This document shows positions 1 through 64,000 of a DNA stretch of 64,000 bases, one piece after another; position 1 is the first letter of the stretch; each line of letters begins with the position of its first letter. The DNA lies in NCBI GenBank assembly GCA_965198225.1, contig CBDAOY010000005.1, positions 512,001-576,000 on the forward strand, given 5' to 3'. The notes under the pieces were generated by a model. The model was not told where the DNA came from, ran no database searches, and saw only the letters and a list, made by a program, of their open reading frames with translations. The position numbers and the translations under genes are program-made. This stretch comes from Terriglobia bacterium. GTDB taxonomy: Bacteria > Acidobacteriota > Terriglobia > 20CM-2-55-15.

Positions 1-110
1 GTGCGAATTCTTCGAGATCAGTCCGCACGGCCTCGAAGATCTCTTGAGCACTGCCGCGCTTCGATTTCCGTACGGCTTGTTCCAGGCGTCTAGGTGCGTA
101 GGCTAGCGTG
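1..110 (-). pseudogene. possible PP2C/SpoIIE phosphatase C-terminal fragment (runs off window edge)
   Basis: Minus strand reads RRLEQAVRKSKRGSAQEIFEAVRTDLEEFA, resembling SpoIIE C-terminal helices; no intact start seen. Confidence 0.3.
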
Positions 111-289
111 GGAGGAAATCCGGTCCGATGACCCGGTTTCGAAGGTGTCGACCCGGACCCCGCCGATGGCGATCCGGTCCCCAATGGGTTTTCAAGTAGG
201 TTGGCGGTGCGAAACAGTATTGCACTATTGATTTGATTGGCGACACTTTTATGCAATGCTGCGCGATTATGCGCCCGGATCGGTCCGAT

Positions 290-1741
290 TCACTTTAGCA
301 TCCGCTTCAATACCTTGCCCGTTGGGTTGCGGGGGAGGTCTGGAACGATCTCGAAGGCCTTGGGGACCTTGTAGGCAGCCACCCGCTCCTTGCAGAAACT
401 CCGCAACTGCTTGTCGTCAATCGCGGCGCCTTCCTCTGGGATCACGAACGCCTTGGGCACTTCGCCCCGCACCGCGTCCGGAATTCCGATAACCGCCACT
501 TCTTTCACCGACGGATGCTGGCCGAGGGCTTCTTCGATTTCGCGCGGGTAGATATTCTCTCCGGCCGAAATGATGAGATCCTTCTTGCGGCCGGTGATGG
601 TGACGTACCCCTCCGCGTCCATGTACCCGAGATCTCCGGTGTGCAACCAGCCATCGGTGATGGTCTTGGCTGTTTCTTCGGGGAGATCATGGTATCCCGC
701 CATCACGTTCTTGCCGCGGACCATGATCTCGCCAACCTCTCCCGGAGTGAGGGGCTTGTTCTGATCATCCCGTATGGCTATTTCAACGTTGGGCAGCGCA
801 CGGCCCACGGTGCCGAGCTTGCGTCCACCGGGAACGTTCAGAGAAACAACCGGGGCCGCCTCGGTCTGGCCGTAACCCTCGAAGATGTCGACTCCAAATC
901 GTTTCTGAAATGCTTCGGCCACGGCCACCGGAAGTGGCTCCCCACCGGAAATCGGAAAACGTACCGAACTGAAGTCAAAATCTCCCTCGGTCGCGGCAAG
1001 TACCCGGTACATCGAGGGGATCGCCAGAAAGCAGGTCGTCCCATGCTCGGCGATCAGGTTCAGCACCTTCAGCGGCTGGAAGCGGTCCACCAGGACCATC
1101 TTCGCGGCGTTGAGCATCGGCAGCAGGAATGTTCCCGTGATGGCATAAGTGTGGGAGAACGGTAACAGACACAGGACACTGTCGTTCTCGTCGAAGTTCC
1201 CCGCCTTCTGGCAGGAGTCCACGTTTGCCGTCAGGTTCTCGTGGGTCAGGACCACCCCCTTGGGCCGCCCCGTCGTCCCTGACGTATACAGGAGCAACGC
1301 GGGATCCTGGTCGCCGCCACCGTCGGGACCACCGGCGGGAACGAAGTCGGGGTCGTCGGCCATCAGGATCTTGCCCCGGGTGTCAAACAACGGCCGAATC
1401 TTCGTCACCGCCTCGTCGGAAAACTTCGAAGCAATGAGTCCCGACATGCCGGAATCCTGGAGTATGAAACCCAGATCATGGGGCGGAAGCAAATAGTTGA
1501 GGGGCACCGCCGTCTTCCCCGCGCGCCAGATGGCGAGCATGGAGACCAGGTAGCGTTACGAGTTAAGCAACAGGATTCCGACGGTGTTTCCCGGCACCTC
1601 ATCGCGGATTCTGGCTGAAAGGCGACGCGCCTCATCGTCGAGTTGGCCGAATGTCCACGACCGGCCGGCTTCGTCAACGAGCGCGGTGCGGGAGCGGTTC
1701 TTCCCGACCGCTTGATCGAACTTCTCGGAGAGAAAAGGCAT
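290..1741 (-). pseudogene. long-chain fatty acid--CoA ligase (AMP-binding family) with one in-frame TAA
   Basis: Motifs LLYTSGTTGRPKG, EGYGQTE, GWLHTGD, PRNPTGK; ORFs 1556..1741 and 290..1540 are in the same frame, separated only by TAA at 1556-1558 (GILLLNS*RYLVSMLAIW). Confidence 0.85.
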
Positions 1742-2269
1742 GGATGACCTCCGTCAATTTGGAGGGTTATATCATCGCATGCCGCACCAGCTGCTGCTTC
1801 CCGCTGATCGGCGGGTGTGGGCCACGTGAATGGGGATACCGTCCAGATCACGGAAACAGAACGAACTGACGCGGGTCCAGTGCATCTTCGGTTGGGCCGC
1901 CCGTTCCAGGCCCAGATGCTTCGTCCCGAAACAGGCCACTTCGGCAGCTTCCCTGCCGCCCTCGTTTCTGTAGCCCGGACTCAAACCAGACTTGACAGAA
2001 CCGTCCGCTCAGATCGTGCATATCACACGCCCGGCTTCCCCGCGACTCTTAGCGAAGAGTGGAGTAAATGTTCCGTTGGAGTTGAAGCCGCAGCGTTTCG
2101 CAACGGTCCCTTCTTTTGTTCCTTTGAGAGGATAATATTGAAGTGTCGCTAAGGCGCTCCCTATATCCGCTGGACGAGATACTGCTTCGGGTCTTGTGTC
2201 TCACTGGCTTTATAGGACGCTCCCCGGGTTCAGGTCGAAGCGACTCACGCCGACATTGCCGATGGGGGA

Positions 2270-2367
2270 AGCAGATCAACACGGCCCAACTCCAACGGTA
2301 CTACGTAAAACGGTTACAGAGATTCGGGTTGAAGGTCGCTGTAGAACCTGTGCCGGAGGTAGACTGA
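2270..2367 (+). pseudogene. IS110-family transposase extreme C-terminal remnant
   Basis: INTAQLQRYYVKRLQRFGLKVAVEP resembles the typical C-terminal tail of IS110 transposases. Confidence 0.5.
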
Positions 2368-2478
2368 GGGACATTTTTGAAGGTGGAGGAGAAATCGTTG
2401 GGCAATCTCCAACGCTGCCGGGCCTGTATGCGACGATTCCGACGATGACATCTTGACCGCGGGTGCCATGATTCCAAA

Positions 2479-5226
2479 ATGACACAGCGCTCCCTCGACA
2501 GCATCTCCAACACCGACTCCACACTCGTCTGTGGGTTGACGCCAAGTGGGCACATCGAGGTCCGACCCGAATTGACCAATGGGGACCCAACGATGCCCGC
2601 TGCCACGCAACAACGAATCCTCAAAGCATTCGGCACCGGGCGCGGACACGGCGTTCTGCACCTGGGCGCGGGAGAACTGGGCCGCGACCTCCATCCAACG
2701 CTATCGTACTGGCGTGACATCGGGCAGGCCTTCGTGGCCCGCGCATGCGGTGAGCTCGACCCCACCGACCCGAGTTCCCTCGTCCTGCCGCAGTCAGACT
2801 CTGACGAGATTTCGGCATTTGTCCAGGCCGCGCCCCCCATGCGGGGCGCGGAGTTGATCGGACCCCCACTGCTCGAAGACCTCTGGTTCGACATTGGCAA
2901 GGCCCTCGTCGCCGAAGCTGCGAGGTTCAAGGACGGAGTCCAAGGGTACCTCAGGGAGCAAAGCTCGGTTTGGAACGTGGTCGGCCGGGTCTGCTTCCAC
3001 CTGGCCGAGAACAAGCAAGAACCGGACTTCCCCTTCGCGTTTATCGCGACGTACGTCCACAAGGTTTCGATCGAGGCCAAGCCCCAGCACCTCCCGCTCG
3101 GTCGGGCGCTCAAGGATTACGCCGGAGCCAGAAACCGCCAAAAACTACTCTCACTGCTGTCTCCTCTGTCGCGCGCTGCTGGGCAAAGTGATCTCATCCG
3201 CGAGCTTGTCGACTCAGGAGACATCTATCATCCACTGTCCTGGACGCCAGGGGAGGCGCATCGTTTCCTCAGCGATACCGCGTTGTACCAGAAGGCCGGC
3301 CTGGTCGTGCGTATGCCCGACTGGTGGAATGCCCGAGACCGGCACCGGCCTAAAGTCTCGGTGACGGTGGGCGGCAAGGTGCCTTCGAAACTCGGCATGG
3401 AGGCGCTGCTGGATTTTGACGTCAGGCTCACCGCCGATGGCAAGACCCTGTCGCAAAAGGAGATGGAGGACTTGCTCGGCTCCACCGAAGGGCTCGTGTT
3501 GATCAAGGGCAAGTGGGTCGAGGTCGACCGCGACAAACTCGGCCAAGTTCTCGCACAGTGGCGGAATGTCCAGCAGCAGGCTGAAGCGGGCGGAGTCCGC
3601 TTCGGCGAGGCCATGCGCATGCTGGCCGGCGTTCAACTCGATGATGGTGAGGCCGACAACGCCACGGACGCTCGACGGGAGTGGTCGGAGGTAATCGCTG
3701 GCAAGTGGCTCTCATCCAAGATCGATGCGCTCCGTCGACCCGGATGGAAAACCGCAATTGACGCCAGCGCTGGACTCAAGACGGATCTTCGTCCTTACCA
3801 GAAACTCGGCGTCCGGTGGCTTTGGACGCTGCGTAGCCTGGGGCTCGGCGGCTGCCTGGCCGACGACATGGGCCTCGGCAAGACAATCCAGGTGCTGGCG
3901 GTTCTCTCTCTGAGCCTGCGCAACAAGGAAGCGGGCGCCGATTTGCTCGTGGTTCCTGCATCGATCATCGACAACTGGAGCCTGGAGATTGAGCGATTCG
4001 CCCCGGAATTGAAGGTGCTGATCGCGCATCCGTCGCGCATCCCCTCAACCGATCTCAGGAAGCTGTCAAAAGAGGAAGTGGAGGCGCACGACGCGGTGAT
4101 TACCACCTACGGTACGGCCACGCGGACCGACTGGATGAAAACCCATCCATGGCGGACCGTGATCCTAGACGAGGCCCAAGCCATCAAGAACCCGGGTGCC
4201 AAGCAGACCCGGGCAGTCAAGGCGCTGCAATCGAAATGGCGTCTGGCTCTGACGGGAACGCCGGTGGAGAATCGGCTCGGCGATCTGTGGTCGATCTTCG
4301 ACTTTCTAAACCCGGGACTTCTAGGGTCGGCCAAAAAGTTCAACGCGTTCTCGAAATCCATGGCGTCAGGCAAGCAGGGCGGCTACGCACCGCTACGCAG
4401 GCTGGTGCAGCCTTACATCCTGCGCAGGCTCAAAAGCGACAAGAGCATCATCGCGGATCTGCCTGACAAGACCGAAGTCAATGCCTATTGCGGGTTGACC
4501 CAGCGCCAGGCCTTGCTCTACCAGCAGTCGGTTGAAGAAATGAAGAGAACCATTGAGGCGCTGGGCGGTATCGAGCGGCGGGGCGTAGTTCTGGCCTTTT
4601 TGATGCGCCTCAAACAGATCTGCAACCACCCGTCCCAGTGGCTGGGTGACGGAAAGTACCAGCCGGCGGATAGCGGCAAGTTCTCACGACTGCGCGAGCT
4701 ATGCGAGACCGTTGCCGCCCGACAGGACAAGGTGCTGGTGTTCACTCAGTTTCGCGGAATGACCGGGCCGCTCGCGGGCTTCCTTGCTGAGATCTTCGGG
4801 CGCAAAGGCCTCGTTCTGCACGGAGGCACACCAGTCCGGAAACGACAGGAGCTCGTTGAGAGTTTCCAGGGCAATGACTGGATTCCGTTCATGGCACTCT
4901 CACTCAAGGCGGGCGGCACCGGGCTCAACCTCACGGCAGCGTCCCACGTGATCCACTTCGACCGCTGGTGGAACCCCGCCGTCGAGAACCAGGCTACCGA
5001 CCGAGCCTTTCGTATTGGCCAGAAGGAAAACGTCCTCGTCCACAAGTTCCTCTGCAGGGGCACAGTGGAGGAGCGTATCGACGAGCTGATCGCCGGCAAG
5101 CAGAAGCTCTCCGATGAGATCCTGTCGGTGGGAGCTGAGTCGGTATTGACCGAGCTCAGCAACGAGGAGTTGATCTCCATCGTGTCGCTCAACGTAAGCA
5201 GCTCTCTCGAAGTGTCGCAGGCATGA
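2479..5226 (+). CDS. SNF2-family (SWI2/SNF2) helicase
   Basis: LRPYQ, LADDMGLGKT, DEAQAIKN, TGTPVEN, SLKAGGTGLNL, DRWWNPAVENQATDRAFRIGQ motifs. Confidence 0.95.
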   Translation: MTQRSLDSISNTDSTLVCGLTPSGHIEVRPELTNGDPTMPAATQQRILKAFGTGRGHGVLHLGAGELGRDLHPTLSYWRDIGQAFVARACGELDPTDPSSLVLPQSDSDEISAFVQAAPPMRGAELIGPPLLEDLWFDIGKALVAEAARFKDGVQGYLREQSSVWNVVGRVCFHLAENKQEPDFPFAFIATYVHKVSIEAKPQHLPLGRALKDYAGARNRQKLLSLLSPLSRAAGQSDLIRELVDSGDIYHPLSWTPGEAHRFLSDTALYQKAGLVVRMPDWWNARDRHRPKVSVTVGGKVPSKLGMEALLDFDVRLTADGKTLSQKEMEDLLGSTEGLVLIKGKWVEVDRDKLGQVLAQWRNVQQQAEAGGVRFGEAMRMLAGVQLDDGEADNATDARREWSEVIAGKWLSSKIDALRRPGWKTAIDASAGLKTDLRPYQKLGVRWLWTLRSLGLGGCLADDMGLGKTIQVLAVLSLSLRNKEAGADLLVVPASIIDNWSLEIERFAPELKVLIAHPSRIPSTDLRKLSKEEVEAHDAVITTYGTATRTDWMKTHPWRTVILDEAQAIKNPGAKQTRAVKALQSKWRLALTGTPVENRLGDLWSIFDFLNPGLLGSAKKFNAFSKSMASGKQGGYAPLRRLVQPYILRRLKSDKSIIADLPDKTEVNAYCGLTQRQALLYQQSVEEMKRTIEALGGIERRGVVLAFLMRLKQICNHPSQWLGDGKYQPADSGKFSRLRELCETVAARQDKVLVFTQFRGMTGPLAGFLAEIFGRKGLVLHGGTPVRKRQELVESFQGNDWIPFMALSLKAGGTGLNLTAASHVIHFDRWWNPAVENQATDRAFRIGQKENVLVHKFLCRGTVEERIDELIAGKQKLSDEILSVGAESVLTELSNEELISIVSLNVSSSLEVSQA

Positions 5227-5250
5227 ACGGCACCGTAGCGAGGTAGGACA

Positions 5251-6243
5251 ATGGACTGGTACTCATGGCGCCCGTATGTTTCTGCAGCCGAGCGCCGCCG
5301 CAAGGCACTGGAAACAATCCTCAAGATGAAGAAAGCCGGACGGGAACTCTCGCCGGTCGAGGTCGCCAGCCGCAAGATAGCTTCGACCTTCTGGGGCGAC
5401 GCCTGGTGCAGGAACCTTGAGTCCTATAGCGACTATGCCAATCGCTTGCCGCGTGGGCGGACCTATCTGCGCAACCGTTCAGTGATCGATTTGCAGATCG
5501 AGGCCAGGCGTGTACGCGCACTGGTCAGCGGCTCAGACATCTACGAAATAGACATCCGGATAAAGCCGCTCGCGAAGCGCCGATGGACCGAGATCAAGGG
5601 CCAGTGTGCGGGTCAGATCAATTCGCTGGTGGAGCTGCTGCGGGGGGCCATATCCAAAAGTGTAATGGAGATCGTGACTTTCAAAGGCAAGGGGCTGTTT
5701 CCGTCCCCCAAAGAGATTTCGTTGAACTGCTCGTGCCCGGACTGGGCCACCATGTGCAAGCATGTGGCGGCCACTCTATACGGTGTAGGTGCTCGCCTGG
5801 ACCGCGAGCCCGAGATGTTATTCACCTTGCGAGGAGTCGACCCCACCGAGATGCTCGCCGCCGCCGTTGATCAGCCAGCGCCCGTGGGCAAGCCCAAGAA
5901 GAGCCGGGCCCTTGCATTAGACGACCTGTCTTCAGTCTTCGGTGTCGATATCGACGGAACCTCGTCGGAAGATGCGGCAAAGCCAACCCATATCGCCACA
6001 CGCACTACGAGGACCCGAAAACGACTAAAGGCTACGAAGAACAGTAAGGCCCAGGTAAGACCGGGGGCCAAGAAATCAGCAAATCAAGCCACTGGCAAAA
6101 AGGCTCCGACCCGGAAGCAGGTTTCGACTCAGAAAGCGATCTCCAACAGAAAGACATCCTCGAGGAAACAGACAGCGAAGGGGGCTGGCAAGAAGGCCAG
6201 GGGCCGGAAGACCTCTACCGTGAAACCTACTGCGAAAACGTAG
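5251..6243 (+). CDS. SWIM zinc-finger protein with Lys/Arg-rich C-terminal tail
   Basis: CSCPDWATMCKH (CxCx..CxH) motif, NRLPRGRTY; directly downstream of the SNF2 helicase. Confidence 0.9.
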   Translation: MDWYSWRPYVSAAERRRKALETILKMKKAGRELSPVEVASRKIASTFWGDAWCRNLESYSDYANRLPRGRTYLRNRSVIDLQIEARRVRALVSGSDIYEIDIRIKPLAKRRWTEIKGQCAGQINSLVELLRGAISKSVMEIVTFKGKGLFPSPKEISLNCSCPDWATMCKHVAATLYGVGARLDREPEMLFTLRGVDPTEMLAAAVDQPAPVGKPKKSRALALDDLSSVFGVDIDGTSSEDAAKPTHIATRTTRTRKRLKATKNSKAQVRPGAKKSANQATGKKAPTRKQVSTQKAISNRKTSSRKQTAKGAGKKARGRKTSTVKPTAKT

Positions 6244-6265
6244 TGTCCGTCAGGATGAAACGCTA

Positions 6266-7456
6266 GTCTCCTGTCCCAATGGTTCGTGACATAAATTATC
6301 CCTGCTCAGCGGGTCGTGTGCGCTGGGCGAAACGTGCGATGCTGGCCAGAATATCGTCGGCAGTCCGGGTCCAAACGAAGGGATTGGGATCTTCGTTGTG
6401 CACGTCGATGTAGTCGCGAATGGCGGCTTCCAATTCCTTCACGCTTCGGAATATCCCACGACGAATCCGTTTGTTGGTGATCTCAGCAAACCAGCGCTCG
6501 ACCAGATTGATCCAGGAGCCATAGGTCGGGGTGAAGTGGGCGTGAAAACGAGGGCGCTTCGCAAACCATTTCCGAATGATGACCGTCTTGTGCGTCCCGT
6601 AGTTATCCATCACGATGTGAATGTCCAAATCAGCGGGCACGTTCGCCTCGATCGTATCCAGGAATTTGCGGAATTCCTGAGAACGGTGACGGCGATGCAA
6701 TTGACCGATGACGCGGTTGGTCTTCAACTCCAGGGCCGCGAACAGAGACGTCGTTCCATGGCGTTTGTAATCGTGCGTGCGGCGCTCCAGTTGTCCGGGC
6801 CGCATGGGCCGCATCGGCTGCGCACGATCCAGCGCTTGAATCTGGCTCTTTTCATCGACGCATAAGACCAGCGCGTGATCCGGTGGGTTCATGTACAGTC
6901 CCACGATGTCCCGCACCTTCTCGACCAACAACGGGTCGGGTGACAGCTTGAATGTCTCCACACGATGCGGCTGTAATCCAAACGCCCGCCAGATCCGGCT
7001 GATCGTCATGCGGCTCAGCCCACTGGCTTTCGCCAGTTCACGTGTACTCCAATGCGTCTGCCCCCGCGGTGTGCTCTCCAACGTCTTAATGATGACCTGC
7101 TCGATTTGCTCATCACTGACTTTACGAGGCGCTCCCGGGCGCGGCTCATCATACAGCCCTTCCAGACGTGACTCGAGAAACCGCGCACGCCATTTGCCCA
7201 CCATGCCCAGCGAGCAACGCAGTTTCTTTGCGACCACTTTGTTATCCAATCCTTCCGCGCAGGCCAGCACCACTCGGGCCCGTCGCGCCACTAACGACTG
7301 ACTGCGCGAACGGTGCGCCAACGACTGGAGTCGCTCACGCTCTTCTTCGGTTAACATCAATGGTTGTTTGGGACGACCGGTTCGCATCTAAGACCTCCTC
7401 GGATCTTAGTACGAAACAGGCCTCTAATTAGTTCAATTATTTCTGGGACAGGAGAC
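6266..7456 (-). mobile_element. IS630-family insertion sequence
   Basis: Terminal inverted repeats GTCTCCTGTCCCA / TGGGACAGGAGAC, flanked by TA (CTAG context) at 6264-6265 and 7457-7458. Confidence 0.92.
6296..7387 (-). CDS. IS630-family transposase
   Basis: HTH N-terminus; [40 protein letters not shown] motifs. Confidence 0.95.
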
Positions 7457-7545
7457 TAGCAGTCCGAGGTTAAAGTCGGACCCAAAACGTCAAAGGGACC
7501 GTGCGCGTCCGTATCGCGAAGAGAATGACGAGAGGAGAACGCGAT

Positions 7546-7728
7546 ATGGGACTGGGACGGAAGAAGCGTCGGCAAGATTCGCGCTGGATCGCGATGCAGG
7601 AACTGCCGCGGACGAGCGGCCATGTTTTTTATGAACGGGTGAACCGCACTCTCGAAGAGAACGGGTTCGACCGATTCGTCGAGGACGCCTGCCAGAAGTT
7701 CTATGCACCGATCTGCCTGATACCCTAG
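7546..7728 (+). pseudogene. transposase N-terminal fragment (IS1182/IS5-like)
   Basis: ELPRTSGHVFYERVNRTLEENGFDRFVEDACQKFYA, truncated. Confidence 0.6.
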
Positions 7729-7816
7729 TGTTCACGATCGCCGGAATCCCGTTCAGGCTGCCCGGAATCGGTGTTCAGGATGGGCCGGAATACGCAGCAA
7801 TCGCTCGGAATACGCA
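7728..7816. mobile_element. orphan IS21-type terminal repeats
   Basis: Repeated GTTCAxxxxxxCCGGAAT units ending in GGAATACGCA (7796), with a second GGAATACGCA ending at 7816. Confidence 0.55.
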
Positions 7817-7967
7817 ACCGACACTGGAGCGCAGGGAGCTTCGATCGTGAGAGAAGAACGAAGACTTTGCAACCGAGCCGCGGATTTGAGTACCCTGACC
7901 GTGCAGGGATGGCCAAAAATGAAATCCCGATTTACTTTCTGTGGATGAAGTAGGAGCCCGATAGAAC

Positions 7968-8549
7968 ATGACCCAGAGTGAAGGATTGTTTGAAGAGAAA
8001 AGCAAGAGCCTGGAAGAGGAATGTTTTCACCGAGAGAATCAGCGCCAGCTGGAGAATCTGCGCCAGGTGCGCGTCATGGAACAATCCAGGGAGGAATTGT
8101 CTCAGGCTTCGGGTATCCAGAACGAGGCCATCCTGGATCGTCTTCTGGAACTGGGGATTACCGCTCAGACGGTGGCAGCCTTGACGGTGGTGCCCTTGGT
8201 CGAGGTAGTTTGGGCTGATGGTCATCTGGATGAAAAGGAAAAGCAGGCCTTCTTGCAGGCTGCTGATCAATTAGGACTCTCCGCAGGGAGCGTCAACTAC
8301 GATCTGTTGGAAGGCTGGCTATCCAAACGGCCCGATCGCCGTCTGCGCCAGGCTTGGCGGGAGTATATCCAGGGGCTGTGCGACGAATTGAATCCCGAGC
8401 AACGAGAGGCCTTGAAGTCAGACCTGCTGAGGCGAGCGCGGGATATGGCCGAGGCCAGCGGGGGCATTCTGGGCCTGGGCTCCAAGATATCGAAGGCAGA
8501 GATGGATACGTTGGAAGAACTGGCAGATGCCTTTCCCAGCCCGGACTAG
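7968..8549 (+). CDS. conserved hypothetical protein, TerB-like helical fold
   Basis: 193-aa ORF with RBS; VEVVWADGHLDEKEK and AEASGGILGLGSKISKAE motifs. Confidence 0.7.
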   Translation: MTQSEGLFEEKSKSLEEECFHRENQRQLENLRQVRVMEQSREELSQASGIQNEAILDRLLELGITAQTVAALTVVPLVEVVWADGHLDEKEKQAFLQAADQLGLSAGSVNYDLLEGWLSKRPDRRLRQAWREYIQGLCDELNPEQREALKSDLLRRARDMAEASGGILGLGSKISKAEMDTLEELADAFPSPD

Positions 8550-8760
8550 CGTGACCTCGGTCCCGGACGAAACACATCAAGGTAAATCGTTTTCCAATAC
8601 TAAGTTATTGATTTCTTGTTCTGGTGCATTGGCGGTCGCAGCAGCGCGGAGAGTCGGCCTGGGCTGATCGGCGGTGCCGGTAAGGCCGCCCTGGAGCGGA
8701 GGGCAGGCTGGAGATCCCCGTCTCGTTCAGGAGGCATTTGATACGTATGATAATGTCCTT

Positions 8761-9043
8761 TGAACTAAGCCGCAGGCGCTCGGATGCTACATGTGTGGTA
8801 TGGTCTGGTGCGATCAGACGATGAAGGTATTTCGCAAATCACGCCCCAACGTGAGTCACTTTTCGACACAAAGTCGTAAGCCGTTCATTAAAAGCCGGTT
8901 AAAATTGAAAACCCATAGGCGCTGGCCCGCATCCTCTTAACGCGCCTCCGGCTCACTTCAAAGCATTCTATCCGACATCGCCCGGCATCATTTTCTGTCA
9001 CTGTCGGTGCCTGACGATCTCCGATAGAATCATGGCGTTTATC
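8761..9043 (+). repeat. 283-bp direct repeat, copy 1
   Basis: Matches 28744..29026 apart from one substitution seen (AAAGCATTC vs AAACCATTC). Confidence 0.95.
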
Positions 9044-9132
9044 ATTCATATTAAAGCCCACCCCGCCAGTCTACCGAAAATCATATGATGCCGGATCGCG
9101 GCCTCACCTTGAGTAGAATCGGAGCCCGCACG

Positions 9133-9305
9133 ATGCCTCGAAAACCGGCGGGGGTTCACAGACTTCCGGAAATTCTCAACGTGCTCGACCACATGGACGC
9201 GAGTCACCGCGACCGCCAGGGGGTCGAGAAACTCTTCGGCGTCGGTGAGCGCCGCGCCCGGCAATTGATGGCCGGGTTTTCCGGCATCCGGGCCGGCAAC
9301 GCTGG
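9133..9305 (+). pseudogene. truncated hypothetical protein (homologous fragment at ~29114-29205)
   Basis: MPRKPAGVHRLPEILNVLDHMDASHRDRQGVEKLFGV vs MPSKPTWFHRLGEILDVLRDMDTSQLDRQG. Confidence 0.55.
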
Positions 9306-9428
9306 GCCGCGAACCATGACCTTCGACCGAAAGGTCCGAAACCTATGTCGCATCCGGGGCGGTTCACAGTGTCGTTCGAGACAACTGAAGTTCGCGCGGG
9401 CCTTCACGGGGCGATGCGTTGTTCTCAA

Positions 9429-9629
9429 TCAGCTGACCTTGCGTTTCGCGATCAACTCCCGAACTTCTGGAACGAGATCAACTGGAACTTCGACCGCCGT
9501 GTGAGTGGTACTCTCAAATGCAGCTTCGTCCTCCGCGACGGCTTCCTCGTCGCTTTGTGTTTCGTAGTGTTCGAGTACCTGTTGGACCCTGCTCTCGTCC
9601 CACCCGGCCGGAAAGTGCTTCTTACTCAT
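9429..9629 (-). CDS. small acidic putative antitoxin
   Basis: 66 aa, acidic, ATGA overlap with the upstream toxin-like gene. Confidence 0.7.
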   Translation of the reverse strand: MSKKHFPAGWDESRVQQVLEHYETQSDEEAVAEDEAAFESTTHTAVEVPVDLVPEVRELIAKRKVS

Positions 9630-9907
9630 TGTGCCCTCTTACGTCTGCGGCGAAGAGCTCGCCTCGCCTTTGGTCCGAGTTCGTACGCAGTGATCACGAA
9701 GACCGAGTTCGGAATGGGATCTGGAACGTAAACGATCCTTAAATAACGGCCTTCGGCCGTTTGGCCGAGCGCGATTCTCGCTCCTCCCTCTCCGGGCCGG
9801 TCTTCCATTGGACGATCAAGGACTGCCTCAACTTCGTATTCGGACACGTTGTGACCGTAGATGTGAGGTTGTCCACTTCTGGGATCATCGTAATAGCGCG
9901 CCTGCAT
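9626..9907 (-). CDS. DUF4258/BrnT-like putative RNase toxin
   Basis: HIYGHNVSEYEVEAVL...GQTAEGRYLRIVY...VFVITAY pattern. Confidence 0.75.
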   Translation of the reverse strand: MQARYYDDPRSGQPHIYGHNVSEYEVEAVLDRPMEDRPGEGGARIALGQTAEGRYLRIVYVPDPIPNSVFVITAYELGPKARRALRRRRKRAQ

Positions 9908-10138
9908 GGAAATATTCTACATTGCTGCCTCTCGCTGAAACCGTCCGAAGCAACGGCCTTGGATGGATTAGCATATTCTTAGTGATCAGGGTAGCAGGGC
10001 GGGGTTGCACCCTCCCTGCACCGACTATCCATGCGAAAGTGTTATTGCCGTTGGAGAGGGCAAGAGATCGAGTTCATCGGACGAACTGAAAGCCCCAAGC
10101 TCCGAAACGTCATACAAGCTACCGAAGCCAAGGGACGC

Positions 10139-11437
10139 TCACAGGCACGCGAACTTCACCGCGAAGAGCAGCGCCACCGCGATCAAGGCTGGTGAACACT
10201 CGCTACGGCGTCCCGCCAGCACCTTAATCAACACGTAGGTGAGAACGCCGAGGCCGAGGCCGTCGGCGATGGAAAACGTTAGCGGGATGGCGATGACGGT
10301 CACGACCGCGGCGGCTGACTCGGTGACGTCGCTCCAGTCCACGTCCACTAGCGGGCGCGCCATGAGACACGCCACGTAGAGGATGGCCGCCGCCGTCGCG
10401 TAGGGCGGGATGGACCCGGCCAGCGGCGCCATGAACAGGCAGGCGAGGAACAGCCCCGCCACGACGACCGCTGTCAGACCCGTGCGTCCGCCCGCGCTGA
10501 CCCCCGTGGCGCTCTCGATGTAGCTGGTCACCGGCGAGGTGCCGAGCAGGGCGCCTCCCACCGTTCCCGTGGAGTCGGCGATCAGCGCGCGCTGCATGCG
10601 CGGAAGTTGACCGCGGTCGTCTAGAAGCTGCGCCTGGTGGGCGACGCCGATCAGCGTGCCTGTCGTGTCGAAGAGGTCGACGATCAGGAACGTCAGGATG
10701 ACTCCGATCATACCCGCCTGCAGCGCACCAGCTATGTCGAGGGCCAACAGCGTCGGCGTCGGGTCGGGCGGCAGCGATGCAATACCCTGCCATTCGGAGA
10801 CGCCCATGATGAGGCCGGCGGCGGTGACGCCCAGCATCCCGATAATCGCGGCCCCCGGCACGCGGCGCGCTGAGAGCGCCACGATCGCGCAGAAACCGAG
10901 CAGGGCCAGCACCGGCGCCGGCGCCCTCAACTCGCCGGCAGTGACCAACGTCGCCTCGCTGGCCTGGATGATGCCGGCGTTCCGTAGCGCGATGACGCCC
11001 AGGAACAGGCCGATCCCGGCCGCGATGGCCAGCTTCAGCCCCCGGGGGATCGCCTCGATGATCCAGCGTCGCACCGGTAGCACGCTCAGGACGAGAAACA
11101 GCACGCCGGCGACGAATACCGCGCCGAGCGCGACCTCCCACGTGTGGCCGAGGCCGAGGACGACGCCGTAGGCGAAGAATGCGTTGAGTCCCATTCCAGG
11201 CGCTAGAGCGATCGGGTAGTTGGCGTACAGCCCCATCACGAGCGTGCTCAGCGCCGCCGCGAGGCAGGTGGCGACGAATACCGCTTCGAACGGCATGCCG
11301 GCGTCGGAGAGGATCTGCGGGTTGACGAAGGCGATGTAGGCCATCGTCAGGAACGTCGTCACGCCTGCTGCCACCTCCGTCCTTACGTCAGTGCCCCGCT
11401 GCGCCAGTCCGAAGTAGCGTTCAAGGGTCGCGGTCAT
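10139..11437 (-). CDS. NCS2-family (AzgA/PbuG-like) purine permease
   Basis: TTFLTMAYIAFVNPQIL, APGMGLNAFF, DLFDTTGT, YIESATGVSAGGRTGLT; many TM segments. Confidence 0.93.
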   Translation of the reverse strand: MTATLERYFGLAQRGTDVRTEVAAGVTTFLTMAYIAFVNPQILSDAGMPFEAVFVATCLAAALSTLVMGLYANYPIALAPGMGLNAFFAYGVVLGLGHTWEVALGAVFVAGVLFLVLSVLPVRRWIIEAIPRGLKLAIAAGIGLFLGVIALRNAGIIQASEATLVTAGELRAPAPVLALLGFCAIVALSARRVPGAAIIGMLGVTAAGLIMGVSEWQGIASLPPDPTPTLLALDIAGALQAGMIGVILTFLIVDLFDTTGTLIGVAHQAQLLDDRGQLPRMQRALIADSTGTVGGALLGTSPVTSYIESATGVSAGGRTGLTAVVVAGLFLACLFMAPLAGSIPPYATAAAILYVACLMARPLVDVDWSDVTESAAAVVTVIAIPLTFSIADGLGLGVLTYVLIKVLAGRRSECSPALIAVALLFAVKFACL

Positions 11438-11840
11438 GAATTCCTCGTGTGTGGTCCGAATTCCCGTTTCCGTGCTGCGCCAAATCTACCAGAGGTGCAG
11501 GTCCTCGGACATTGCACAAAATACGTCCGGGGCCAGAGGATTGCAGAACCGTTCCTTTCTGCAATATGTCCGGGTGTGGAGGGAGATCAGGCAAAACGGA
11601 AATCCCGGCTTAGACCTCACCGCCAACTTTGCGGGCACCGCCCTTTCGAACGAGCGCACCATTCCCAATTTCAAAATCCTTGAATACAGACACAGTACCC
11701 TCAACGAGTGTGTGAAGCTGTTGGATCGCTTCGAGTGCATCCTTTTCGAGATCCTTGCTACGGGCGTGCGCATACCTGTTACGCAGGGCGCGTGATGCGC
11801 CGATAGGTGTTCTTGGTACATCGTTCGCGTAGACCGCAGC

Positions 11841-12899
11841 CGCCAGCTCGCATGGACCACGGACTGGTACCTGCGCGAGGAGACGCTCAAAGCTGCCTTC
11901 TCGGCTCTCGTGGACTTCCAGCACCCGCTGCCTCTTGCCGAGGCCTGGGGCGGTGGAACCCTCTCCTCCTCCGATGGCCAGCGATTCCCCGTTCGAGGCT
12001 CGGCGGAGAACGCGACCGCGCTCCCGAAATATTTCGGCCTCGGAAGGGGCCTCACTTTCTACACCTGGACCTCGGACCAGTACTCGCAGTACGGGTCGAA
12101 GGTCATCTCGTCTACGGTTCGTGACGCGACCTATGTCCTCGACGAGATCCTCGATAACCAGACCGATCTTCCGATCCTCGAGCACACGACCGACACCGCT
12201 GGCTACACCGAGATCGTCTTCGCCCTGTTTCAGCTTCTGGGGCTGCAGTTCGCCCCGCGCATCCGGGACTTGGGCGCTCAGCGCTTGTATCGTCTCGATG
12301 CTCCTCCGCGGAAAGAAGGGGTCGCGGTTCTGCTGAAGGGATTGGTTCGGAGCAAGACCCTACTCGACAACTGGGACGAACTCCTCCGGGTGGCCGGCTC
12401 ACTCCAGTTGGGTTGGGTGACCGCATCGCTCCTGATTTCGAAGCTCCAGGCTGGCGCAAGAGAGAACGTCTTGTCCCGAGCCCTCCGCGATCTCGGACGC
12501 CTCGTCAAGACCCCGTTCATCCTAAGGTGGATTGAGAACCCGGATTATCGTCGTCGAATCCACCGCCAGCTGAACAAGGGAGAAGCCCTCCACGCACTGC
12601 GCCGCTTCCTATTCTTCGCTCACGAAGGGAAGGTGCAGCGCCGTCAAGCAGATCAGCAGACGAATCAGGTCCTCTGCCTAAACTTGGTCACGAATGCCAT
12701 CGTCACCTGGAACACCGTCTATATGAACGCCGCCATCGAACGCCTGCGGGCCGAGGGGAGGATCGGCCGCGACATCGATCTCGGCCATCTGTCGCCTGCC
12801 CTCTACGGGCACGTCAATCCCTACGGTAAGTACCGATTCGAGATCGAGGGTCGAGCGCCAGGCCTCCGACCCCTAAGGAGTCCGGGAAACGACGCTTAG
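11841..12899 (+). pseudogene. tnpA: Tn3-family transposase, C-terminal catalytic part only
   Basis: SSDGQRF, HTTDTAGY, FAPRIRD, QLNKGEALHAL, HVNPYGKY; 5' part missing. Confidence 0.9.
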
Positions 12900-12932
12900 C
12901 GTGCGCTTTTGCTCCGTTACTGTCGGAACCCC
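12895..12932 (-). repeat. Tn3-family 38-bp terminal inverted repeat
   Basis: Reverse complement GGGGTTCCGACAGTAACGGAGCAAAAGCGCACGCTAAG (GGGG...ACGCTAAG consensus). Confidence 0.9.
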
Positions 12933-12934
12933 GT

Positions 12935-13100
12935 CACGAGGGCTGGAAGCTGGTCGAGGAATATCGAGATGAGGAATCGGGTGCCACCGGGAGCCGCGCT
13001 CGATTCCAAGCGCTCTTCGAGGACGCGCACCAGCGGAAGTTCGATGTCGTCGTCTTCTGGGCGCTCGACCGCTTCTTCGAGGGCACGCTGGCAACACCGA
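12935..13100 (+). pseudogene. serine recombinase (resolvase) fragment next to the Tn3 end
   Basis: Reads GWKLVEEYRDEESGATGSRARFQALFEDAHQRKFDVVVFWALDRF. Confidence 0.7.
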
Positions 13101-13239
13101 AGGGCAAGCACGATGACGGACCCGTGGCGACGCAGATCACTCGGGGCTGCCAGCCTTTTCGGTGGCGTGAGGTGTTGCTGTGACTGGGAAACGCGGGATG
13201 GAGGCGGATTGTTGCGCCAAAAACGGGCGGATTACCCGG

Positions 13240-14685
13240 TCAAACCGCTGCGACGGCAATCAAGGCGGGAATTCCTACGAGGTTGATTGCGCGGCGCATG
13301 TTGTAGGCCAAGGCGGTGAGGCTGAACTCCCCGCGGACATTGCCGAGTCGGCGCGTCAGGAACGCGCCTTGGCCCATCCACTGCTTGATCGAACCGAAGG
13401 GATGCTCGACCGACTCCCGGCGACGATCCATCACCTCGGGCCGGGCGGCGAGACGGTTCGCCATGCGCTCCATCGTTGCTTCGTTCTCGAAGCGCGTGAT
13501 GCGCCGATAGGTGTTCTTGGTACATCGTTCGCGTAGACCGCAGCCTCTGCATGCGGCGCGGTTGGCGTAACTGACAAGATACGTGCCTGTGCGCGACTTA
13601 CCCACGCTTCGGCGATACAACGGCACCAGGCGCTCACCAGCGGGGCACCGGTAGGTGTCCGTGGAGTCGTCGTATTGGAAATCGGACTTCGGAAAGTGGC
13701 CACTGCGTCTGGCCGTGCTCCGGTCGGGCTTCGGAACGTAGGGCGTGATCCCGGCGGCTTCGCAGTCCTCAATGTCTTCGATCTTGTAGTAGCCTCGGTC
13801 CGCGACCGCGTCGATCTCGTCGACAGCCAAGTTCTCCCGAGCCGCTGTGGCCGTCTCCGCGAGCAGACCGAGGTCCGAGACCTTGCTATGGACCTGCTGT
13901 TCGGCGATCAGGTTGTGCTCAGTGTCGACAGCGATCTGGACGTTGTAGCCGACTCCGACCCGTGTCCCGGAATGCATTGACCGGGAGTCCGGATCCGTAA
14001 GCGACAGCTGGGCTTCTCCGGTATCGTCCAGCGTCTGCCGATGCCCCTCCAAGGTCTCCTTTCTCTTACGGATCGATGCGATCTTCTCCTGAAGATCCGC
14101 CACGGCAGCCGCTCTGCCGCCGGCATCATCGTCGGCTTCGCCTGGTCGAGGTATCGAGTCGGTCGCGATACGCTGCAGGTCCGTCTTCAGCTTGGCCCGC
14201 GTGAAGTTGCGGTCCCGGTGGTTCACCGCCTTGATGCGCGTGCCGTCCACGGCGATCAACTCCCGCCCGTACAGGTCGAGTTCCCGGCACAACCGCACGA
14301 ACCGCCGAAACACCGCCCGGAACGCATGCCGATTGTCGCGCCGGAAGTCGGAGATCGTCTTGAAGTCGGGCTTCAGCTGGCGTAGCAGCCAGATCGCCTC
14401 GAGGTTGCGATGCGTCTCTGTCTCCAGCCTGCGGCTCGACCGAATACGATTCAGATACCCGTAGATATACAGCTTCAGCAGATCCGCGGGATCGTAGCCT
14501 GGACGGCCCTTGTCGTTGGGCCGAACGCGCTGGAATCCAGCCGCCTCAAGGTCGAGACCGTCGACGAATGCATCAATGAAACGGACCGGGTTGTCCGGTC
14601 CCACGTAGTCGTCCACAGTATCGGGCAGAAGCAGAAGCTGGGAACGGTCTTCACCGGTGATATGTGCCATGACACATTTTACCAA
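13240..14685 (-). CDS. IS1182-family transposase (small internal lesion relative to the second copy); element end at 14754
   Basis: GRPGYDP, SSRRLE, AVDGTRIKA, ADRGY, RRESVEHPFGSIK; end sequence CAGACTGTGTGAAAAGTC. Confidence 0.92.
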   Translation of the reverse strand: MVKCVMAHITGEDRSQLLLLPDTVDDYVGPDNPVRFIDAFVDGLDLEAAGFQRVRPNDKGRPGYDPADLLKLYIYGYLNRIRSSRRLETETHRNLEAIWLLRQLKPDFKTISDFRRDNRHAFRAVFRRFVRLCRELDLYGRELIAVDGTRIKAVNHRDRNFTRAKLKTDLQRIATDSIPRPGEADDDAGGRAAAVADLQEKIASIRKRKETLEGHRQTLDDTGEAQLSLTDPDSRSMHSGTRVGVGYNVQIAVDTEHNLIAEQQVHSKVSDLGLLAETATAARENLAVDEIDAVADRGYYKIEDIEDCEAAGITPYVPKPDRSTARRSGHFPKSDFQYDDSTDTYRCPAGERLVPLYRRSVGKSRTGTYLVSYANRAACRGCGLRERCTKNTYRRITRFENEATMERMANRLAARPEVMDRRRESVEHPFGSIKQWMGQGAFLTRRLGNVRGEFSLTALAYNMRRAINLVGIPALIAVAAV

Positions 14686-15116
14686 CCGCCATGGGGAACC
14701 TGATGCCAGTTCACCGACTCCCGCCCGGCTGTCGCCGACTTTTCACACAGTCTGGTTCCTTTGTGCGCCAGGCGCAAGTTTCCACCCGCAGCTTCGGACA
14801 GCATGTGGCGGATATTCCGGGAGCGGTATCCCCTTGCTGTGGGCATTCTTTGCTTCTTAATCTGCCCCTTCCATGCACGGGCTGATCCTGCGCCTCGGAT
14901 TTCAATCCCCGGGTCAGGCGCGACAACGTCTTGCTATCGCCGCGGCGGCTTGATTATGGTGGGTTCACTCTGTCCATGAAATCAGGGGCGGTACAGTCCA
15001 TCTCGTTTCGCTGGACATAGCGTGATCCTCCTGCGTTGTAGTTTCTCAAATCACTGTCCAAAGAAATCGTGGGGCGGGGAAAACATTGCACGCTAAGATG
15101 GGTGGCATGTCCAAAC

Positions 15117-15245
15117 CACGGAGGAAGAAGCCGACCGTGGCGGTGGTGCCGTTGGGATTGACCATGGCGATCCCGGTCCGGAGCGGGCCGTCCCTTTCGG
15201 CAAAGATCCGTCCTTCCATCGCTCCGGTGCGGGCGAATATGGCAG
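15117..15245 (-). pseudogene. fragment of a secreted repeat-domain protein
   Basis: GRIFAERDGPLRTGIAMVNPNGTTATVGFF resembles a beta-rich repeat of large secreted proteins; isolated fragment. Confidence 0.35.
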
Positions 15246-15326
15246 AATGAGGCATCCAGCGTAAACGAGACGATTCGGTTTCCATTGCTGAAGAAAAAGA
15301 TGGGGACCGAAGGAGAGGAGCCCTCC

Positions 15327-17540
15327 GTGCAGCTGAAAGCCTTCCGTGTGCAGAAGTTTCGAAATATTGAGGACTCGGGAGAGGTCGATCTAACCGATGC
15401 GCTCGCTTGCGTGGTCGGGAAGAACCAGGCGGGGAAGAGCGCCCTCCTACGCGGGTTGCACAAGTTCAACCCGCATCGCCCGGCGCCGTACGACATGCGC
15501 CGCGACTGGCCCCGTGGCCAGCGCACCAAGCGCGACAAGAAGCAGGTCGTTTGCCAGGTGCGATTCACACTCTCGCCCGAAGAGTTGAAAAAGCTTGGAG
15601 AGATCGCTGGCCGGGAATTGAGCGGCGCGGATGTCGTCGTCACGAAGGACTACGATGGGAAGTTCGGGATTCAGCTCCCAGAAGATTCGGATCTCTTCCC
15701 GGACGAATTGCACTCCGATCCGATCGATGCTATCTGCGAAAAACTGCCAGAGCCGACCTACCCGGTCGGCATGAAGTTCCAGGCGGCGGCAGACAAGTGC
15801 ATCCTGGAGGCCAGGCAGTACGCAAGGGAGCGCCGCTTCGAGGAACTCACCCAGCTCCGCGACCAGCACGTAGCGGTGCTCGAAGAGGAACGCACCGACG
15901 TGAAGGTGGCGCGCCAACAGGCGAACGAAAAACAGTTCATTGAGGATTACAAGACGAAGCTGACGGAGGCCTTGACCGCGCTCGGCGTCGAGCGCACGAA
16001 ACATCAGCAGGCCCAAGACTACATCATCTCCCGGCTCCCGACTTTCATCTACATGGATGATTACAAGAGATTCCAGGGCTGCGCTAACCTGGAGCAACTC
16101 AAAGAGCGCCGGAACAACAAGAAATTGGCCCTCTCCGAAGAGGACGAGACGTTCCTGATGATCCTCAAGCTCGGCGGTCTCGACCTGGACAAGTTGATCG
16201 AGCAGGGCAAGTCAGAAGATCAGGACGTCATCCATGATCGCCAGATCGATCTCCAGGACGCCGCCACGACGTTGACCAGCGGCGTCGCCGGACGCTGGGG
16301 CCAGAACGAGTACCAGGTGCAGTTCCGGGCCGATGGACCTCTGTTCTTCACAGAGATTGAGGAGACGGCCAAAAACATTGGGATGATCCCGCTCGAGGAG
16401 CAGTCGAAGGGCTTCCAGTGGTTCTTCTCGTTCGATCTGCACTTCATGCACGACAGCGAAGGATCCTTCGAGGGCTGCGTGCTTCTGCTAGACGAGCCTG
16501 GCCTCCACCTGCATCCGGGGGGGCAAAGGGATCTTCTCTCGCGCCTGGACGCATACGCGAAGAAAAACACGCTGATCTATACGACGCACCTGCCGTCCCT
16601 CGTCGATCTGCGCGAGCCCAAGCGGATCAAGATCATCAAGCAAACTGAGCTGGGGGCAGTAGTATCGGATGATCTCGGCGGAACTCAGACCGACGAGCGG
16701 CTGACGCTTCAGGCCGCGCTCGGGATGCGGGCGAACCAGAGTCTCCTTGTTTCCAAGCGGAATCTTCTCGTCGAGGGTGTCCACGACTACTGGATCATCA
16801 GAGAGCTCTCGAACATCTTCGAGCGTGAGGAGCGCGCCTGCCTGCCAGAAGATGTCTTGATCACAGTAGTCGGCGGGGCATCGGAGATCGTCCCGACCGC
16901 CACGTTCATGATCGGCCATGAACTCAACATCGTCGCGCTATTCAATTCGGACTCGGCGGGGAAGGAGGCCGAGGATGGGCTTCGGCAGACGTGGATCACC
17001 CGGTATAGGGGAGCACGGGCGGTGACGTTGCGGGTTGGTGACGCGCTTGGGATGCCGGACGAGGGCGCGACGATCGAAGACCTCTTCACGGAGGCCTACT
17101 ATATGGAGAAGGTGCGCGAGTCGCATGCGTTGAAGTTGAAGAGCAAGGGGCTCACCACTGATGCGATCACACTGAGCGGCTCGGGCCCCGTCCTGCCACG
17201 GCTGCAGCAGTGCTTCGACAAACTCAAGGTGGACCTCGACAAGAGGGCGGTGGGCAAGCTGATCCGCCGGGATCTGATCCAGTGCAAGGGTGTCCACTTC
17301 CTTCCGACCGGAGTGGCGGAGAAGGGTGAGGCCTTGCTGACCGCTCTGCGGGATGCGTTCGACACTCCGGACGCCGACACTCCGGACGCCGGCACTCCGG
17401 ACGTCGACACTCCGGACGCCGACACTCCGGACGTCGACACTCCGGACGTCGGCACTTCGGCCGAGCAGACGCCTCCGCTCGCAAATGTCGGTTCCGATAC
17501 TCTCGACACCGGTTCGACTGCCTCGCCCATACCGGATTGA
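15327..17540 (+). CDS. OLD-family ATP-dependent nuclease (ABC ATPase + TOPRIM)
   Basis: Walker A GKNQAGKS, SKGFQWF, Walker B LLLDEPGLHLHP, YTTH, TOPRIM LLVEGVHD and IEDLF; GTG start at 15327 with RBS (open frame from 15285). Confidence 0.88.
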   Translation: MQLKAFRVQKFRNIEDSGEVDLTDALACVVGKNQAGKSALLRGLHKFNPHRPAPYDMRRDWPRGQRTKRDKKQVVCQVRFTLSPEELKKLGEIAGRELSGADVVVTKDYDGKFGIQLPEDSDLFPDELHSDPIDAICEKLPEPTYPVGMKFQAAADKCILEARQYARERRFEELTQLRDQHVAVLEEERTDVKVARQQANEKQFIEDYKTKLTEALTALGVERTKHQQAQDYIISRLPTFIYMDDYKRFQGCANLEQLKERRNNKKLALSEEDETFLMILKLGGLDLDKLIEQGKSEDQDVIHDRQIDLQDAATTLTSGVAGRWGQNEYQVQFRADGPLFFTEIEETAKNIGMIPLEEQSKGFQWFFSFDLHFMHDSEGSFEGCVLLLDEPGLHLHPGGQRDLLSRLDAYAKKNTLIYTTHLPSLVDLREPKRIKIIKQTELGAVVSDDLGGTQTDERLTLQAALGMRANQSLLVSKRNLLVEGVHDYWIIRELSNIFEREERACLPEDVLITVVGGASEIVPTATFMIGHELNIVALFNSDSAGKEAEDGLRQTWITRYRGARAVTLRVGDALGMPDEGATIEDLFTEAYYMEKVRESHALKLKSKGLTTDAITLSGSGPVLPRLQQCFDKLKVDLDKRAVGKLIRRDLIQCKGVHFLPTGVAEKGEALLTALRDAFDTPDADTPDAGTPDVDTPDADTPDVDTPDVGTSAEQTPPLANVGSDTLDTGSTASPIPD
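17361..17450 (+). repeat. 15-bp coding tandem repeat x6 (DTPDA/V)
   Basis: G(A/G)CACTCCGGACG(C/T)C repeated six times. Confidence 0.95.
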
Positions 17541-17816
17541 TGAACGCTACCAGCGGCCTATAAGAACACCCCCAATGAGTGCAAGGCGTTGGCTCTGCTG
17601 ACAGCTTCCATGGTTTAACCGTTGCGGGTTTTGCGGTTCCGTTATCTCGTACCGACACTGCGGGAGAACGTAGAGTTTTTGCCTGTATTAGACCGGCGGA
17701 CTCGCCTTCCTCGTTGCTTCCAGGCCCATTAATGCCGCCGTCACCGGGGTTTCATGTGTGGCGCCCGATTTCGTTCGGGAATTCCAACTGAAGGGTTCTA
17801 TTCCAACAAAGGTGGG

Positions 17817-18437
17817 CGGATCGGGACGGCGCTCGCCTGGAAGGACACATTCACCGGCAGCGCAGCCCAGATCGCGAACGGTATCGAGGCGATGGCCGGA
17901 GGCGCGTCCCTGACCGAAACGTGGAGGAATCGTTTGACGGGGGCCGCTACCGTCACCGAAAGCGCTGTCCTGGACCTCTGGGCTCCTCTTGGAACCGGCC
18001 GGAGCGCGGCGGGTGTTGCGGCCTATCAGACGCAGCGGGAACAAGCCGACGTGCGGCTCGTTCTGAACTTCGTTAGCAGTGACGCGGCCACCGCGCTACT
18101 GGCGGCGGCGGATGCATCCGTAGCGGCCTATGCGGGCATGGCCGCGAACACGAACCTCTCCGATACGGCATTGCGGCAACAGCTGGTGGCCGCACGCATC
18201 ACCCGGGGCAATCTCAAGACCGGGATCGCGCAGCAGATGGCCGTCGAGGCGGCGCGGCAGAGCGCGGAGGCGCTGGAAGCCGAGATCGGGCGGCGGGAGG
18301 CGCTCTCACGCTGGGTAGCGGCGCAGCAACGGGCCCAGGCCACCTTCAGCGCGCATCAGTCCGGGATCGCCGCGCACCGCGACGCCATGCGCGAGGGATT
18401 GGCCTGGCAACCCCTGAACCTTTACGGCGGACAGTAG
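17817..18437 (+). pseudogene. 5'-truncated VirB5/TrbJ-like paralogue
   Basis: Highly similar to the C-terminal two thirds of 18447..19352 (IGTALxWKDTFTGSAAQIANGIEAM ... PLNLY). Confidence 0.75.
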
Positions 18438-18446
18438 GAGGCTGAC

Positions 18447-19352
18447 ATGAAAACCCGAATCATTCCCGTGCTCATTCTGCTGCCGGTCCTCATCGTTTCG
18501 ATGACCGTCGAGGCCCAGGCAATCATCGGCGGCATTATCGCGGGCATCCAGCGGGCACAGATGATCGTCAATCAGGGCCTGCAGATCTACGAGCAGCAAC
18601 TCGCCAAGCTCACGATGGACGGGCAACTGCTTCAACTGACCGATCAGTTCGACCACCTGCGGGACCAGGCGCTGGGCGCGGTCGGGGAACTCACCGATCC
18701 GTTCACCGACATGGTTTCCCAGCCCACGCGGATGATCGGGACGGCGCTCACCTGGAAGGACACATTCACCGGCAGCGCGGCCCAGATCGCGAACGGCATC
18801 GAGGCGATGGCGGCGGGCACGTCCCTGACCCAGACGTGGCAAGGGCGTCTGGCTGCGGTCGACACCGTGACGGAAACCGAAGTTCTCGCCCTCTACGCTC
18901 CGCTTGGAACCGATCGGAGCGCGGCGGCATCGTCGGCCTATCAGTCACAGCGGGAACAGGCCGACGAGCGCCTTGTCCTGAGTTTCGCCACCAGCGACGC
19001 GGCCACCGAGCTGCTGCGAGCGGCCGAGGAGGCGGCGGCCGCTTACGCGGACATGGCCGCCAGGACGAACCTGTCGAATACCGCATTGCAGCAACAGTTG
19101 GTTGCCGGAGCCATTACCGAGGGCAACCTGGATGCCGCCATCGCGCAGATGGGGGCTGTGGAGGCGGCGCGGCGGAACGCGGAGGCACTGGAAGCCGAGA
19201 TCGGACGCCGGGAAGCGCTCGCCCGCTGGGTGGCGGCCCAGCAACGCGCCCAGGCGACGTTCAATGCGCATCAGGCCGGGATCGCGGCACACAGCGACGC
19301 CATGGGCGAGGGATTGGCGTGGCGTCCCTTGAACCTTTACGCGGGACCGTAG
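18447..19352 (+). CDS. VirB5/TrbJ-like secreted type IV secretion protein
   Basis: Signal peptide ending AQA, Gln/Ala-rich helical protein, directly upstream of VirB6 and VirB8. Confidence 0.65.
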   Translation: MKTRIIPVLILLPVLIVSMTVEAQAIIGGIIAGIQRAQMIVNQGLQIYEQQLAKLTMDGQLLQLTDQFDHLRDQALGAVGELTDPFTDMVSQPTRMIGTALTWKDTFTGSAAQIANGIEAMAAGTSLTQTWQGRLAAVDTVTETEVLALYAPLGTDRSAAASSAYQSQREQADERLVLSFATSDAATELLRAAEEAAAAYADMAARTNLSNTALQQQLVAGAITEGNLDAAIAQMGAVEAARRNAEALEAEIGRREALARWVAAQQRAQATFNAHQAGIAAHSDAMGEGLAWRPLNLYAGP

Positions 19353-19358
19353 CGGATC

Positions 19359-20398
19359 GTGTGCGCACTGTTTCTGGTCCTGCTGCTACAGGTGCCGACT
19401 CAGATTGATCCCGCTGTGCCGGTACAGATACCCGAAGGCGATCAGGCCAACTTCAAGCTGTTCCTGGACCGGGTACTGGAATCCGTATTGGGGAGTGCGG
19501 CCAATCCAGTCCTCGATCTGGGACGCGATCTGTGGCGGGGCATGGCGGTCATCGTCATCGTCTGGACCGGATTGAAGATCGCCTTCAGCGGGAGCATCGA
19601 GGCATGGGAGATCGTGCGGCTCGTCTTCGGATTATGGATTCCGTGGGTGATGTTGCAATTCTATTCGGTGCCCTTGCCGGGAATGGCCCTGTCCTTTCCG
19701 GAAATGATTGCGGGAGGCGGGACGTGGCTGCAACGGATGTTTCTCGAGGACACGGTTTCCTCGATGCAAACCCAGCTGGGCGACCTCGTCAACAATCTCG
19801 CCGCCGACCTGGAAGCCGCCCGCCAGGGCGGGCTGATCTCCATGGTTGTGACCGGCGTCGGGCGCACCCTGACTCTGGTTGCCGGAGCCATCATCATGCT
19901 CCTGGTGGTGCTCTGTCTCGTTCTCTTGTTCGCCGTCACCTACGCCCAGGTGATCTGGGCCCAGATCGCCATCTACATCCTCATCTTCATCGGGCCGATC
20001 TTCATCCCCTGGATGGTGTTCGAGCCGCTGGCCTTCATGTTCTGGGGCTGGTTCAAGGCCATGATCACCTACTCGCTCTATGGCCTCGTCGCCGGCGTCG
20101 TCATGCGCGTGTTCATGGGCGTGGCGCTGGGCTTCGTGACCACGCTCAACTCCACCACGCTCAACTGGGACTCGCTGGCCGACCTGGGCCGGTGGCTGCT
20201 GGTCGTGCTCCCCTCTTCGTGGCCGGGATACTGGCCAGTCTCAAGGTCGGGGCGCTGGCCTCGATGCTGGTCACCGGAGGCGGGGCCGCCGGCAGCGGGA
20301 TCGGGGGAGTCGCGACAGCGGGCGCGGCAGCGGCCAGCGGCGGCGCGAAGCTGGCGGCCAGCGGCGGGAAAGCCGGGGCGACAGGAGGCTTGAAATGA
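19359..20398 (+). CDS. virB6: VirB6/TrbL type IV secretion membrane protein (frameshift in C-run at ~20210)
   Basis: Polytopic; FIGPIFIPWMVFEPLAFMFWGWFK motif; Gly/Ala-rich tail continues in the frame ending 20398. Confidence 0.82.
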
Positions 20399-21060
20399 GC
20401 AGGAAAGAACCGAAAGACGCCGGGGCCGAATACGCCGAGATCTGGGGCGAGGCCATCCACTCGAATCGTCATCTGCGGGTGTTCTCGATCGGGCTGGGCG
20501 CGGTGTGCGTCTTGCTCATCATCGTCATCATTCGGATTGTGGGGGTCGATCCCCCCAAACCCATCGTCATCCGGGTGGACGAGATCGGGCGGGCCGAGGC
20601 GCTGGCCTATGAAGCGGTGGAGGCCCAGGCGAATCCCCTGGACTCCACCACCAAATACTTTCTCAACCGCTTCATCCACGACTTCTATTCCCGGCGGCGG
20701 GCCACCGTCCAGGAGGGCTGGAGCCGCTCGCTCCGCTTTCTCGCCGCGCCCCTCGCCAACGCTTCCTTCCAGGCCGAGGGCCAGAACGTCGCCCTGCTCG
20801 CGGCCGGCGGCGCCCGGGACGAGTTGCAGGTGGATAACGTCGTGCTTCGCATCCAGGCCAACCCTGCCCCTCCCCACGGAGCGGTTGCCGACTTCGATCT
20901 GGTCCGGCTGGTTCAGTCGTCTGAGGTGGCGCGCGAGCGATGGTCGCTCTCGCTCCAATTCATGTTCCTCGACCGGGTCCCCCCGGACCTGATCGTCTAC
21001 AACCCGATGGGCCTGGTGATTACCTATCTCCAGGGCGATCGGGCCTTCGGCGGACAATGA
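20395..21060 (+). CDS. virB8: VirB8/TrbF family protein
   Basis: Single TM, PIVIRVDEIG, YNPMGLVITY motif. Confidence 0.88.
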   Translation: MSRKEPKDAGAEYAEIWGEAIHSNRHLRVFSIGLGAVCVLLIIVIIRIVGVDPPKPIVIRVDEIGRAEALAYEAVEAQANPLDSTTKYFLNRFIHDFYSRRRATVQEGWSRSLRFLAAPLANASFQAEGQNVALLAAGGARDELQVDNVVLRIQANPAPPHGAVADFDLVRLVQSSEVARERWSLSLQFMFLDRVPPDLIVYNPMGLVITYLQGDRAFGGQ

Positions 21061-22055
21061 CGATCGCGCACCTTCGAGGCCGGGAGAAAGCGCTGGAACC
21101 GCTGGGATGGACCGGGGCCGAGGCGGAGTGGATCGCCCTGGTCTGCCTCCATAGCGGCATCTTTACCCGGTCGCAGTTCTGCTTCTACTTCGACGTGCGG
21201 CCTAATCGCGCCCATCGCTTCGTACGGGCTTTGGTTCAGCGCGGATCGGCGGCGGAGCCCAACACGCCCCGGTATGAAGGCGCGGCGCGGGCTTGCCGAA
21301 TATTCGACAAACGGATCTACCGGGCGCTCGGGATCCAGGACGTAAAGCATCGCCGGGAAGCGACCTTCGACCTCACCCTGCGGCGGCTGCTCTCCTTCGA
21401 TTACGTCCTGGAACATCCGAACCTGCGATGGCTTCCCACCGAGGGGGAAAAGGTCGCGTGCTTTGACGGCCTCGGGATCGGCCGGGATCTCTTGCCGCGC
21501 CGGGTCTACAAGGGAGCGGCGGGGGCCCAGAAACGCTTTTTCGCGCTGAAACTTCCCATCGCCATGGACACCGAAATCGCCACGTTCATCTATGTCGATC
21601 CGGGGCATGAAACCGACAACGGGATTCGCTCTTGGGGGGGCGCGCATCGGCGGCTTTGGAACGCCCTTCTGGCGAAAGGTATCGCGGTTCGGATCGTGGC
21701 GATTGCCCGGAACCGGGAGGCGCTGGACCGGGCCGTGAAATGGTTGCGGACCTGGGCAACAACCACCCCGAAATCACAGCCCCAGGGGATGACGGCGAAG
21801 CAGGAAATCGAGCATATCACCCAGGCCATCCTTGACGGAGATTGGGCCGGGTTGGATGAGCGATATGGGGGTCTGAATCCGGCCATACAGCGGAAGGATG
21901 CACTGATGGAGAATCCGGTGCGGAACGTCGGCGAGGGGGTGTCGATTACCGACTACCGGGCCGTGTGTACCGGGCGGATCCATGTCCTGGAGAACTGGTC
22001 CGGGGCCGAGACCGAAGACGAGCCGGAGGGGACATGGCGCGTGGAGACGGTTTGA
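21057..22055 (+). CDS. uncharacterised 332-aa protein coupled to the T4SS operon (candidate relaxase/origin-binding protein)
   Basis: ATGA overlap with the virB8 stop; homologue at 60981-61592; wHTH-like N-terminus; function inferred from context only. Confidence 0.75.
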   Translation: MTIAHLRGREKALEPLGWTGAEAEWIALVCLHSGIFTRSQFCFYFDVRPNRAHRFVRALVQRGSAAEPNTPRYEGAARACRIFDKRIYRALGIQDVKHRREATFDLTLRRLLSFDYVLEHPNLRWLPTEGEKVACFDGLGIGRDLLPRRVYKGAAGAQKRFFALKLPIAMDTEIATFIYVDPGHETDNGIRSWGGAHRRLWNALLAKGIAVRIVAIARNREALDRAVKWLRTWATTTPKSQPQGMTAKQEIEHITQAILDGDWAGLDERYGGLNPAIQRKDALMENPVRNVGEGVSITDYRAVCTGRIHVLENWSGAETEDEPEGTWRVETV

Positions 22056-22084
22056 GGGTCGGGTCGGGGCCGAATCCGGGGCGA

Positions 22085-22232
22085 TCCGGTGGAATACCCC
22101 CCCCTGTTTCCTGGAATAGGGTCAACAGCGGGGGTATTCCAGAATCCGGGTCGCGGGCATTCCAAAACCCCCTTCCATCAGGTCCCTCATTCTTCGGTTC
22201 TTATCCCCGAATACCCCGGCCCGACCGTTACG
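22085..22232. promoter_or_regulatory. putative oriT-like site, variant 1
   Basis: TGGAATA at 22090 and 22112, (T/C)ATTCCA at 22135 and 22158, then a core shared with 61699-61765. Confidence 0.55.
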
Positions 22233-22407
22233 AGGCAGGAGGAGCGGAGAGGACGGGAGCGACCCCCCCTCTGGCGCGTTGTCCTGGTCATGGCTGTGGG
22301 CCCCGGTGGTGCCCCCGCCCTTTCCCCGGTGGGGGGATCGCTCCCGTCCTATTTATCCCTGCGGGAAGGCTCGGAGCCGAAGCGGGAGGCGGGAAGCGCC
22401 GAGGTCC

Positions 22408-22715
22408 CAGCAGCGCCTTGCGCGCCGCGGCGAGCACCTCCGGGGGCAGGGAACCGAGGCGCACCAGGTCGTTGGGAGAAACACTCCGCTTGCCGAAGCG
22501 CCGCACGGTGATGGCCACGCTGGGGCTGGCCGGCGGGACGCAGATGGCCACTCTTGATCCGTCATCCAGGCGGGCATCCACGATAGGCTTCTGCGCCGGG
22601 TCCAGACCCAGGGGCCGCGCAATATGGATGGCCGCGCGGGCCAGCGCCCGCCGATCGAGCGCGGGCGCCGGGTGGGGCTGGAGTTTTCCATGCGGGGCGA
22701 GTTTATCGCGCTCGA
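22408..22715 (-). pseudogene. VirB11/CpaF secretion ATPase internal fragment
   Basis: DARLDDGSRVAICVPPASPSVAITVRRFGKR. Confidence 0.75.
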
Positions 22716-23200
22716 GAATCAGGCGCGCATTCAGGGGCGGGGCTTATGGGCGCCGCGTTAGGCCGGGCTATGCCGAACACGAAATGTTGGGGGCCTTCCC
22801 TTCCCTCTGGCCGCAATCCGCGCTGTCTCGCGCAATCCGCACACACGGTCTTGAGGGTCGGCCACCTTCGTAGGGCGGCGCCTTTGCACGGCGGACTTCC
22901 AACGCCGGGGCGAGCCAACAGGCTGCGCCTCGGCGGGTGCGCCCATCGAGTCCTTGCCCCGGCCGGAATCTCGGTTGGGTTCCGACGATGTGCCGCCGGC
23001 CGCTGGCGGGGACCGTGGCCCGGCGCACCTCTCACGCCAGACCGGGAACCCGCTCCGCGGCGTCTGTCAGTCGATGTGCTTTATGCCGGGCGGGCCTGTC
23101 CCCGTCAGCGCCCTGGCTATCCCCTTCCCGCCGGGCTTGCCTTTGTCGCCTGTCTTTGTGAACGACAAAATTCAAACCCTTTAACTCAGAAGGATCCAAC

Positions 23201-23470
23201 ATGTCTTCACAGAAACCTATCACCGAAATCCGCATCGGGGCCGTCAAGGCCACGATCTGGCGGAATGGCACCGCCGATCAGCCGCGGCACAACGTCACCT
23301 TTTCCAGACTCTACAAGGACGGCGATACCTGGAAGTCCACCCAGGGCTTCGGACGCAACGATCTCCTGTTGCTGGCGAAGGTGGCCGACCAGGCGCATTC
23401 GCGCATCTTCCAGCTCCCGCTTCCCGACGGCGCCGAAGCCACCCCGGAGGACGACACCCCAGTGGCATAA
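23201..23470 (+). CDS. small putative ssDNA-binding protein
   Basis: IRIGAVKATIWRN...VTFSRLYKDGDTWKSTQGFGRNDL with acidic tail; RBS present. Confidence 0.7.
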   Translation: MSSQKPITEIRIGAVKATIWRNGTADQPRHNVTFSRLYKDGDTWKSTQGFGRNDLLLLAKVADQAHSRIFQLPLPDGAEATPEDDTPVA

Positions 23471-23823
23471 CCCAACGCGGCTGCGGCGGGGATCACGCCC
23501 CGCCGCAGCTATGGCGCTGTCAGGGTCCACGGCTATCGCTCGCTTTGCAAGGGAGGCTACTGATGGTCGATGAGCAATTCGGAAAACTGGCAGCGATGCG
23601 CAGGGTCGACCACATTAAAGCTCTCGGCGTCGCCGTCGCTTTGATCCGAGCTTACACCGACAAATTCATTGCCACAGAACTGAAGCAGGTTGCCAGGCGC
23701 TGGGGACGTCGGTTTCTGGGCGAAGCGTTGCTTCTCAAGAGCTCCGACGCCGACAAAAACTTATTCTTAGCGGACCCGCGCTGGCCAGCGAAGAACGATA
23801 ACAATAAGAGGAATTTTAAAGAC

Positions 23824-24756
23824 ATGCGCGATAAATCAAAACCTGATCTCTCGCTGGTGCCACCCCAGGCCCGGCATCACTTCACTTTGGCCGATCAGGT
23901 GGACCAGTTAGTCGCGGCCAGCGAAGCGGACGCCGATATAGGTTTCATGGCGCGGCTGCTCTCGCTGTGCAGCCTGCCCCGCACCAACCCCGGTGACCAG
24001 AAGGAATACAAGCGGATCAATGGGCCGTACACTCTCTACATGAACGCTACGGCAAACAACAAACTCCCCTACGGAAATCTCCCCCGCTTGATCCTCGCGT
24101 GGCTATGTACCGAGGTGGTAAAGACACAAAGCCGCGAGATCGTTCTAGGAAAGTCGCTGGCCGAGTTCATGCGCAAGCTAGGGATCGGCAGTGACAGCGG
24201 CGGGAGCCGGGGCGAGGGCACCCGCCTCCGCAATCAAATGAAGCGGCTGTTTCATTGCACGGTCTCACTGATCTCCGAGCACGCGCACGGGGAGCGATTT
24301 GTCACATCGCCCATTGCCGACCGGGGTGAATTCTGGTGGGATCCGACACGGTCCGATGAGCGCCCACTGTGGAGTAGCAAAATCCGCATCGGTGAGGATT
24401 TTTTCAACCAGATCATCAGCCACCCCGTGCCGATCGACATGAACACCCTGAAGGCGCTCAAGCGTTCCTCGGTGGGCTTGGACATGTACCTGTGGCTAGT
24501 GTATCGAACCTTCTCTCTCACGAGGCCACTATCCCTCTCATGGCGTCAGATATACCGCCAATTCGGCGCAGATCCAGCCAACGCCACCGACAAATTCGCC
24601 GTCCGCAGCTTCCGTGAAAAGGCGCTACGCGAGTTGAATAAGATCAAGACGGCATGGCCGGGACTGAACTATGGGACGGCCAGGGGCGTATTGATCCTGT
24701 ACCCCTCAAAGTCCGCGATCCCTCCAGCACCCAAGCCATTGCGGCTTGCGGAATAG
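23824..24756 (+). CDS. repA: plasmid replication initiator (RepA_C family)
   Basis: GFMARLLSLCSLPRTNP, LPYGNLPRLILAW, RLRNQMKRLF, LDMYLWLVYR; frame open from 23545, ATG 23824 preferred. Confidence 0.88.
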   Translation: MRDKSKPDLSLVPPQARHHFTLADQVDQLVAASEADADIGFMARLLSLCSLPRTNPGDQKEYKRINGPYTLYMNATANNKLPYGNLPRLILAWLCTEVVKTQSREIVLGKSLAEFMRKLGIGSDSGGSRGEGTRLRNQMKRLFHCTVSLISEHAHGERFVTSPIADRGEFWWDPTRSDERPLWSSKIRIGEDFFNQIISHPVPIDMNTLKALKRSSVGLDMYLWLVYRTFSLTRPLSLSWRQIYRQFGADPANATDKFAVRSFREKALRELNKIKTAWPGLNYGTARGVLILYPSKSAIPPAPKPLRLAE

Positions 24757-24889
24757 CGGTTTCTTGTCTTCTCAGCGCCCCGTCATTACTTTCTTCCGCC
24801 AAGCCGGTCAACGTCCTCCCAATCTCAAAATTGTCAGAATCAGTAAACAACATATTTCCACAGGCTTATGTTCATTTTCGCGGTTTTCC

Positions 24890-25020
24890 ACGCTGAAGTG
24901 GGGTCACTAATCCACCCTGATTTCCGCTGAAACAGGGTCACTAATCCACCCTGATTTCCGCTGAAACAGGGTCACTAATACATATAGAAGACAAGTAATA
25001 AGATTCTTCATGTATTAGGA
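24890..25020. repeat. iteron-like 34-bp tandem repeats plus AT-rich tract (putative oriV)
   Basis: GGGTCACTAATCCACCCTGATTTCCGCTGAAACA at 24901 and 24935, partial third at 24969; directly downstream of repA. Confidence 0.8.
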
Positions 25021-25118
25021 ACGGCGGGATCTGTTGAAAACAAGGAGATAAATTCAAAGAAACCGAAATCATGGAAAAGAGGGACAGCTAGGTCCAGGAA
25101 GACCATCGAGACACTCTG

Positions 25119-25415
25119 TTAGTGCAGAAGCTCCCGATCTCGCATATCCAGTAGTGCCCCAACCGCGTACAGCGTCTCAATCTGAGCATTCAGCGCGGCC
25201 GGGTCGGCCACCCGGAGCGTGTCAACTAATTCGCGTAAGAGCCCCGGCCCCAACCCACAAACATTCAAGGCAGCATCGACATGAACACAGTCAGGGCAAA
25301 GTGTCATTCCCGACCCGATGTTTTTACCCGTGACGCCGCACAGCGTAATCGACTGGGTGGACGACTCGCCCACCCAGTCGACGCGCAGGTGGTAATACAG
25401 TTCCGGATTTTCCAT
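25119..25415 (-). CDS. hypothetical protein
   Basis: 98-aa ORF with RBS-like GAGG; Cys motifs (TLCG...CPDC). Confidence 0.4.
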   Translation of the reverse strand: MENPELYYHLRVDWVGESSTQSITLCGVTGKNIGSGMTLCPDCVHVDAALNVCGLGPGLLRELVDTLRVADPAALNAQIETLYAVGALLDMRDRELLH

Positions 25416-25780
25416 TGGACTTACAGATTACCTCATGACTAGGCCGAGGCCGCAATCCAGTGTTAATACAGTCGCGGCTCAGCTCAAACGAAGTTCGGCG
25501 AGGTCCAAAGACAAAAGTTCGTACGCGAAGCTGCTTCATCTGACAATGAGACCGAAAGATTTCTCGCGTTCGTGGAGGATCGAATCAAGAAAGGAAGCCT
25601 CCCGACGGTCGGGAGGTTCGCTCCCTTTTTCCTTGTCGGTTCGCGCACGAGATCACTATCCTCGAAGGGAACACGAATCGTCGCAAATGAGCCCGTGCGT
25701 GCTCGAACAGTCCGGCGGAACTGGGTCGGCTGGACTGGTTTCGGAGCGGCGTCGATGAGCTCCATTTTGACTCCCAAAAT

Positions 25781-26338
25781 GTGAGGTTTAGATCAGTGCA
25801 CCCACTCTGCTTCTTACTCTGTTCGGATCGCTTCTGGACCAAACCAGTTGCAGCCATGTACGACCACCAGGTAACTCTCGTTGAAGACGCAGTTCTGTCG
25901 CTGGCCGAGGGCATGCCGGCTGAGGCCTACGACTTTGCTCCGACCAGTGGAGAGTTCGCCGGCGTTCGAAGCTTCGGCGAACAGGTGAAGCACGTCGCGA
26001 CGATGATCTACATGACGGGTGCGGTTGTCATGGAGGAGGAATCACCCTACCGCCCCGGCACTCACAACAACGGTCCGGACGACGTTAGATCCAAGGATGA
26101 GATCATCGCGTTTCTCAAAGGGTCGCTGGCGTAGGCACGCCGGGCCATGGCTTCCCTGACCGTTGAGAATCCTTTGTATCCGGTACCGTCCGTTTTTGGC
26201 CGGAGGCCTCGGTCGGAAGCGGCTGCGGGGGTGGCATACCACAGTTTCGACCACTACGGGCAGATGGTAGTGTACGCGCGCATGAACGGGATTGTGCCAC
26301 CGGCGATCGTGCCGACAGGCGACGAAGGTGTACGGTAG
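25781..26338 (+). pseudogene. DinB-family protein with in-frame TAG
   Basis: AEGMPAEAYDFAP...RSFGEQVKHVA...LKGSLA*ARRA...HSFDHYGQMVVYARMNGIVPP; stop at 26132-26134. Confidence 0.82.
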
Positions 26339-26896
26339 GCTATAAACCGAACTAACTGGAAGCCTCGACGTCGACCGGGACCGTTTCAAAGACCAACTCT
26401 CCGTCCGCTCCAGCTTCAACGAGGACGTGTGAAGCCGCGGGAATCTTGCCTTCGAGAATTTCGACTGAATGGAATGCATAAAGGAGCGGTTACGCATTCT
26501 ACAGCCTGACCTGCACCTTCGCTTCAGGCGCATGATCCGTGCGGGCCCAATTGAAACAGTCTCTGGAGGCTGTCATTTTCCTTTTGCAAATCACCCTCCA
26601 TGCCTGACGGCTCCGTCTGTGAATCGCCCGATCGTCAGCGCCGGGTTAAGGCCTTTTGGCCAGTCGGGTTTCAGGGAACAGACTTCCTTGCTGTTCAACT
26701 GCCCCTTTCCGACGGACACCATGTGTCCCTGCCTTCTCCGTAACTGGGAAGAATGAGCCATCCTGCATAAACAAAACAGATTTGTTCCGATCGGTGAAGT
26801 TATCGGCGAACTGGACGTGACGGTGACGGCGATCCCTCCGGCTCAGCAGCTTTCGCTTGCAGAGTAAGCTCCGCCGCTTCACTCTACGAACGAAAG

Positions 26897-27376
26897 ATGA
26901 AGCCGAGGATATCCATCGGAACTTGCCAGAGGGCGGTTTCTATCGTTGAAAGGGCGAGGCAGACCGTCGATGTCGGCATCCCTGTAATGATCCGTGGGGA
27001 GGAGGTCCTCATCACCCGAGGCCTCCGGGTCCAGGAGAAGCACTGGGTCTGCGGAGATATCCGGCTTTCGCGCGTCAGCCAGGAAGAGCTTACCCGGAAG
27101 GCGCACGCCATCATTGCAGAAGACGAACGCCAGTTCCTCGAGCGGTTTCCTCCTCGCCCGCCAACGATATCCATCCAGGAGTGCCAGGAAGCGATTGAGA
27201 TAGCCGGGGCCATTTCCATCACCCTTCGGGGCGAGGAGATGCGGATCACCGAGCTCGCCACCCGGGATATCAGCAAGTGGGTCAGCGGAGATATCCGGTT
27301 CACGCCCAAAGAGAAAGAACTCCTCACCAACCAGGCCCGCGCCATCATTGCGGGCAAGGACATGGCATCCGAATAA
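26897..27376 (+). CDS. hypothetical protein with an internal two-fold repeat
   Basis: ISIxxCQxA...RGEExxIT...WVxGDIR...ELT/LLT..AxAIIA occurs twice. Confidence 0.7.
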   Translation: MKPRISIGTCQRAVSIVERARQTVDVGIPVMIRGEEVLITRGLRVQEKHWVCGDIRLSRVSQEELTRKAHAIIAEDERQFLERFPPRPPTISIQECQEAIEIAGAISITLRGEEMRITELATRDISKWVSGDIRFTPKEKELLTNQARAIIAGKDMASE

Positions 27377-27514
27377 CCCATTTCCGGCCCTCAGAGGCCT
27401 TTTCGCCCCGTGTTGGGCCTCTGGGTTGTTCTTCAATCGTCAGAAGCGCCACCGCACTCGATCTCCAACAGCAAAGCCAGGAAGCGGTCCAGCACTAAAG
27501 TTAGGATAGCCGAT

Positions 27515-27787
27515 TCAAGGCTTGAGGATTTGCGCGATTAGAGGCTTTCCGCGGGAATGAAAGAGCAAGTCGAGCGCTTCTTCAAGAAGCTTCTGGACAC
27601 TGCTGTTTTCTTCCACCGCCAAGTGACGTAGTTGCGTCGAGACGGCGGGGTCAAAATAGCCACCAACGTGCTTACTCCGGTTGCGTCCACTGCGTGACCG
27701 CGCGGCGGGAGTGGCGGCGGGAGTCACGGACTCCTGGGCGGTCTGAAGCGCTTTCGCGAACTTGTTGGCCATTGGATTGAACTCCAT
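27515..27787 (-). CDS. ribbon-helix-helix partition protein (ParG-like)
   Basis: KHVGGYFDPAVSTQLRHLAVEENSSVQKLLEEALDLLF; directly downstream of parA. Confidence 0.82.
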   Translation of the reverse strand: MEFNPMANKFAKALQTAQESVTPAATPAARSRSGRNRSKHVGGYFDPAVSTQLRHLAVEENSSVQKLLEEALDLLFHSRGKPLIAQILKP

Positions 27788-27790
27788 TGT

Positions 27791-28423
27791 TTATGATGTC
27801 CTGAATGTGTGAACACGCTCAACTATGCACTCGTGCAAATGTTCAGCTTCGGTAGCGGCCTTTCCCCCTGGCTCAAATTCTTGGGCCGCTTGGCCGCTAA
27901 TCAACGCCCGTGCAAACGCCACGCGGTTGCCGAGCCTCACGGGACAGACTTCGACGGCGAGGTCTGCGATCGCATCGGCAGCTTGAGTGGCATCCTGCCC
28001 CAGAGGGGCCACTGCATTGAGCACCACATAAACAGGTGTTTCTGCGGTGCGAACGAAATGTAGTGTTTTCGAAATTGCCTCCAGATCCAAAATCGCGGGC
28101 CGGCAGGGGATCACCACAAGATCGGCGGCTTTAGCTGCCTCTAGCGCTGCGCTGTCAGAATGGGGGGCCGTGTCTAGGTAAAGGATTTCACCGCCCGTCT
28201 CCTCCACACGAGTAGCCTCATGGCGGAGGCGGCTCGCGTGGGCCGAGAGCACCACGGGCAGTTCGTCTCGGCGGCGGTCAGCCCAATTGGCAGCGGAGGC
28301 TTGGGGGTCGAGGTCGATCACTGCCGTATTGCGCCCAGCCCTTGCGGAAGCCACAGCCATGTGCAGCGCAATTGTTGTTTTTCCGGACCCACCTTTTTGG
28401 CTGACAATGGCGATTGTCTTCAC
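27791..28423 (-). CDS. parA: ParA-family partition ATPase (short type Ib)
   Basis: QKGGSGKTT, IDLDPQAS, LDTAP. Confidence 0.93.
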   Translation of the reverse strand: MKTIAIVSQKGGSGKTTIALHMAVASARAGRNTAVIDLDPQASAANWADRRRDELPVVLSAHASRLRHEATRVEETGGEILYLDTAPHSDSAALEAAKAADLVVIPCRPAILDLEAISKTLHFVRTAETPVYVVLNAVAPLGQDATQAADAIADLAVEVCPVRLGNRVAFARALISGQAAQEFEPGGKAATEAEHLHECIVERVHTFRTS

Positions 28424-28743
28424 GAGATGGACTCCATGTTTGCTGGATTGAACATATGCACAATATCAAGTATACCAATCTGCAGGTGTGAGCCATAGCA
28501 CGTGTGCAGGATTTAAGCGGTGGTGCGTTGCTGTGGGCCAGTCCCGCGATCCACCGCTGACGGGCAGCGTCCACGGCCCACTGGGGGCCAGCTTCGCCGT
28601 GCCGGCGACGAGATCACGTCCAACATGGCCGAGCGCCGCAAGGATGCCCAGGTGGCCCGCGAGGTCAAGGTCGCGCAGGGTCATGGTTAGCGTGTAGGGA
28701 CCGTTGTAAAGGAGGTTATGAGGTTATGAACGAAAAGGTTGTA

Positions 28744-29026
28744 TGAACTAAGCCGCAGGCGCTCGGATGCTACATGTGTGGTATGGTCTGGTGCGATCAG
28801 ACGATGAAGGTATTTCGCAAATCACGCCCCAACGTGAGTCACTTTTCGACACAAAGTCGTAAGCCGTTCATTAAAAGCCGGTTAAAATTGAAAACCCATA
28901 GGCGCTGGCCCGCATCCTCTTAACGCGCCTCCGGCTCACTTCAAACCATTCTATCCGACATCGCCCGGCATCATTTTCTGTCACTGTCGGTGCCTGACGA
29001 TCTCCGATAGAATCATGGCGTTTATC
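28744..29026 (+). repeat. 283-bp direct repeat, copy 2
   Basis: Near-identical to 8761..9043. Confidence 0.95.
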
Positions 29027-29692
29027 GTTCATGTCCAGCCCGGCCCGCCACTCTTCCGGAAATCATATAATGCCGGATCACTCCCTCACATCGGGTAAAA
29101 TCACCCCCGGCCCCATGCCTTCCAAACCTACTTGGTTTCACCGACTTGGGGAAATCCTCGACGTCCTTCGCGACATGGACACGAGCCAACTCGACCGCCA
29201 GGGGTTCGATCCAACTCATAACACTGCCCACCGCATCGAGATTCCCACGGGTTTGCTGGGGAGCGCGTCGCATGGGGCGCAGGTTTCTGGCAATCAGCGC
29301 AGTCGAAGAGGCCCCAAAACGCCCCTTGTAAAATGGTGGGGAGTCCTTTTACGTTATCGAAATCAACCGGCGCCATGAAACCGAGATCGGGACCCGCTAC
29401 GCGGTCCGCGACCTAACGGTTTACCTGATCGGCAATGGTGAAGTGGTGCCGCACCTGGGGCGAAGAGGAAAGGGGCGCCGTCACCGGCACTGCCAGCTCG
29501 CCGACAACTTCACCGATGGGAACCAATCCGTCTCGTTTACGCTGCATGGCATTTCGTCATTTTCCAGTGGTCCCGGACAAGACAGTGTCGCCAGGCAGCA
29601 GGCGATTTAACAGAGACTTGGGACGGAGAGTTTCAAGGCGAAGCAGAGTTTGGCCTCAGGTTATCAGGGAGGAGGTGCTGCTGGAGATATTG

Positions 29693-31639
29693 TCAAGTTG
29701 AGCCGCTTGTGGACACAGCGGTCCGATCATTTTCGCCTTCATCTATGTTCCCGACTAGCGATGAAGGGACGCGCCGCCGAATCCTCCACATACGATAGGC
29801 CACCCACGCCGACAAGGAAACGCAGACTACCCCTACCTGTACGATGGGGGGATCTTCGTTGGGCTCTCCCACGTTTTCGCCTAAAAGTATTCCGAGAAAG
29901 AAAAAAAGCGGGAGAGCGGCCAGCGCCAACCGTATGAGTGTTCTGTTGAATCTTCCCAACTTGGAAGAAGTGGCAGTGCCCCAAAGCTCGGCCCCAATAC
30001 TGAGGTCCCTTTGAAGGGCCCATGATAGTTCCATGAGATCGCGATACTGAGTCAGTTCGCGAATGAGAGGATCGACCTGACGCAGGGCGAGTGGAGGTCG
30101 CCGCTCCAGATAGCGGCGGACGAAACGATACTCGTAGACGTGGAGTTCCAGTGCCGCAGCCGAAGCATCCTCCACGGCGGAGACACCGTACTTCTTGGCC
30201 AGGGAGAGCACACCCAGGATGCGGCGGACCGCAGCTTCCCCTTGTCGGCGGTGAATGGCGTCACAGAGTGTGCCGATGTGGGTGCCAGCGCGGCGGGCTC
30301 GGGCCAGCAGTTGCACCGTCGTTAACGGGGTTTTCTTCGGGTTGTCTTCAGCACGGACACGGTATCCACCCCGCTTCTGGCGGACATGCTCGCGGAGGAG
30401 TGGATAGGTGTTTGGGTCCAGGATCCGGACGTGAAGCGTGTCCCACTGGACCTTGACACCCCGTCCGATCCAGCCCGGCGGTACACTGTAATAGGCGGCT
30501 TCGACTTCGACGCAACCGTCGAGATGGACGACACGTTCACCGAATTGGTAATAGCGAAACGGTTCGATCGGCAGCGGCTTAAGAGATGGTTTCTCTTCGG
30601 CGAACATGGCCGCCACCTGCCGCTTGGTCGTGCCGTGGATGCGGGTGTCGGCCCATCGGACTTCCCAGCGATCCAGATACCCCTGGGCCTGGTCGAGGCT
30701 CTCGAAGCGCTGTCCCTTCAATGGGGTCTTCTGGGCGTGCCCGACACCGGATTCGACTTTGCCTTTGCGGTCTGGATCGCGCACCCGGCATGGCATGGCC
30801 ACCACGCCGTAATGGGTCAGGACATCTCGAAACAACGGATTCAGGGTGGGGTCGTAATGGTCCGGGACGATCACGCCTTCGCGCAGGTTATCCAGCACGA
30901 TGAGGCGGGGAGTGCCGCCGAGTCGGCGGAACGCGGTCTCGTGCAACTGGGCCCAGATGCGGGAACTGGACTTGAACGTCAGCAGCCGGACCGATTTGCG
31001 GCTGTAGCCCAACGTCATCACGAACAGCCGCGTCCGTCGGTACTTGCCCGTCTTCGGATCCCGGACCATCGGTCCGGTCCCGTAGTCGACCTGCGCTTCC
31101 TCTCCAGCTCCGGTCTGGATGATTCCGACCGCTTCCGGGGATCGCACTCCCCGGAGTTTGCGAACGAAACGCTTGACCGATTCGTAGCTGCCGACAAAAC
31201 CGTGATCCGTGACCAGGTCCTGCCAGATCGCCATCGCGTTGCGGCCACGCTCCAGCGCCTGTTGGATGGTCTCCCGGTACGGCTCGCAGGAACTGCCCGA
31301 CGGTGGGCTTGGAGGGGGAGCCGACGACTCTGCCGAGACCGGATTCTCGGCCTCCGGGTCGGTGGTCACTTCGTTGGCCGGTTTTGAAGTATCGGAACCG
31401 CCAAACCCCTCAACGACACCATTTACGCCGTCCGGGTCGGTGGTCACCTCGTTGGCCGGTTTTGCCGGTCGCCGGCCCCAACTCCCGGGCGGCCGAATGG
31501 GGATTCCGGCCGCTCTCAGATACGCACTGGCCGTCTCACGACGCACGCCGGTGGTCTGTTCGATCCGACGCAGCGGCCATCCAAGCCGCCCCAATGCAAC
31601 AACTTGCTCTCTCTTTTCTGTGCTCAAGACATTGCTCAT
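29693..31639 (-). CDS. istA: IS21-family transposase IstA, read through into an unrelated membrane-protein tail
   Basis: GEEAQVDYG, LDNLREG, KGKVESGV, RIHGTT motifs; last ~110 aa are not IS-like. Confidence 0.88.
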   Translation of the reverse strand: MSNVLSTEKREQVVALGRLGWPLRRIEQTTGVRRETASAYLRAAGIPIRPPGSWGRRPAKPANEVTTDPDGVNGVVEGFGGSDTSKPANEVTTDPEAENPVSAESSAPPPSPPSGSSCEPYRETIQQALERGRNAMAIWQDLVTDHGFVGSYESVKRFVRKLRGVRSPEAVGIIQTGAGEEAQVDYGTGPMVRDPKTGKYRRTRLFVMTLGYSRKSVRLLTFKSSSRIWAQLHETAFRRLGGTPRLIVLDNLREGVIVPDHYDPTLNPLFRDVLTHYGVVAMPCRVRDPDRKGKVESGVGHAQKTPLKGQRFESLDQAQGYLDRWEVRWADTRIHGTTKRQVAAMFAEEKPSLKPLPIEPFRYYQFGERVVHLDGCVEVEAAYYSVPPGWIGRGVKVQWDTLHVRILDPNTYPLLREHVRQKRGGYRVRAEDNPKKTPLTTVQLLARARRAGTHIGTLCDAIHRRQGEAAVRRILGVLSLAKKYGVSAVEDASAAALELHVYEYRFVRRYLERRPPLALRQVDPLIRELTQYRDLMELSWALQRDLSIGAELWGTATSSKLGRFNRTLIRLALAALPLFFFLGILLGENVGEPNEDPPIVQVGVVCVSLSAWVAYRMWRIRRRVPSSLVGNIDEGENDRTAVSTSGST

Positions 31640-31751
31640 GCCGACGGAGCCTGTTTCGGCTTCCCGTCGGTGTCAATGTCCCGGGCTTATCTATGTTCGT
31701 TGGCCGGTTTTCAGGTGACCACCATTGGCCGGTTTTGGGTGACCGCCGAGG
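30035..31751 (-). mobile_element. truncated IS21-family element (istA present, istB absent)
   Basis: End repeats CCTCGGCGGTCACCCAAAACCGGCCAATGGTGGTCACCTGAAAACCGGCCA at 31700-31751; IS similarity appears to end at ~30035. Confidence 0.85.
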
Positions 31752-32167
31752 CTGCTGGGAAGCATTCCCCAGGTGGGTCCGATACGAGCGGCTCAGATTG
31801 TGGCCACCGCCGATACGCCATACCGGTTCCGAACCAAGCGGCAGTTCTGGAGTTATAGCGGTCTGGCCGTGGTGACCCACAGCAGCGCGGAATACGATTT
31901 TCAGGATGGTCGTGTTCGGCGGCGATCCAAGCCGGTGGCCACACGGGGGTTGAACCGGAACTGCAACCGGCGCCTGAAGTCGGTCTTCGTCTCTGCCGCA
32001 GTTGCGGGTGGTCAGAGCGATCCCTGGTCCGAGTATCTGGAGAGACTCACGGGATGCGGCCGGAAATGGCTCGGTTCACTCTGGCGCGGAAGATTGCCAC
32101 AGTGGCTCTAACGATTTGGAAGAAGGGAGAAACGTTCGATCCCAAGAAACTGAACGCGACACCATAG
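31752..32167 (+). pseudogene. IS110-family transposase C-terminal fragment (frameshifted)
   Basis: SIPQVGPIRAAQIVA..PYRFRTKRQFWSYSGL..HSS..RGLNRNCNRRLK..LARKIATVALTIWKKGETFDP. Confidence 0.85.
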
Positions 32168-32357
32168 CCGTTTTCGAGTCCACTGCCGGCTAAACAGGCA
32201 CGGCCGACAGAGCAGGAAAGGGTGCGGATCGAGGGTGAGGATCTGGCTAACTTGTCGTCCACGGACTCTGTCCAAAGGACACGTACTGTCTCTATCCCCC
32301 CTTGCAGGACCGGAAACAGCGATAGCCCTCGAGGCTCAGATAGATCTATGGTGGGAG
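32168..32357 (+). ncRNA. candidate IS110/IS1111-type bridge (seek) RNA region, truncated by IS3
   Basis: Non-coding stretch immediately 3' of the IS110 transposase stop; position only, fold not computed. Confidence 0.35.
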
Positions 32358-32384
32358 TGCGCCCCCAAAACTGGACAGATTTCG

Positions 32385-33209
32385 TCAAAGATTGAGAATA
32401 GGCCGATCGGCGCGTTTCAAGTTCACGAGCTGCTCGAACTCGATCGGCGGACGATAGCCGATTGAGGAGTGCAGCCGCTTGCGATTGTAGACCTCCTCGA
32501 TGAAGTATGGGACACGTTCGATCACGTCCTCGTAGGTCTCGTAGTTCCAGAGATGGATCTCCTCGTACTTCAACGTCTTGAAGAACGACTCCACGAAAGC
32601 GTTGTCCCCGGGATTGCCCTTCGCCGACATGCTGATCTGGAAGCCGTGTGTTCGCAAGATGTCGATGTAGTCGTCGGAGGCATACTGCACGCCCCGATCT
32701 GAATGATGGATGCAGCCCCGGGTGTCGAGACGCGCTGCGATGGCCATCTGTAACGCCTCGATGCAGAGCTGGCGGTCGATCCGTTTCGAGATCGCCCAAC
32801 CGATGACCTTGCGAGAGTGGAGATCCAGGATGGCGGCCAGGAACACGAATCCGGTGCGTATCCGGATGTAAGTGATATCGGCTGCCCACGCTTGATTCAG
32901 ACCGGTGACCGTGTGCCTCTTCAGCAGATTGGGGTAGATGCGGAACCGGTGATTGGAATCGGTCGTGTGGAGGAAACTCCGCCAGGTGATCGGCTTCAAC
33001 CCGTACCGCTTCATCACGCGCCGAAGCCGTTTCGTGTTGACGATCTCGCCCTGGCGTTCCAGTTCCCGATACACCCGGCGGTATCCGTAGCCGGGAAATT
33101 CGGCCTGGATCCGCTCGATGCGATCGCGCAGATCGGCGTCCTGTTGCGCTTTCAGTTTGGGATCGACCTTCGGCCTGTAGTAATACGTGCTACGTGCCAG
33201 GCCCGTCAT
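32385..33209 (-). CDS. IS3 OrfB (rve integrase/DDE)
   Basis: YGYRR, WAADITY, HHSDRGVQY, DNAFVESFFKTLK. Confidence 0.93.
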   Translation of the reverse strand: MTGLARSTYYYRPKVDPKLKAQQDADLRDRIERIQAEFPGYGYRRVYRELERQGEIVNTKRLRRVMKRYGLKPITWRSFLHTTDSNHRFRIYPNLLKRHTVTGLNQAWAADITYIRIRTGFVFLAAILDLHSRKVIGWAISKRIDRQLCIEALQMAIAARLDTRGCIHHSDRGVQYASDDYIDILRTHGFQISMSAKGNPGDNAFVESFFKTLKYEEIHLWNYETYEDVIERVPYFIEEVYNRKRLHSSIGYRPPIEFEQLVNLKRADRPILNL

Positions 33210-33556
33210 TTCGCACCCTTTCGATATCGATCCCAGTTTTTCCCAGTGATTACGGCAGTATCGACGTTTCGATTCCGCTTCATCCAGCTCTGCAGTTTTT
33301 TTTGATGATCGATCTGCATCACCAGATCCCCAACCTTCGCCTTCAGGCGTTCATTCTCGGCCTCCAACGCCCGTTCCCGGCTCGAAGGCCTATCCACCAG
33401 TTGATTCGCCTCGTACTGCGTCCGCCAACGCTGAATCACGCTGGGCGAGATCTGGTACTGCCGCGCTGCCGCGCTCAGCGTCATCTGGCCGGTTTCAATC
33501 TGCTCGACCAGGCGTCGCTTGAATTCCACTTCAAACTTCCGTCGGATCTTTCCCAT
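33206..33556 (-). CDS. IS3 OrfA (HTH)
   Basis: RRKFEVEFKRRLV...LEAENERLK; ATGA overlap with orfB. Confidence 0.9.
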   Translation of the reverse strand: MGKIRRKFEVEFKRRLVEQIETGQMTLSAAARQYQISPSVIQRWRTQYEANQLVDRPSSRERALEAENERLKAKVGDLVMQIDHQKKLQSWMKRNRNVDTAVITGKNWDRYRKGAK

Positions 33557-33790
33557 CGGTGTCGGACTCCCTGGCCCACTGCTGAAAAATCGGCGCGCGT
33601 CACGCGCTGTGGAAACGGTGGAAAAGCTCCGCACAATACGCTCCGCTTTCCCACCGTTCCCACAGCGCCGGCGGGGGGATAATATTCCCCCTTCCAGCAG
33701 CAGGACCGGCTAAGCCGATCACCTATTCTCTAATTCTTGGGAAAAATGTCCAATGAAGGGGCGCAGTCGGGGTCGTCCCTAACCTGCTGT

Positions 33791-34051
33791 TCAGTTTCCG
33801 AACTCCGTCACGGTGTTGCACGGCCTGTTCTTGAATCGTCGGAACGAGTAGCGGAATAATGGGCTGGCTGCCTCGACAAGGACCCGGCGTGGGGGCCGCA
33901 ACCCGTCGGGGAGCTGTTTCTCTTGACATCCCCATTCATAGATCCGGACATCATCTTGCACCACAAGCTCTCCGTTTCGTTCCTGACCGAAGTGTATGTC
34001 TGAAACTTGGACAAGCCGGTAAAGTGCGTTGCCTTTCTTTGTTTGCGTCAT
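33791..34051 (-). pseudogene. metallophosphoesterase N-terminal fragment
   Basis: LVQVSDIHFGQ first metal-binding motif only. Confidence 0.5.
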
Positions 34052-34193
34052 GGTCGGGTACTATTGGCACTAGCCGTGGAACCTCGCCCCTCTGGAGAGA
34101 GGGGGCTTGCGCCGTGATCTTTTGTAGCAGCAACCCTCAATAAGCTTTCTTTCACAGCGAAATCCGCTCAACGACGTTGCGATTCACCGCTAT

Positions 34194-35078
34194 TCAGGTG
34201 GGAAGCCGCAAACGGCTGGGTGCGAGCCGGAAGTAAATCTCTCGAAGAGCCATTGTTTCCATAAGGCTTTCTTCTGAGCCGAAGAGCGAATATGCGTTCA
34301 AGTTGTGTGCGTCTAGCAATTTCAGAACTTTCAGTCGCTCCGTCGACGGAATCTTAATCTTCCACAAAACATCCTGCGCAAAGCTGCGAGGCGGATAATC
34401 ATCGCCAGCAAATACTTCCTCATGGGCAGCGAAATCCCAGCCAGAATTGCTGTCACAACTCAAACAGATCGTGTATTCGCATTGCTGAAGAAAGTGTCTC
34501 TTATGAGTCCGGATGTATGGTCCGAGGGAACTAATCACGGGACCGCTGCTCGAATGGGTCTTCACACCCATGGGACGTTCACAATATACGTAAATAGAAG
34601 CTATTTGCTCAGCTTCAACTGCGTGCCGGAAAGCGAAGAACGCAGCAACATATTGCGAACGAGTCCAATCGAGAAGCGGCGATGGAAAGCCATGGTGCCG
34701 CAAATACACCATGTACTCATAAGCCGGTAGTTGTGCGAAGCTAATAGGTTCGTATTCGCGCAAGGATTTCTTTACTGCTGGGTATTCCGGAATGTCCCAT
34801 TGCGTCCCGACAAAGGCCTCAATACTTGGTTTAACCCGAGTTATTAAGCGGTAGTATTCGTCTAGCGACATCACGTTTCCAGCGCTACGCTCAAGCGTTG
34901 TGGCGAGCGACCAAGCAGAGCTTTCTTGGCCGCGGAAAAAAAGTCGTGACGGATGCTGATCCGAGAGAGTTGACTGCTGTCGAAGCTTTCCAACTGCCCC
35001 TCGAATTCTTCCCAATTGCTCACCCTTTAGACATGATGAACTGTCGCCGGTTGTCCGTACAGAATGGCATTGTCCCAC
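34194..35078 (-). CDS. FRG domain protein
   Basis: LFFRGQ..WSLATTLER, LRHHGFPSPLLDWT, VAAFFA; start uncertain. Confidence 0.88.
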   Translation of the reverse strand: MGQCHSVRTTGDSSSCLKGEQLGRIRGAVGKLRQQSTLSDQHPSRLFFRGQESSAWSLATTLERSAGNVMSLDEYYRLITRVKPSIEAFVGTQWDIPEYPAVKKSLREYEPISFAQLPAYEYMVYLRHHGFPSPLLDWTRSQYVAAFFAFRHAVEAEQIASIYVYCERPMGVKTHSSSGPVISSLGPYIRTHKRHFLQQCEYTICLSCDSNSGWDFAAHEEVFAGDDYPPRSFAQDVLWKIKIPSTERLKVLKLLDAHNLNAYSLFGSEESLMETMALREIYFRLAPSRLRLPT

Positions 35079-35284
35079 TCAATGGGTCTAACCTGGGCGC
35101 GCAATGCGATGGCGTTTTTCCCGTCTTCCTATTTGCACCATTGCGCTCTCCCCGGGCGGTCACCGAAAAGCGGCTAACGAGGGGAAAGCAGGTCGGGACA
35201 CTGATAGCGACGGGAACCCTGCAACGCAACCCCATGACTGGAGCGGCTTTATGCGAGCGGTTGAGCAATGACCGGCCCCTTCCG

Positions 35285-35410
35285 ACGCGTCGATGAGACG
35301 CTCAGCGTCTCTCGGCTGCCCTGCCAGCACCACAAGCACATCAAGTCCACCCACATGCTCGAACGGCTCAATGAAGAGATCAAGCGTCGGGCCCACGCCG
35401 TACGGGTCCT
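35285..35410 (+). pseudogene. IS256-family transposase fragment
   Basis: LPCQHHKHIKSTHMLERLNEEIKRR. Confidence 0.75.
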
Positions 35411-35503
35411 TCTGGTGGGACACTACTCCGATGACGCAAGAAACGCTAGACTGAGCTGGGCGGTTCCTGTATCCGCAATCCGATGTCCTAGCAAGGAGGA
35501 ACA

Positions 35504-35676
35504 ATGGCACTAGTAGGCAAGGGTTCTTTTATCGTTGGACTGGTGATCGCTACGGCCGCAGGCGTGGGCTTTGAACAAGCCTGGTTTGGCTGGGCACTCG
35601 CAGTGCTCGGTCTGATCGTTGGATTCTTGAATATCAGCGACAAGGAGAGTCAGCCCTTTCTCTCGGCGGCGATAGC
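35504..35676 (+). pseudogene. truncated copy of the small membrane protein at 43569
   Basis: LVGKxSFIVGLVIA...FEQAWFGW...GFLNxSDKESQ shared. Confidence 0.8.
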
Positions 35677-36988
35677 GCACCTGGGAGCTCGGAATTCACT
35701 CCTACTTGGCCTATTTGCGCGACCGCTTGCTGTTAGCGCGGGAACTGCTGCATGAGAGCGGCAGCGGCTTTGTGCAGATCGGCGACGAAAACGTCCACCG
35801 CGCCGGCATGGTCATGGACGAAATCTTCGGCGCGGAAAACCGGATGGCGACGATTTCCTATGCGACGACCGGAGGCAGTTCTACATCGCACTTACCACAG
35901 ATAGCCGACTATCTGTGGTGGTATGCCAGGGACCGCAGGCGCATGAAATACCGGCAGTTGTATGAACCGCTCACGCGGGCGGAGGTGATCGAGTCCTTCA
36001 GCTGGCATGTGATGGTCGAACTGCCCGACGGTCAATGCCGCCAGCCGCAGCGCGACACGCAAAAAGCCCGTGTCACCGGTCCTTTTACGGTCGAGGCCGT
36101 GCCCGCGCCGGCGGTGAAGTCGCTCGACGCAATCGAGGAGGCGACCTCCCAGGCGGACGACGTTTCGGTCGCGCGCTCGGGCGAGACGCTCGCCAAGGCG
36201 ACTGGCGCGACGAGCTTCTCAAGACCGGCATTCGCGGCAAGGCCGGGCAGAGCATTTCGTTCGCCCGACTGGAGCCGTTGCCTGGAACCCGGTGGCTGCA
36301 CGCTGATGGTGAGATGCGCCCCGACGATACCGGTGCAGAGCGTCTAGTGATCTCCTTCGGCCCCGAACATGCGCCGTTGGAACAGCGGCAGGTGGCACTC
36401 GCCATCGAGGAGGCACAAAGCCTTGTCCCCATGCCAAAGATTATCGTCTTCACGGCGTTTCAGTTCGATATCGAGGCGTCAAAGGACATTGATGAGACCC
36501 GCTGGCCCGGCGTGACGCTTTTGAAGGCGCAGATGAACGCCGACTTGCTGACCGACGACCTCAAGAAGAAACACGCGAGTAACGAAAGCTTCTGGCTGAT
36601 CGGCCAGCCCGACGTGGCGGTGGAACGGCTCTCAGACGGCGGGGACCAGGGTAAGTTCCGCGTCTCGGTGCAGGGCTTCGACTACTACAACACCAAGACC
36701 GGCAACGTGGAATCGGGCGGCTCGGACAAGATCGCCATGTGGATGCTCGACACCGACTACGACGGGCGGAGCCTGTTTCCCCGCCAGGTGTTCTTCCCGA
36801 TGGCCGGCGACAAGCACGGCTGGGCGCAGCTCGCCCGGAATCTCAAGACCGAGATCGACACGGACCTGATCGAAACTTATCGCGGAACGGTCTCCCTGCC
36901 CTTCGAAGCCGGCTGACACAGCCGGGTGGCGGTCAAGATCATCGATGATCGGGGAATTGAGAGGCTGAAAAGTGTAGAGATAAAGGTG
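35677..36988 (+). pseudogene. type III RM Mod-like adenine methyltransferase remnant (deletions, frameshift, stop)
   Basis: [35 protein letters not shown]; [12 protein letters not shown]; WMLDTDYDGRSLFPRQVFFP; VAVKIIDDRGIE. Confidence 0.85.
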
Positions 36989-37624
36989 ATGGCGCAACCG
37001 ACAAAAGCCAAGGCTATTGAACGCTTGCGGAAAGTACTGAATGAAGTATCTGAATTGAAGAGACTGCCGGATCACTCGTCAAACACTTCCAAGTCCCGAG
37101 TCAAGATACCGAAAAGTACGAACAAGGTCTTCGTTATCCATGTCAAAAACTTCCAAATCCCACGAAGATACCGAAAAGTACGAATCTTCGTTATCCATGG
37201 CCACGACGAATCTTCTCGGGAAACGGCTGCAAGATTCCTAGAAAGGCTGGGACTCGAGCCGGTAATCCTGCACGAACAACCGAATAAGGGCCGCACGATC
37301 ATCGAGAAGTTCGAAGAACATGCGCAAGTCGGGTTCGCGGTGGTCCTGCTGACCCCTGACGACGTAGGTGCGCTTGCGAACGACAAGAATAATCAAAAAC
37401 CACGGGCGAGACAGAACGTGATTTTCGAATTCGGGTACTTCATTGGCAAACTCGGTCGAGAGCGAGTCTGCGCTTTGGTGAAAGGCAACGTAGAGACGCC
37501 CTCGGACTATGATGGAGTCATTTACATTCAGTTGGACGGCTCGGATGGTTGGAAGCTAAGACTTATTAAGGAGCTAAAGAGTGTCGGCTTCAAGGTCGAC
37601 GCGAACCAAGTGTTCTCGCCATGA
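36989..37624 (+). CDS. TIR-like nucleotide-binding (Cap12-type TIR) domain protein
   Basis: FVIHGHD, LHEQPNKGRTIIEKFE, FAVVLLTPDD, ARQNVIFEFGYF, PSDYDG; short internal duplication at ~37104-37200. Confidence 0.88.
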   Translation: MAQPTKAKAIERLRKVLNEVSELKRLPDHSSNTSKSRVKIPKSTNKVFVIHVKNFQIPRRYRKVRIFVIHGHDESSRETAARFLERLGLEPVILHEQPNKGRTIIEKFEEHAQVGFAVVLLTPDDVGALANDKNNQKPRARQNVIFEFGYFIGKLGRERVCALVKGNVETPSDYDGVIYIQLDGSDGWKLRLIKELKSVGFKVDANQVFSP

Positions 37625-37932
37625 GTGTACATATCGACACGCCGCGAGACGAGATCGCTGACTTTTGTAAACGCTGGCGGGTCGTCGAACTGTCGCTGTT
37701 CGGTTCCGTGCTACGGGACGACTTCGGACCGGAAAGCGATGTGGACGTGCTGATCCGCTTTCACCCGGAGGTCCAGCACCGTCTCCTGGACATGGCACGC
37801 ATGCGGCAAGAGCTGAGCCGGATGCTCGGCCGGGAGGTGGATTTGGTTGAGCGCACGGCTGTCGAAGGGAGCCGCAACTACATTCGCCGCAGGGCGATAC
37901 TCCAAACCGCCGTGGTGGTTTATGCGGCGTGA
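37621..37932 (+). CDS. minimal nucleotidyltransferase (MntA-like antitoxin)
   Basis: LFGSVLRDDFGPESDVDVL. Confidence 0.92.
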   Translation: MSVHIDTPRDEIADFCKRWRVVELSLFGSVLRDDFGPESDVDVLIRFHPEVQHRLLDMARMRQELSRMLGREVDLVERTAVEGSRNYIRRRAILQTAVVVYAA

Positions 37933-38266
37933 CGATGCTGCCTATCTGCTCGACATACTGCTGTCGGCGCGGGATGCAACGGAATTCACGGCTGGGCTGA
38001 CGTACCCGCAATTCGAGAGGAGCCGCCTGCATCAGAACGCTATCCTCAAAGCCATTGAGATCATCGGCGAGGCTGCGGCGCGTATCAGCGAGGAAACCAA
38101 GCAGGCACATCCGAGGATTCCCTGGCTGGAAATCATCGGAATGCGAAACCGCCTCGTGCATGCCTATTTCGATGTGGACCTGAAGCGTGTGTGGGAGACC
38201 GCACAACAGGATATTCCCCGTCTCATCGACCGCATCGAACCTCTGGTACCGCCGGACAACGCATGA
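37922..38266 (+). CDS. HEPN/DUF86 (HepT-like) RNase toxin
   Basis: IIGEAA, IPW, MRNRLVHAY (RxxxxH). Confidence 0.92.
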   Translation: MRRDDAAYLLDILLSARDATEFTAGLTYPQFERSRLHQNAILKAIEIIGEAAARISEETKQAHPRIPWLEIIGMRNRLVHAYFDVDLKRVWETAQQDIPRLIDRIEPLVPPDNA

Positions 38267-38544
38267 TGGAACAGGCAACTATTGACCGCCTGATCATCAA
38301 CTCGCCCTACGAGGAACCAGGCGAACACTGGAGCTATAACCGCGACCGGCGCACCTTCTCCCGCATGAAAGGCCGTCGCCCGGCCGGCTACGTCGTCGCA
38401 TCGGGCGACTCCAAGGCATTTGACGACCCCGGTATCTTTGTAGAAATCCCGCGGGTCAACCGAATCCGCCCGCGCGTTCAGGCGTGGCGTAAAGCCGGGT
38501 ATCCGGGCGTCACGGGAATCACAAAGCGGCTACAAAGCTTTTGA
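38263..38544 (+). pseudogene. type III restriction (Res-like) subunit N-terminal fragment
   Basis: LIINSPYEEPGEHW...GRRPAGY...VNRIRPRVQAWRKAGYPGVTGITKRL, truncated. Confidence 0.8.
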
Positions 38545-38810
38545 ATAGCGAGCCGCATCAATGCAGCTGCTCCTCTGGGTGACTCATCGAGGATGCTGCT
38601 CGCCTCATCGTAGTCTCGGCGTATATCGTCGGCGAGATCAGGATAAGCAGGTGGAGCCCCACCAGCTCGTGGATACTCCAGTCGGTCGTGAACCCAGATG
38701 GAGACCTTCTTGCAATTGAAGCATTGGGAAACGGATACGTTACAAAGGCCAAAATCAAAAGAACCGTTACCTTCGACAGGCCAGAGGAAGGGACTTCGCT
38801 TCGCCATCTG
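38530..38810 (-). pseudogene. DUF4145 (HEPN-like) protein fragment
   Basis: CFNC...DIRRDYDEASSILDESPRGAAALMRLAIQKLC. Confidence 0.7.
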
Positions 38811-39167
38811 AATCCATGTCGTTATCCGGGCCTCCGATTCGACGTGCGCAATTCCCCGTTCCGCCGGGACCCGCGCCTCCGTGCCAACATCTGCCGCCGC
38901 GCCCTGCACCGCCGAGAGGAAGTCTAGGACCGTGGGCGGGGCCCAGATAGCCTACTGCCGTTTGATGACGACCAGGGTCACGCCGTCCGAGGGTGGGGCG
39001 AAGGACACGAGGCCTGCGTGCACTGCCACGAAGATTTCCCAGGCGGTTCCGTCCTTCGATTCCCTGACGACCGTTTCCAGGTGCTGGTGTGGAGGGAATG
39101 GGTTTGAGTTGCCCACTATATAGCGTACAGTTCATATGTACAGAACTTGATAGCGCGGGTGGTCAAA

Positions 39168-39407
39168 ATGAAGACAATCAGGGCGACTGAGTTCAAGGCT
39201 AGGTGTCTGCGCGTGATTGCACAATTGAACAAGGACCATGAACCAGTGACGATTACCAAGCGTGGCCGGCCGGTCGCGATATTATCGCCACTACCGTCGA
39301 ATAACGCGGTGGTGCCAATTATCGGAGCCATGCGGGGTTCGGTGCTAGCCTACGACGATCCCTTCCGCCCTGCGGCTGATCCATCCGACTGGGCCGCCGC
39401 CCGGTGA
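39168..39407 (+). CDS. Phd/YefM-family antitoxin
   Basis: MKTIRATEFKARCL...ITKRGRPVA. Confidence 0.92.
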   Translation: MKTIRATEFKARCLRVIAQLNKDHEPVTITKRGRPVAILSPLPSNNAVVPIIGAMRGSVLAYDDPFRPAADPSDWAAAR

Positions 39408-39817
39408 TCGTGCTCGACACACATGTATTGATCTGGGCCATGAATGACGACATACGGCTCGGAACCGCCGCGCGCGCGGCGATTGAAGAGACGGCGCAAA
39501 CGGACCGCATAGGGATTTCGGCCATCACGCCCTGGGAAATTGCCCTGCTGGCCGAGAGAGGCCGATTGCGTCTCGGGCGTGAGGTGGGAGTGTGGATCGA
39601 AGCCGCGCTTGCCTTGCCGGGTATCAATCTGGTACCGATCGGCCCGACGATAGCGATCGACAGTGTGAGGCTGCCTGGCAATTTCCATGCCGATCCTGCT
39701 GATCGCTTCATTGTCTCCACAGCCCGCCATTGCGATGCTTGGCTTGTCACCGCCGACCGCGCCATCCTTGCATACGCCGCCGGCGGACACGTCCGAACAA
39801 TCGATGCGGCAGATTAG
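39404..39817 (+). CDS. vapC: VapC PIN-domain toxin
   Basis: IVLDTHVLIW, SAITPWEI, HADPADRFI, LVTAD. Confidence 0.92.
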   Translation: MIVLDTHVLIWAMNDDIRLGTAARAAIEETAQTDRIGISAITPWEIALLAERGRLRLGREVGVWIEAALALPGINLVPIGPTIAIDSVRLPGNFHADPADRFIVSTARHCDAWLVTADRAILAYAAGGHVRTIDAAD

Positions 39818-40156
39818 ATCTTCATGTGCGTTGGCCCATATTCTTATCCGTTAGACGGACAAAGCCAAAGGCCGGCGGCGGTATTTCACGCTGGCCGCTA
39901 ACGCTATTGTCGGGCTCTCAACGTACGGTCTGGCGCTCGGGCTGGTTGGCGATGTCCTGGTCCGCGACGACTCCATGCGCTGGTACGAGACCCCGGCGGC
40001 GCTGTTTCCTGTACGACCAGTTCTGGCGCATGGGCTGAAATCGCGGAATTTTCGACGTCTACGATACGCTGTACGGAGAGTGGAACATGGATTCCATTTT
40101 GTCGGTATTGGAACACTGGTACTAGGGACACCCCTCGATCCGGACATGATGCTCCG

Positions 40157-40786
40157 CTAAATCTCTTTCGACTTCCATTTCGCATCTAGTTCTTCATGGC
40201 CATCTGTCTCGTTGTTCCATGGGCCTTCGAGAATATCGATTTTCCAGTCCAAGGGGTGATTGATCCGGCGAACGCACCAGTCGAAGTAGCGGAATCGCTT
40301 CTTGAACCCGTCGAAATACTCGATGCGACCGACGATTCTTCCACGAGCCTTGTTAGGGCCTTCGCCGAACGTAACATCTCGCTCAACCCCATTGGTTCCT
40401 GGGAAGACATCAGTAGATACTTTGGAGGCCGTGGATCTCATTTTTTCGTCACTGACTCTGTAATCAATCCGCATGATCCTGCCGGGCCGCCCGCCATAGT
40501 TTTTGATTTTTAAGAACAGAACCTTGGATGTGCCAGCATCTTCGACGCGACAATCCTCGATATCGGGGCTGACGTAAGCCCTGTGAGCCAATACCAGATT
40601 TTCTTGGGCGGTGGCGGATTGCCCCCTGGTTTGTCTCAGAACAAAGTAGAAGACAACAAGATTGGCGATGAGAACTACAAGCCCAGCCAGTCCGATGGTA
40701 TCCGCATAACTCATTGGCGAAAATAATTGGCTGAGCCTGTATGCCAGGTTCTCCATTGTTACCAGACCCCCCAGACCCGCCGGCAC
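40157..40786 (-). CDS. hypothetical membrane-anchored protein
   Basis: N-terminal TM, then RAYV...IKNYGGRP...GRIEYFD pattern; lower GC. Confidence 0.6.
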   Translation of the reverse strand: MPAGLGGLVTMENLAYRLSQLFSPMSYADTIGLAGLVVLIANLVVFYFVLRQTRGQSATAQENLVLAHRAYVSPDIEDCRVEDAGTSKVLFLKIKNYGGRPGRIMRIDYRVSDEKMRSTASKVSTDVFPGTNGVERDVTFGEGPNKARGRIVGRIEYFDGFKKRFRYFDWCVRRINHPLDWKIDILEGPWNNETDGHEELDAKWKSKEI

Positions 40787-41439
40787 TCAACCAACACCAA
40801 CACCTGACCCGATACGAAACTCTGCACGGGAAGGAAGGAATATATTGCTATTTTTCGATCAGAAAACCAGCGTATCAACTGGCGCCGCCATAATACATAG
40901 CGGCACTGTGAAGTTAACCGGAATTCACTCTTTGTCGAGGCGAAATCAATGCTAGCCAGCACCAAGAATCAGCGACGTAGCTGGCATGTCACTCAGCGGA
41001 ATGTCCAGGAAATCAGTTCACTTGACAGTGCCCTAGCCGATACGAAATGCGATGTCGTCAGGATCCGGCCAATTCCAGCCTGCGTTGAACTCCGCCTCGG
41101 CGCGCCTTGCCGCACTGATAGGGTGCTTGCACCAGCACACGATGCTCATCAACGTGCTTCCCGGATAGTAGCAATGGCGGTAGTAGTTGCTGACGGTCGG
41201 CTCCCTCAACCGCGGAAGGGTTCGTGCAAGGCAGTGGAGTAGCTTGATCGCCACCAAGTTGGCGATTACCTTAGGCAGTTCGGCAATCCAATCATTCATA
41301 GTGATTCTCCCGTCGAGTAAAAGCATGGTGCGAGAGCCTGACACACTTGGTATCGCACCATGTGGTCAGGACAGGGGGGCAACGACCAAGATTTAAGGCT
41401 TCCCCGCGCTACTCCAGCGGCACTGTCCAAGCACTCGGT

Positions 41440-42029
41440 TCAGGTAGCGAGGACCTTCTGGCCCTGCGGCCCGACGTACCTGTAGAGCGTCACGGGTTTG
41501 ATCCCGAGTTGAGTGCAGAGTTCGGACGCGGAGGTGTCACGCTGCGCCATCGCGGCTTCGGCCAGCCGTACCTGAGCCTTCGACAGCGCGAACTTCCTGC
41601 CGCCCTTTGCGCCCGCGCGGCCTTTGAGCCCGGCCAGGGTGCGTTCACGGATCAGCTCCCGTTCGAACTCGGCCAGCGCCGCGAAGATGCCGAACGCGAG
41701 GCGGCCGGCCGCCGTGGTGGTGTCGATCGGAGCGCCTTGACCGGCGAGCACCAGCAGGCCCACGCCGCGGGCGGAGAGGTCCTGCACGGTGTTGACCCGA
41801 TGGGCGAGGCTGCGGCGAGACGGTCGAGTTCCCAGACCACGAGCACGGCGCCCTTCCTCAGGGCGCCGAAGCAGCTGTCGAGTCCCGGCCGGTCGTCGCG
41901 TAGGCCGGAAGCGAAGTCGCGGTAGAGGTTGGCCGCCTCGTCGATGCCCGCGGCCCGAAGGACGTCGAGCTGCCGGTCCATCGACTGGGAGCCAGCCGCT
42001 TTTGAGACCCGTGCATAGCCGATCAGCAT
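41440..42029 (-). pseudogene. serine resolvase (TnpR-like), frameshifted
   Basis: MLIGYARVS...DRPGL...LVVWELDRL / FAALAEFERELIRERTLAGL...TLYRY split over two frames. Confidence 0.88.
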
Positions 42030-42044
42030 GTATTGTAAACGTTA

Positions 42045-43472
42045 CAGACTGTGTGAAAAGTCGGCGACAGCCGGGCGGGAGTCGGTGAACTGGCTTCGGG
42101 TCCCCCATGGGGGTTGGTAAAATGTGTCATGGCACATATCACCGGTGAAGATCGTTCCCAACTTCTACTTCTGCCCGATGCTGTGGACGACTACGTGGGA
42201 CCGGACAACCCGGTCCGTTTCATTGATGCGTTCGTCGACGGCCTCGACCTTGAGGCTGCTGGAGTCCAGCGCGTTCGGCCCAACGACAAGGGCCGTCCGG
42301 GCTAGGATCCCGCGGATCTGCTGAAGCTGTATATCTATGGGTATCTGAATCGTATTCGGTCGAGCCGCAGGCTGGAGACAGAGACGCATCGCAACCTCGA
42401 GGCGATCTGGCTGCTACGCCAGCTGAAGCCCGACTTCAAGACGATCTTCGACTTCCGGCGCGACAATCGGCATGCGTTCCGGGCGGTTTTTCGGCAGTTC
42501 GTGCGGTTGTGCCGGGAACTCGACCTGTACGGGCGGGAGTTGATCGCCGTGGACGGCACGCGCATCAAGGCGGTGAACCAGCGGGACCGCAACTTCACGC
42601 GGGCCAAGCTGAAGACGGACCTGCAGCGTATCGACGACCGACTCGACCGCTACCTTGACCAGCTGAACGAGGCCGACGCGGATGATGCCGGCGGCAGAGC
42701 GGCTGCCGTGGCGGATCTTCAGGAGAAGATCGCATCGATCCGTAAGAGGAAGGAGACCTTGGAGGGGCATCGGCAGACGCTGGACGATACCGGAGAAGCC
42801 CAGCTGTCGCTTACGGATCCGGACTCCCGGTCAATGCATTCCAGGACACGGGTCGGAGTGGGCTACAACGTCCAGATCGCTGTCGACACCAAGCACAACC
42901 TGATCGCCGAACAGCAGGTCCATAGCAAGGTCTCGGACCTGGGTCTGCTCGCGGAGACGGCTACAGCGGCTCGGGAGAACTTGCCTGTCGACGAGATCGA
43001 CGCAATCGCGGACCGAGGCTACTACAAGATCGAAGACATTGAGGACTGCGAAGCCGCCGGGATCACGCCCTACGTTCCGAAGCCCGACCGGAGCACGGCC
43101 AGACGCAGTGGCCACTTTCCGAAGTCCGATTTCCAATACGACGACGCCACGGACACCTACCGGTGCCCCGCTGGTGAGCGCCTGGTGCCGTTGTATCGCC
43201 GAAGCGTGGGTAAGTCGCGCACAGGCACGTATCTTGTCAGTTACGCCAACCGCGCCGCATGCAGAGGCTGCGGTCTAGGCGAACGATGTACCAAGAACAC
43301 CTATCGGCGCATCACGCGCTTCGAGAACGAAGCAACGATGGAGCGCATGGCGAACCGTCTCGCCGCCCGGCCCGAGGTGATGGATCGTCGCCGGGAGTCG
43401 GTCGAGCATCCCTTCGGTTCGATTAAGCAGTGGATGGGCCAAGGCGCGTTCCTGATGCGCTGGCTCGGTTGA
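42045..43472 (+). mobile_element. IS1182 second copy; transposase with in-frame TAG (42303-42305) and 3' truncation
   Basis: Near-identical to the 13240-14754 copy in inverted orientation; starts CAGACTGTGTGAAAAG. Confidence 0.9.
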
Positions 43473-43568
43473 ACGAGTTTTTCGATGCTAAGACCGACGA
43501 GTTGCTGTCCTGGCACGGGTAGTTCATGTAAAAATTCATAATTCCCGTTTCCCGGGCAAGGAGGAACC

Positions 43569-43886
43569 ATGATGCTAGTGGGCAAGTGCTCTTTTATCGT
43601 TGGATTGGTGATCGCTGTGGCCGGAGGCTTAGGCTTTGAACAAGCTTGGTTTGGCTGGGTACTCGCAGTGCTCGGTCTGATCGTTGGATTCTTGAATGTC
43701 AGCGACAAGGAGAGTCAGACCTTCCTCTTAGCGGCGATAGCGCTGATCGTAGCGGCAACCGCTGTCGGAGCGATCCCCTACATCGGGGATGTGGTGACCC
43801 GGGTCATCGCGAATCTCGTGCTCTTCCTGGGGGGCGCGGTCTTGGTCGTAGCGGTTAAGAGTCTGTTCGCGGTAGCGAGAGATTGA
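43569..43886 (+). CDS. small four-TM membrane protein
   Basis: Strong RBS AAGGAGG; LGLIVGFLNVSDKESQTFLLAAIAL motif. Confidence 0.8.
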   Translation: MMLVGKCSFIVGLVIAVAGGLGFEQAWFGWVLAVLGLIVGFLNVSDKESQTFLLAAIALIVAATAVGAIPYIGDVVTRVIANLVLFLGGAVLVVAVKSLFAVARD

Positions 43887-44211
43887 AGTCGCTCTGACGC
43901 AGGCGGCAACGGGGCCGGAAAGACTTTTCACGAAAGAGGCGTTCTCGCCCAGTCGCTTTCAGCACTACACCCGCCCCATGAAACCGACGTCCGGATCGAT
44001 CTCGCGGGTCTCGGCCATCGCGTCCACCTAGTCAAGGAGGGTGAAAGGGTGCCGTGCCTAGGGCGACGTGTCCGGCGTCCTCGGCTCGCGGCGCACGATT
44101 TGAAGACCCGGTTTCAGGCTGTCGCGTTGTTTCATGGTGATAAAACCGCCGTTCGGTGATGGCTTCGCGGACTGCCGCCTGGGATCGGGGGGCTGAGGCA
44201 CCGCGCCGCCC

Positions 44212-44457
44212 TCACCTGAACCGCCGGTACCCCCTCGCCTCGCGCAGGCGCGCCTCGGCCAGCTCCTCCGCCGCGGCTCGCGGGAGCAGCCCTTTGTCCC
44301 GTGAACGCTCGAGCGTTTCACGCGTGTTCGTGCCGACTTTCTCTTCGATCGTCGCCAGAGCCTGGGTCGGGCCACCCCCGTGGTATTCGACCGCCGCGCA
44401 GATGACGCCGCCGGCGTTGGCGATGAAGTCGGGGATGCTCACGACCCCATTCTCGTG
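44212..44457 (-). pseudogene. Glu/Leu/Phe/Val dehydrogenase C-terminal fragment cut by IS5
   Basis: IPDFIANAGGVICAAVEY. Confidence 0.8.
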
Positions 44458-45561
44458 GACCTTGTTGCATGGATCATCCCGAAGGATGTCTTATCATTGT
44501 GTTTTTCAACACCGGGGATAACTTAGATGCCACATAAGTTCAACGCAGCCCGACGGCACAAGTTTGATAAGGCGCAGTACCGGGTGATCAACTGGGCGGA
44601 ATATAACGAGAGCCTGCGCCAGCGGGGTGATCTGACGATTTGGGTCAGTGATGAGGCTCAAAGTGTGTGGCGCGCGCCGCGCCGCACGTCACGGGGTGGC
44701 CAGCGGAGATACTCGGATCTGGCTATCGAGACATGCCTGACGCTGCGCACGGCGTATCGGCTTGGGTTGCGACAAACGCAGGGGCTGATGGGTTCCATCG
44801 GCACGCTCATGGGGCTGGATATACGGGTGCCGGACTTCTCCACACTGTCGCGTCGCGCAAACGGCTTGAGCATCGCGCAGGTGATGAGGCAAGCCGGGTC
44901 TGTGCCTGTCCATCTGGTGGTGGACAGTACCGGCCTCAAGATCTTCGGCGAAGGGGAATGGCTCGCGCAGAAACATAAAACCAGGGGAATACGCCGCCGC
45001 TGGCGCAAACTCCACCTCGGACTGGACCTCCATAGCGGTGCGATTGTTTGCGCCAATCTGACTCACGATGACGTTGGAGACAGCACCGCCTTGCCCGGGC
45101 TCCTGGATCAACTCGATGCCCCTGTCACGGGCTTTCTGGCGGACGGCGCCTATGATGGAGCGTCCACACGGGATCTGCTGAGGGAACGGTATGGGGAGAC
45201 CCTGGATGTGGTTATACCGCCGCCAAAGAACGCAGTGATCCGACCGCAATCGGCGCGGGATCCAACCGTTCGGGATCGCCATATTGCCCAGATCCGCAGC
45301 AACGGCCGCATGGCCTGGCAAGTGGCCACAGGGTACAACCAGCGCAGCCGGATAGAAACGCAGATCGGCCGGTGGAAGAGCGTCATCGGCCCCAAGCTCA
45401 AATCTCGCAGCTTCTCCAGGCAAATCACGGAGATCCAGGTCGGCCAGAAAGTCCTGAACACAATGACCGCACTCGGACGGCCTGTGTTCGAACGTATCGC
45501 CTGACGCTACCGCTTTGGAAAGGGCGAATTCCATCTCCGCCCCGATCCATGCAACAACGCT
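44458..45561 (+). mobile_element. IS5-family (IS903-like) element, copy 1, 1104 bp
   Basis: IRs GACCTTGTTGCATGGATC / GATCCATGCAACAACGCT. Confidence 0.95.
44527..45504 (+). CDS. IS5-family transposase
   Basis: NWAEYNESLRQRG, VDSTGLK, WRKLH, ADGAYD, GYNQRSRIET. Confidence 0.95.
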   Translation: MPHKFNAARRHKFDKAQYRVINWAEYNESLRQRGDLTIWVSDEAQSVWRAPRRTSRGGQRRYSDLAIETCLTLRTAYRLGLRQTQGLMGSIGTLMGLDIRVPDFSTLSRRANGLSIAQVMRQAGSVPVHLVVDSTGLKIFGEGEWLAQKHKTRGIRRRWRKLHLGLDLHSGAIVCANLTHDDVGDSTALPGLLDQLDAPVTGFLADGAYDGASTRDLLRERYGETLDVVIPPPKNAVIRPQSARDPTVRDRHIAQIRSNGRMAWQVATGYNQRSRIETQIGRWKSVIGPKLKSRSFSRQITEIQVGQKVLNTMTALGRPVFERIA

Positions 45562-46875
45562 TCATAGCTGTAGCTCCGCCAACGCCCTCCGGGCGCATTC
45601 TGCTCGTCCCAGGTCGCCTTGCGCTCGTGCCGGTTCAGCGGGTTGTAGCATTTGACAAAATCCGACAGATCCTCGAAGCGCATCGGCTTCTTCTTCAGTG
45701 TGTGGTGGATATTGGTGCGGTAGTCGTAGAACCAGACCTGCTTCGTCCAGGGGTTCGGGCTGGCTTCGTGGTTATCGAAAAAGATCACATTGGCCTTAAC
45801 CCCTTGCGCGTAGAACACGCCGGTCGGAAGTCGCAGGATGGTGTGCAGGTCCGTGTTTTCCAGAAGCTTCTTTCGGATGGGTCTCACCGGCACCGCCCTC
45901 GAACAGCACGTTGTCGGGTACGACGACGGCCGCACGGCCGGTGGTTTTCAACATCGTGCGAATGTGCTGCACGAAATTGAGTTGCTTGTTCGACGTGGTC
46001 GCCCAGAAGTCCTGCCGGTTGTAGGTCAGGTCGTCCTTTTCCTGTTCGCCTTCCTCGTTGGTAAAGCTCATGGAACTCTTCTTGCCGAAAGGCGGGTTCG
46101 CGAGCACATAGTCAAAGCGCTTGCCGGCGTCGGCCACAAGCGAGTCATTCGCCGATATGGGTGCGCCGCCATCGATCTCACCGATGTTGTGCAGGAACAT
46201 GTTCATCAGGCACAGACGACGCGTGTTGGCAACGATCTCGTTGCCATGAAACGCATCGTGCTTCAGGAAGGCCTTCTGCTTCTTGTCGAGCGTGAAGTTA
46301 TCCGGATTGGTGATGAAGTCGTAGGCCGCCAGAAAGAATCCCCCGGTACCGCAGGCCGGGTCGGCGATAAGCTTACCCGGTTCGGGCCGCACGCATTCGA
46401 CCATGGCGCGGATGAGAGCACGCGGCGTGAAATATTGTCCGGCGCCCGATTTCGTGTCCTCGGCGTTTCGCTCCAGCAGGTTTTCGTAAATATCGCCCTT
46501 GATGTCGGCGCCCATGGTGACCCACTCGGTGTCGTCGACCATGTCGATCAGGCGGTACAGTTTCGCCGGGTCCTGGATCTTGTTCTGGGCCTTGGTAAAG
46601 ATCTGCCCCAACATGCCCTTCCTGGTGCCGAGTGTGCGGAGCAGCGCAATGTAGTGGCTTTCCAGTTCCGCGCCATTCCTGGACTTTAGGCTCTGCCAGT
46701 TGTATTCGGCGGGGATGCTGACATCGCGGTCGTAAGGCGGTTTCGCATATTCGTCAGCCATCTTCAGGAAGATCAGATAGGTAAGCTGCTCCAGGTAGTC
46801 GCCATAGCCGACCCCGTCATCGCGCAGGGTGGTGCAGAAGCTCCAGACTTGGGAGACGATGGGGGCGGTGTTCAT
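45562..46875 (-). pseudogene. hsdM: type I RM methyltransferase HsdM (frameshift at ~45880; C-terminus displaced to 53432-53618)
   Basis: GQYFTPR, DPACGTGGF, ANPPFG, LRLPTG. Confidence 0.92.
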
Positions 46876-48479
46876 GCGGAGGTGTTCTTCCCCTTGATCT
46901 GTTCAGCGAGGGCCTCGCCTTGAGCGGTTCGGCGATAGCGTTGGTTTCGGCTATTCGGCTTGTCGGGGAGGGTCATTTCAACCAGTTCGGCCTTAAGGGC
47001 GGGCCGCAAATAGACCGTGGCGAAGTGGCGGCGGTGTCTCAGTTGCAGTGCCATTTGCAGTTCCGCCCGGCTCATCTCTCCGGTGAGCGCAGTCATCAGT
47101 TGCTCGACATGTGCGGTGACTTGGTCGGTCGTTTGTGAGGTATGCCGAGTATTGTCCTGCTTTATCAAAGACGTATCTTGTGCGGTGACTTGGTCGGTCT
47201 CATGTTTGGTCGCCACATGTGACGCCCGCTCGTGCACTGGCAGACGAACCAGAAACCAGGTGCGATCCTCGTCGCCTTCAAACACCGGCGCCGGGGAGCC
47301 GTTCTGCTGCATGGCTCGCAGAATCTTGGGTATTCCGGTTGACCTGCCCTCGGCCAACTCGAGTTCCTTGAGAAACTCTCCAATTCGACGATTGCGGTAG
47401 CGGCGGCCGATCGGCCTGCCCTTTTGCAGGTCTTCCATGCGGATTGACCGGTCGGCGCCGGGAAAACTCAAGATCGGCAGTTCTTGTGGGGTGATGCGCA
47501 CCTCCACCGGCTCTCGTTCTTCATATGAACGGTGATAGATCGCATTCACCAACGCCTCTTCGATGGCACCAATGGGAAAGTTCCAGAATCGCTCCGCTTC
47601 GGGCTTGTGTGGATGCTTGACGACAGTTTCCTTCAGGTAGTTTCGTCCGATGTAGCTGATCGCCTCGCTGAGGATGATCGACAGAGGACCCTGAAAGATC
47701 TTTTCCTCAAAGCGGTCACCACCGGCCCCGTCGGGAAACCATACGACATCGATCTGGGTCGCGGAGAAGAAATCGTGCGGCCGGTCGTTGAAAAACAGCA
47801 AGCCGACGTTCTTGGGGAACATCGTTTCGGGAGGACCGCCGACGATGTTCATGCGCTGCCCCAGGGCCGTCATTGAAAGCTCTGCGGCTTCTGCGGCAAG
47901 GTCGCTGCCAACTTCCCCGAGAAATTGCTCAATCAGTCGAAGGGACAGATCTTCCATCGAGGACGCCTGGTGGTAACGGTCGTCGAACGGCACGGTGGCG
48001 GCCAAGCCGAGCAATTCTCGTTCGTCGCCGCCCTTGGCCCGGACGGTGCTGCTGTGCTTGCGAATGAAGTAGGCCCATTCCGGCCGTTTCGTCGTCAGAT
48101 TGACTTTGGCCTTGTAAGGGCGAGTTTCCCCGCCGGGCGCCCACAGCACGACAACCGTCCTGCCTTCAACGTTGTAGCTGGCAGTGAGTGGATGGTAATG
48201 GGGCTGCATAGCGGAATGCCCCAGACTCAGCAACTCCTTCTGCGCAGCGTCGATACGCTCGTCGTCGATGCCTTTGGGTGGCAGCAGTGGGCGTCCGTTT
48301 TGTTCTTCGACACCTAAAACCACATAACCGCCGCCTAGATTGTGGAAGTCGTTGGCGAAGGCGCAGATCGTGTGCAACACACTCTTGGGATTCCAACCGG
48401 CCTTGTATTCGATGCGCTCGCCTTCAATGGTGCGTTGGCGCAGCAGGTGGTCGATGTTGATGGGAAGCTTACCCGTCAT
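46872..48479 (-). CDS. AlbA_2 (Schlafen-like) + ATP-binding (RecG C-terminal-like/HATPase) + HTH protein
   Basis: EGERIEYK, ICAFAN..GGY.VLGV, EALVNAIYHRSY, YRNRRIG, EGRSTGI, PDKPNSRNQRY. Confidence 0.88.
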   Translation of the reverse strand: MTGKLPINIDHLLRQRTIEGERIEYKAGWNPKSVLHTICAFANDFHNLGGGYVVLGVEEQNGRPLLPPKGIDDERIDAAQKELLSLGHSAMQPHYHPLTASYNVEGRTVVVLWAPGGETRPYKAKVNLTTKRPEWAYFIRKHSSTVRAKGGDERELLGLAATVPFDDRYHQASSMEDLSLRLIEQFLGEVGSDLAAEAAELSMTALGQRMNIVGGPPETMFPKNVGLLFFNDRPHDFFSATQIDVVWFPDGAGGDRFEEKIFQGPLSIILSEAISYIGRNYLKETVVKHPHKPEAERFWNFPIGAIEEALVNAIYHRSYEEREPVEVRITPQELPILSFPGADRSIRMEDLQKGRPIGRRYRNRRIGEFLKELELAEGRSTGIPKILRAMQQNGSPAPVFEGDEDRTWFLVRLPVHERASHVATKHETDQVTAQDTSLIKQDNTRHTSQTTDQVTAHVEQLMTALTGEMSRAELQMALQLRHRRHFATVYLRPALKAELVEMTLPDKPNSRNQRYRRTAQGEALAEQIKGKNTSA

Positions 48480-49435
48480 GCTGTTGCTTTGGCGCGTCTA
48501 CGTCTTCCTGGGGTGACGGTCTTGTCAGGATGTACTGCTCTTTCGGCTTTGATTCGTCCGAGCAATGCAGACGCGGGCTCATCGTTGGCGTCTTGGGGGA
48601 CCAGTTGTCCGGTGAAGGCTTTTTTCAGGATCGATTGGCGAAGAGATTCGGCACGTTGAAGCTCTGTTTCAATTGCTGTGCCACAATCACGACAAATAGA
48701 TAGTTTTTCATCCAGAAGCCTGGTAATTTCCTGTTGCTCTTCTTCTGAACAGACGGGAACTACCACATGTTGGATGTCGCGCAAATAGATCGCTTGTTGA
48801 GCGGTCGCCCCCGATGATGACACTACGCGCCTATTAATTTCTGGCGACTTGAGTGCGTCAATCAAGAACCTGCTATCAATCGGATCAGATACCTTGATCA
48901 GAATTACGCTCCCAAGAAGGCAAAATGTCACATCTGTATCGACGATGCACATCCTGCCTACTGTTGCCCCGCGGCTTACTATCAGAATGTCACCCTTTTC
49001 TGGGTCACACCGCAACCTCGCTTCGCGTGCGGTCGATTTAGTAATATAGAGTGGATCAATTAATGAAATCCCGCCTTCCCTAATGTCTTTCGCAGACGAG
49101 AAAGGGATACCATAGTCTTGTACCGGAGGTCTAAAATGTTCCCCATCTGTAAGGCCCTTTTTGAAGACAACTCGCCCAGTTTCTGCCATGCCCAACCGCG
49201 CGGTAACGCCGGCAATGAAGACATATCCGTTTCGTCTAAAGGCGAAACGTCCATAGGCTTCTTTGGCTTTGTCGTCTTCTTCCCCGGTGTTCCCCACCCC
49301 TTGACAGATGTCTCCCACTCCTGGTGTTGCCGTTCGTAGATAGCCTCCCGCTCCTGCTTGATGCGAGCGAGCAATTGCTCTGGCTTCTCAAGTTTGTCTT
49401 TGTTCTCTTCGCGCCACTTGGCCGTGAGCTTTCGT
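48476..49435 (-). pseudogene. hsdS: type I RM specificity subunit HsdS, 5'-deleted and frameshifted
   Basis: LPRGWAWQKLG, GDILIVSRGATVG, EEQQEI, LRQSILKKAFTGQLVPQD.NDEPASALL. Confidence 0.85.
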
Positions 49436-49545
49436 CGTGGTTGGCTTCCAGATATTGCTTGAAATCCTGCACCACCGCTTCCGCGTTCTCGTGCGCGTCG
49501 CCCTCCCATCCGGTTTCGATCACGGTGTCCGGGTTCTCATGATCG
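49436..49545 (-). pseudogene. HsdR C-terminal region fragment
   Basis: NPDTVIETGWEGDAHENAEAVVQDFKQYLEANHDE. Confidence 0.55.
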
Positions 49546-49666
49546 ATGGTTTGTTCCTTGCGAATGCATCCGCCCAGCGCAACGGGTCGATCGCAGGCGG
49601 CGGCCTTCCCAAATCGGCGAAACAGGTTTCAGAAGACCGTGACTATTATCTACAATTTCCGGCGAA

Positions 49667-49961
49667 CATGACCGAAGACGAACGCCAGGACCTGCTTAGA
49701 ACGGTAAGCGAGAGCCACGCGAGCCTGTCCGAGGTCGCCCTCAAGTTACGGCGGGCACTGCCGCCGAAAGCCCCCGCACTGAAGGCAGCGATAAAGGCTG
49801 AGCGTGGGGCCTTCGATCTCAAGCGCACGCTTCAGCAACTCGTTGTTGAGGACCTTGAACAAGCAAAAGGGCTCGTGGCATTGCCCGAGGTTCGCCTGGG
49901 CGGCAAGGTGGTCGACGTGAAGCTGCTATTACGGCAAAAGGATCGGCGCGAGGAGCCATGA
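49667..49961 (+). CDS. hypothetical protein
   Basis: Helical ORF MTEDERQDLL...; no motif recognised; start approximate. Confidence 0.45.
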
Positions 49962-50214
49962 ATGGCTGTCGGCGGTCAGCGAGATGTAGAACGGCTCCCG
50001 GCACTCCTATAGTTCCTGAATGACCTTTATATATTTGGTGAGATCGGCGCTCGTCACCATGTCCGCCAAGGCGCCATAAGTCATGGCCACGTGTCTAGAA
50101 TAATGAACGTCTTTCTAAACGATATCCGACTACAGATTGTTCTGGAGTCGATAGTCGTTAATTGTCGCAAACAGACCTCGGTTCGCCTTTTCTTGGACGC
50201 CGCGTTGAAAACCG

Positions 50215-50445
50215 TCACCACCGCTGCATCTCCACTCGTTCGCAGGAGCTCGCCAACCAGAAGTTGGAGATCCTCCAGTTCAGCCAGACACGCCACTGCC
50301 AAAGCCAAGTGGAAACTGCTCGGCCGGCCCAAGGGGGCCTTGGGAACATCTACTGTTGGGCAAGGATGTCTCCAAGGCCTCAATCGCCAAGATTTTGGAC
50401 GTCTCCTGCTCCGCCCTCTACCACTTCACCAAACCCGCAAGATCG
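50215..50445 (+). pseudogene. resolvase remnant with large internal deletion
   Basis: ISTRSQELANQKLEILQF joined to LGRPKGALG...SKASIAKILDVSCSALYHF. Confidence 0.6.
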
Positions 50446-50624
50446 TTCCAAATTGACCCTAAAGCGCCTGGGCGCCCTTATGCGGTAGTTAAACAGCAAT
50501 CCAGGAGGCTAGCCTGTCAGTCCGTGCTGGAGTTCCGTGGTCAACCGCCTCGGCGGTCAAGTGGTGTAATCGGGAATCAAGCCTCCCTTGATAAGCCTGC
50601 GGCAATGCCGCACAATTAAGGCCT

Positions 50625-50951
50625 GTGCGTATCTTCACCACCAGAACCTACGAGCGCGCCGTTCGCAAGCTCATGTCCGAAGTGGAGCGCCAGAAAATGG
50701 AGGCGGAGATCGTTGCCGATCCCGGCCGGGCGCCTTTGCTCCGAGGAACGGGAGGTATTCGCAAGCTGCGTTGGACAGGATCGGGACGGGGAAAGCGAGG
50801 CGGAATTCGGACAATTTACTTCCATCACGCAGGACCGGAGGCCATCTATATGCTGACAGCCTATGCGAAGGCCGACCGAGACGACCTGACTCCGGCAGAC
50901 CGGAAAACCCTATCGCGGCTGGTGGCCGCGATCAAGAAAGAGGGGAGGTAA
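50625..50951 (+). CDS. RelE/HigB-family toxin
   Basis: GTGGIRKLRW..GRGKRGGIRTIY..LTAYAK. Confidence 0.92.
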   Translation: MRIFTTRTYERAVRKLMSEVERQKMEAEIVADPGRAPLLRGTGGIRKLRWTGSGRGKRGGIRTIYFHHAGPEAIYMLTAYAKADRDDLTPADRKTLSRLVAAIKKEGR

Positions 50952-50955
50952 GACG

Positions 50956-51261
50956 ATGACGACGAAACGAACCCAAGTGGGTCGAGAGGCGGAGGCAGCC
51001 TTGGGGGAGGTTCTTGCCCATGTGCGCGGCGAAGTGGATCTGCCGTGCCGCATTGTCGACGATCCCACTGCAGAGCACATTCTTGCGCTACGGAAGCGTA
51101 TGAAATTGAGCCGCCAGAAGTTCGCGGACCGATTCGGTCTCGACGCACGTGCCGTGCAGGAATGGGAACAGGGGCGCCGCGTTCCAGATCGCGCCGCCCG
51201 CGTTCTGCTGACCGTCATCGACCGCGACCCTGAGGCGGTCGTGCGTGTGCTCAGCGAGTAA
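50956..51261 (+). CDS. HigA-like XRE HTH antitoxin
   Basis: LRKRMKLSRQKFADRFG...VQEWEQGRRVPD.AARVLL. Confidence 0.92.
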   Translation: MTTKRTQVGREAEAALGEVLAHVRGEVDLPCRIVDDPTAEHILALRKRMKLSRQKFADRFGLDARAVQEWEQGRRVPDRAARVLLTVIDRDPEAVVRVLSE

Positions 51262-51735
51262 CGGGCGCGAGAGAATGCGCAGAACGTCAAGCATGGCCTG
51301 AAATGGCTGGTTACCATCACAATGCCACTTAATCAACTCGGTTTCGTTAAGCACAGAAGTAGCATTAGTGAGCGAATAGAGGACCAGATTCGTAGGGTAT
51401 TTTCCATGCTTGACCAATCCGGGGAGGTCTGTCGCGATCCAGATCTGGGCCGATTCGAGCAAGTAGAAGAGTAAGAGCACGTAGTAGCCCCTGTGGACCC
51501 TGTGAAAAAAGCAGAATCGAAACATTTTAGAGCCGGAATCGGAGTCGGAAAAAGACCCTTTTAGGTTGAAAACCGGGGAAATCGGAATCGGATGGAGGTA
51601 AGGCCTGTCTGTATGGGAGAGGCGAGAGCACCGATGCCCTAACGACTTGCCGTAGAAGGCCGCTCACGACGTTTAGAGCCTTGGAGACGTAGCAGAAACC
51701 CCCTTGACGCATCCCCTCCCACCGTCCAGGCGAGC

Positions 51736-52327
51736 CTAGGAGCCTGTCGGCAATAAGAAATCTGGAGAAGTCTGAAGCGCCCCATCGCGATTTCAGGATG
51801 AAGGCCACCTTGGGAAGCGTTTGCTCAGACAGATCCATGAGATGAGATTGCGGCAGCCCCCATTGAGCGCGATACGTATTTTTCATCCGCGGATTCTGTG
51901 TTTGCCAGGATCTCCCTGCTTCGATTCAAGCCGCCAGTGGCTTGAATCCTCCTCCGTAACGAAACAACTTCAGGATGTTGTGGGTCAAACAGACCAGTTG
52001 CCATTCCGCCCGCACGTTCTCGAGACCGCGGAAACTGAAACGCCGGAATCCCCGGCATTCCCGGGTCTGTCCGAATACCGGTTCCACAATCACCTTGCGC
52101 ATCTTGTAGACGGCCCGCCCCACATCGCTGTCCAGTTTCTGTTTCATTTGCTCCCGTACGCCGGCGCCTTCAGCCGCTCCGGGCGGGCCGCCGGAAGACT
52201 TCGGGGATGCGCCGGTCCGGACTCGCCCCGTGGCCCCGTGTAAATCGATCCCTGCGGCTCGCGGGTCGGTCACCTGCCTGGGGCTCCAATACCCGGCATC
52301 CGCGCTGACCGCGACGGGCCGGGTCCC
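51736..52327 (-). mobile_element. 3' remnant of a different IS1182-family element, cut by IS5
   Basis: YKMRKVIVEPVFGQ..RGFRRFSFRGLENVRAEW.LVCLTHNILKL; end CCGACAGGCTCCTAG. Confidence 0.8.
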
Positions 52328-53431
52328 AGCGTTGTTGCATGGATCGGGGCGGAGATGGAATTCGCCCTTTCCAAAGCGGTAGCGTCAGGCGATACGTTCG
52401 AACACAGGCCGTCCGAGTGCGGTCATTGTGTTCAGGACTTTCTGGCCGACCTGGATCTCCGTGATTTGCCTGGAGAAGCTGCGAGATTTGAGCTTGGGGC
52501 CGATGACGCTCTTCCACCGGCCGATCTGCGTTTCTATCCGGCTGCGCTGGTTGTACCCTGTGGCCACTTGCCAGGCCATGCGGCCGTTGCTGCGGATCTG
52601 GGCAATATGGCGATCCCGAACGGTTGGATCCCGCGCCGATTGCGGTCGGATCACTGCGTTCTTTGGCGGCGGTATAACCACATCCAGGGTCTCCCCATAC
52701 CGTTCCCTCAGCAGATCCCGTGTGGACGCTCCATCATAGGCGCCGTCCGCCAGAAAGCCCGTGACAGGGGCATCGAGTTGATCCAGGAGCCCGGGCAAGG
52801 CGGTGCTGTCTCCAACGTCATCGTGAGTCAGATTGGCGCAAACAATCGCACCGCTATGGAGGTCCAGTCCGAGGTGGAGTTTGCGCCAGCGGCGGCGTAT
52901 TCCCCTGGTTTTATGTTTCTGCGCGAGCCATTCCCCTTCGCCGAAGATCTTGAGGCCGGTACTGTCCACCACCAGATGGACAGGCACAGACCCGGCTTGC
53001 CTCATCACCTGCGCGATGCTCAAGCCGTTTGCGCGACGCGACAGTGTGGAGAAGTCCGGCACCCGTATATCCAGCCCCATGAGCGTGCCGATGGAACCCA
53101 TCAGCCCCTGCGTTTGTCGCAACCCAAGCCGATACGCCGTGCGCAGCGTCAGGCATGTCTCGATAGCCAGATCCGAGTATCTCCGCTGGCCACCCCGTGA
53201 CGTGCGGCGCGGCGCGCGCCACACACTTTGAGCCTCATCACTGACCCAAATCGTCAGATCACCCCGCTGGCGCAGGCTCTCGTTATATTCCGCCCAGTTG
53301 ATCACCCGGTACTGCGCCTTATCAAACTTGTGCCGTCGGGCTGCGTTGAACTTATGTGGCATCTAAGTTATCCCCGGTGTTGAAAAACACAATGATAAGA
53401 CATCCTTCGGGATGATCCATGCAACAAGGTC
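52328..53431 (-). mobile_element. IS5-family element, copy 2 (inverted, identical protein)
   Basis: Same IRs and same 325-aa transposase as copy 1. Confidence 0.95.
52385..53362 (-). CDS. IS5-family transposase
   Basis: Translation identical to 44527..45504. Confidence 0.95.
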   Translation of the reverse strand: MPHKFNAARRHKFDKAQYRVINWAEYNESLRQRGDLTIWVSDEAQSVWRAPRRTSRGGQRRYSDLAIETCLTLRTAYRLGLRQTQGLMGSIGTLMGLDIRVPDFSTLSRRANGLSIAQVMRQAGSVPVHLVVDSTGLKIFGEGEWLAQKHKTRGIRRRWRKLHLGLDLHSGAIVCANLTHDDVGDSTALPGLLDQLDAPVTGFLADGAYDGASTRDLLRERYGETLDVVIPPPKNAVIRPQSARDPTVRDRHIAQIRSNGRMAWQVATGYNQRSRIETQIGRWKSVIGPKLKSRSFSRQITEIQVGQKVLNTMTALGRPVFERIA

Positions 53432-53618
53432 CAGCTATGAGGAGATCGTATCGCGCGAGAAGACGAATCTGGACCTCTTCTGGCTCAGGGACAAGAGCCT
53501 GACCGACCTGGACAACCTGCCCGAACCCGACGATCTCGCCGAAGACATCATCGAGAACCTCGGAGCCGGCCTCAATAGTTTTCGCGAGGTGCTCGCGGGT
53601 TTGCGGAAGGCAGAGTAG
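53432..53618 (+). pseudogene. hsdM: displaced C-terminus of HsdM
   Basis: SYEEIVSREKTNLDLFWLRDKSLTDLDNLPEPDDLAEDIIENL continues ...GRWRSYSYE at 45562. Confidence 0.9.
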
Positions 53619-53681
53619 TTGTGAGCAAATCGTCAGACGAGGGCGCGGACGCCTGGTGACGTGGAGATGTGGCAGGAATCC

Positions 53682-53795
53682 ATGAGTCTCAAAACCCGGC
53701 AGAACTGCTTGGTTCGGAAACTCCGCCGCCCGCCGCCGCGCAAGCATTCGGCTGAAGAGAAAACCCGAATTGTTGTTGGGGACTTCGCGGTACGG
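53682..53795 (+). pseudogene. IS3-family OrfA fragment
   Basis: RKHSAEEKTRIV. Confidence 0.55.
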
Positions 53796-53799
53796 CATC

Positions 53800-53936
53800 T
53801 CCGGTTCAAGCAGGTCCAGTATCGAAATCTCCTCCACCACGAACCGCGCCAGATGCGGCTCCAGAAACCAGTACTGGACCAATGATGGCAAGAAATGTGG
53901 CGTCTCTCGATCGACCGTTCGAAATCGTTCGCTCAT
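53800..53936 (-). pseudogene. IS1182-family transposase N-terminal fragment
   Basis: MSERFRTVDRETPHFLPSLVQYWFLEPHLARFVVE. Confidence 0.7.
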
Positions 53937-54004
53937 GCCCGCATTCTTATACCCCCCGTTGGCTGTTTAGGGTCCCGAAAGTACGGTAGGTCGCTGCTAA
54001 CGTC

Positions 54005-54480
54005 TCACTTCAACATACTGTCGATGGCATTCTTAGCGTTCGGGTTGCGGTCCATGATTTGCTTTACCGTCCGTACGGGGTCCATGTACCTACACAGTGG
54101 CCTGAGTTCTTCGGTTGCAAGTCGATAACAATGATAAGTAATCGCATAGAAGACATCCGCGCCGTGGATCTTTTGGAAAGTTGGAAGCCCGTGCAACGGT
54201 CTGAATAGAAATCTGAACGGATCGGAGAGAAGGTCTAATAGTGAATCATTGACACGGCTCTTTTCATTGTAAGCAATCAACGGTGCAGGATGCCCGGTGA
54301 GCTTAAAAAATTCTTTGTCGGAAGCATTGTCATAGTGCACTATTTCGAAGCCTCCGGTGCGAGCAGAACGGTCACCATAAATTAGAGCTATATCCGAAAT
54401 ATCCGGATAGATGTGCTTGACGGTCAGACTTATATCGATTGGGGTGCAGTCGTCGATACAGCACCAAGATTGCGGATTTC
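54005..54480 (-). CDS. hypothetical protein (low GC; start uncertain)
   Basis: Open frame 54005..54565 with lower GC; no motif recognised. Confidence 0.4.
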
Positions 54481-55056
54481 GCAAGCGGAGGGCATCCGCT
54501 CGTCGCCGTGTTCCGGGTATCCGGCCTGGCCCCGGTTCGCTCGATTGAACCAGCAGGTTCCGCAACAGTCCGAGCCTCCGTTCGGCATGACGTTGTCCTC
54601 GTGTGAAAAGTGATTCCAGGCCTGGAACGCGTTTTACGTTCCGGCCTTTTGCGCGTGAATATCGACGACCCCTTCTACACGTACTGCGCCCACCATCCGC
54701 ACCGGAGGCCCGATCGCGACTCCATACCGATCGGACCCGTGTGACTGTTCATGGGGGATGGGCCGACGGAATGGGTTTCGTCTCGAAGCCGCGTGTTGTG
54801 TGGCAAAGCTCGCCGGACACCGAGGAAATCCGTCAACACCTGCTTGACCTGCTCGAGTCGATGCAGGCCGCCACGGACGAAGATCGCTATCCTTTCGGGA
54901 TCGGTCTGGGGGAAACCATCCTCGCGCAACTCGCCGAGTTCAAGGAGCAACGGGCGGTCCCCGGCCTTGAGCGGATCGTCGAGCACGGCCCAGAAACATT
55001 GGCCGAAATCTCGAACGCCGCGCTGGCGGCAATCCGAAGATCCCGTTGACATGCTA

Positions 55057-55592
55057 CGGGTGCAATTAAACAAAGGTACCAAATCCGTCACAGAAATCGG
55101 GCCGCATTGCGGGGCTATCTATGGCCTCAGCGCGGGGGCTGAAAGCAGGAGCGGGGCTGCCAAGTAGGGTATGGTCTAGTTGGCAGTAATCTCGAGCTGC
55201 TGAAAGCCCGGTTTTTCGCACTCAGTGTCGGCAGAAATCTCTGGAAACCCTATTTGTCACCCCCAGACTGCCGAAACAGGATCCCGCCTGGCGCGTGCTC
55301 GGGTGGGTAGGGAGACATGAAATGCCACGGATGAGCATTCTAACTGCGAACGAGAAGGAAGCCCTCGAGTCGCCTCCGGATCGGTCGTTGCCTGGCAGCA
55401 CATCAACCTGCACGGCGAGTACGATTTCGCGGCCGAGAAGCTGCAAGATTCGGTCGGTCTGGAGGTGCCCAAAATCCGTCAGCTCGATGTGGGTTGAAAC
55501 TGGGAGTATGAATTTCGGCGCAAACGCTAGAGGCAACAAATGTTAACCGTGATCGCTATGACGGATTTGGTACCTTTGTTTAATTGCACCCC
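55057..55592 (+). mobile_element. Tn3-derived non-autonomous element (MITE-like), 536 bp
   Basis: IRs (C/G)GGGTGCAATTAAACAAAGGTACCAAATCCGTCA at both ends; inside, TnpA N-terminus MPRMSILTANEKEALESPP joined to C-terminus VAWQHINLHGEYDF. Confidence 0.88.
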
Positions 55593-55762
55593 ACGTTCGA
55601 CGATGTTGTGAATGTGGCACGACTGGCCCTAGAGGTGTCTCGGGCTGAGGCAGGTCAGGGGGGCCGAGACTAGTCTGCCGGCCCCGCGCACGAGGCGCGA
55701 AGCCGGCTTCGCTGCAAGATCAGGAGCCCGTGAGCGCAAGGCGCGACGGGCTCCGGGCTACG

Positions 55763-57319
55763 TCAGTTGTCGTTCGTCGAGGCGATGAACTCACGCGCCT
55801 CGGCGTAGCCCGGATCGTCGGCCGCGCCAATCCAGAAGTCGGCGAGCGTCGCGTAGCGCTCGCGGGCGGTGGCGCGATCCCCGACGGCTGCGGCAGCGCG
55901 GGCCGCGCCGAGCAGCGAACGCATCCGGTTCGTCATGCGGAGCAGCGAGGTCTCGAACTTCTCGAGCGCGTCGTCGTGGCGCCCGAGCCGCAGCAGGATC
56001 TCGCCGTACAGCTCGTACGGCGGCTTGACCGGGCTAGCCGCGCCGTTCGGCAGACGCAGCGTCTCGACGATGGCGATAGCCTCGTCCATCGAGGCTATCG
56101 CCGCCTCGGCCTCGCCTTCGGCCGCCTGAATCGAGGCGGTGACCTCCTTGTGGGCGATGCGATCTTGTGCGCCCCCGTTCTCGGCCCGCGCCGCCAGCGC
56201 CGCCTCGGCCTGGCGCGCCGTGGCCAGATCGCCGCTGCGGACCGCGCTCAGGCCCGTGGCCAGCAGCTCGTGCATCGACGAGTCGTCCGTGATCGGCTCG
56301 ACGCGCCACTGCTCGGTCTCCACCACGTAGCGGGCGTTGACCAGGGGCAGCGCGCTGACGGCTCGCGCCTGCCCGTCGCTGTCGGCGATGAGCCGTTCCA
56401 GCCTTTCGATCCAGACTCGGGCCTTGTCGTAGTCCCCGCGCTGCAGATCGCCGTACTGACCCCAGTCGAGCGAATGGACCGCGTCGCTGACGCTGTCGTC
56501 GGGCTCCCACAGAGCGATGGCCGCGTCGTGCGCCAACTGGTTGTGCTGCGAGACGAGGTTCCACATGCCGTGCTGGATGAAAATGTGCGTCGGCATGTGC
56601 CGCGCGTGCGAGACCGCCGGCGCTATCTCGGCGTAGCGGTGGGCCGCGTCGAGTGCCAGCGGGGCATGGATCGGATCGTCGAAGGCGTGAATGGTGTAGT
56701 GCACCGCTCCGGGATGGTCGCGGTTCTCGTTGAACACCTTCATCGCGATCGTGCCGGCCCGCACCTCAAGCCGCAACGACTGATCGCCGAGTGCGCGGGA
56801 TCCGGACAGCATCGAGAGCGCGTAGAACGTCGCCACCTCGTCGTCGTCGGGGTAGCGCTCGTAGAGCCGCTCCATCGCCTCCATGTAGCCGACCCGCCGC
56901 TCGTTGTAGATTCCCTCGTCGCTCCACAGGACCTCGACCGCTTCGAGGAAGCCCCTCTCGCGATCGGTCGGTGCCTTGGCGGCCCGCGCCGCCGGCGTCG
57001 GACCGAGCCGCGCGAGCACCGCGCGGGGATTCTCCTCGTCGAGGCCGGGCCCGCCGCCGAACAGCGGGTGGTTGTAGCTTAGCGTCTCTCCCCAGTACGC
57101 GAGAGCGAAGTCCGGCTCGATGGCCTGCGCGGCCTGGAACTGCTCGATGGCCTGCTTCCAGCCGAAGCTGTGCAGGATGGCGACGCCCCGCAGGAAATGG
57201 CGCTGCGCCTCCTCCGAACGCGCGGACGTCGGAAAGTCGAGCGACCCGACCTCGGCGAATTGCGCCGCGGCGGGCGCCGCGAGCAGGAGCGTGACGATCA
57301 GACAGATGGTAGCCTTCAT
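55763..57319 (-). CDS. secreted TPR-repeat protein
   Basis: Signal peptide MKATICLIVTLLLAAPAAAQ; HFLRGVAILHSF, HPGAVHYTIHAFD, HARHMPTHIF motifs. Confidence 0.85.
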   Translation of the reverse strand: MKATICLIVTLLLAAPAAAQFAEVGSLDFPTSARSEEAQRHFLRGVAILHSFGWKQAIEQFQAAQAIEPDFALAYWGETLSYNHPLFGGGPGLDEENPRAVLARLGPTPAARAAKAPTDRERGFLEAVEVLWSDEGIYNERRVGYMEAMERLYERYPDDDEVATFYALSMLSGSRALGDQSLRLEVRAGTIAMKVFNENRDHPGAVHYTIHAFDDPIHAPLALDAAHRYAEIAPAVSHARHMPTHIFIQHGMWNLVSQHNQLAHDAAIALWEPDDSVSDAVHSLDWGQYGDLQRGDYDKARVWIERLERLIADSDGQARAVSALPLVNARYVVETEQWRVEPITDDSSMHELLATGLSAVRSGDLATARQAEAALAARAENGGAQDRIAHKEVTASIQAAEGEAEAAIASMDEAIAIVETLRLPNGAASPVKPPYELYGEILLRLGRHDDALEKFETSLLRMTNRMRSLLGAARAAAAVGDRATARERYATLADFWIGAADDPGYAEAREFIASTNDN

Positions 57320-57519
57320 GGGATCCCCCGTTCCCGAGCAGCCTAGCACAATGCGGCGCGGTAAGCGCCTGAACGTACCCCGCGACAACGGCAGGAGGTC
57401 GCTGGCGAAGAAGTACGTGATGGATGGACTCTCTCGTTTCACTACAGGGCAGTACTCGGAGAATCTACCCGTGGGGTGCATGCTCGGCTACGTCCTCGAC
57501 GGCGATGTGAAGTACGTGG

Positions 57520-57630
57520 CTTTGACCAGGCTCCAAGTACTCGAAGAGGGTCTGCACGGGCACACGTGTTCCGGATAAAACAGGCCCCCCCCATGACGTC
57601 GCTCGACGTGGAAACCAAGGGCTTACTCAT
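57520..57630 (-). pseudogene. DUF433 antitoxin-like fragment
   Basis: VSTSSDVMGG then, frameshifted, SGTRVPVQTLFEYLE. Confidence 0.6.
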
Positions 57631-57678
57631 AGTTACATGCTATGCCCGATTCCTTGGCAGGGACAAGCTTTGTGCATC

Positions 57679-58483
57679 ATCGCGGTAGGACGGCCAGTTG
57701 CCCGAACCGCCCCCGCGCAGATCCCGGCGTGCCGTTTTCCGGCACCGGGCTCCTCAGAAGTACTCGCTTCCGCGTCCAGCATCAAGAAAGGGATGTTTCC
57801 TTTCCTCAGCCTTCTTTGCTATCGCCAGCAGTGAGGTTGGCATTGTTTGTTCCGGCCCTTCGTCGCCGGACAATGTTTCCTGTACCAGCTACGTACTTCT
57901 GTCCGCCCCTTCCCCATGTGATCGGCGCTACCGTCTCCGAGTAGTATGAGCGGATCTGACTCCCTGCGAATCATCGATGGCTCTTTGTTTGGTCGAGCCT
58001 GTCTACCCGTGGCTGTCGTCGATCAGGCGTCCAGTTCGTTTAGGCTCCGGCCTACCTGGGTCTGGGTTTCCCCGTGTGTGGGCTCACTACCCGTATGCCC
58101 TGCGATCTGTCGTCTCCGATCGCGTCTCAGCTCGGGAAACCGCAGGGTCTCCCAAGTTCCTGACGCTTCTCTGCATACATGCCACGCTCTAAGGTGGACC
58201 CCGGCAGACCCTCGCGAACCTCACCACAACGGTTCGTCTATGTTGGCTTCCGGTACCGTTAACACCGTCGCCGTCTGCATCAAACGCCATGACGGGGCTG
58301 TATCAAGCCTTGGAGGTCGCGGTCCCTCCTGCGGCCTGCATGCTTCCCTGTGTACGCTTCAACTGACTTGTTCGGCTTTCACCTCCGCAGTCGCAGTTGC
58401 AACACTCGGTAGGAGTGGGTAGTTAACCCTTTCTCCGCAGGGACTCGCACCCTGCAAGAAGCGCCAAGCTTCGCTTGGCGCAC
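57679..58483 (-). ncRNA. ORF-less group II intron (805 nt)
   Basis: 5' GTGCG at 58483; domain V GAGCCCGGTGCCGGAAAACGGCACGCCGGGATC; domain VI GGGGGCGGTTCGGGCAACTGGCCGTCCTACC; 3' end CGAT; no RT ORF. Confidence 0.88.
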
Positions 58484-58670
58484 TAACGGGCGGCGCTCAA
58501 CCGTGCCGAGCGAGCGGTGTTTAGCCATGAAGCTGTGATAGAAGCCTGTTGCAACGCTTCGCGAAGGCGGTTGTTTCAGTCAGCGGGGCTCTCCACCTCT
58601 GGGGACGCCTCTGAAACGCGATCCAGGGCGAGATTCCGGGGCCGAAACAAAGGCTGCGGGCGAGTAAATT

Positions 58671-58910
58671 ATGGGACTTCTGATCTTCCTGGCTGTCGTG
58701 TTCGTCGTGGCCGTTGTCGGTTCGCTGGCGTGGTTCTTTCGGAGTACCGGGCCAAGTCCCCCGACTCAAAAGCAACTGGCCCATATCGCGCGGCTCAAGA
58801 AGGAACGCAACGCGGATGATTTGGCCGATATCGAACCGTCGACCGTCGAGGGCGCAAGCTGGTTGATCAACCGGCTAAAGAATCGACCGCGCCGCAAATG
58901 GTTGGAATGA
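58671..58910 (+). CDS. small membrane-anchored hypothetical protein
   Basis: N-terminal TM and PPTQKQL...ASWLI motif. Confidence 0.55.
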   Translation: MGLLIFLAVVFVVAVVGSLAWFFRSTGPSPPTQKQLAHIARLKKERNADDLADIEPSTVEGASWLINRLKNRPRRKWLE

Positions 58911-59105
58911 GTAGCAGGGAACCTAGCGGTAAAGCGGTGGCCATAAGCAGCGGGCCGATCGACCTGAAAAGCCAATTGTCTGACGCCCGGACGCGTTCAA
59001 CTCGCCAGTGCCTGGGAAGGGCCGAACGCCGATTCTGAGCGACTCCGGACCTGTCCCTGTACAGGAGCCGCACCCACCCGGCCGCGGCCTCATCCGGACA
59101 GCCTG

Positions 59106-60590
59106 CTACTGGATCTCCGTCAGCACGTAGTCGCGCGCGGCGGCGCTGTGACAATTCTGGCATCCTTCGACCATGCCCTCAGCGTCCACGTTTCCGTTTG
59201 CCGCGCGCTTCAGCCAGTACCAGTCCCCGTGCTCCGGGTTGTAGCCGGCACTCTTGTACATGACCGTCACCGCGGCCAGCGTGCGGTCCGGCGTATAGTT
59301 CTCCTTGACGATGATCGAGCCGGCCGGCAGCGTGCCAGAAGAAAACGGGCCCGTTCTGCGCATCAATGCGTTCCGCGCGGTATCGTTGACGTACGTGATG
59401 AGCAGGGCGCCATGGGGCGACATGCCCGGTTGGAAGCGGCTCGTTCCGGGGAACAGCGGCCAGTCCGTGTACATCTCACTTTGGAGATAGCCCCAGACCG
59501 ATTGCGCGTTCGGCGCCGGCAGCGACAGGCGCTCATAATAGCCGGAGCCGACCAGGATCGGCAGGCCATGGGACACGACCCTCTTGACGAAAGCCACCTT
59601 GCCCTGCGACATTCCGGTGGCGGGATTGCGCGTCGAGTAGTACAGGAAGGTTTCACCGAACGCATCGCCGACGCTCACCACATCCCGACCGGCGAAAGGG
59701 CCGTCCAGATCGTCGTTCAACTCGGAAGCGCGGGAAAAGACGCCATACGTGTGGCTGTAGGGATAGCCGCTGAACAGCGTGTAGCCGTAGGTATCCAGGC
59801 CGAACACATAGATCGAACCACTGTTCCAGTGCGGATCGGTGGACAGCGCCCGGGTCGCGAAGTACCCCTGCGATTCCAGCTCCATTGCCGCGCAGCGGAC
59901 AAACACCTGCAGCCTCTCAACGGAAGGCGCCGCCTCAAGCCCCATGGCGTGGACCTCTTCCGCCTCGCAGGTGACGGGAAGGTCACGGCGGTAGACCCCC
60001 GCCCCGATCGCGGCCAGGTTTCCCTCCCAGTCGATGCCCTTGATGTAGGTCGCCTTCGGCTCCTCCCGGCCCGTTGAGGGGTTTGGGAACGAGTAATAGA
60101 GCCAGCCCTCACCGAAGCCGCTCACGATACGATGCTGTTCCTTGTAGTAGTCGTTGCCGAAGGCGTCGATGAGGAGTCCTAGCGAGGATCCTACCCTTGG
60201 AGGAGCGGGCGGCCAAACGAACAGTCGCGCCTGATCGCTCATCGGGGTCGCTTCGGAGACGAAGACATAGATGGCCCCGCTCTTCCAACGCGTATCCTCG
60301 TGAAAGGCCCGCCGGGCCTCCTCAAATCCCATTTCCTGGACATACTCATAGGCGCATTGGACAAACGCTTGAACGTCCTCCGTTGTGCTTACCGCGCTGG
60401 CGACAATGGATTTATCCGCGCAAGACAGGGGTTCGGTTCCCGCCCGGGGAGCGCGCGGGGCGGGCGTGGACTGCAGAGCTGCAAAGATCAAGAGCAGCCC
60501 GGCGATTGCGGTTAGCTTCACCCAGCCGGAAATTCGGGGGAGACGATCAGCCACAAACTGTGCGATTAAGATGCCCATGCCTACCTCCAA
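59106..60590 (-). CDS. exported tandem Cache-domain protein fused to a cytochrome P460-family domain
   Basis: Two repeats (FVxCA...WxSGxIYVF...YYS..NP.TG...K..xVK); C-terminal PHG...LPAGSIIVKENY...VMYK...GDWYW...CQNCH. Confidence 0.82.
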   Translation of the reverse strand: MEVGMGILIAQFVADRLPRISGWVKLTAIAGLLLIFAALQSTPAPRAPRAGTEPLSCADKSIVASAVSTTEDVQAFVQCAYEYVQEMGFEEARRAFHEDTRWKSGAIYVFVSEATPMSDQARLFVWPPAPPRVGSSLGLLIDAFGNDYYKEQHRIVSGFGEGWLYYSFPNPSTGREEPKATYIKGIDWEGNLAAIGAGVYRRDLPVTCEAEEVHAMGLEAAPSVERLQVFVRCAAMELESQGYFATRALSTDPHWNSGSIYVFGLDTYGYTLFSGYPYSHTYGVFSRASELNDDLDGPFAGRDVVSVGDAFGETFLYYSTRNPATGMSQGKVAFVKRVVSHGLPILVGSGYYERLSLPAPNAQSVWGYLQSEMYTDWPLFPGTSRFQPGMSPHGALLITYVNDTARNALMRRTGPFSSGTLPAGSIIVKENYTPDRTLAAVTVMYKSAGYNPEHGDWYWLKRAANGNVDAEGMVEGCQNCHSAAARDYVLTEIQ

Positions 60591-60980
60591 TTCCTCTGCC
60601 TGTGCGTCGTCAGAACATTTCGGACAAAAACCTCGTTTTGCGAAGAGGTGGTTTTCAAGTTATACGACTCCAGTCTTTAAGATCGACGATTCTGCGATGA
60701 GCCAGGGTCCGCTGCTTGATTCTCTCCCTTCAACATATTGGAAAGGACCGCCCGCAATTCGTTGTTCCAAATAGTCTCCGGACTAAACTTGATGTCGGGC
60801 TCGAATCACGCCAGTGTGCTTCTGTCTCATTCCGCGCACGGCACAACTAAAAACCCTACGCGCCGTTGCCGCCTCGATCTCCATGATCGACCCGAACCCC
60901 GTGCCGATGCCAGCGTGGCAGCCGACACTGACTCATGCACCCATGCCACGCGAAGGTCCAGACCCCCCCGGTGAGCGTGG

Positions 60981-61592
60981 CACCGAGGGGGAAAAGGTCG
61001 CATGTTTCGACGGCCTGGGGATCGGCCGGGACCTGTTGCCGCGCCGGGTCTACAAGGGAGCGGCCGGCCAACAGAAACGGCTCTTCGCGCTGAAACTTCC
61101 CATCGCCGTGGACACCGAAACCGCCACGTTCGTCTATGTCGATCCGGGACATGAAACCGCTTACGGAATCCGCGCATGGGGGAGCGCGCATCGGCGGCTT
61201 TGGGATGCCCTTCTGGCGCAGGGCATCCCGGTCCGGGTCGTGGCGATTGCGCGGAGCCGGGAAGCCAGGGCGCGTGCCGGGCAAAGGTGCGCGATCTGGG
61301 CCCAGGCCACGCCGGGGACCCGGAAGAAGGGGATGACGGCGAAGCAGGAAATCGAGCATATCAAGCGGGCAATCATCGCGACCAGGCCGTACTGGACAGC
61401 TATGGGGGGCTCAATGCGGCCTACGGGCGCAAGGAGGAGCTGGATCGAAACCCCGAGCTGAATTTGGGTGATGGGGTGTCGATTACCGACTACCGCGCCA
61501 TCTGTTCCAGGCGGGTTCAGGTGCTCGAAAACGGGTCCCGGGCCGAGGCGGAAGACGAGCGGGAGGAGACATGGCGTGGGGAGGCGGTTTGA
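60981..61592 (+). pseudogene. 5'-truncated, frameshifted homologue of 21057..22055
   Basis: TEGEKVACFDGLGIGRDLLPRRVYKGAAG...FALKLPIA...VDPGHET...GMTAKQEIEHI shared. Confidence 0.88.
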
Positions 61593-61619
61593 GGGCCGGC
61601 CGGGTCCTAATCCGGGGGT

Positions 61620-61765
61620 TTTCCTGTTACAAAGACCCCCTTTTTCTGTTACGCGGACAGAGGGGGGTATGTAACACGATTCCGGGGCGGTATGTAACAA
61701 ACCCCCTTCCATCAGGCTGCTCATTCTCCGGTTCTTATCCCGAAATACCCGGCCCGAGCGTGACG
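61620..61765. promoter_or_regulatory. putative oriT-like site, variant 2
   Basis: TGTTAC at 61625 and 61647, GTAACA at 61671 and 61694, then the core shared with 22165-22232. Confidence 0.55.
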
Positions 61766-61939
61766 CAACGCAAAGAGCGGGGAGGCTCGGATCCGGGGCG
61801 GAACGGGAGGCGGGAAGCGCCGGGGCCGGCGCGGGCAGCAGGAACCAAAACCGGCGCGGGGCGCGGACCGGAAACGGGCCCCGGCCGGACCGAAGATCGG
61901 GGCGGGTTGTGACCTGGAAAGCAGTCGGAGGATAGCTCA

Positions 61940-64000
61940 ATGGGATGGCAGCATTTCTTCCTGATGTTCGTGGGCGCACTCGTTTCCGGGTGGGGATTCT
62001 ACTACCGGCCCTTCCCGCCGATTGCCACGATTCCCCCTTTCGTCATCATGGACATCTACTACCCCAATTCCCTCCTGGCCATCAAGGTCTGGTACTACGC
62101 CTTACCCGGTGTGGCCGTGTCGGGCGGAGGACTCATTCTGCTGTCCCTCTGGCGGGTCTATTTCGAGAAGTGGGGCCGAAGGGGTTCGGGCGGCGCGAAG
62201 CTCCCGGCGTGGCCGCTGGACCCGGAAGCGGACGGACCCTCAATCGTCGTCGGGGAGGTTCACCATCCGGTCGCCGTCCGCGAGGTCCGCCGCCCCCCCT
62301 GGCTCACCATTCCGGAGCGGGGACTCTATACCGGAGTCGCCATCTTCGGGGCCGTGGGATCGGGCAAGACTTCGGCCTGCATGCACCCCTTCGCCTCCCA
62401 GTTGCTCGGCTGGCGGGCCGGGGATCCGGAGAAACGGGCGGCGGCCCTGGTACTGGAAGTCAAGGGCGACTTCTGCCATGACATCCGCAAGATTCTGGCC
62501 GGGACGGGGCGCGGGGAGGATTACCTCGAGTTGAGTATGGACGGGCGGTGGTACTGGAACCCGCTCGCCGCTCCATGGCTCGATTCCTACTCGCTGGCCT
62601 ACACCATTTCCAGCCTGCTCAACCAACTCTTCGGCAAGGGCAAGGACCCGTTCTGGCAACAGGCCTATACCAATCTCGTCCGCTGGATTATCGAGCTGCA
62701 CCGGGTGTTGCCCGGAGGGTGGGTCACATTGCAGGACGTGTACCGCTGCACGATCAGCCCGGCCCTGCTGGCGGCAAGGATCGAGAAGGCCGAACAGGTC
62801 GCCCTGCGCGGGCAGGACGGCACGTTGCAAATCACGCGGAAGGCGTTCGCCAACGCCAAAGGGCTCGATGCCTGGAAATGGACCCCTATCGAGAACACCG
62901 ATTACACCGAGGCGGCGTATTCGGTGGAACTGCGGAACAAGCTGATCGAACTGAAGGTGAATTACGAAGAAGACTGGCCCCAAAGCGAAGGCGCGGGCCA
63001 GGAACGGCTGGAACTCGTGTGGGCGGTCCAGCGCTGGTACCGGGAAGACTGGATGAAGCTCGATAACAAGGTGCGGTCCTCGGTCGTTGAAGGGGTCGCC
63101 GTATTCCTGTCCATGTTCGACCTGCCCGATGTGGCCAAGGTGTTCTGTCCCGGCCCGCCCCAGAAATGGGACCCCGCGGTTGAGGCGAAACGGCGGGCGG
63201 CGGTCCCGGACCCGGACGACGAGATCACGAGCGGCGGCGGGGTGCTGGCAACTTCGATCAAGCGCCACTTGTCTCCCCTGGATGAACTGATCGAGAGCGG
63301 CAAGGTGCTGGCGCTCAATATGCCGGCCGGGGCCAATCCGGCGCTCGCCCGCGCTATCGGCGTCATGCTCAAGAACGCATGGCTCCAAACCCTGCTCCGG
63401 CGGCCGGCCCGGATGAAGCAATCCCCGCGGCACTACTTCCGGCCCGCCGTCTTTATCTGCGACGAATACCAGTCGTTCGCCTCGGTCGGCGAGGACGATC
63501 CGTCCGGCGACGAAAAGGCCTTTGCCCTCACCCGGCAATGCCGCGTCATTCCGATTGTCGCCACCCAGTCGATTTCCTCTCTCCGGTCGGTGCTGGGGAG
63601 CTCGGAGGCCTGGCGCACCTTGCTTCAAACATTGCGCACCCGGATCTTCCTCTCCCTGAGCGATGCCGCCTCGGCACGGATTGCATCGGAGTTGTGCGGG
63701 CAGGTGGCCAAGATCAAGGGGTCCTACACGCTCACCGAGTCGGCGAAGCGGGCCGGTATCTCCCCGCTCTCGGGACGGGCCGGTGGCGGCGCCGGGAACA
63801 TCGGCGCGAGCAAATCCTTTCAGGAGCGCCGGGAGGCCGTCTTCCATCCCCGGGACTTCGCCCTGCTGTCGAACTGCCAGGCCATCTGCCTCCCCTATGA
63901 CGGGGCGCAGTCGCTCGAACCCCGCCGCGTCTATCTCAAACCCCACTACCTGCCCCGGAACCATTCCTACTGGCGGCAACTCAGCGACGGGCAGCTATGA
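61940..64000 (+). CDS. type IV coupling protein (VirD4/TraD/TraG family)
   Basis: N-terminal TMs, Walker A GAVGSGKT, VLEVKGDF, Walker B FICDEYQ, VATQS, A..ASELCG. Confidence 0.9.
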   Translation: MGWQHFFLMFVGALVSGWGFYYRPFPPIATIPPFVIMDIYYPNSLLAIKVWYYALPGVAVSGGGLILLSLWRVYFEKWGRRGSGGAKLPAWPLDPEADGPSIVVGEVHHPVAVREVRRPPWLTIPERGLYTGVAIFGAVGSGKTSACMHPFASQLLGWRAGDPEKRAAALVLEVKGDFCHDIRKILAGTGRGEDYLELSMDGRWYWNPLAAPWLDSYSLAYTISSLLNQLFGKGKDPFWQQAYTNLVRWIIELHRVLPGGWVTLQDVYRCTISPALLAARIEKAEQVALRGQDGTLQITRKAFANAKGLDAWKWTPIENTDYTEAAYSVELRNKLIELKVNYEEDWPQSEGAGQERLELVWAVQRWYREDWMKLDNKVRSSVVEGVAVFLSMFDLPDVAKVFCPGPPQKWDPAVEAKRRAAVPDPDDEITSGGGVLATSIKRHLSPLDELIESGKVLALNMPAGANPALARAIGVMLKNAWLQTLLRRPARMKQSPRHYFRPAVFICDEYQSFASVGEDDPSGDEKAFALTRQCRVIPIVATQSISSLRSVLGSSEAWRTLLQTLRTRIFLSLSDAASARIASELCGQVAKIKGSYTLTESAKRAGISPLSGRAGGGAGNIGASKSFQERREAVFHPRDFALLSNCQAICLPYDGAQSLEPRRVYLKPHYLPRNHSYWRQLSDGQL

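Follow-up and report, generated by a model that had tools for sequence, protein, structure and literature searches.

What is the role of two non-coding blocks of the same layout, each standing behind a homologue of one gene (here called X), in a stretch of DNA that carries T4SS genes and in which no classical relaxase was found? The question arises from a 64,000-nt stretch of the genome of a Terriglobia bacterium (hereafter, the window), for which an initial annotation had read the blocks (v1 and v2) as a transfer or replication origin family with interchangeable specificity. The reading that we prefer, and to which we assign a probability of about 0.55, is that the module is an oriT with element-specific recognition and that X is its specificity factor and probable relaxase.

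Layout of the Two Blocks in the Window

Direct reading of the window, together with shuffled controls, confirmed the motif positions and the arrangement of two direct and two inverted copies that had been described for both blocks (Table 1). In each block the motif is 6–7 nt long, the site-to-site spacing is 22, 23, and 23 bp, and the four copies are followed by a shared core. The layout was scored by comparing the three partner sites with site 3 as 8-mers (maximum score, 24). The scores of v1 and v2 were 22 and 21, respectively, both above all 1010 dinucleotide-preserving shuffles made from 101 related intergenic regions (mean 16.2, sd 1.4, maximum 20). The run of C at 22096, between sites 1 and 2 of v1, contained one or two additional C in contigs of three other metagenome runs; the true spacing of these two sites may therefore be 23–24 bp. 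The v1 gene together with its module was present in contigs of three other metagenome runs, one of which was a 1221-nt contig with 3 differences. The contigs from the DNA runs end at ~22370, where the box is common to many related elements, and the two contigs that were placed from the single RNA run both lie outside the intergenic region.

The v1 and v2 cores showed 86% identity over 57 nt (22165–22221 versus 61699–61755; family D9) and 82% identity over 90 nt in a longer alignment. The core of ~65 bp that had been called conserved is thus shared by v1 and v2, but it is only moderately conserved across the family, in which the base of the hairpin and the box are the strongly conserved parts. 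Further, the module runs beyond the end that had been assigned to the block and takes in, at v1, a long hairpin and a box, both of which are missing from v2.

Table 1. Coordinates of the features of the window that are discussed in the text.
Feature	Position	Strand	Remarks
VirB6 (TrbL) and VirB8 genes	19359..21060	+	directly upstream of X
Gene X, 332 aa (P0001)	21057..22055	+	predicted wHTH and restriction-endonuclease-like domain; no Pfam/NCBIfam family
v1 sites 1 and 2, TGGAATA	22090-22096, 22112-22118	+	direct, 22 bp apart; read directly
v1 sites 3 and 4, TATTCCA / CATTCCA	22135-22141, 22158-22164	+	inverted, 23 bp apart; read directly
v1 core	22165..22232	+	relatively A+T-richer; common to v2; moderately conserved in A subfamily
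v1 long hairpin	22251..22349	+	outer stem GGACGGGAGCGACCCC / GGGGATCGCTCCCGTCC, loop GTGGTGCC
v1 conserved box ATCCCTGCGGGAAGGCT	22355..22371	+	mini-hairpin CCC-TGC-GGG and covarying x:y pair; candidate nick region
Final v1 stretch homologous to v2	22372..22407	+	
RepA_C gene	23545-24756		downstream of v1
Second X gene, remnant	60981..61592	+	5'-truncated (starts at ~residue 128); frameshift near 61347-61377
v2 sites 1 and 2, TGTTAC(A)	61625, 61647 (61625..61652)	+	direct; read directly
v2 sites 3 and 4, TGTAACA	61670-61676, 61693-61699	+	inverted; read directly
v2 core	61700..61765	+	
v2 junction CGGGGAGGCTCGGA	61779..61792	+	hairpin and 5' half of box absent; same deletion in locus L034
T4CP (VirD4/TraG-like) gene	61940..64000	+	runs off the window

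Self-comparison of the window yielded one homologous block (21437–22252 versus 60981–61785, 77% identity), indicating that the second "gene" is only the 3' two-thirds of X. The claim that both blocks are preceded by homologues of the 332-aa gene was therefore correct as to the layout downstream, and has to be amended for the second homologue, a truncated and frameshifted remnant. The DNA past ~22407 is unrelated to v2, so that the T4CP gene is missing at v1; this gene lies downstream of v2 only, and v1 is followed by unrelated DNA and the RepA_C gene. Accordingly, v1 keeps an intact X, the four sites, the core, the hairpin, and the box, and has lost the T4CP gene; v2 keeps the sites, the core, and the T4CP gene, with X broken and the hairpin and box deleted. 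The elements to which the two copies belong have decayed or been rearranged, copy 2 being a relic. Transposases and repeated IS copies are abundant in the window.

The genome to which the window belongs (6.4 Mb, 9 contigs, 97% complete) carries further X paralogues on contigs C7, C3, and C9. Their blocks have other motifs (two copies each of TGCAACACC and GGTGTTGCA, and the AATTCACA / TTACCA types), and the order downstream of these paralogues is the block, a long hairpin, the string GATCCCTGCGGGAAGGCTCGGA, and the T4CP start. At ~44.6 kb of C9, unrelated DNA gives way to the right half of a v1-like hairpin, followed by the box, the leader, and a complete T4CP gene; at ~114.5 kb of C4, a contig on which no X match was found, a repeat-rich module stands beside T4CP remnants. 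These partial copies, together with the end of v1, indicate that the module is a frequent breakpoint. The only other full-length X of the A type (defined below) in the genome, at ~1.05 Mb of C7 and with His at position 53, adjoins GTGTTGCA sites. No X copy paired with a TGTAACA module was found in the window's genome, and v2 therefore looks orphaned.

Family of X and Its Genetic Context

More than 1282 proteins match X, none of which has a Pfam family or a name, and P0001 itself had no Pfam or NCBIfam match; the 30 nearest clusters in the ESM Atlas were likewise all without a name or Pfam family. Relatives of X are encoded in 333 of the 355 scanned stretches of species genomes, from which 80 loci were kept; these come from MAGs, often with several loci per genome. 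The carriers in the Acidobacteriota belong to the Bryobacterales, Terriglobia, Acidiferrales, and Vicinamibacteraceae, and those in the Gemmatimonadota to the Longimicrobiales and Palauibacter, while a few carrier MAGs are labelled Chloroflexi, Dehalococcoidia, or Gammaproteobacteria. X was present in 9 of 34 genomes of the window's taxonomic family and in none of the three other genomes of the same genus, and one genome contained 29 matches. Such a sporadic distribution is typical of a mobile element. A metagenome scan with P0001 gave one weak, unrelated-looking locus (L091, 31% identity), which was set aside, and tblastn searches of the PLSDB plasmids with P0001 and a PF13814 protein gave no match. 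Among the matches listed in a literature search on conjugation, relaxases, and oriT in Acidobacteriota, no description of the X family was found, although one may still have been published.

The consensus gene order, obtained from the clustered ORFs of all loci and from annotated representatives, is VirB4-like ATPase, VirB9 (CagX), VirB10 (TrbI), an unknown gene, VirB6, VirB8, X, the intergenic module, T4CP, and VirB11, and then a nuclease, tyrosine integrase, or ArdC gene, the integrase or ArdC gene standing a few kb downstream. The VirB4 profile PF03135 had no match in genome G001; the VirB4-like ATPase was recovered with other Pfam models. In the preferred reading, these are integrative conjugative or mobilizable elements of Acidobacteriota and Gemmatimonadota, and the module is their predicted cis-acting DNA-processing site and most likely an oriT. 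Generic traits of an oriT are present, namely a non-coding site by relaxosome and T4CP genes in which a conserved sequence adjoins an inverted repeat.

Anatomy of the Module across Subfamilies

The layout recurs with lineage-specific motifs downstream of X homologues, and it is a trait of the family rather than a local accident. In the A subfamily, the order in 20 aligned intergenic regions is sites 1 and 2 (direct), a G-run, sites 3 and 4 (inverted), the core, a small variable hairpin, the long hairpin, the invariant ATTTATCCCTGCGGGAAGGCTC, the leader, and the T4CP ATG. Counted from the X stop codon, the four sites have constant positions near +26, +50, +74, and +97, and the loop of the long hairpin holds a fifth copy of the motif near +245. 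The A motifs share the frame TG-NNN-CA (TGTGGCA, TGTGACA, TGGGACA, TGGAACA, TGTACCA, TGTTCCA, TGCGGCA, TGTTGCA, and others). The B subfamily, of the Gemmatimonadota, has one direct and two inverted clustered sites plus the loop copy, with the motifs TGCGCA, TTCACA, and TGTGCA, and the C subfamily, with proteins of 322 aa, has up to 10 motif copies. The expectation of a constant four-motif layout downstream of the homologues therefore holds in one subfamily, but not in B or C.

Over the first 300 nt, some 6-mer occurred in four or more exact copies in 19/27 unique regions of A, 28/52 of B, and 17/22 of C, as compared with 91/505 shuffles. Under the strict 8-mer layout, a minority of the regions exceeded the 99th shuffle percentile, 19/101 with four clustered sites and 43/101 with three sites plus the loop copy.

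Repeats at about two helical turns beside a relatively A+T-rich core would also suit a replication origin of the excised element, in which the heptamers are iterons, X is a theta or rolling-circle initiator, and the core is the unwinding element. Rolling-circle origins such as that of pMV158 pair a bind locus made of repeats with a remote hairpin loop in which the nick is made, and the Rep initiators that act on iterons have a tandem winged-helix fold. The window and the loci L019, L022, L026, L027, and L043 have a RepA_C gene next to X, although a separate protein of this kind could itself serve as the initiator. X lies inside a T4SS operon next to the T4CP gene, and the A-subfamily sites, of which two are direct and two inverted, do not form a tandem array. 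We consider this explanation quite improbable; it overlaps in part with the oriT reading, since a relaxase can also start the rolling-circle replication of an ICE.

Covariation of the Motif with the Recognition Helix of X

In the AF2 model of X, helix 49–61 occupies the recognition position of the N-terminal winged helix. Across the 25 loci of the A subfamily, which fall into 13 motif classes, residue 53 is identical in 91% of the pairs with the same motif versus 10% of the pairs with different motifs. It is the column that best separates the two kinds of pairs, followed by residues 48 and 50, and both kinds have an identity of 0.68 over the remainder of the protein. Backbones that are 87–92% identical and have unlike motifs differ mainly in residues 44–56, and backbones that are only ~49–69% identical and have the same motif share residue 53. 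This residue is L with TGTGGCA or TGTTCCA, E with TGT(G/C)ACA, Y with TGGGACA, S with TGGAACA, Q with TGTACCA or TGTAACA, and H with TGCGGCA, TGTTGCA, TGGGGCA, or TATTCCA; the L/E/Y-53 specificity classes go with GTGTGGCA, GTGTGACA, or GGGACA, and P0001 goes with TGGAATA. In the B subfamily (37 loci), positions 47, 49, and 51 associate with the motif perfectly or nearly so, an association that descent may confound, as there are only three motif classes.

One exception to the covariation was L010, which combines the X of L011 (E type) with the intergenic region and T4CP of L009, and which is either a recombinant or an assembly chimera. Since the motif co-varies with residues 47–55 across different backbones, X very probably binds the repeats, and the alignments support the assignment of specificity to residue 53 and its neighbors 47–51. 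The initial annotation had looked to covariation of the motif with the wHTH, and such covariation was found, at residue 53 in A and at 47, 49, and 51 in B. Of the origin family with interchangeable specificity that had been proposed there, the recurrent layout and the helix covariation speak in favor, while the role as an origin of transfer remains predicted.

Hairpin and Box Downstream of the Core

The hairpin, of ~100 nt, keeps its outer and apical stems through compensatory changes in the 20 A-type sequences. Paired cells amounted to 96.8%, versus 46–57% with slid partners, and changes on both sides were seen in 38 cells, versus 0–5 in the slid controls; none of 500 shuffles reached the observed values. 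The comparison supports the view that the downstream hairpin is under selection to fold. G-U pairs were seen in 3 of 500 cells.

The element's own 6-nt motif core stands in the hairpin loop in 16 of the 20 aligned A-type loci; the loop motif is unlike the site motif in v1 (GTGGTGCC), L019, and L069, and is one base off in L025. L043 has the outer stem only, with no inner hairpin, and its X and T4CP genes are intact. L034, in which X and T4CP are also intact, and v2 have neither the hairpin nor the 5' half of the box, and this deletion is bounded by the imperfect 8-nt repeats CGGGGAGG and CGGGAAGG. The hairpin and box may thus be dispensable, because L034 and L043 lack parts of them despite an intact X and T4CP.

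Flanking repeats of 8 nt, and the precise absence of what lies between them in v2 and L034, are also what would be seen if the hairpin module were an inserted MITE-like element and the sites served X in another cis function, such as centromere-like partition or recombination. The many breakpoints in the module (v1, L011, L023, the ~44.6-kb copy on C9, and the L010 hybrid) agree with such a reading. However, in 16/20 loci the loop has the same motif as the repeats of its element, suggesting that the hairpin is integrated with the sites; there is no consistently adjacent partition ATPase, and the integrase is several kb away. We regard this alternative as highly improbable, and the hairpin as an independent MITE was rejected as the main reading on account of the tracking of the element's own motif by the loop.

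The box follows the hairpin after a gap of 5 nt (8 nt counted from the stem) and has the form TCC[C/T]TxC[G/A]GGAAGGy in 88 of 107 loci. The C5:G9 pair of its mini-hairpin is never mismatched, occurring as C:G in 66 loci, as T:A in 22, and as G-U in 0/88. The loop base x and the base y, which lies nine positions downstream of it, form a Watson-Crick pair in 87/88 loci (G:C 42, C:G 29, A:T 9, T:A 7). This covariation points to pairing in a single-stranded state, and the near absence of wobble pairs would fit DNA more than RNA. In the window's genome, the box occurs only beside T4CP genes or their remnants, at every copy examined. An Rfam search of 21800–22800 at E <= 5 returned only chance-level rows, all below the gathering scores.

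The place of the module, which in most loci directly precedes the T4CP start, would fit equally well an operator, promoter, or leader, in which X is an element-specific, immunity-like transcription factor of the T4CP-virB11 operon and the hairpin and box belong to an mRNA leader or to the terminator of the upstream operon. The B-subfamily box ends ~10 nt before the ATG and holds GGGAAGG, a possible ribosome-binding site; a terminator-like match was found at 22328–22348; and Watson-Crick covariation is in itself compatible with RNA structure. On the other hand, G-U pairs are nearly absent from both structures, no Rfam match was obtained, and a motif copy in a hairpin loop is unexpected for a double-stranded operator. 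No sigma-70-like promoter was found in v1 or L015 (0 promoter-like sites), which is weak evidence. Such a regulatory explanation appears unlikely to us, and regulation is compatible with the oriT function that we prefer.

Predicted Fold of X and Search for a Relaxase

The AF2 model of the whole of X had a pLDDT of 79.8. Residues 1–100 matched wHTH domains of the MarR/ArsR type with Z scores of 5.4–6.6 (MarR-type, 6.0–6.6), and the C-terminal domain, folded alone, had a pLDDT of 83.8. The nearest structures to this domain (VIA-align) were mostly PD-(D/E)xK nucleases: SdaI (Z 7.2, 127 aligned residues), NucS (6.5), and CdiA-CT (6.4/6.2), followed by an XisH-like protein (6.1), BstEII (6.1), AgeI (5.8), and N.BspD6I (5.7). 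Unrelated Rossmann-type proteins appear among the neighbors from Z 5.7 down, and all Z scores are <8, that is, below the level of a safe match. Foldseek searches of the PDB with the whole and domain models returned nothing at E <= 0.001, the best E value for the domain being 1.4e-2. The residues D115, E129, E131, K132, K165, and H197 are invariant in the X family, and a catalytic triad was not mappable. From these weak Z scores, X is predicted to consist of a wHTH and a restriction-endonuclease-like domain.

The fold bears on two of the alternatives above. A MarR-like wHTH is what a transcription factor of the T4CP-virB11 operon would be expected to have, but the large conserved second domain with its nuclease-like neighbors would not be. 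As to a replication initiator, the part of X that follows the wHTH has nuclease-like and not Rep-like proteins among its listed neighbors, an unlisted Rep fold being possible.

The claim that the window contains no recognizable classical relaxase was borne out and extends to the whole of its genome, in which the four profiles PF03432, PF08751, PF07514, and PF13814 gave 0 hits each and no MOBP/Q, MOBF, or MOBH relaxase was found. PF03432 was also absent from 4 of 5 other genomes with several X copies, and the fifth had two PF03432 hits, on contigs other than those of its X loci.

The profile PF13814 had a match in 14 of 301 Acidobacteriota genomes, and 13 such proteins were collected, which share an invariant PD..ExD..K signature that was not seen in X. 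None of 40 members of the X family matched PF13814 by hmmscan, even at E <= 10, and a profile-profile comparison (hhalign) of X, as A2, with the 13 acidobacterial proteins gave a probability of 3.1% and an E value of 0.014, with only the wHTH aligned. By these two results (hmmscan 0/40, hhalign 3.1%), X is not detectable at the sequence level as a member of MOBC, which corresponds to Pfam PF13814 (Replic_Relax) according to the available text of PMC5357655.

Comparison with Known Transfer Systems

As far as the available excerpt of PMC12857230 describes it, the MOBC relaxase TraX of pAD1 is composed of a wHTH and a PD-(D/E)xK domain, binds five direct repeats 70–120 bp from nic, and forms no covalent adduct. 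The predicted X resembles MOBC proteins (pAD1 TraX, CloDF13 MobC), as they are presented in that excerpt, in its domain order (a winged helix at the N-terminus, then a domain of the restriction-endonuclease type), in the set of short repeats at a distance of tens to >100 bp from where cleavage is presumed to occur, and in a gene that adjoins a TraG-like coupling-protein gene (PMC12857230). In contrast to MOBC, X shows no detectable sequence relationship to that family, its repeats are direct and inverted rather than the five direct ones given for pAD1 oriT2 in the same excerpt, and it occurs in diderm bacteria of soil and sponges, with a T4SS of the VirB type. By its modelled fold, X is thus a protein of MOBC-like architecture without detectable family membership.

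The staphylococcal pWBG749/SmpO system, to which the blocks had been likened at the outset, proved an apt analogy in so far as the accessible part of PMC8136818 describes it. There, too, short variable sites (GNNNNC, as compared with TG-NNN-CA here) are set in a conserved framework, one or a few residues of the cognate DNA-binding protein set the specificity, as the covariation suggests for X, and specificity has switched repeatedly across the phylogeny (PMC8136818). SmpO, as described in that part of the report, is a small accessory factor apart from the relaxase, whereas the second domain of X is large and the profiles used detected no separate relaxase in the window's genome. The module further differs from the pWBG749 family in the host phylum, in the type of T4SS, and in the presence of the site motif in a hairpin loop as well.

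The box also recalls the nick region of MOBP systems, which the available text of PMC3772185 gives as (C/T)ATCCTG(C/T) with an inverted repeat just 5'. As in the MOBP oriTs (RP4, Ti borders, H. pylori tfs4), an inverted repeat lies directly 5' of the conserved sequence, and the box TATCCCTGC has one extra C relative to the MOBP consensus (PMC3772185). The likeness spans only 8–9 nt and could be due to chance, and the X elements differ from MOBP systems in the lack of PF03432 in the window's genome and in 4/5 other carriers. The module as a MOBP-type oriT was rejected, given the extra C in the box and the 0 hits of PF03432 in the window's genome (G000).

Proposed Mechanism

Under the preferred reading, with the module as oriT, the winged helix of X would read the lineage-specific heptamers (TG-NNN-CA in the subfamily of the window). 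Anchored on the repeats, X would bring its conserved restriction-endonuclease-like domain to a conserved target, probably the box ATCCCTG/C beside the hairpin, where it would nick one strand, and the adjacently encoded T4CP would take the nicked DNA to the T4SS. Thanks to diversified repeats and recognition helices, co-resident elements (one genome may hold up to 29 X copies) would not process the origins of one another. More tentatively, X may be the founder of a new relaxase class, with a wHTH and a restriction-endonuclease-like domain and without sequence similarity to MOBC. In such a class, a "reprogrammable" wHTH would read the variable core of 3–4 nt in the repeats and the loop, and the second domain would cut a MOBP-like box. 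We hold this further step to be possible rather than probable.

Significance

Acidobacteriota and Gemmatimonadota are dominant phyla of soil and sponges in which conjugation has hardly been studied, and their common T4SS elements would score as "MOB-less" if only the relaxase profiles used here were applied. The pairing of a cis site with a partner protein through a readable code (residue 53 and its neighbors versus the TG-NNN-CA core) makes the proposal directly testable. If true, it would define a new relaxase/oriT family, and the mutually orthogonal oriT/relaxase pairs that exist in nature would form a library of parts for DNA transfer. It would also explain how the abundant "relaxase-less" VirB-type elements of both phyla are transferred and how a single genome can harbor many related elements with no cross-talk between them.

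Covariation in the Box of the Intergenic Module

The module, the intergenic repeats, core, long hairpin and box between the gene for X (the 332-aa winged-helix protein) and that for T4CP, includes a short box with the consensus TCC[C/T]TxC[G/A]GGAAGGy, and its pairing was examined across the related loci. The middle loop base, x, and the base nine positions downstream, y, formed a Watson-Crick pair in 87 of the 88 box loci, and all four pair types were represented among them. The mini-hairpin of the box showed a compensatory change from C:G to T:A, with 66 loci carrying the one and 22 the other, and no mismatches. The x:y covariation marks a two-base-pair, pseudoknot-like contact that adjoins the 3-bp mini-hairpin.

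In the window copy that follows intact X (v1), the C-run between sites 1 and 2 was one or two C longer in contigs from three other metagenome runs. This difference reflects either a homopolymer error of assembly or a true length variation that alters the site spacing.

Features of the window
Feature	Position	Strand	Remark
AAA_15 ATPase ORF	15285-17540		751 aa
Tandem 15-nt units	17344-17478		7 units
Paralogous genes	17754-18437, 18447-19352		neighbouring; family unknown; just upstream of virB6
C-run, v1	22096-22104		between sites 1 and 2
Box, v1	22355-22371		also in 88 related loci
RepA_C (PF04796) gene	23545-24756		downstream of X
Inverted copies	13343-14754, 42045-43468		96.5% identity
Inverted 1106-bp copies	44456-45561, 52328-53433		100% identity
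Cache sensor/cytochrome P460 ORF	59106-60590	-	494 aa; P460 domain C-terminal

Partial and Hybrid Modules

Two further pieces were found on other contigs of the same genome (G000). In G000:C9:44560-46908, unrelated DNA gives way to a v1-like hairpin of which just the right half is present, and then to the box and a complete T4CP gene. G000:C4:114473-115240 holds a module dense in TTTTCACAC repeats that adjoins T4CP remnants; no match to X was found on contig C4. Both pieces are orphan parts of the module, which seems to be a hotspot of recombination or rearrangement. Among three loci of one Acidiferrales MAG, L010 shares its upstream T4SS genes and X with L011, and its intergenic module and T4CP with L009, and the match between protein and motif is broken in it. 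L010 is either a hybrid that arose in nature or a chimera produced in assembly.

Neighboring Genes, Repeats and Copy Number

The two paralogous genes, about 80% identical at the nucleotide level in their 3' parts, fill the slot between virB10 and virB6 that a conserved unknown gene occupies in intact elements. The AAA_15 ORF contains, within its 3' part, the tandem ACACTCCGGACGCCG-like units. The Cache/cytochrome P460 ORF directly adjoins the truncated remnant of X. The identical 1106-bp copies lie on either side of about 6.8 kb, a composite-transposon-like arrangement; the other inverted pair is separate from it.

In G026, an 8.4-Mb genome from the taxonomic family to which the window belongs, 29 matches to X were found, mostly of a 322-329-aa subfamily, which is an unusually high number of copies for a conjugation-type module. 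The RepA_C gene recurred near X in the window and in five other loci (L019, L022, L026, L027 and L043), in all five on the opposite strand and upstream of X, at the position of the virB genes in intact elements; virB8 is still present in L019. The recurrence and placement of RepA_C beside X suggested that the element has given rise to smaller forms that are replicative or mobilisable.
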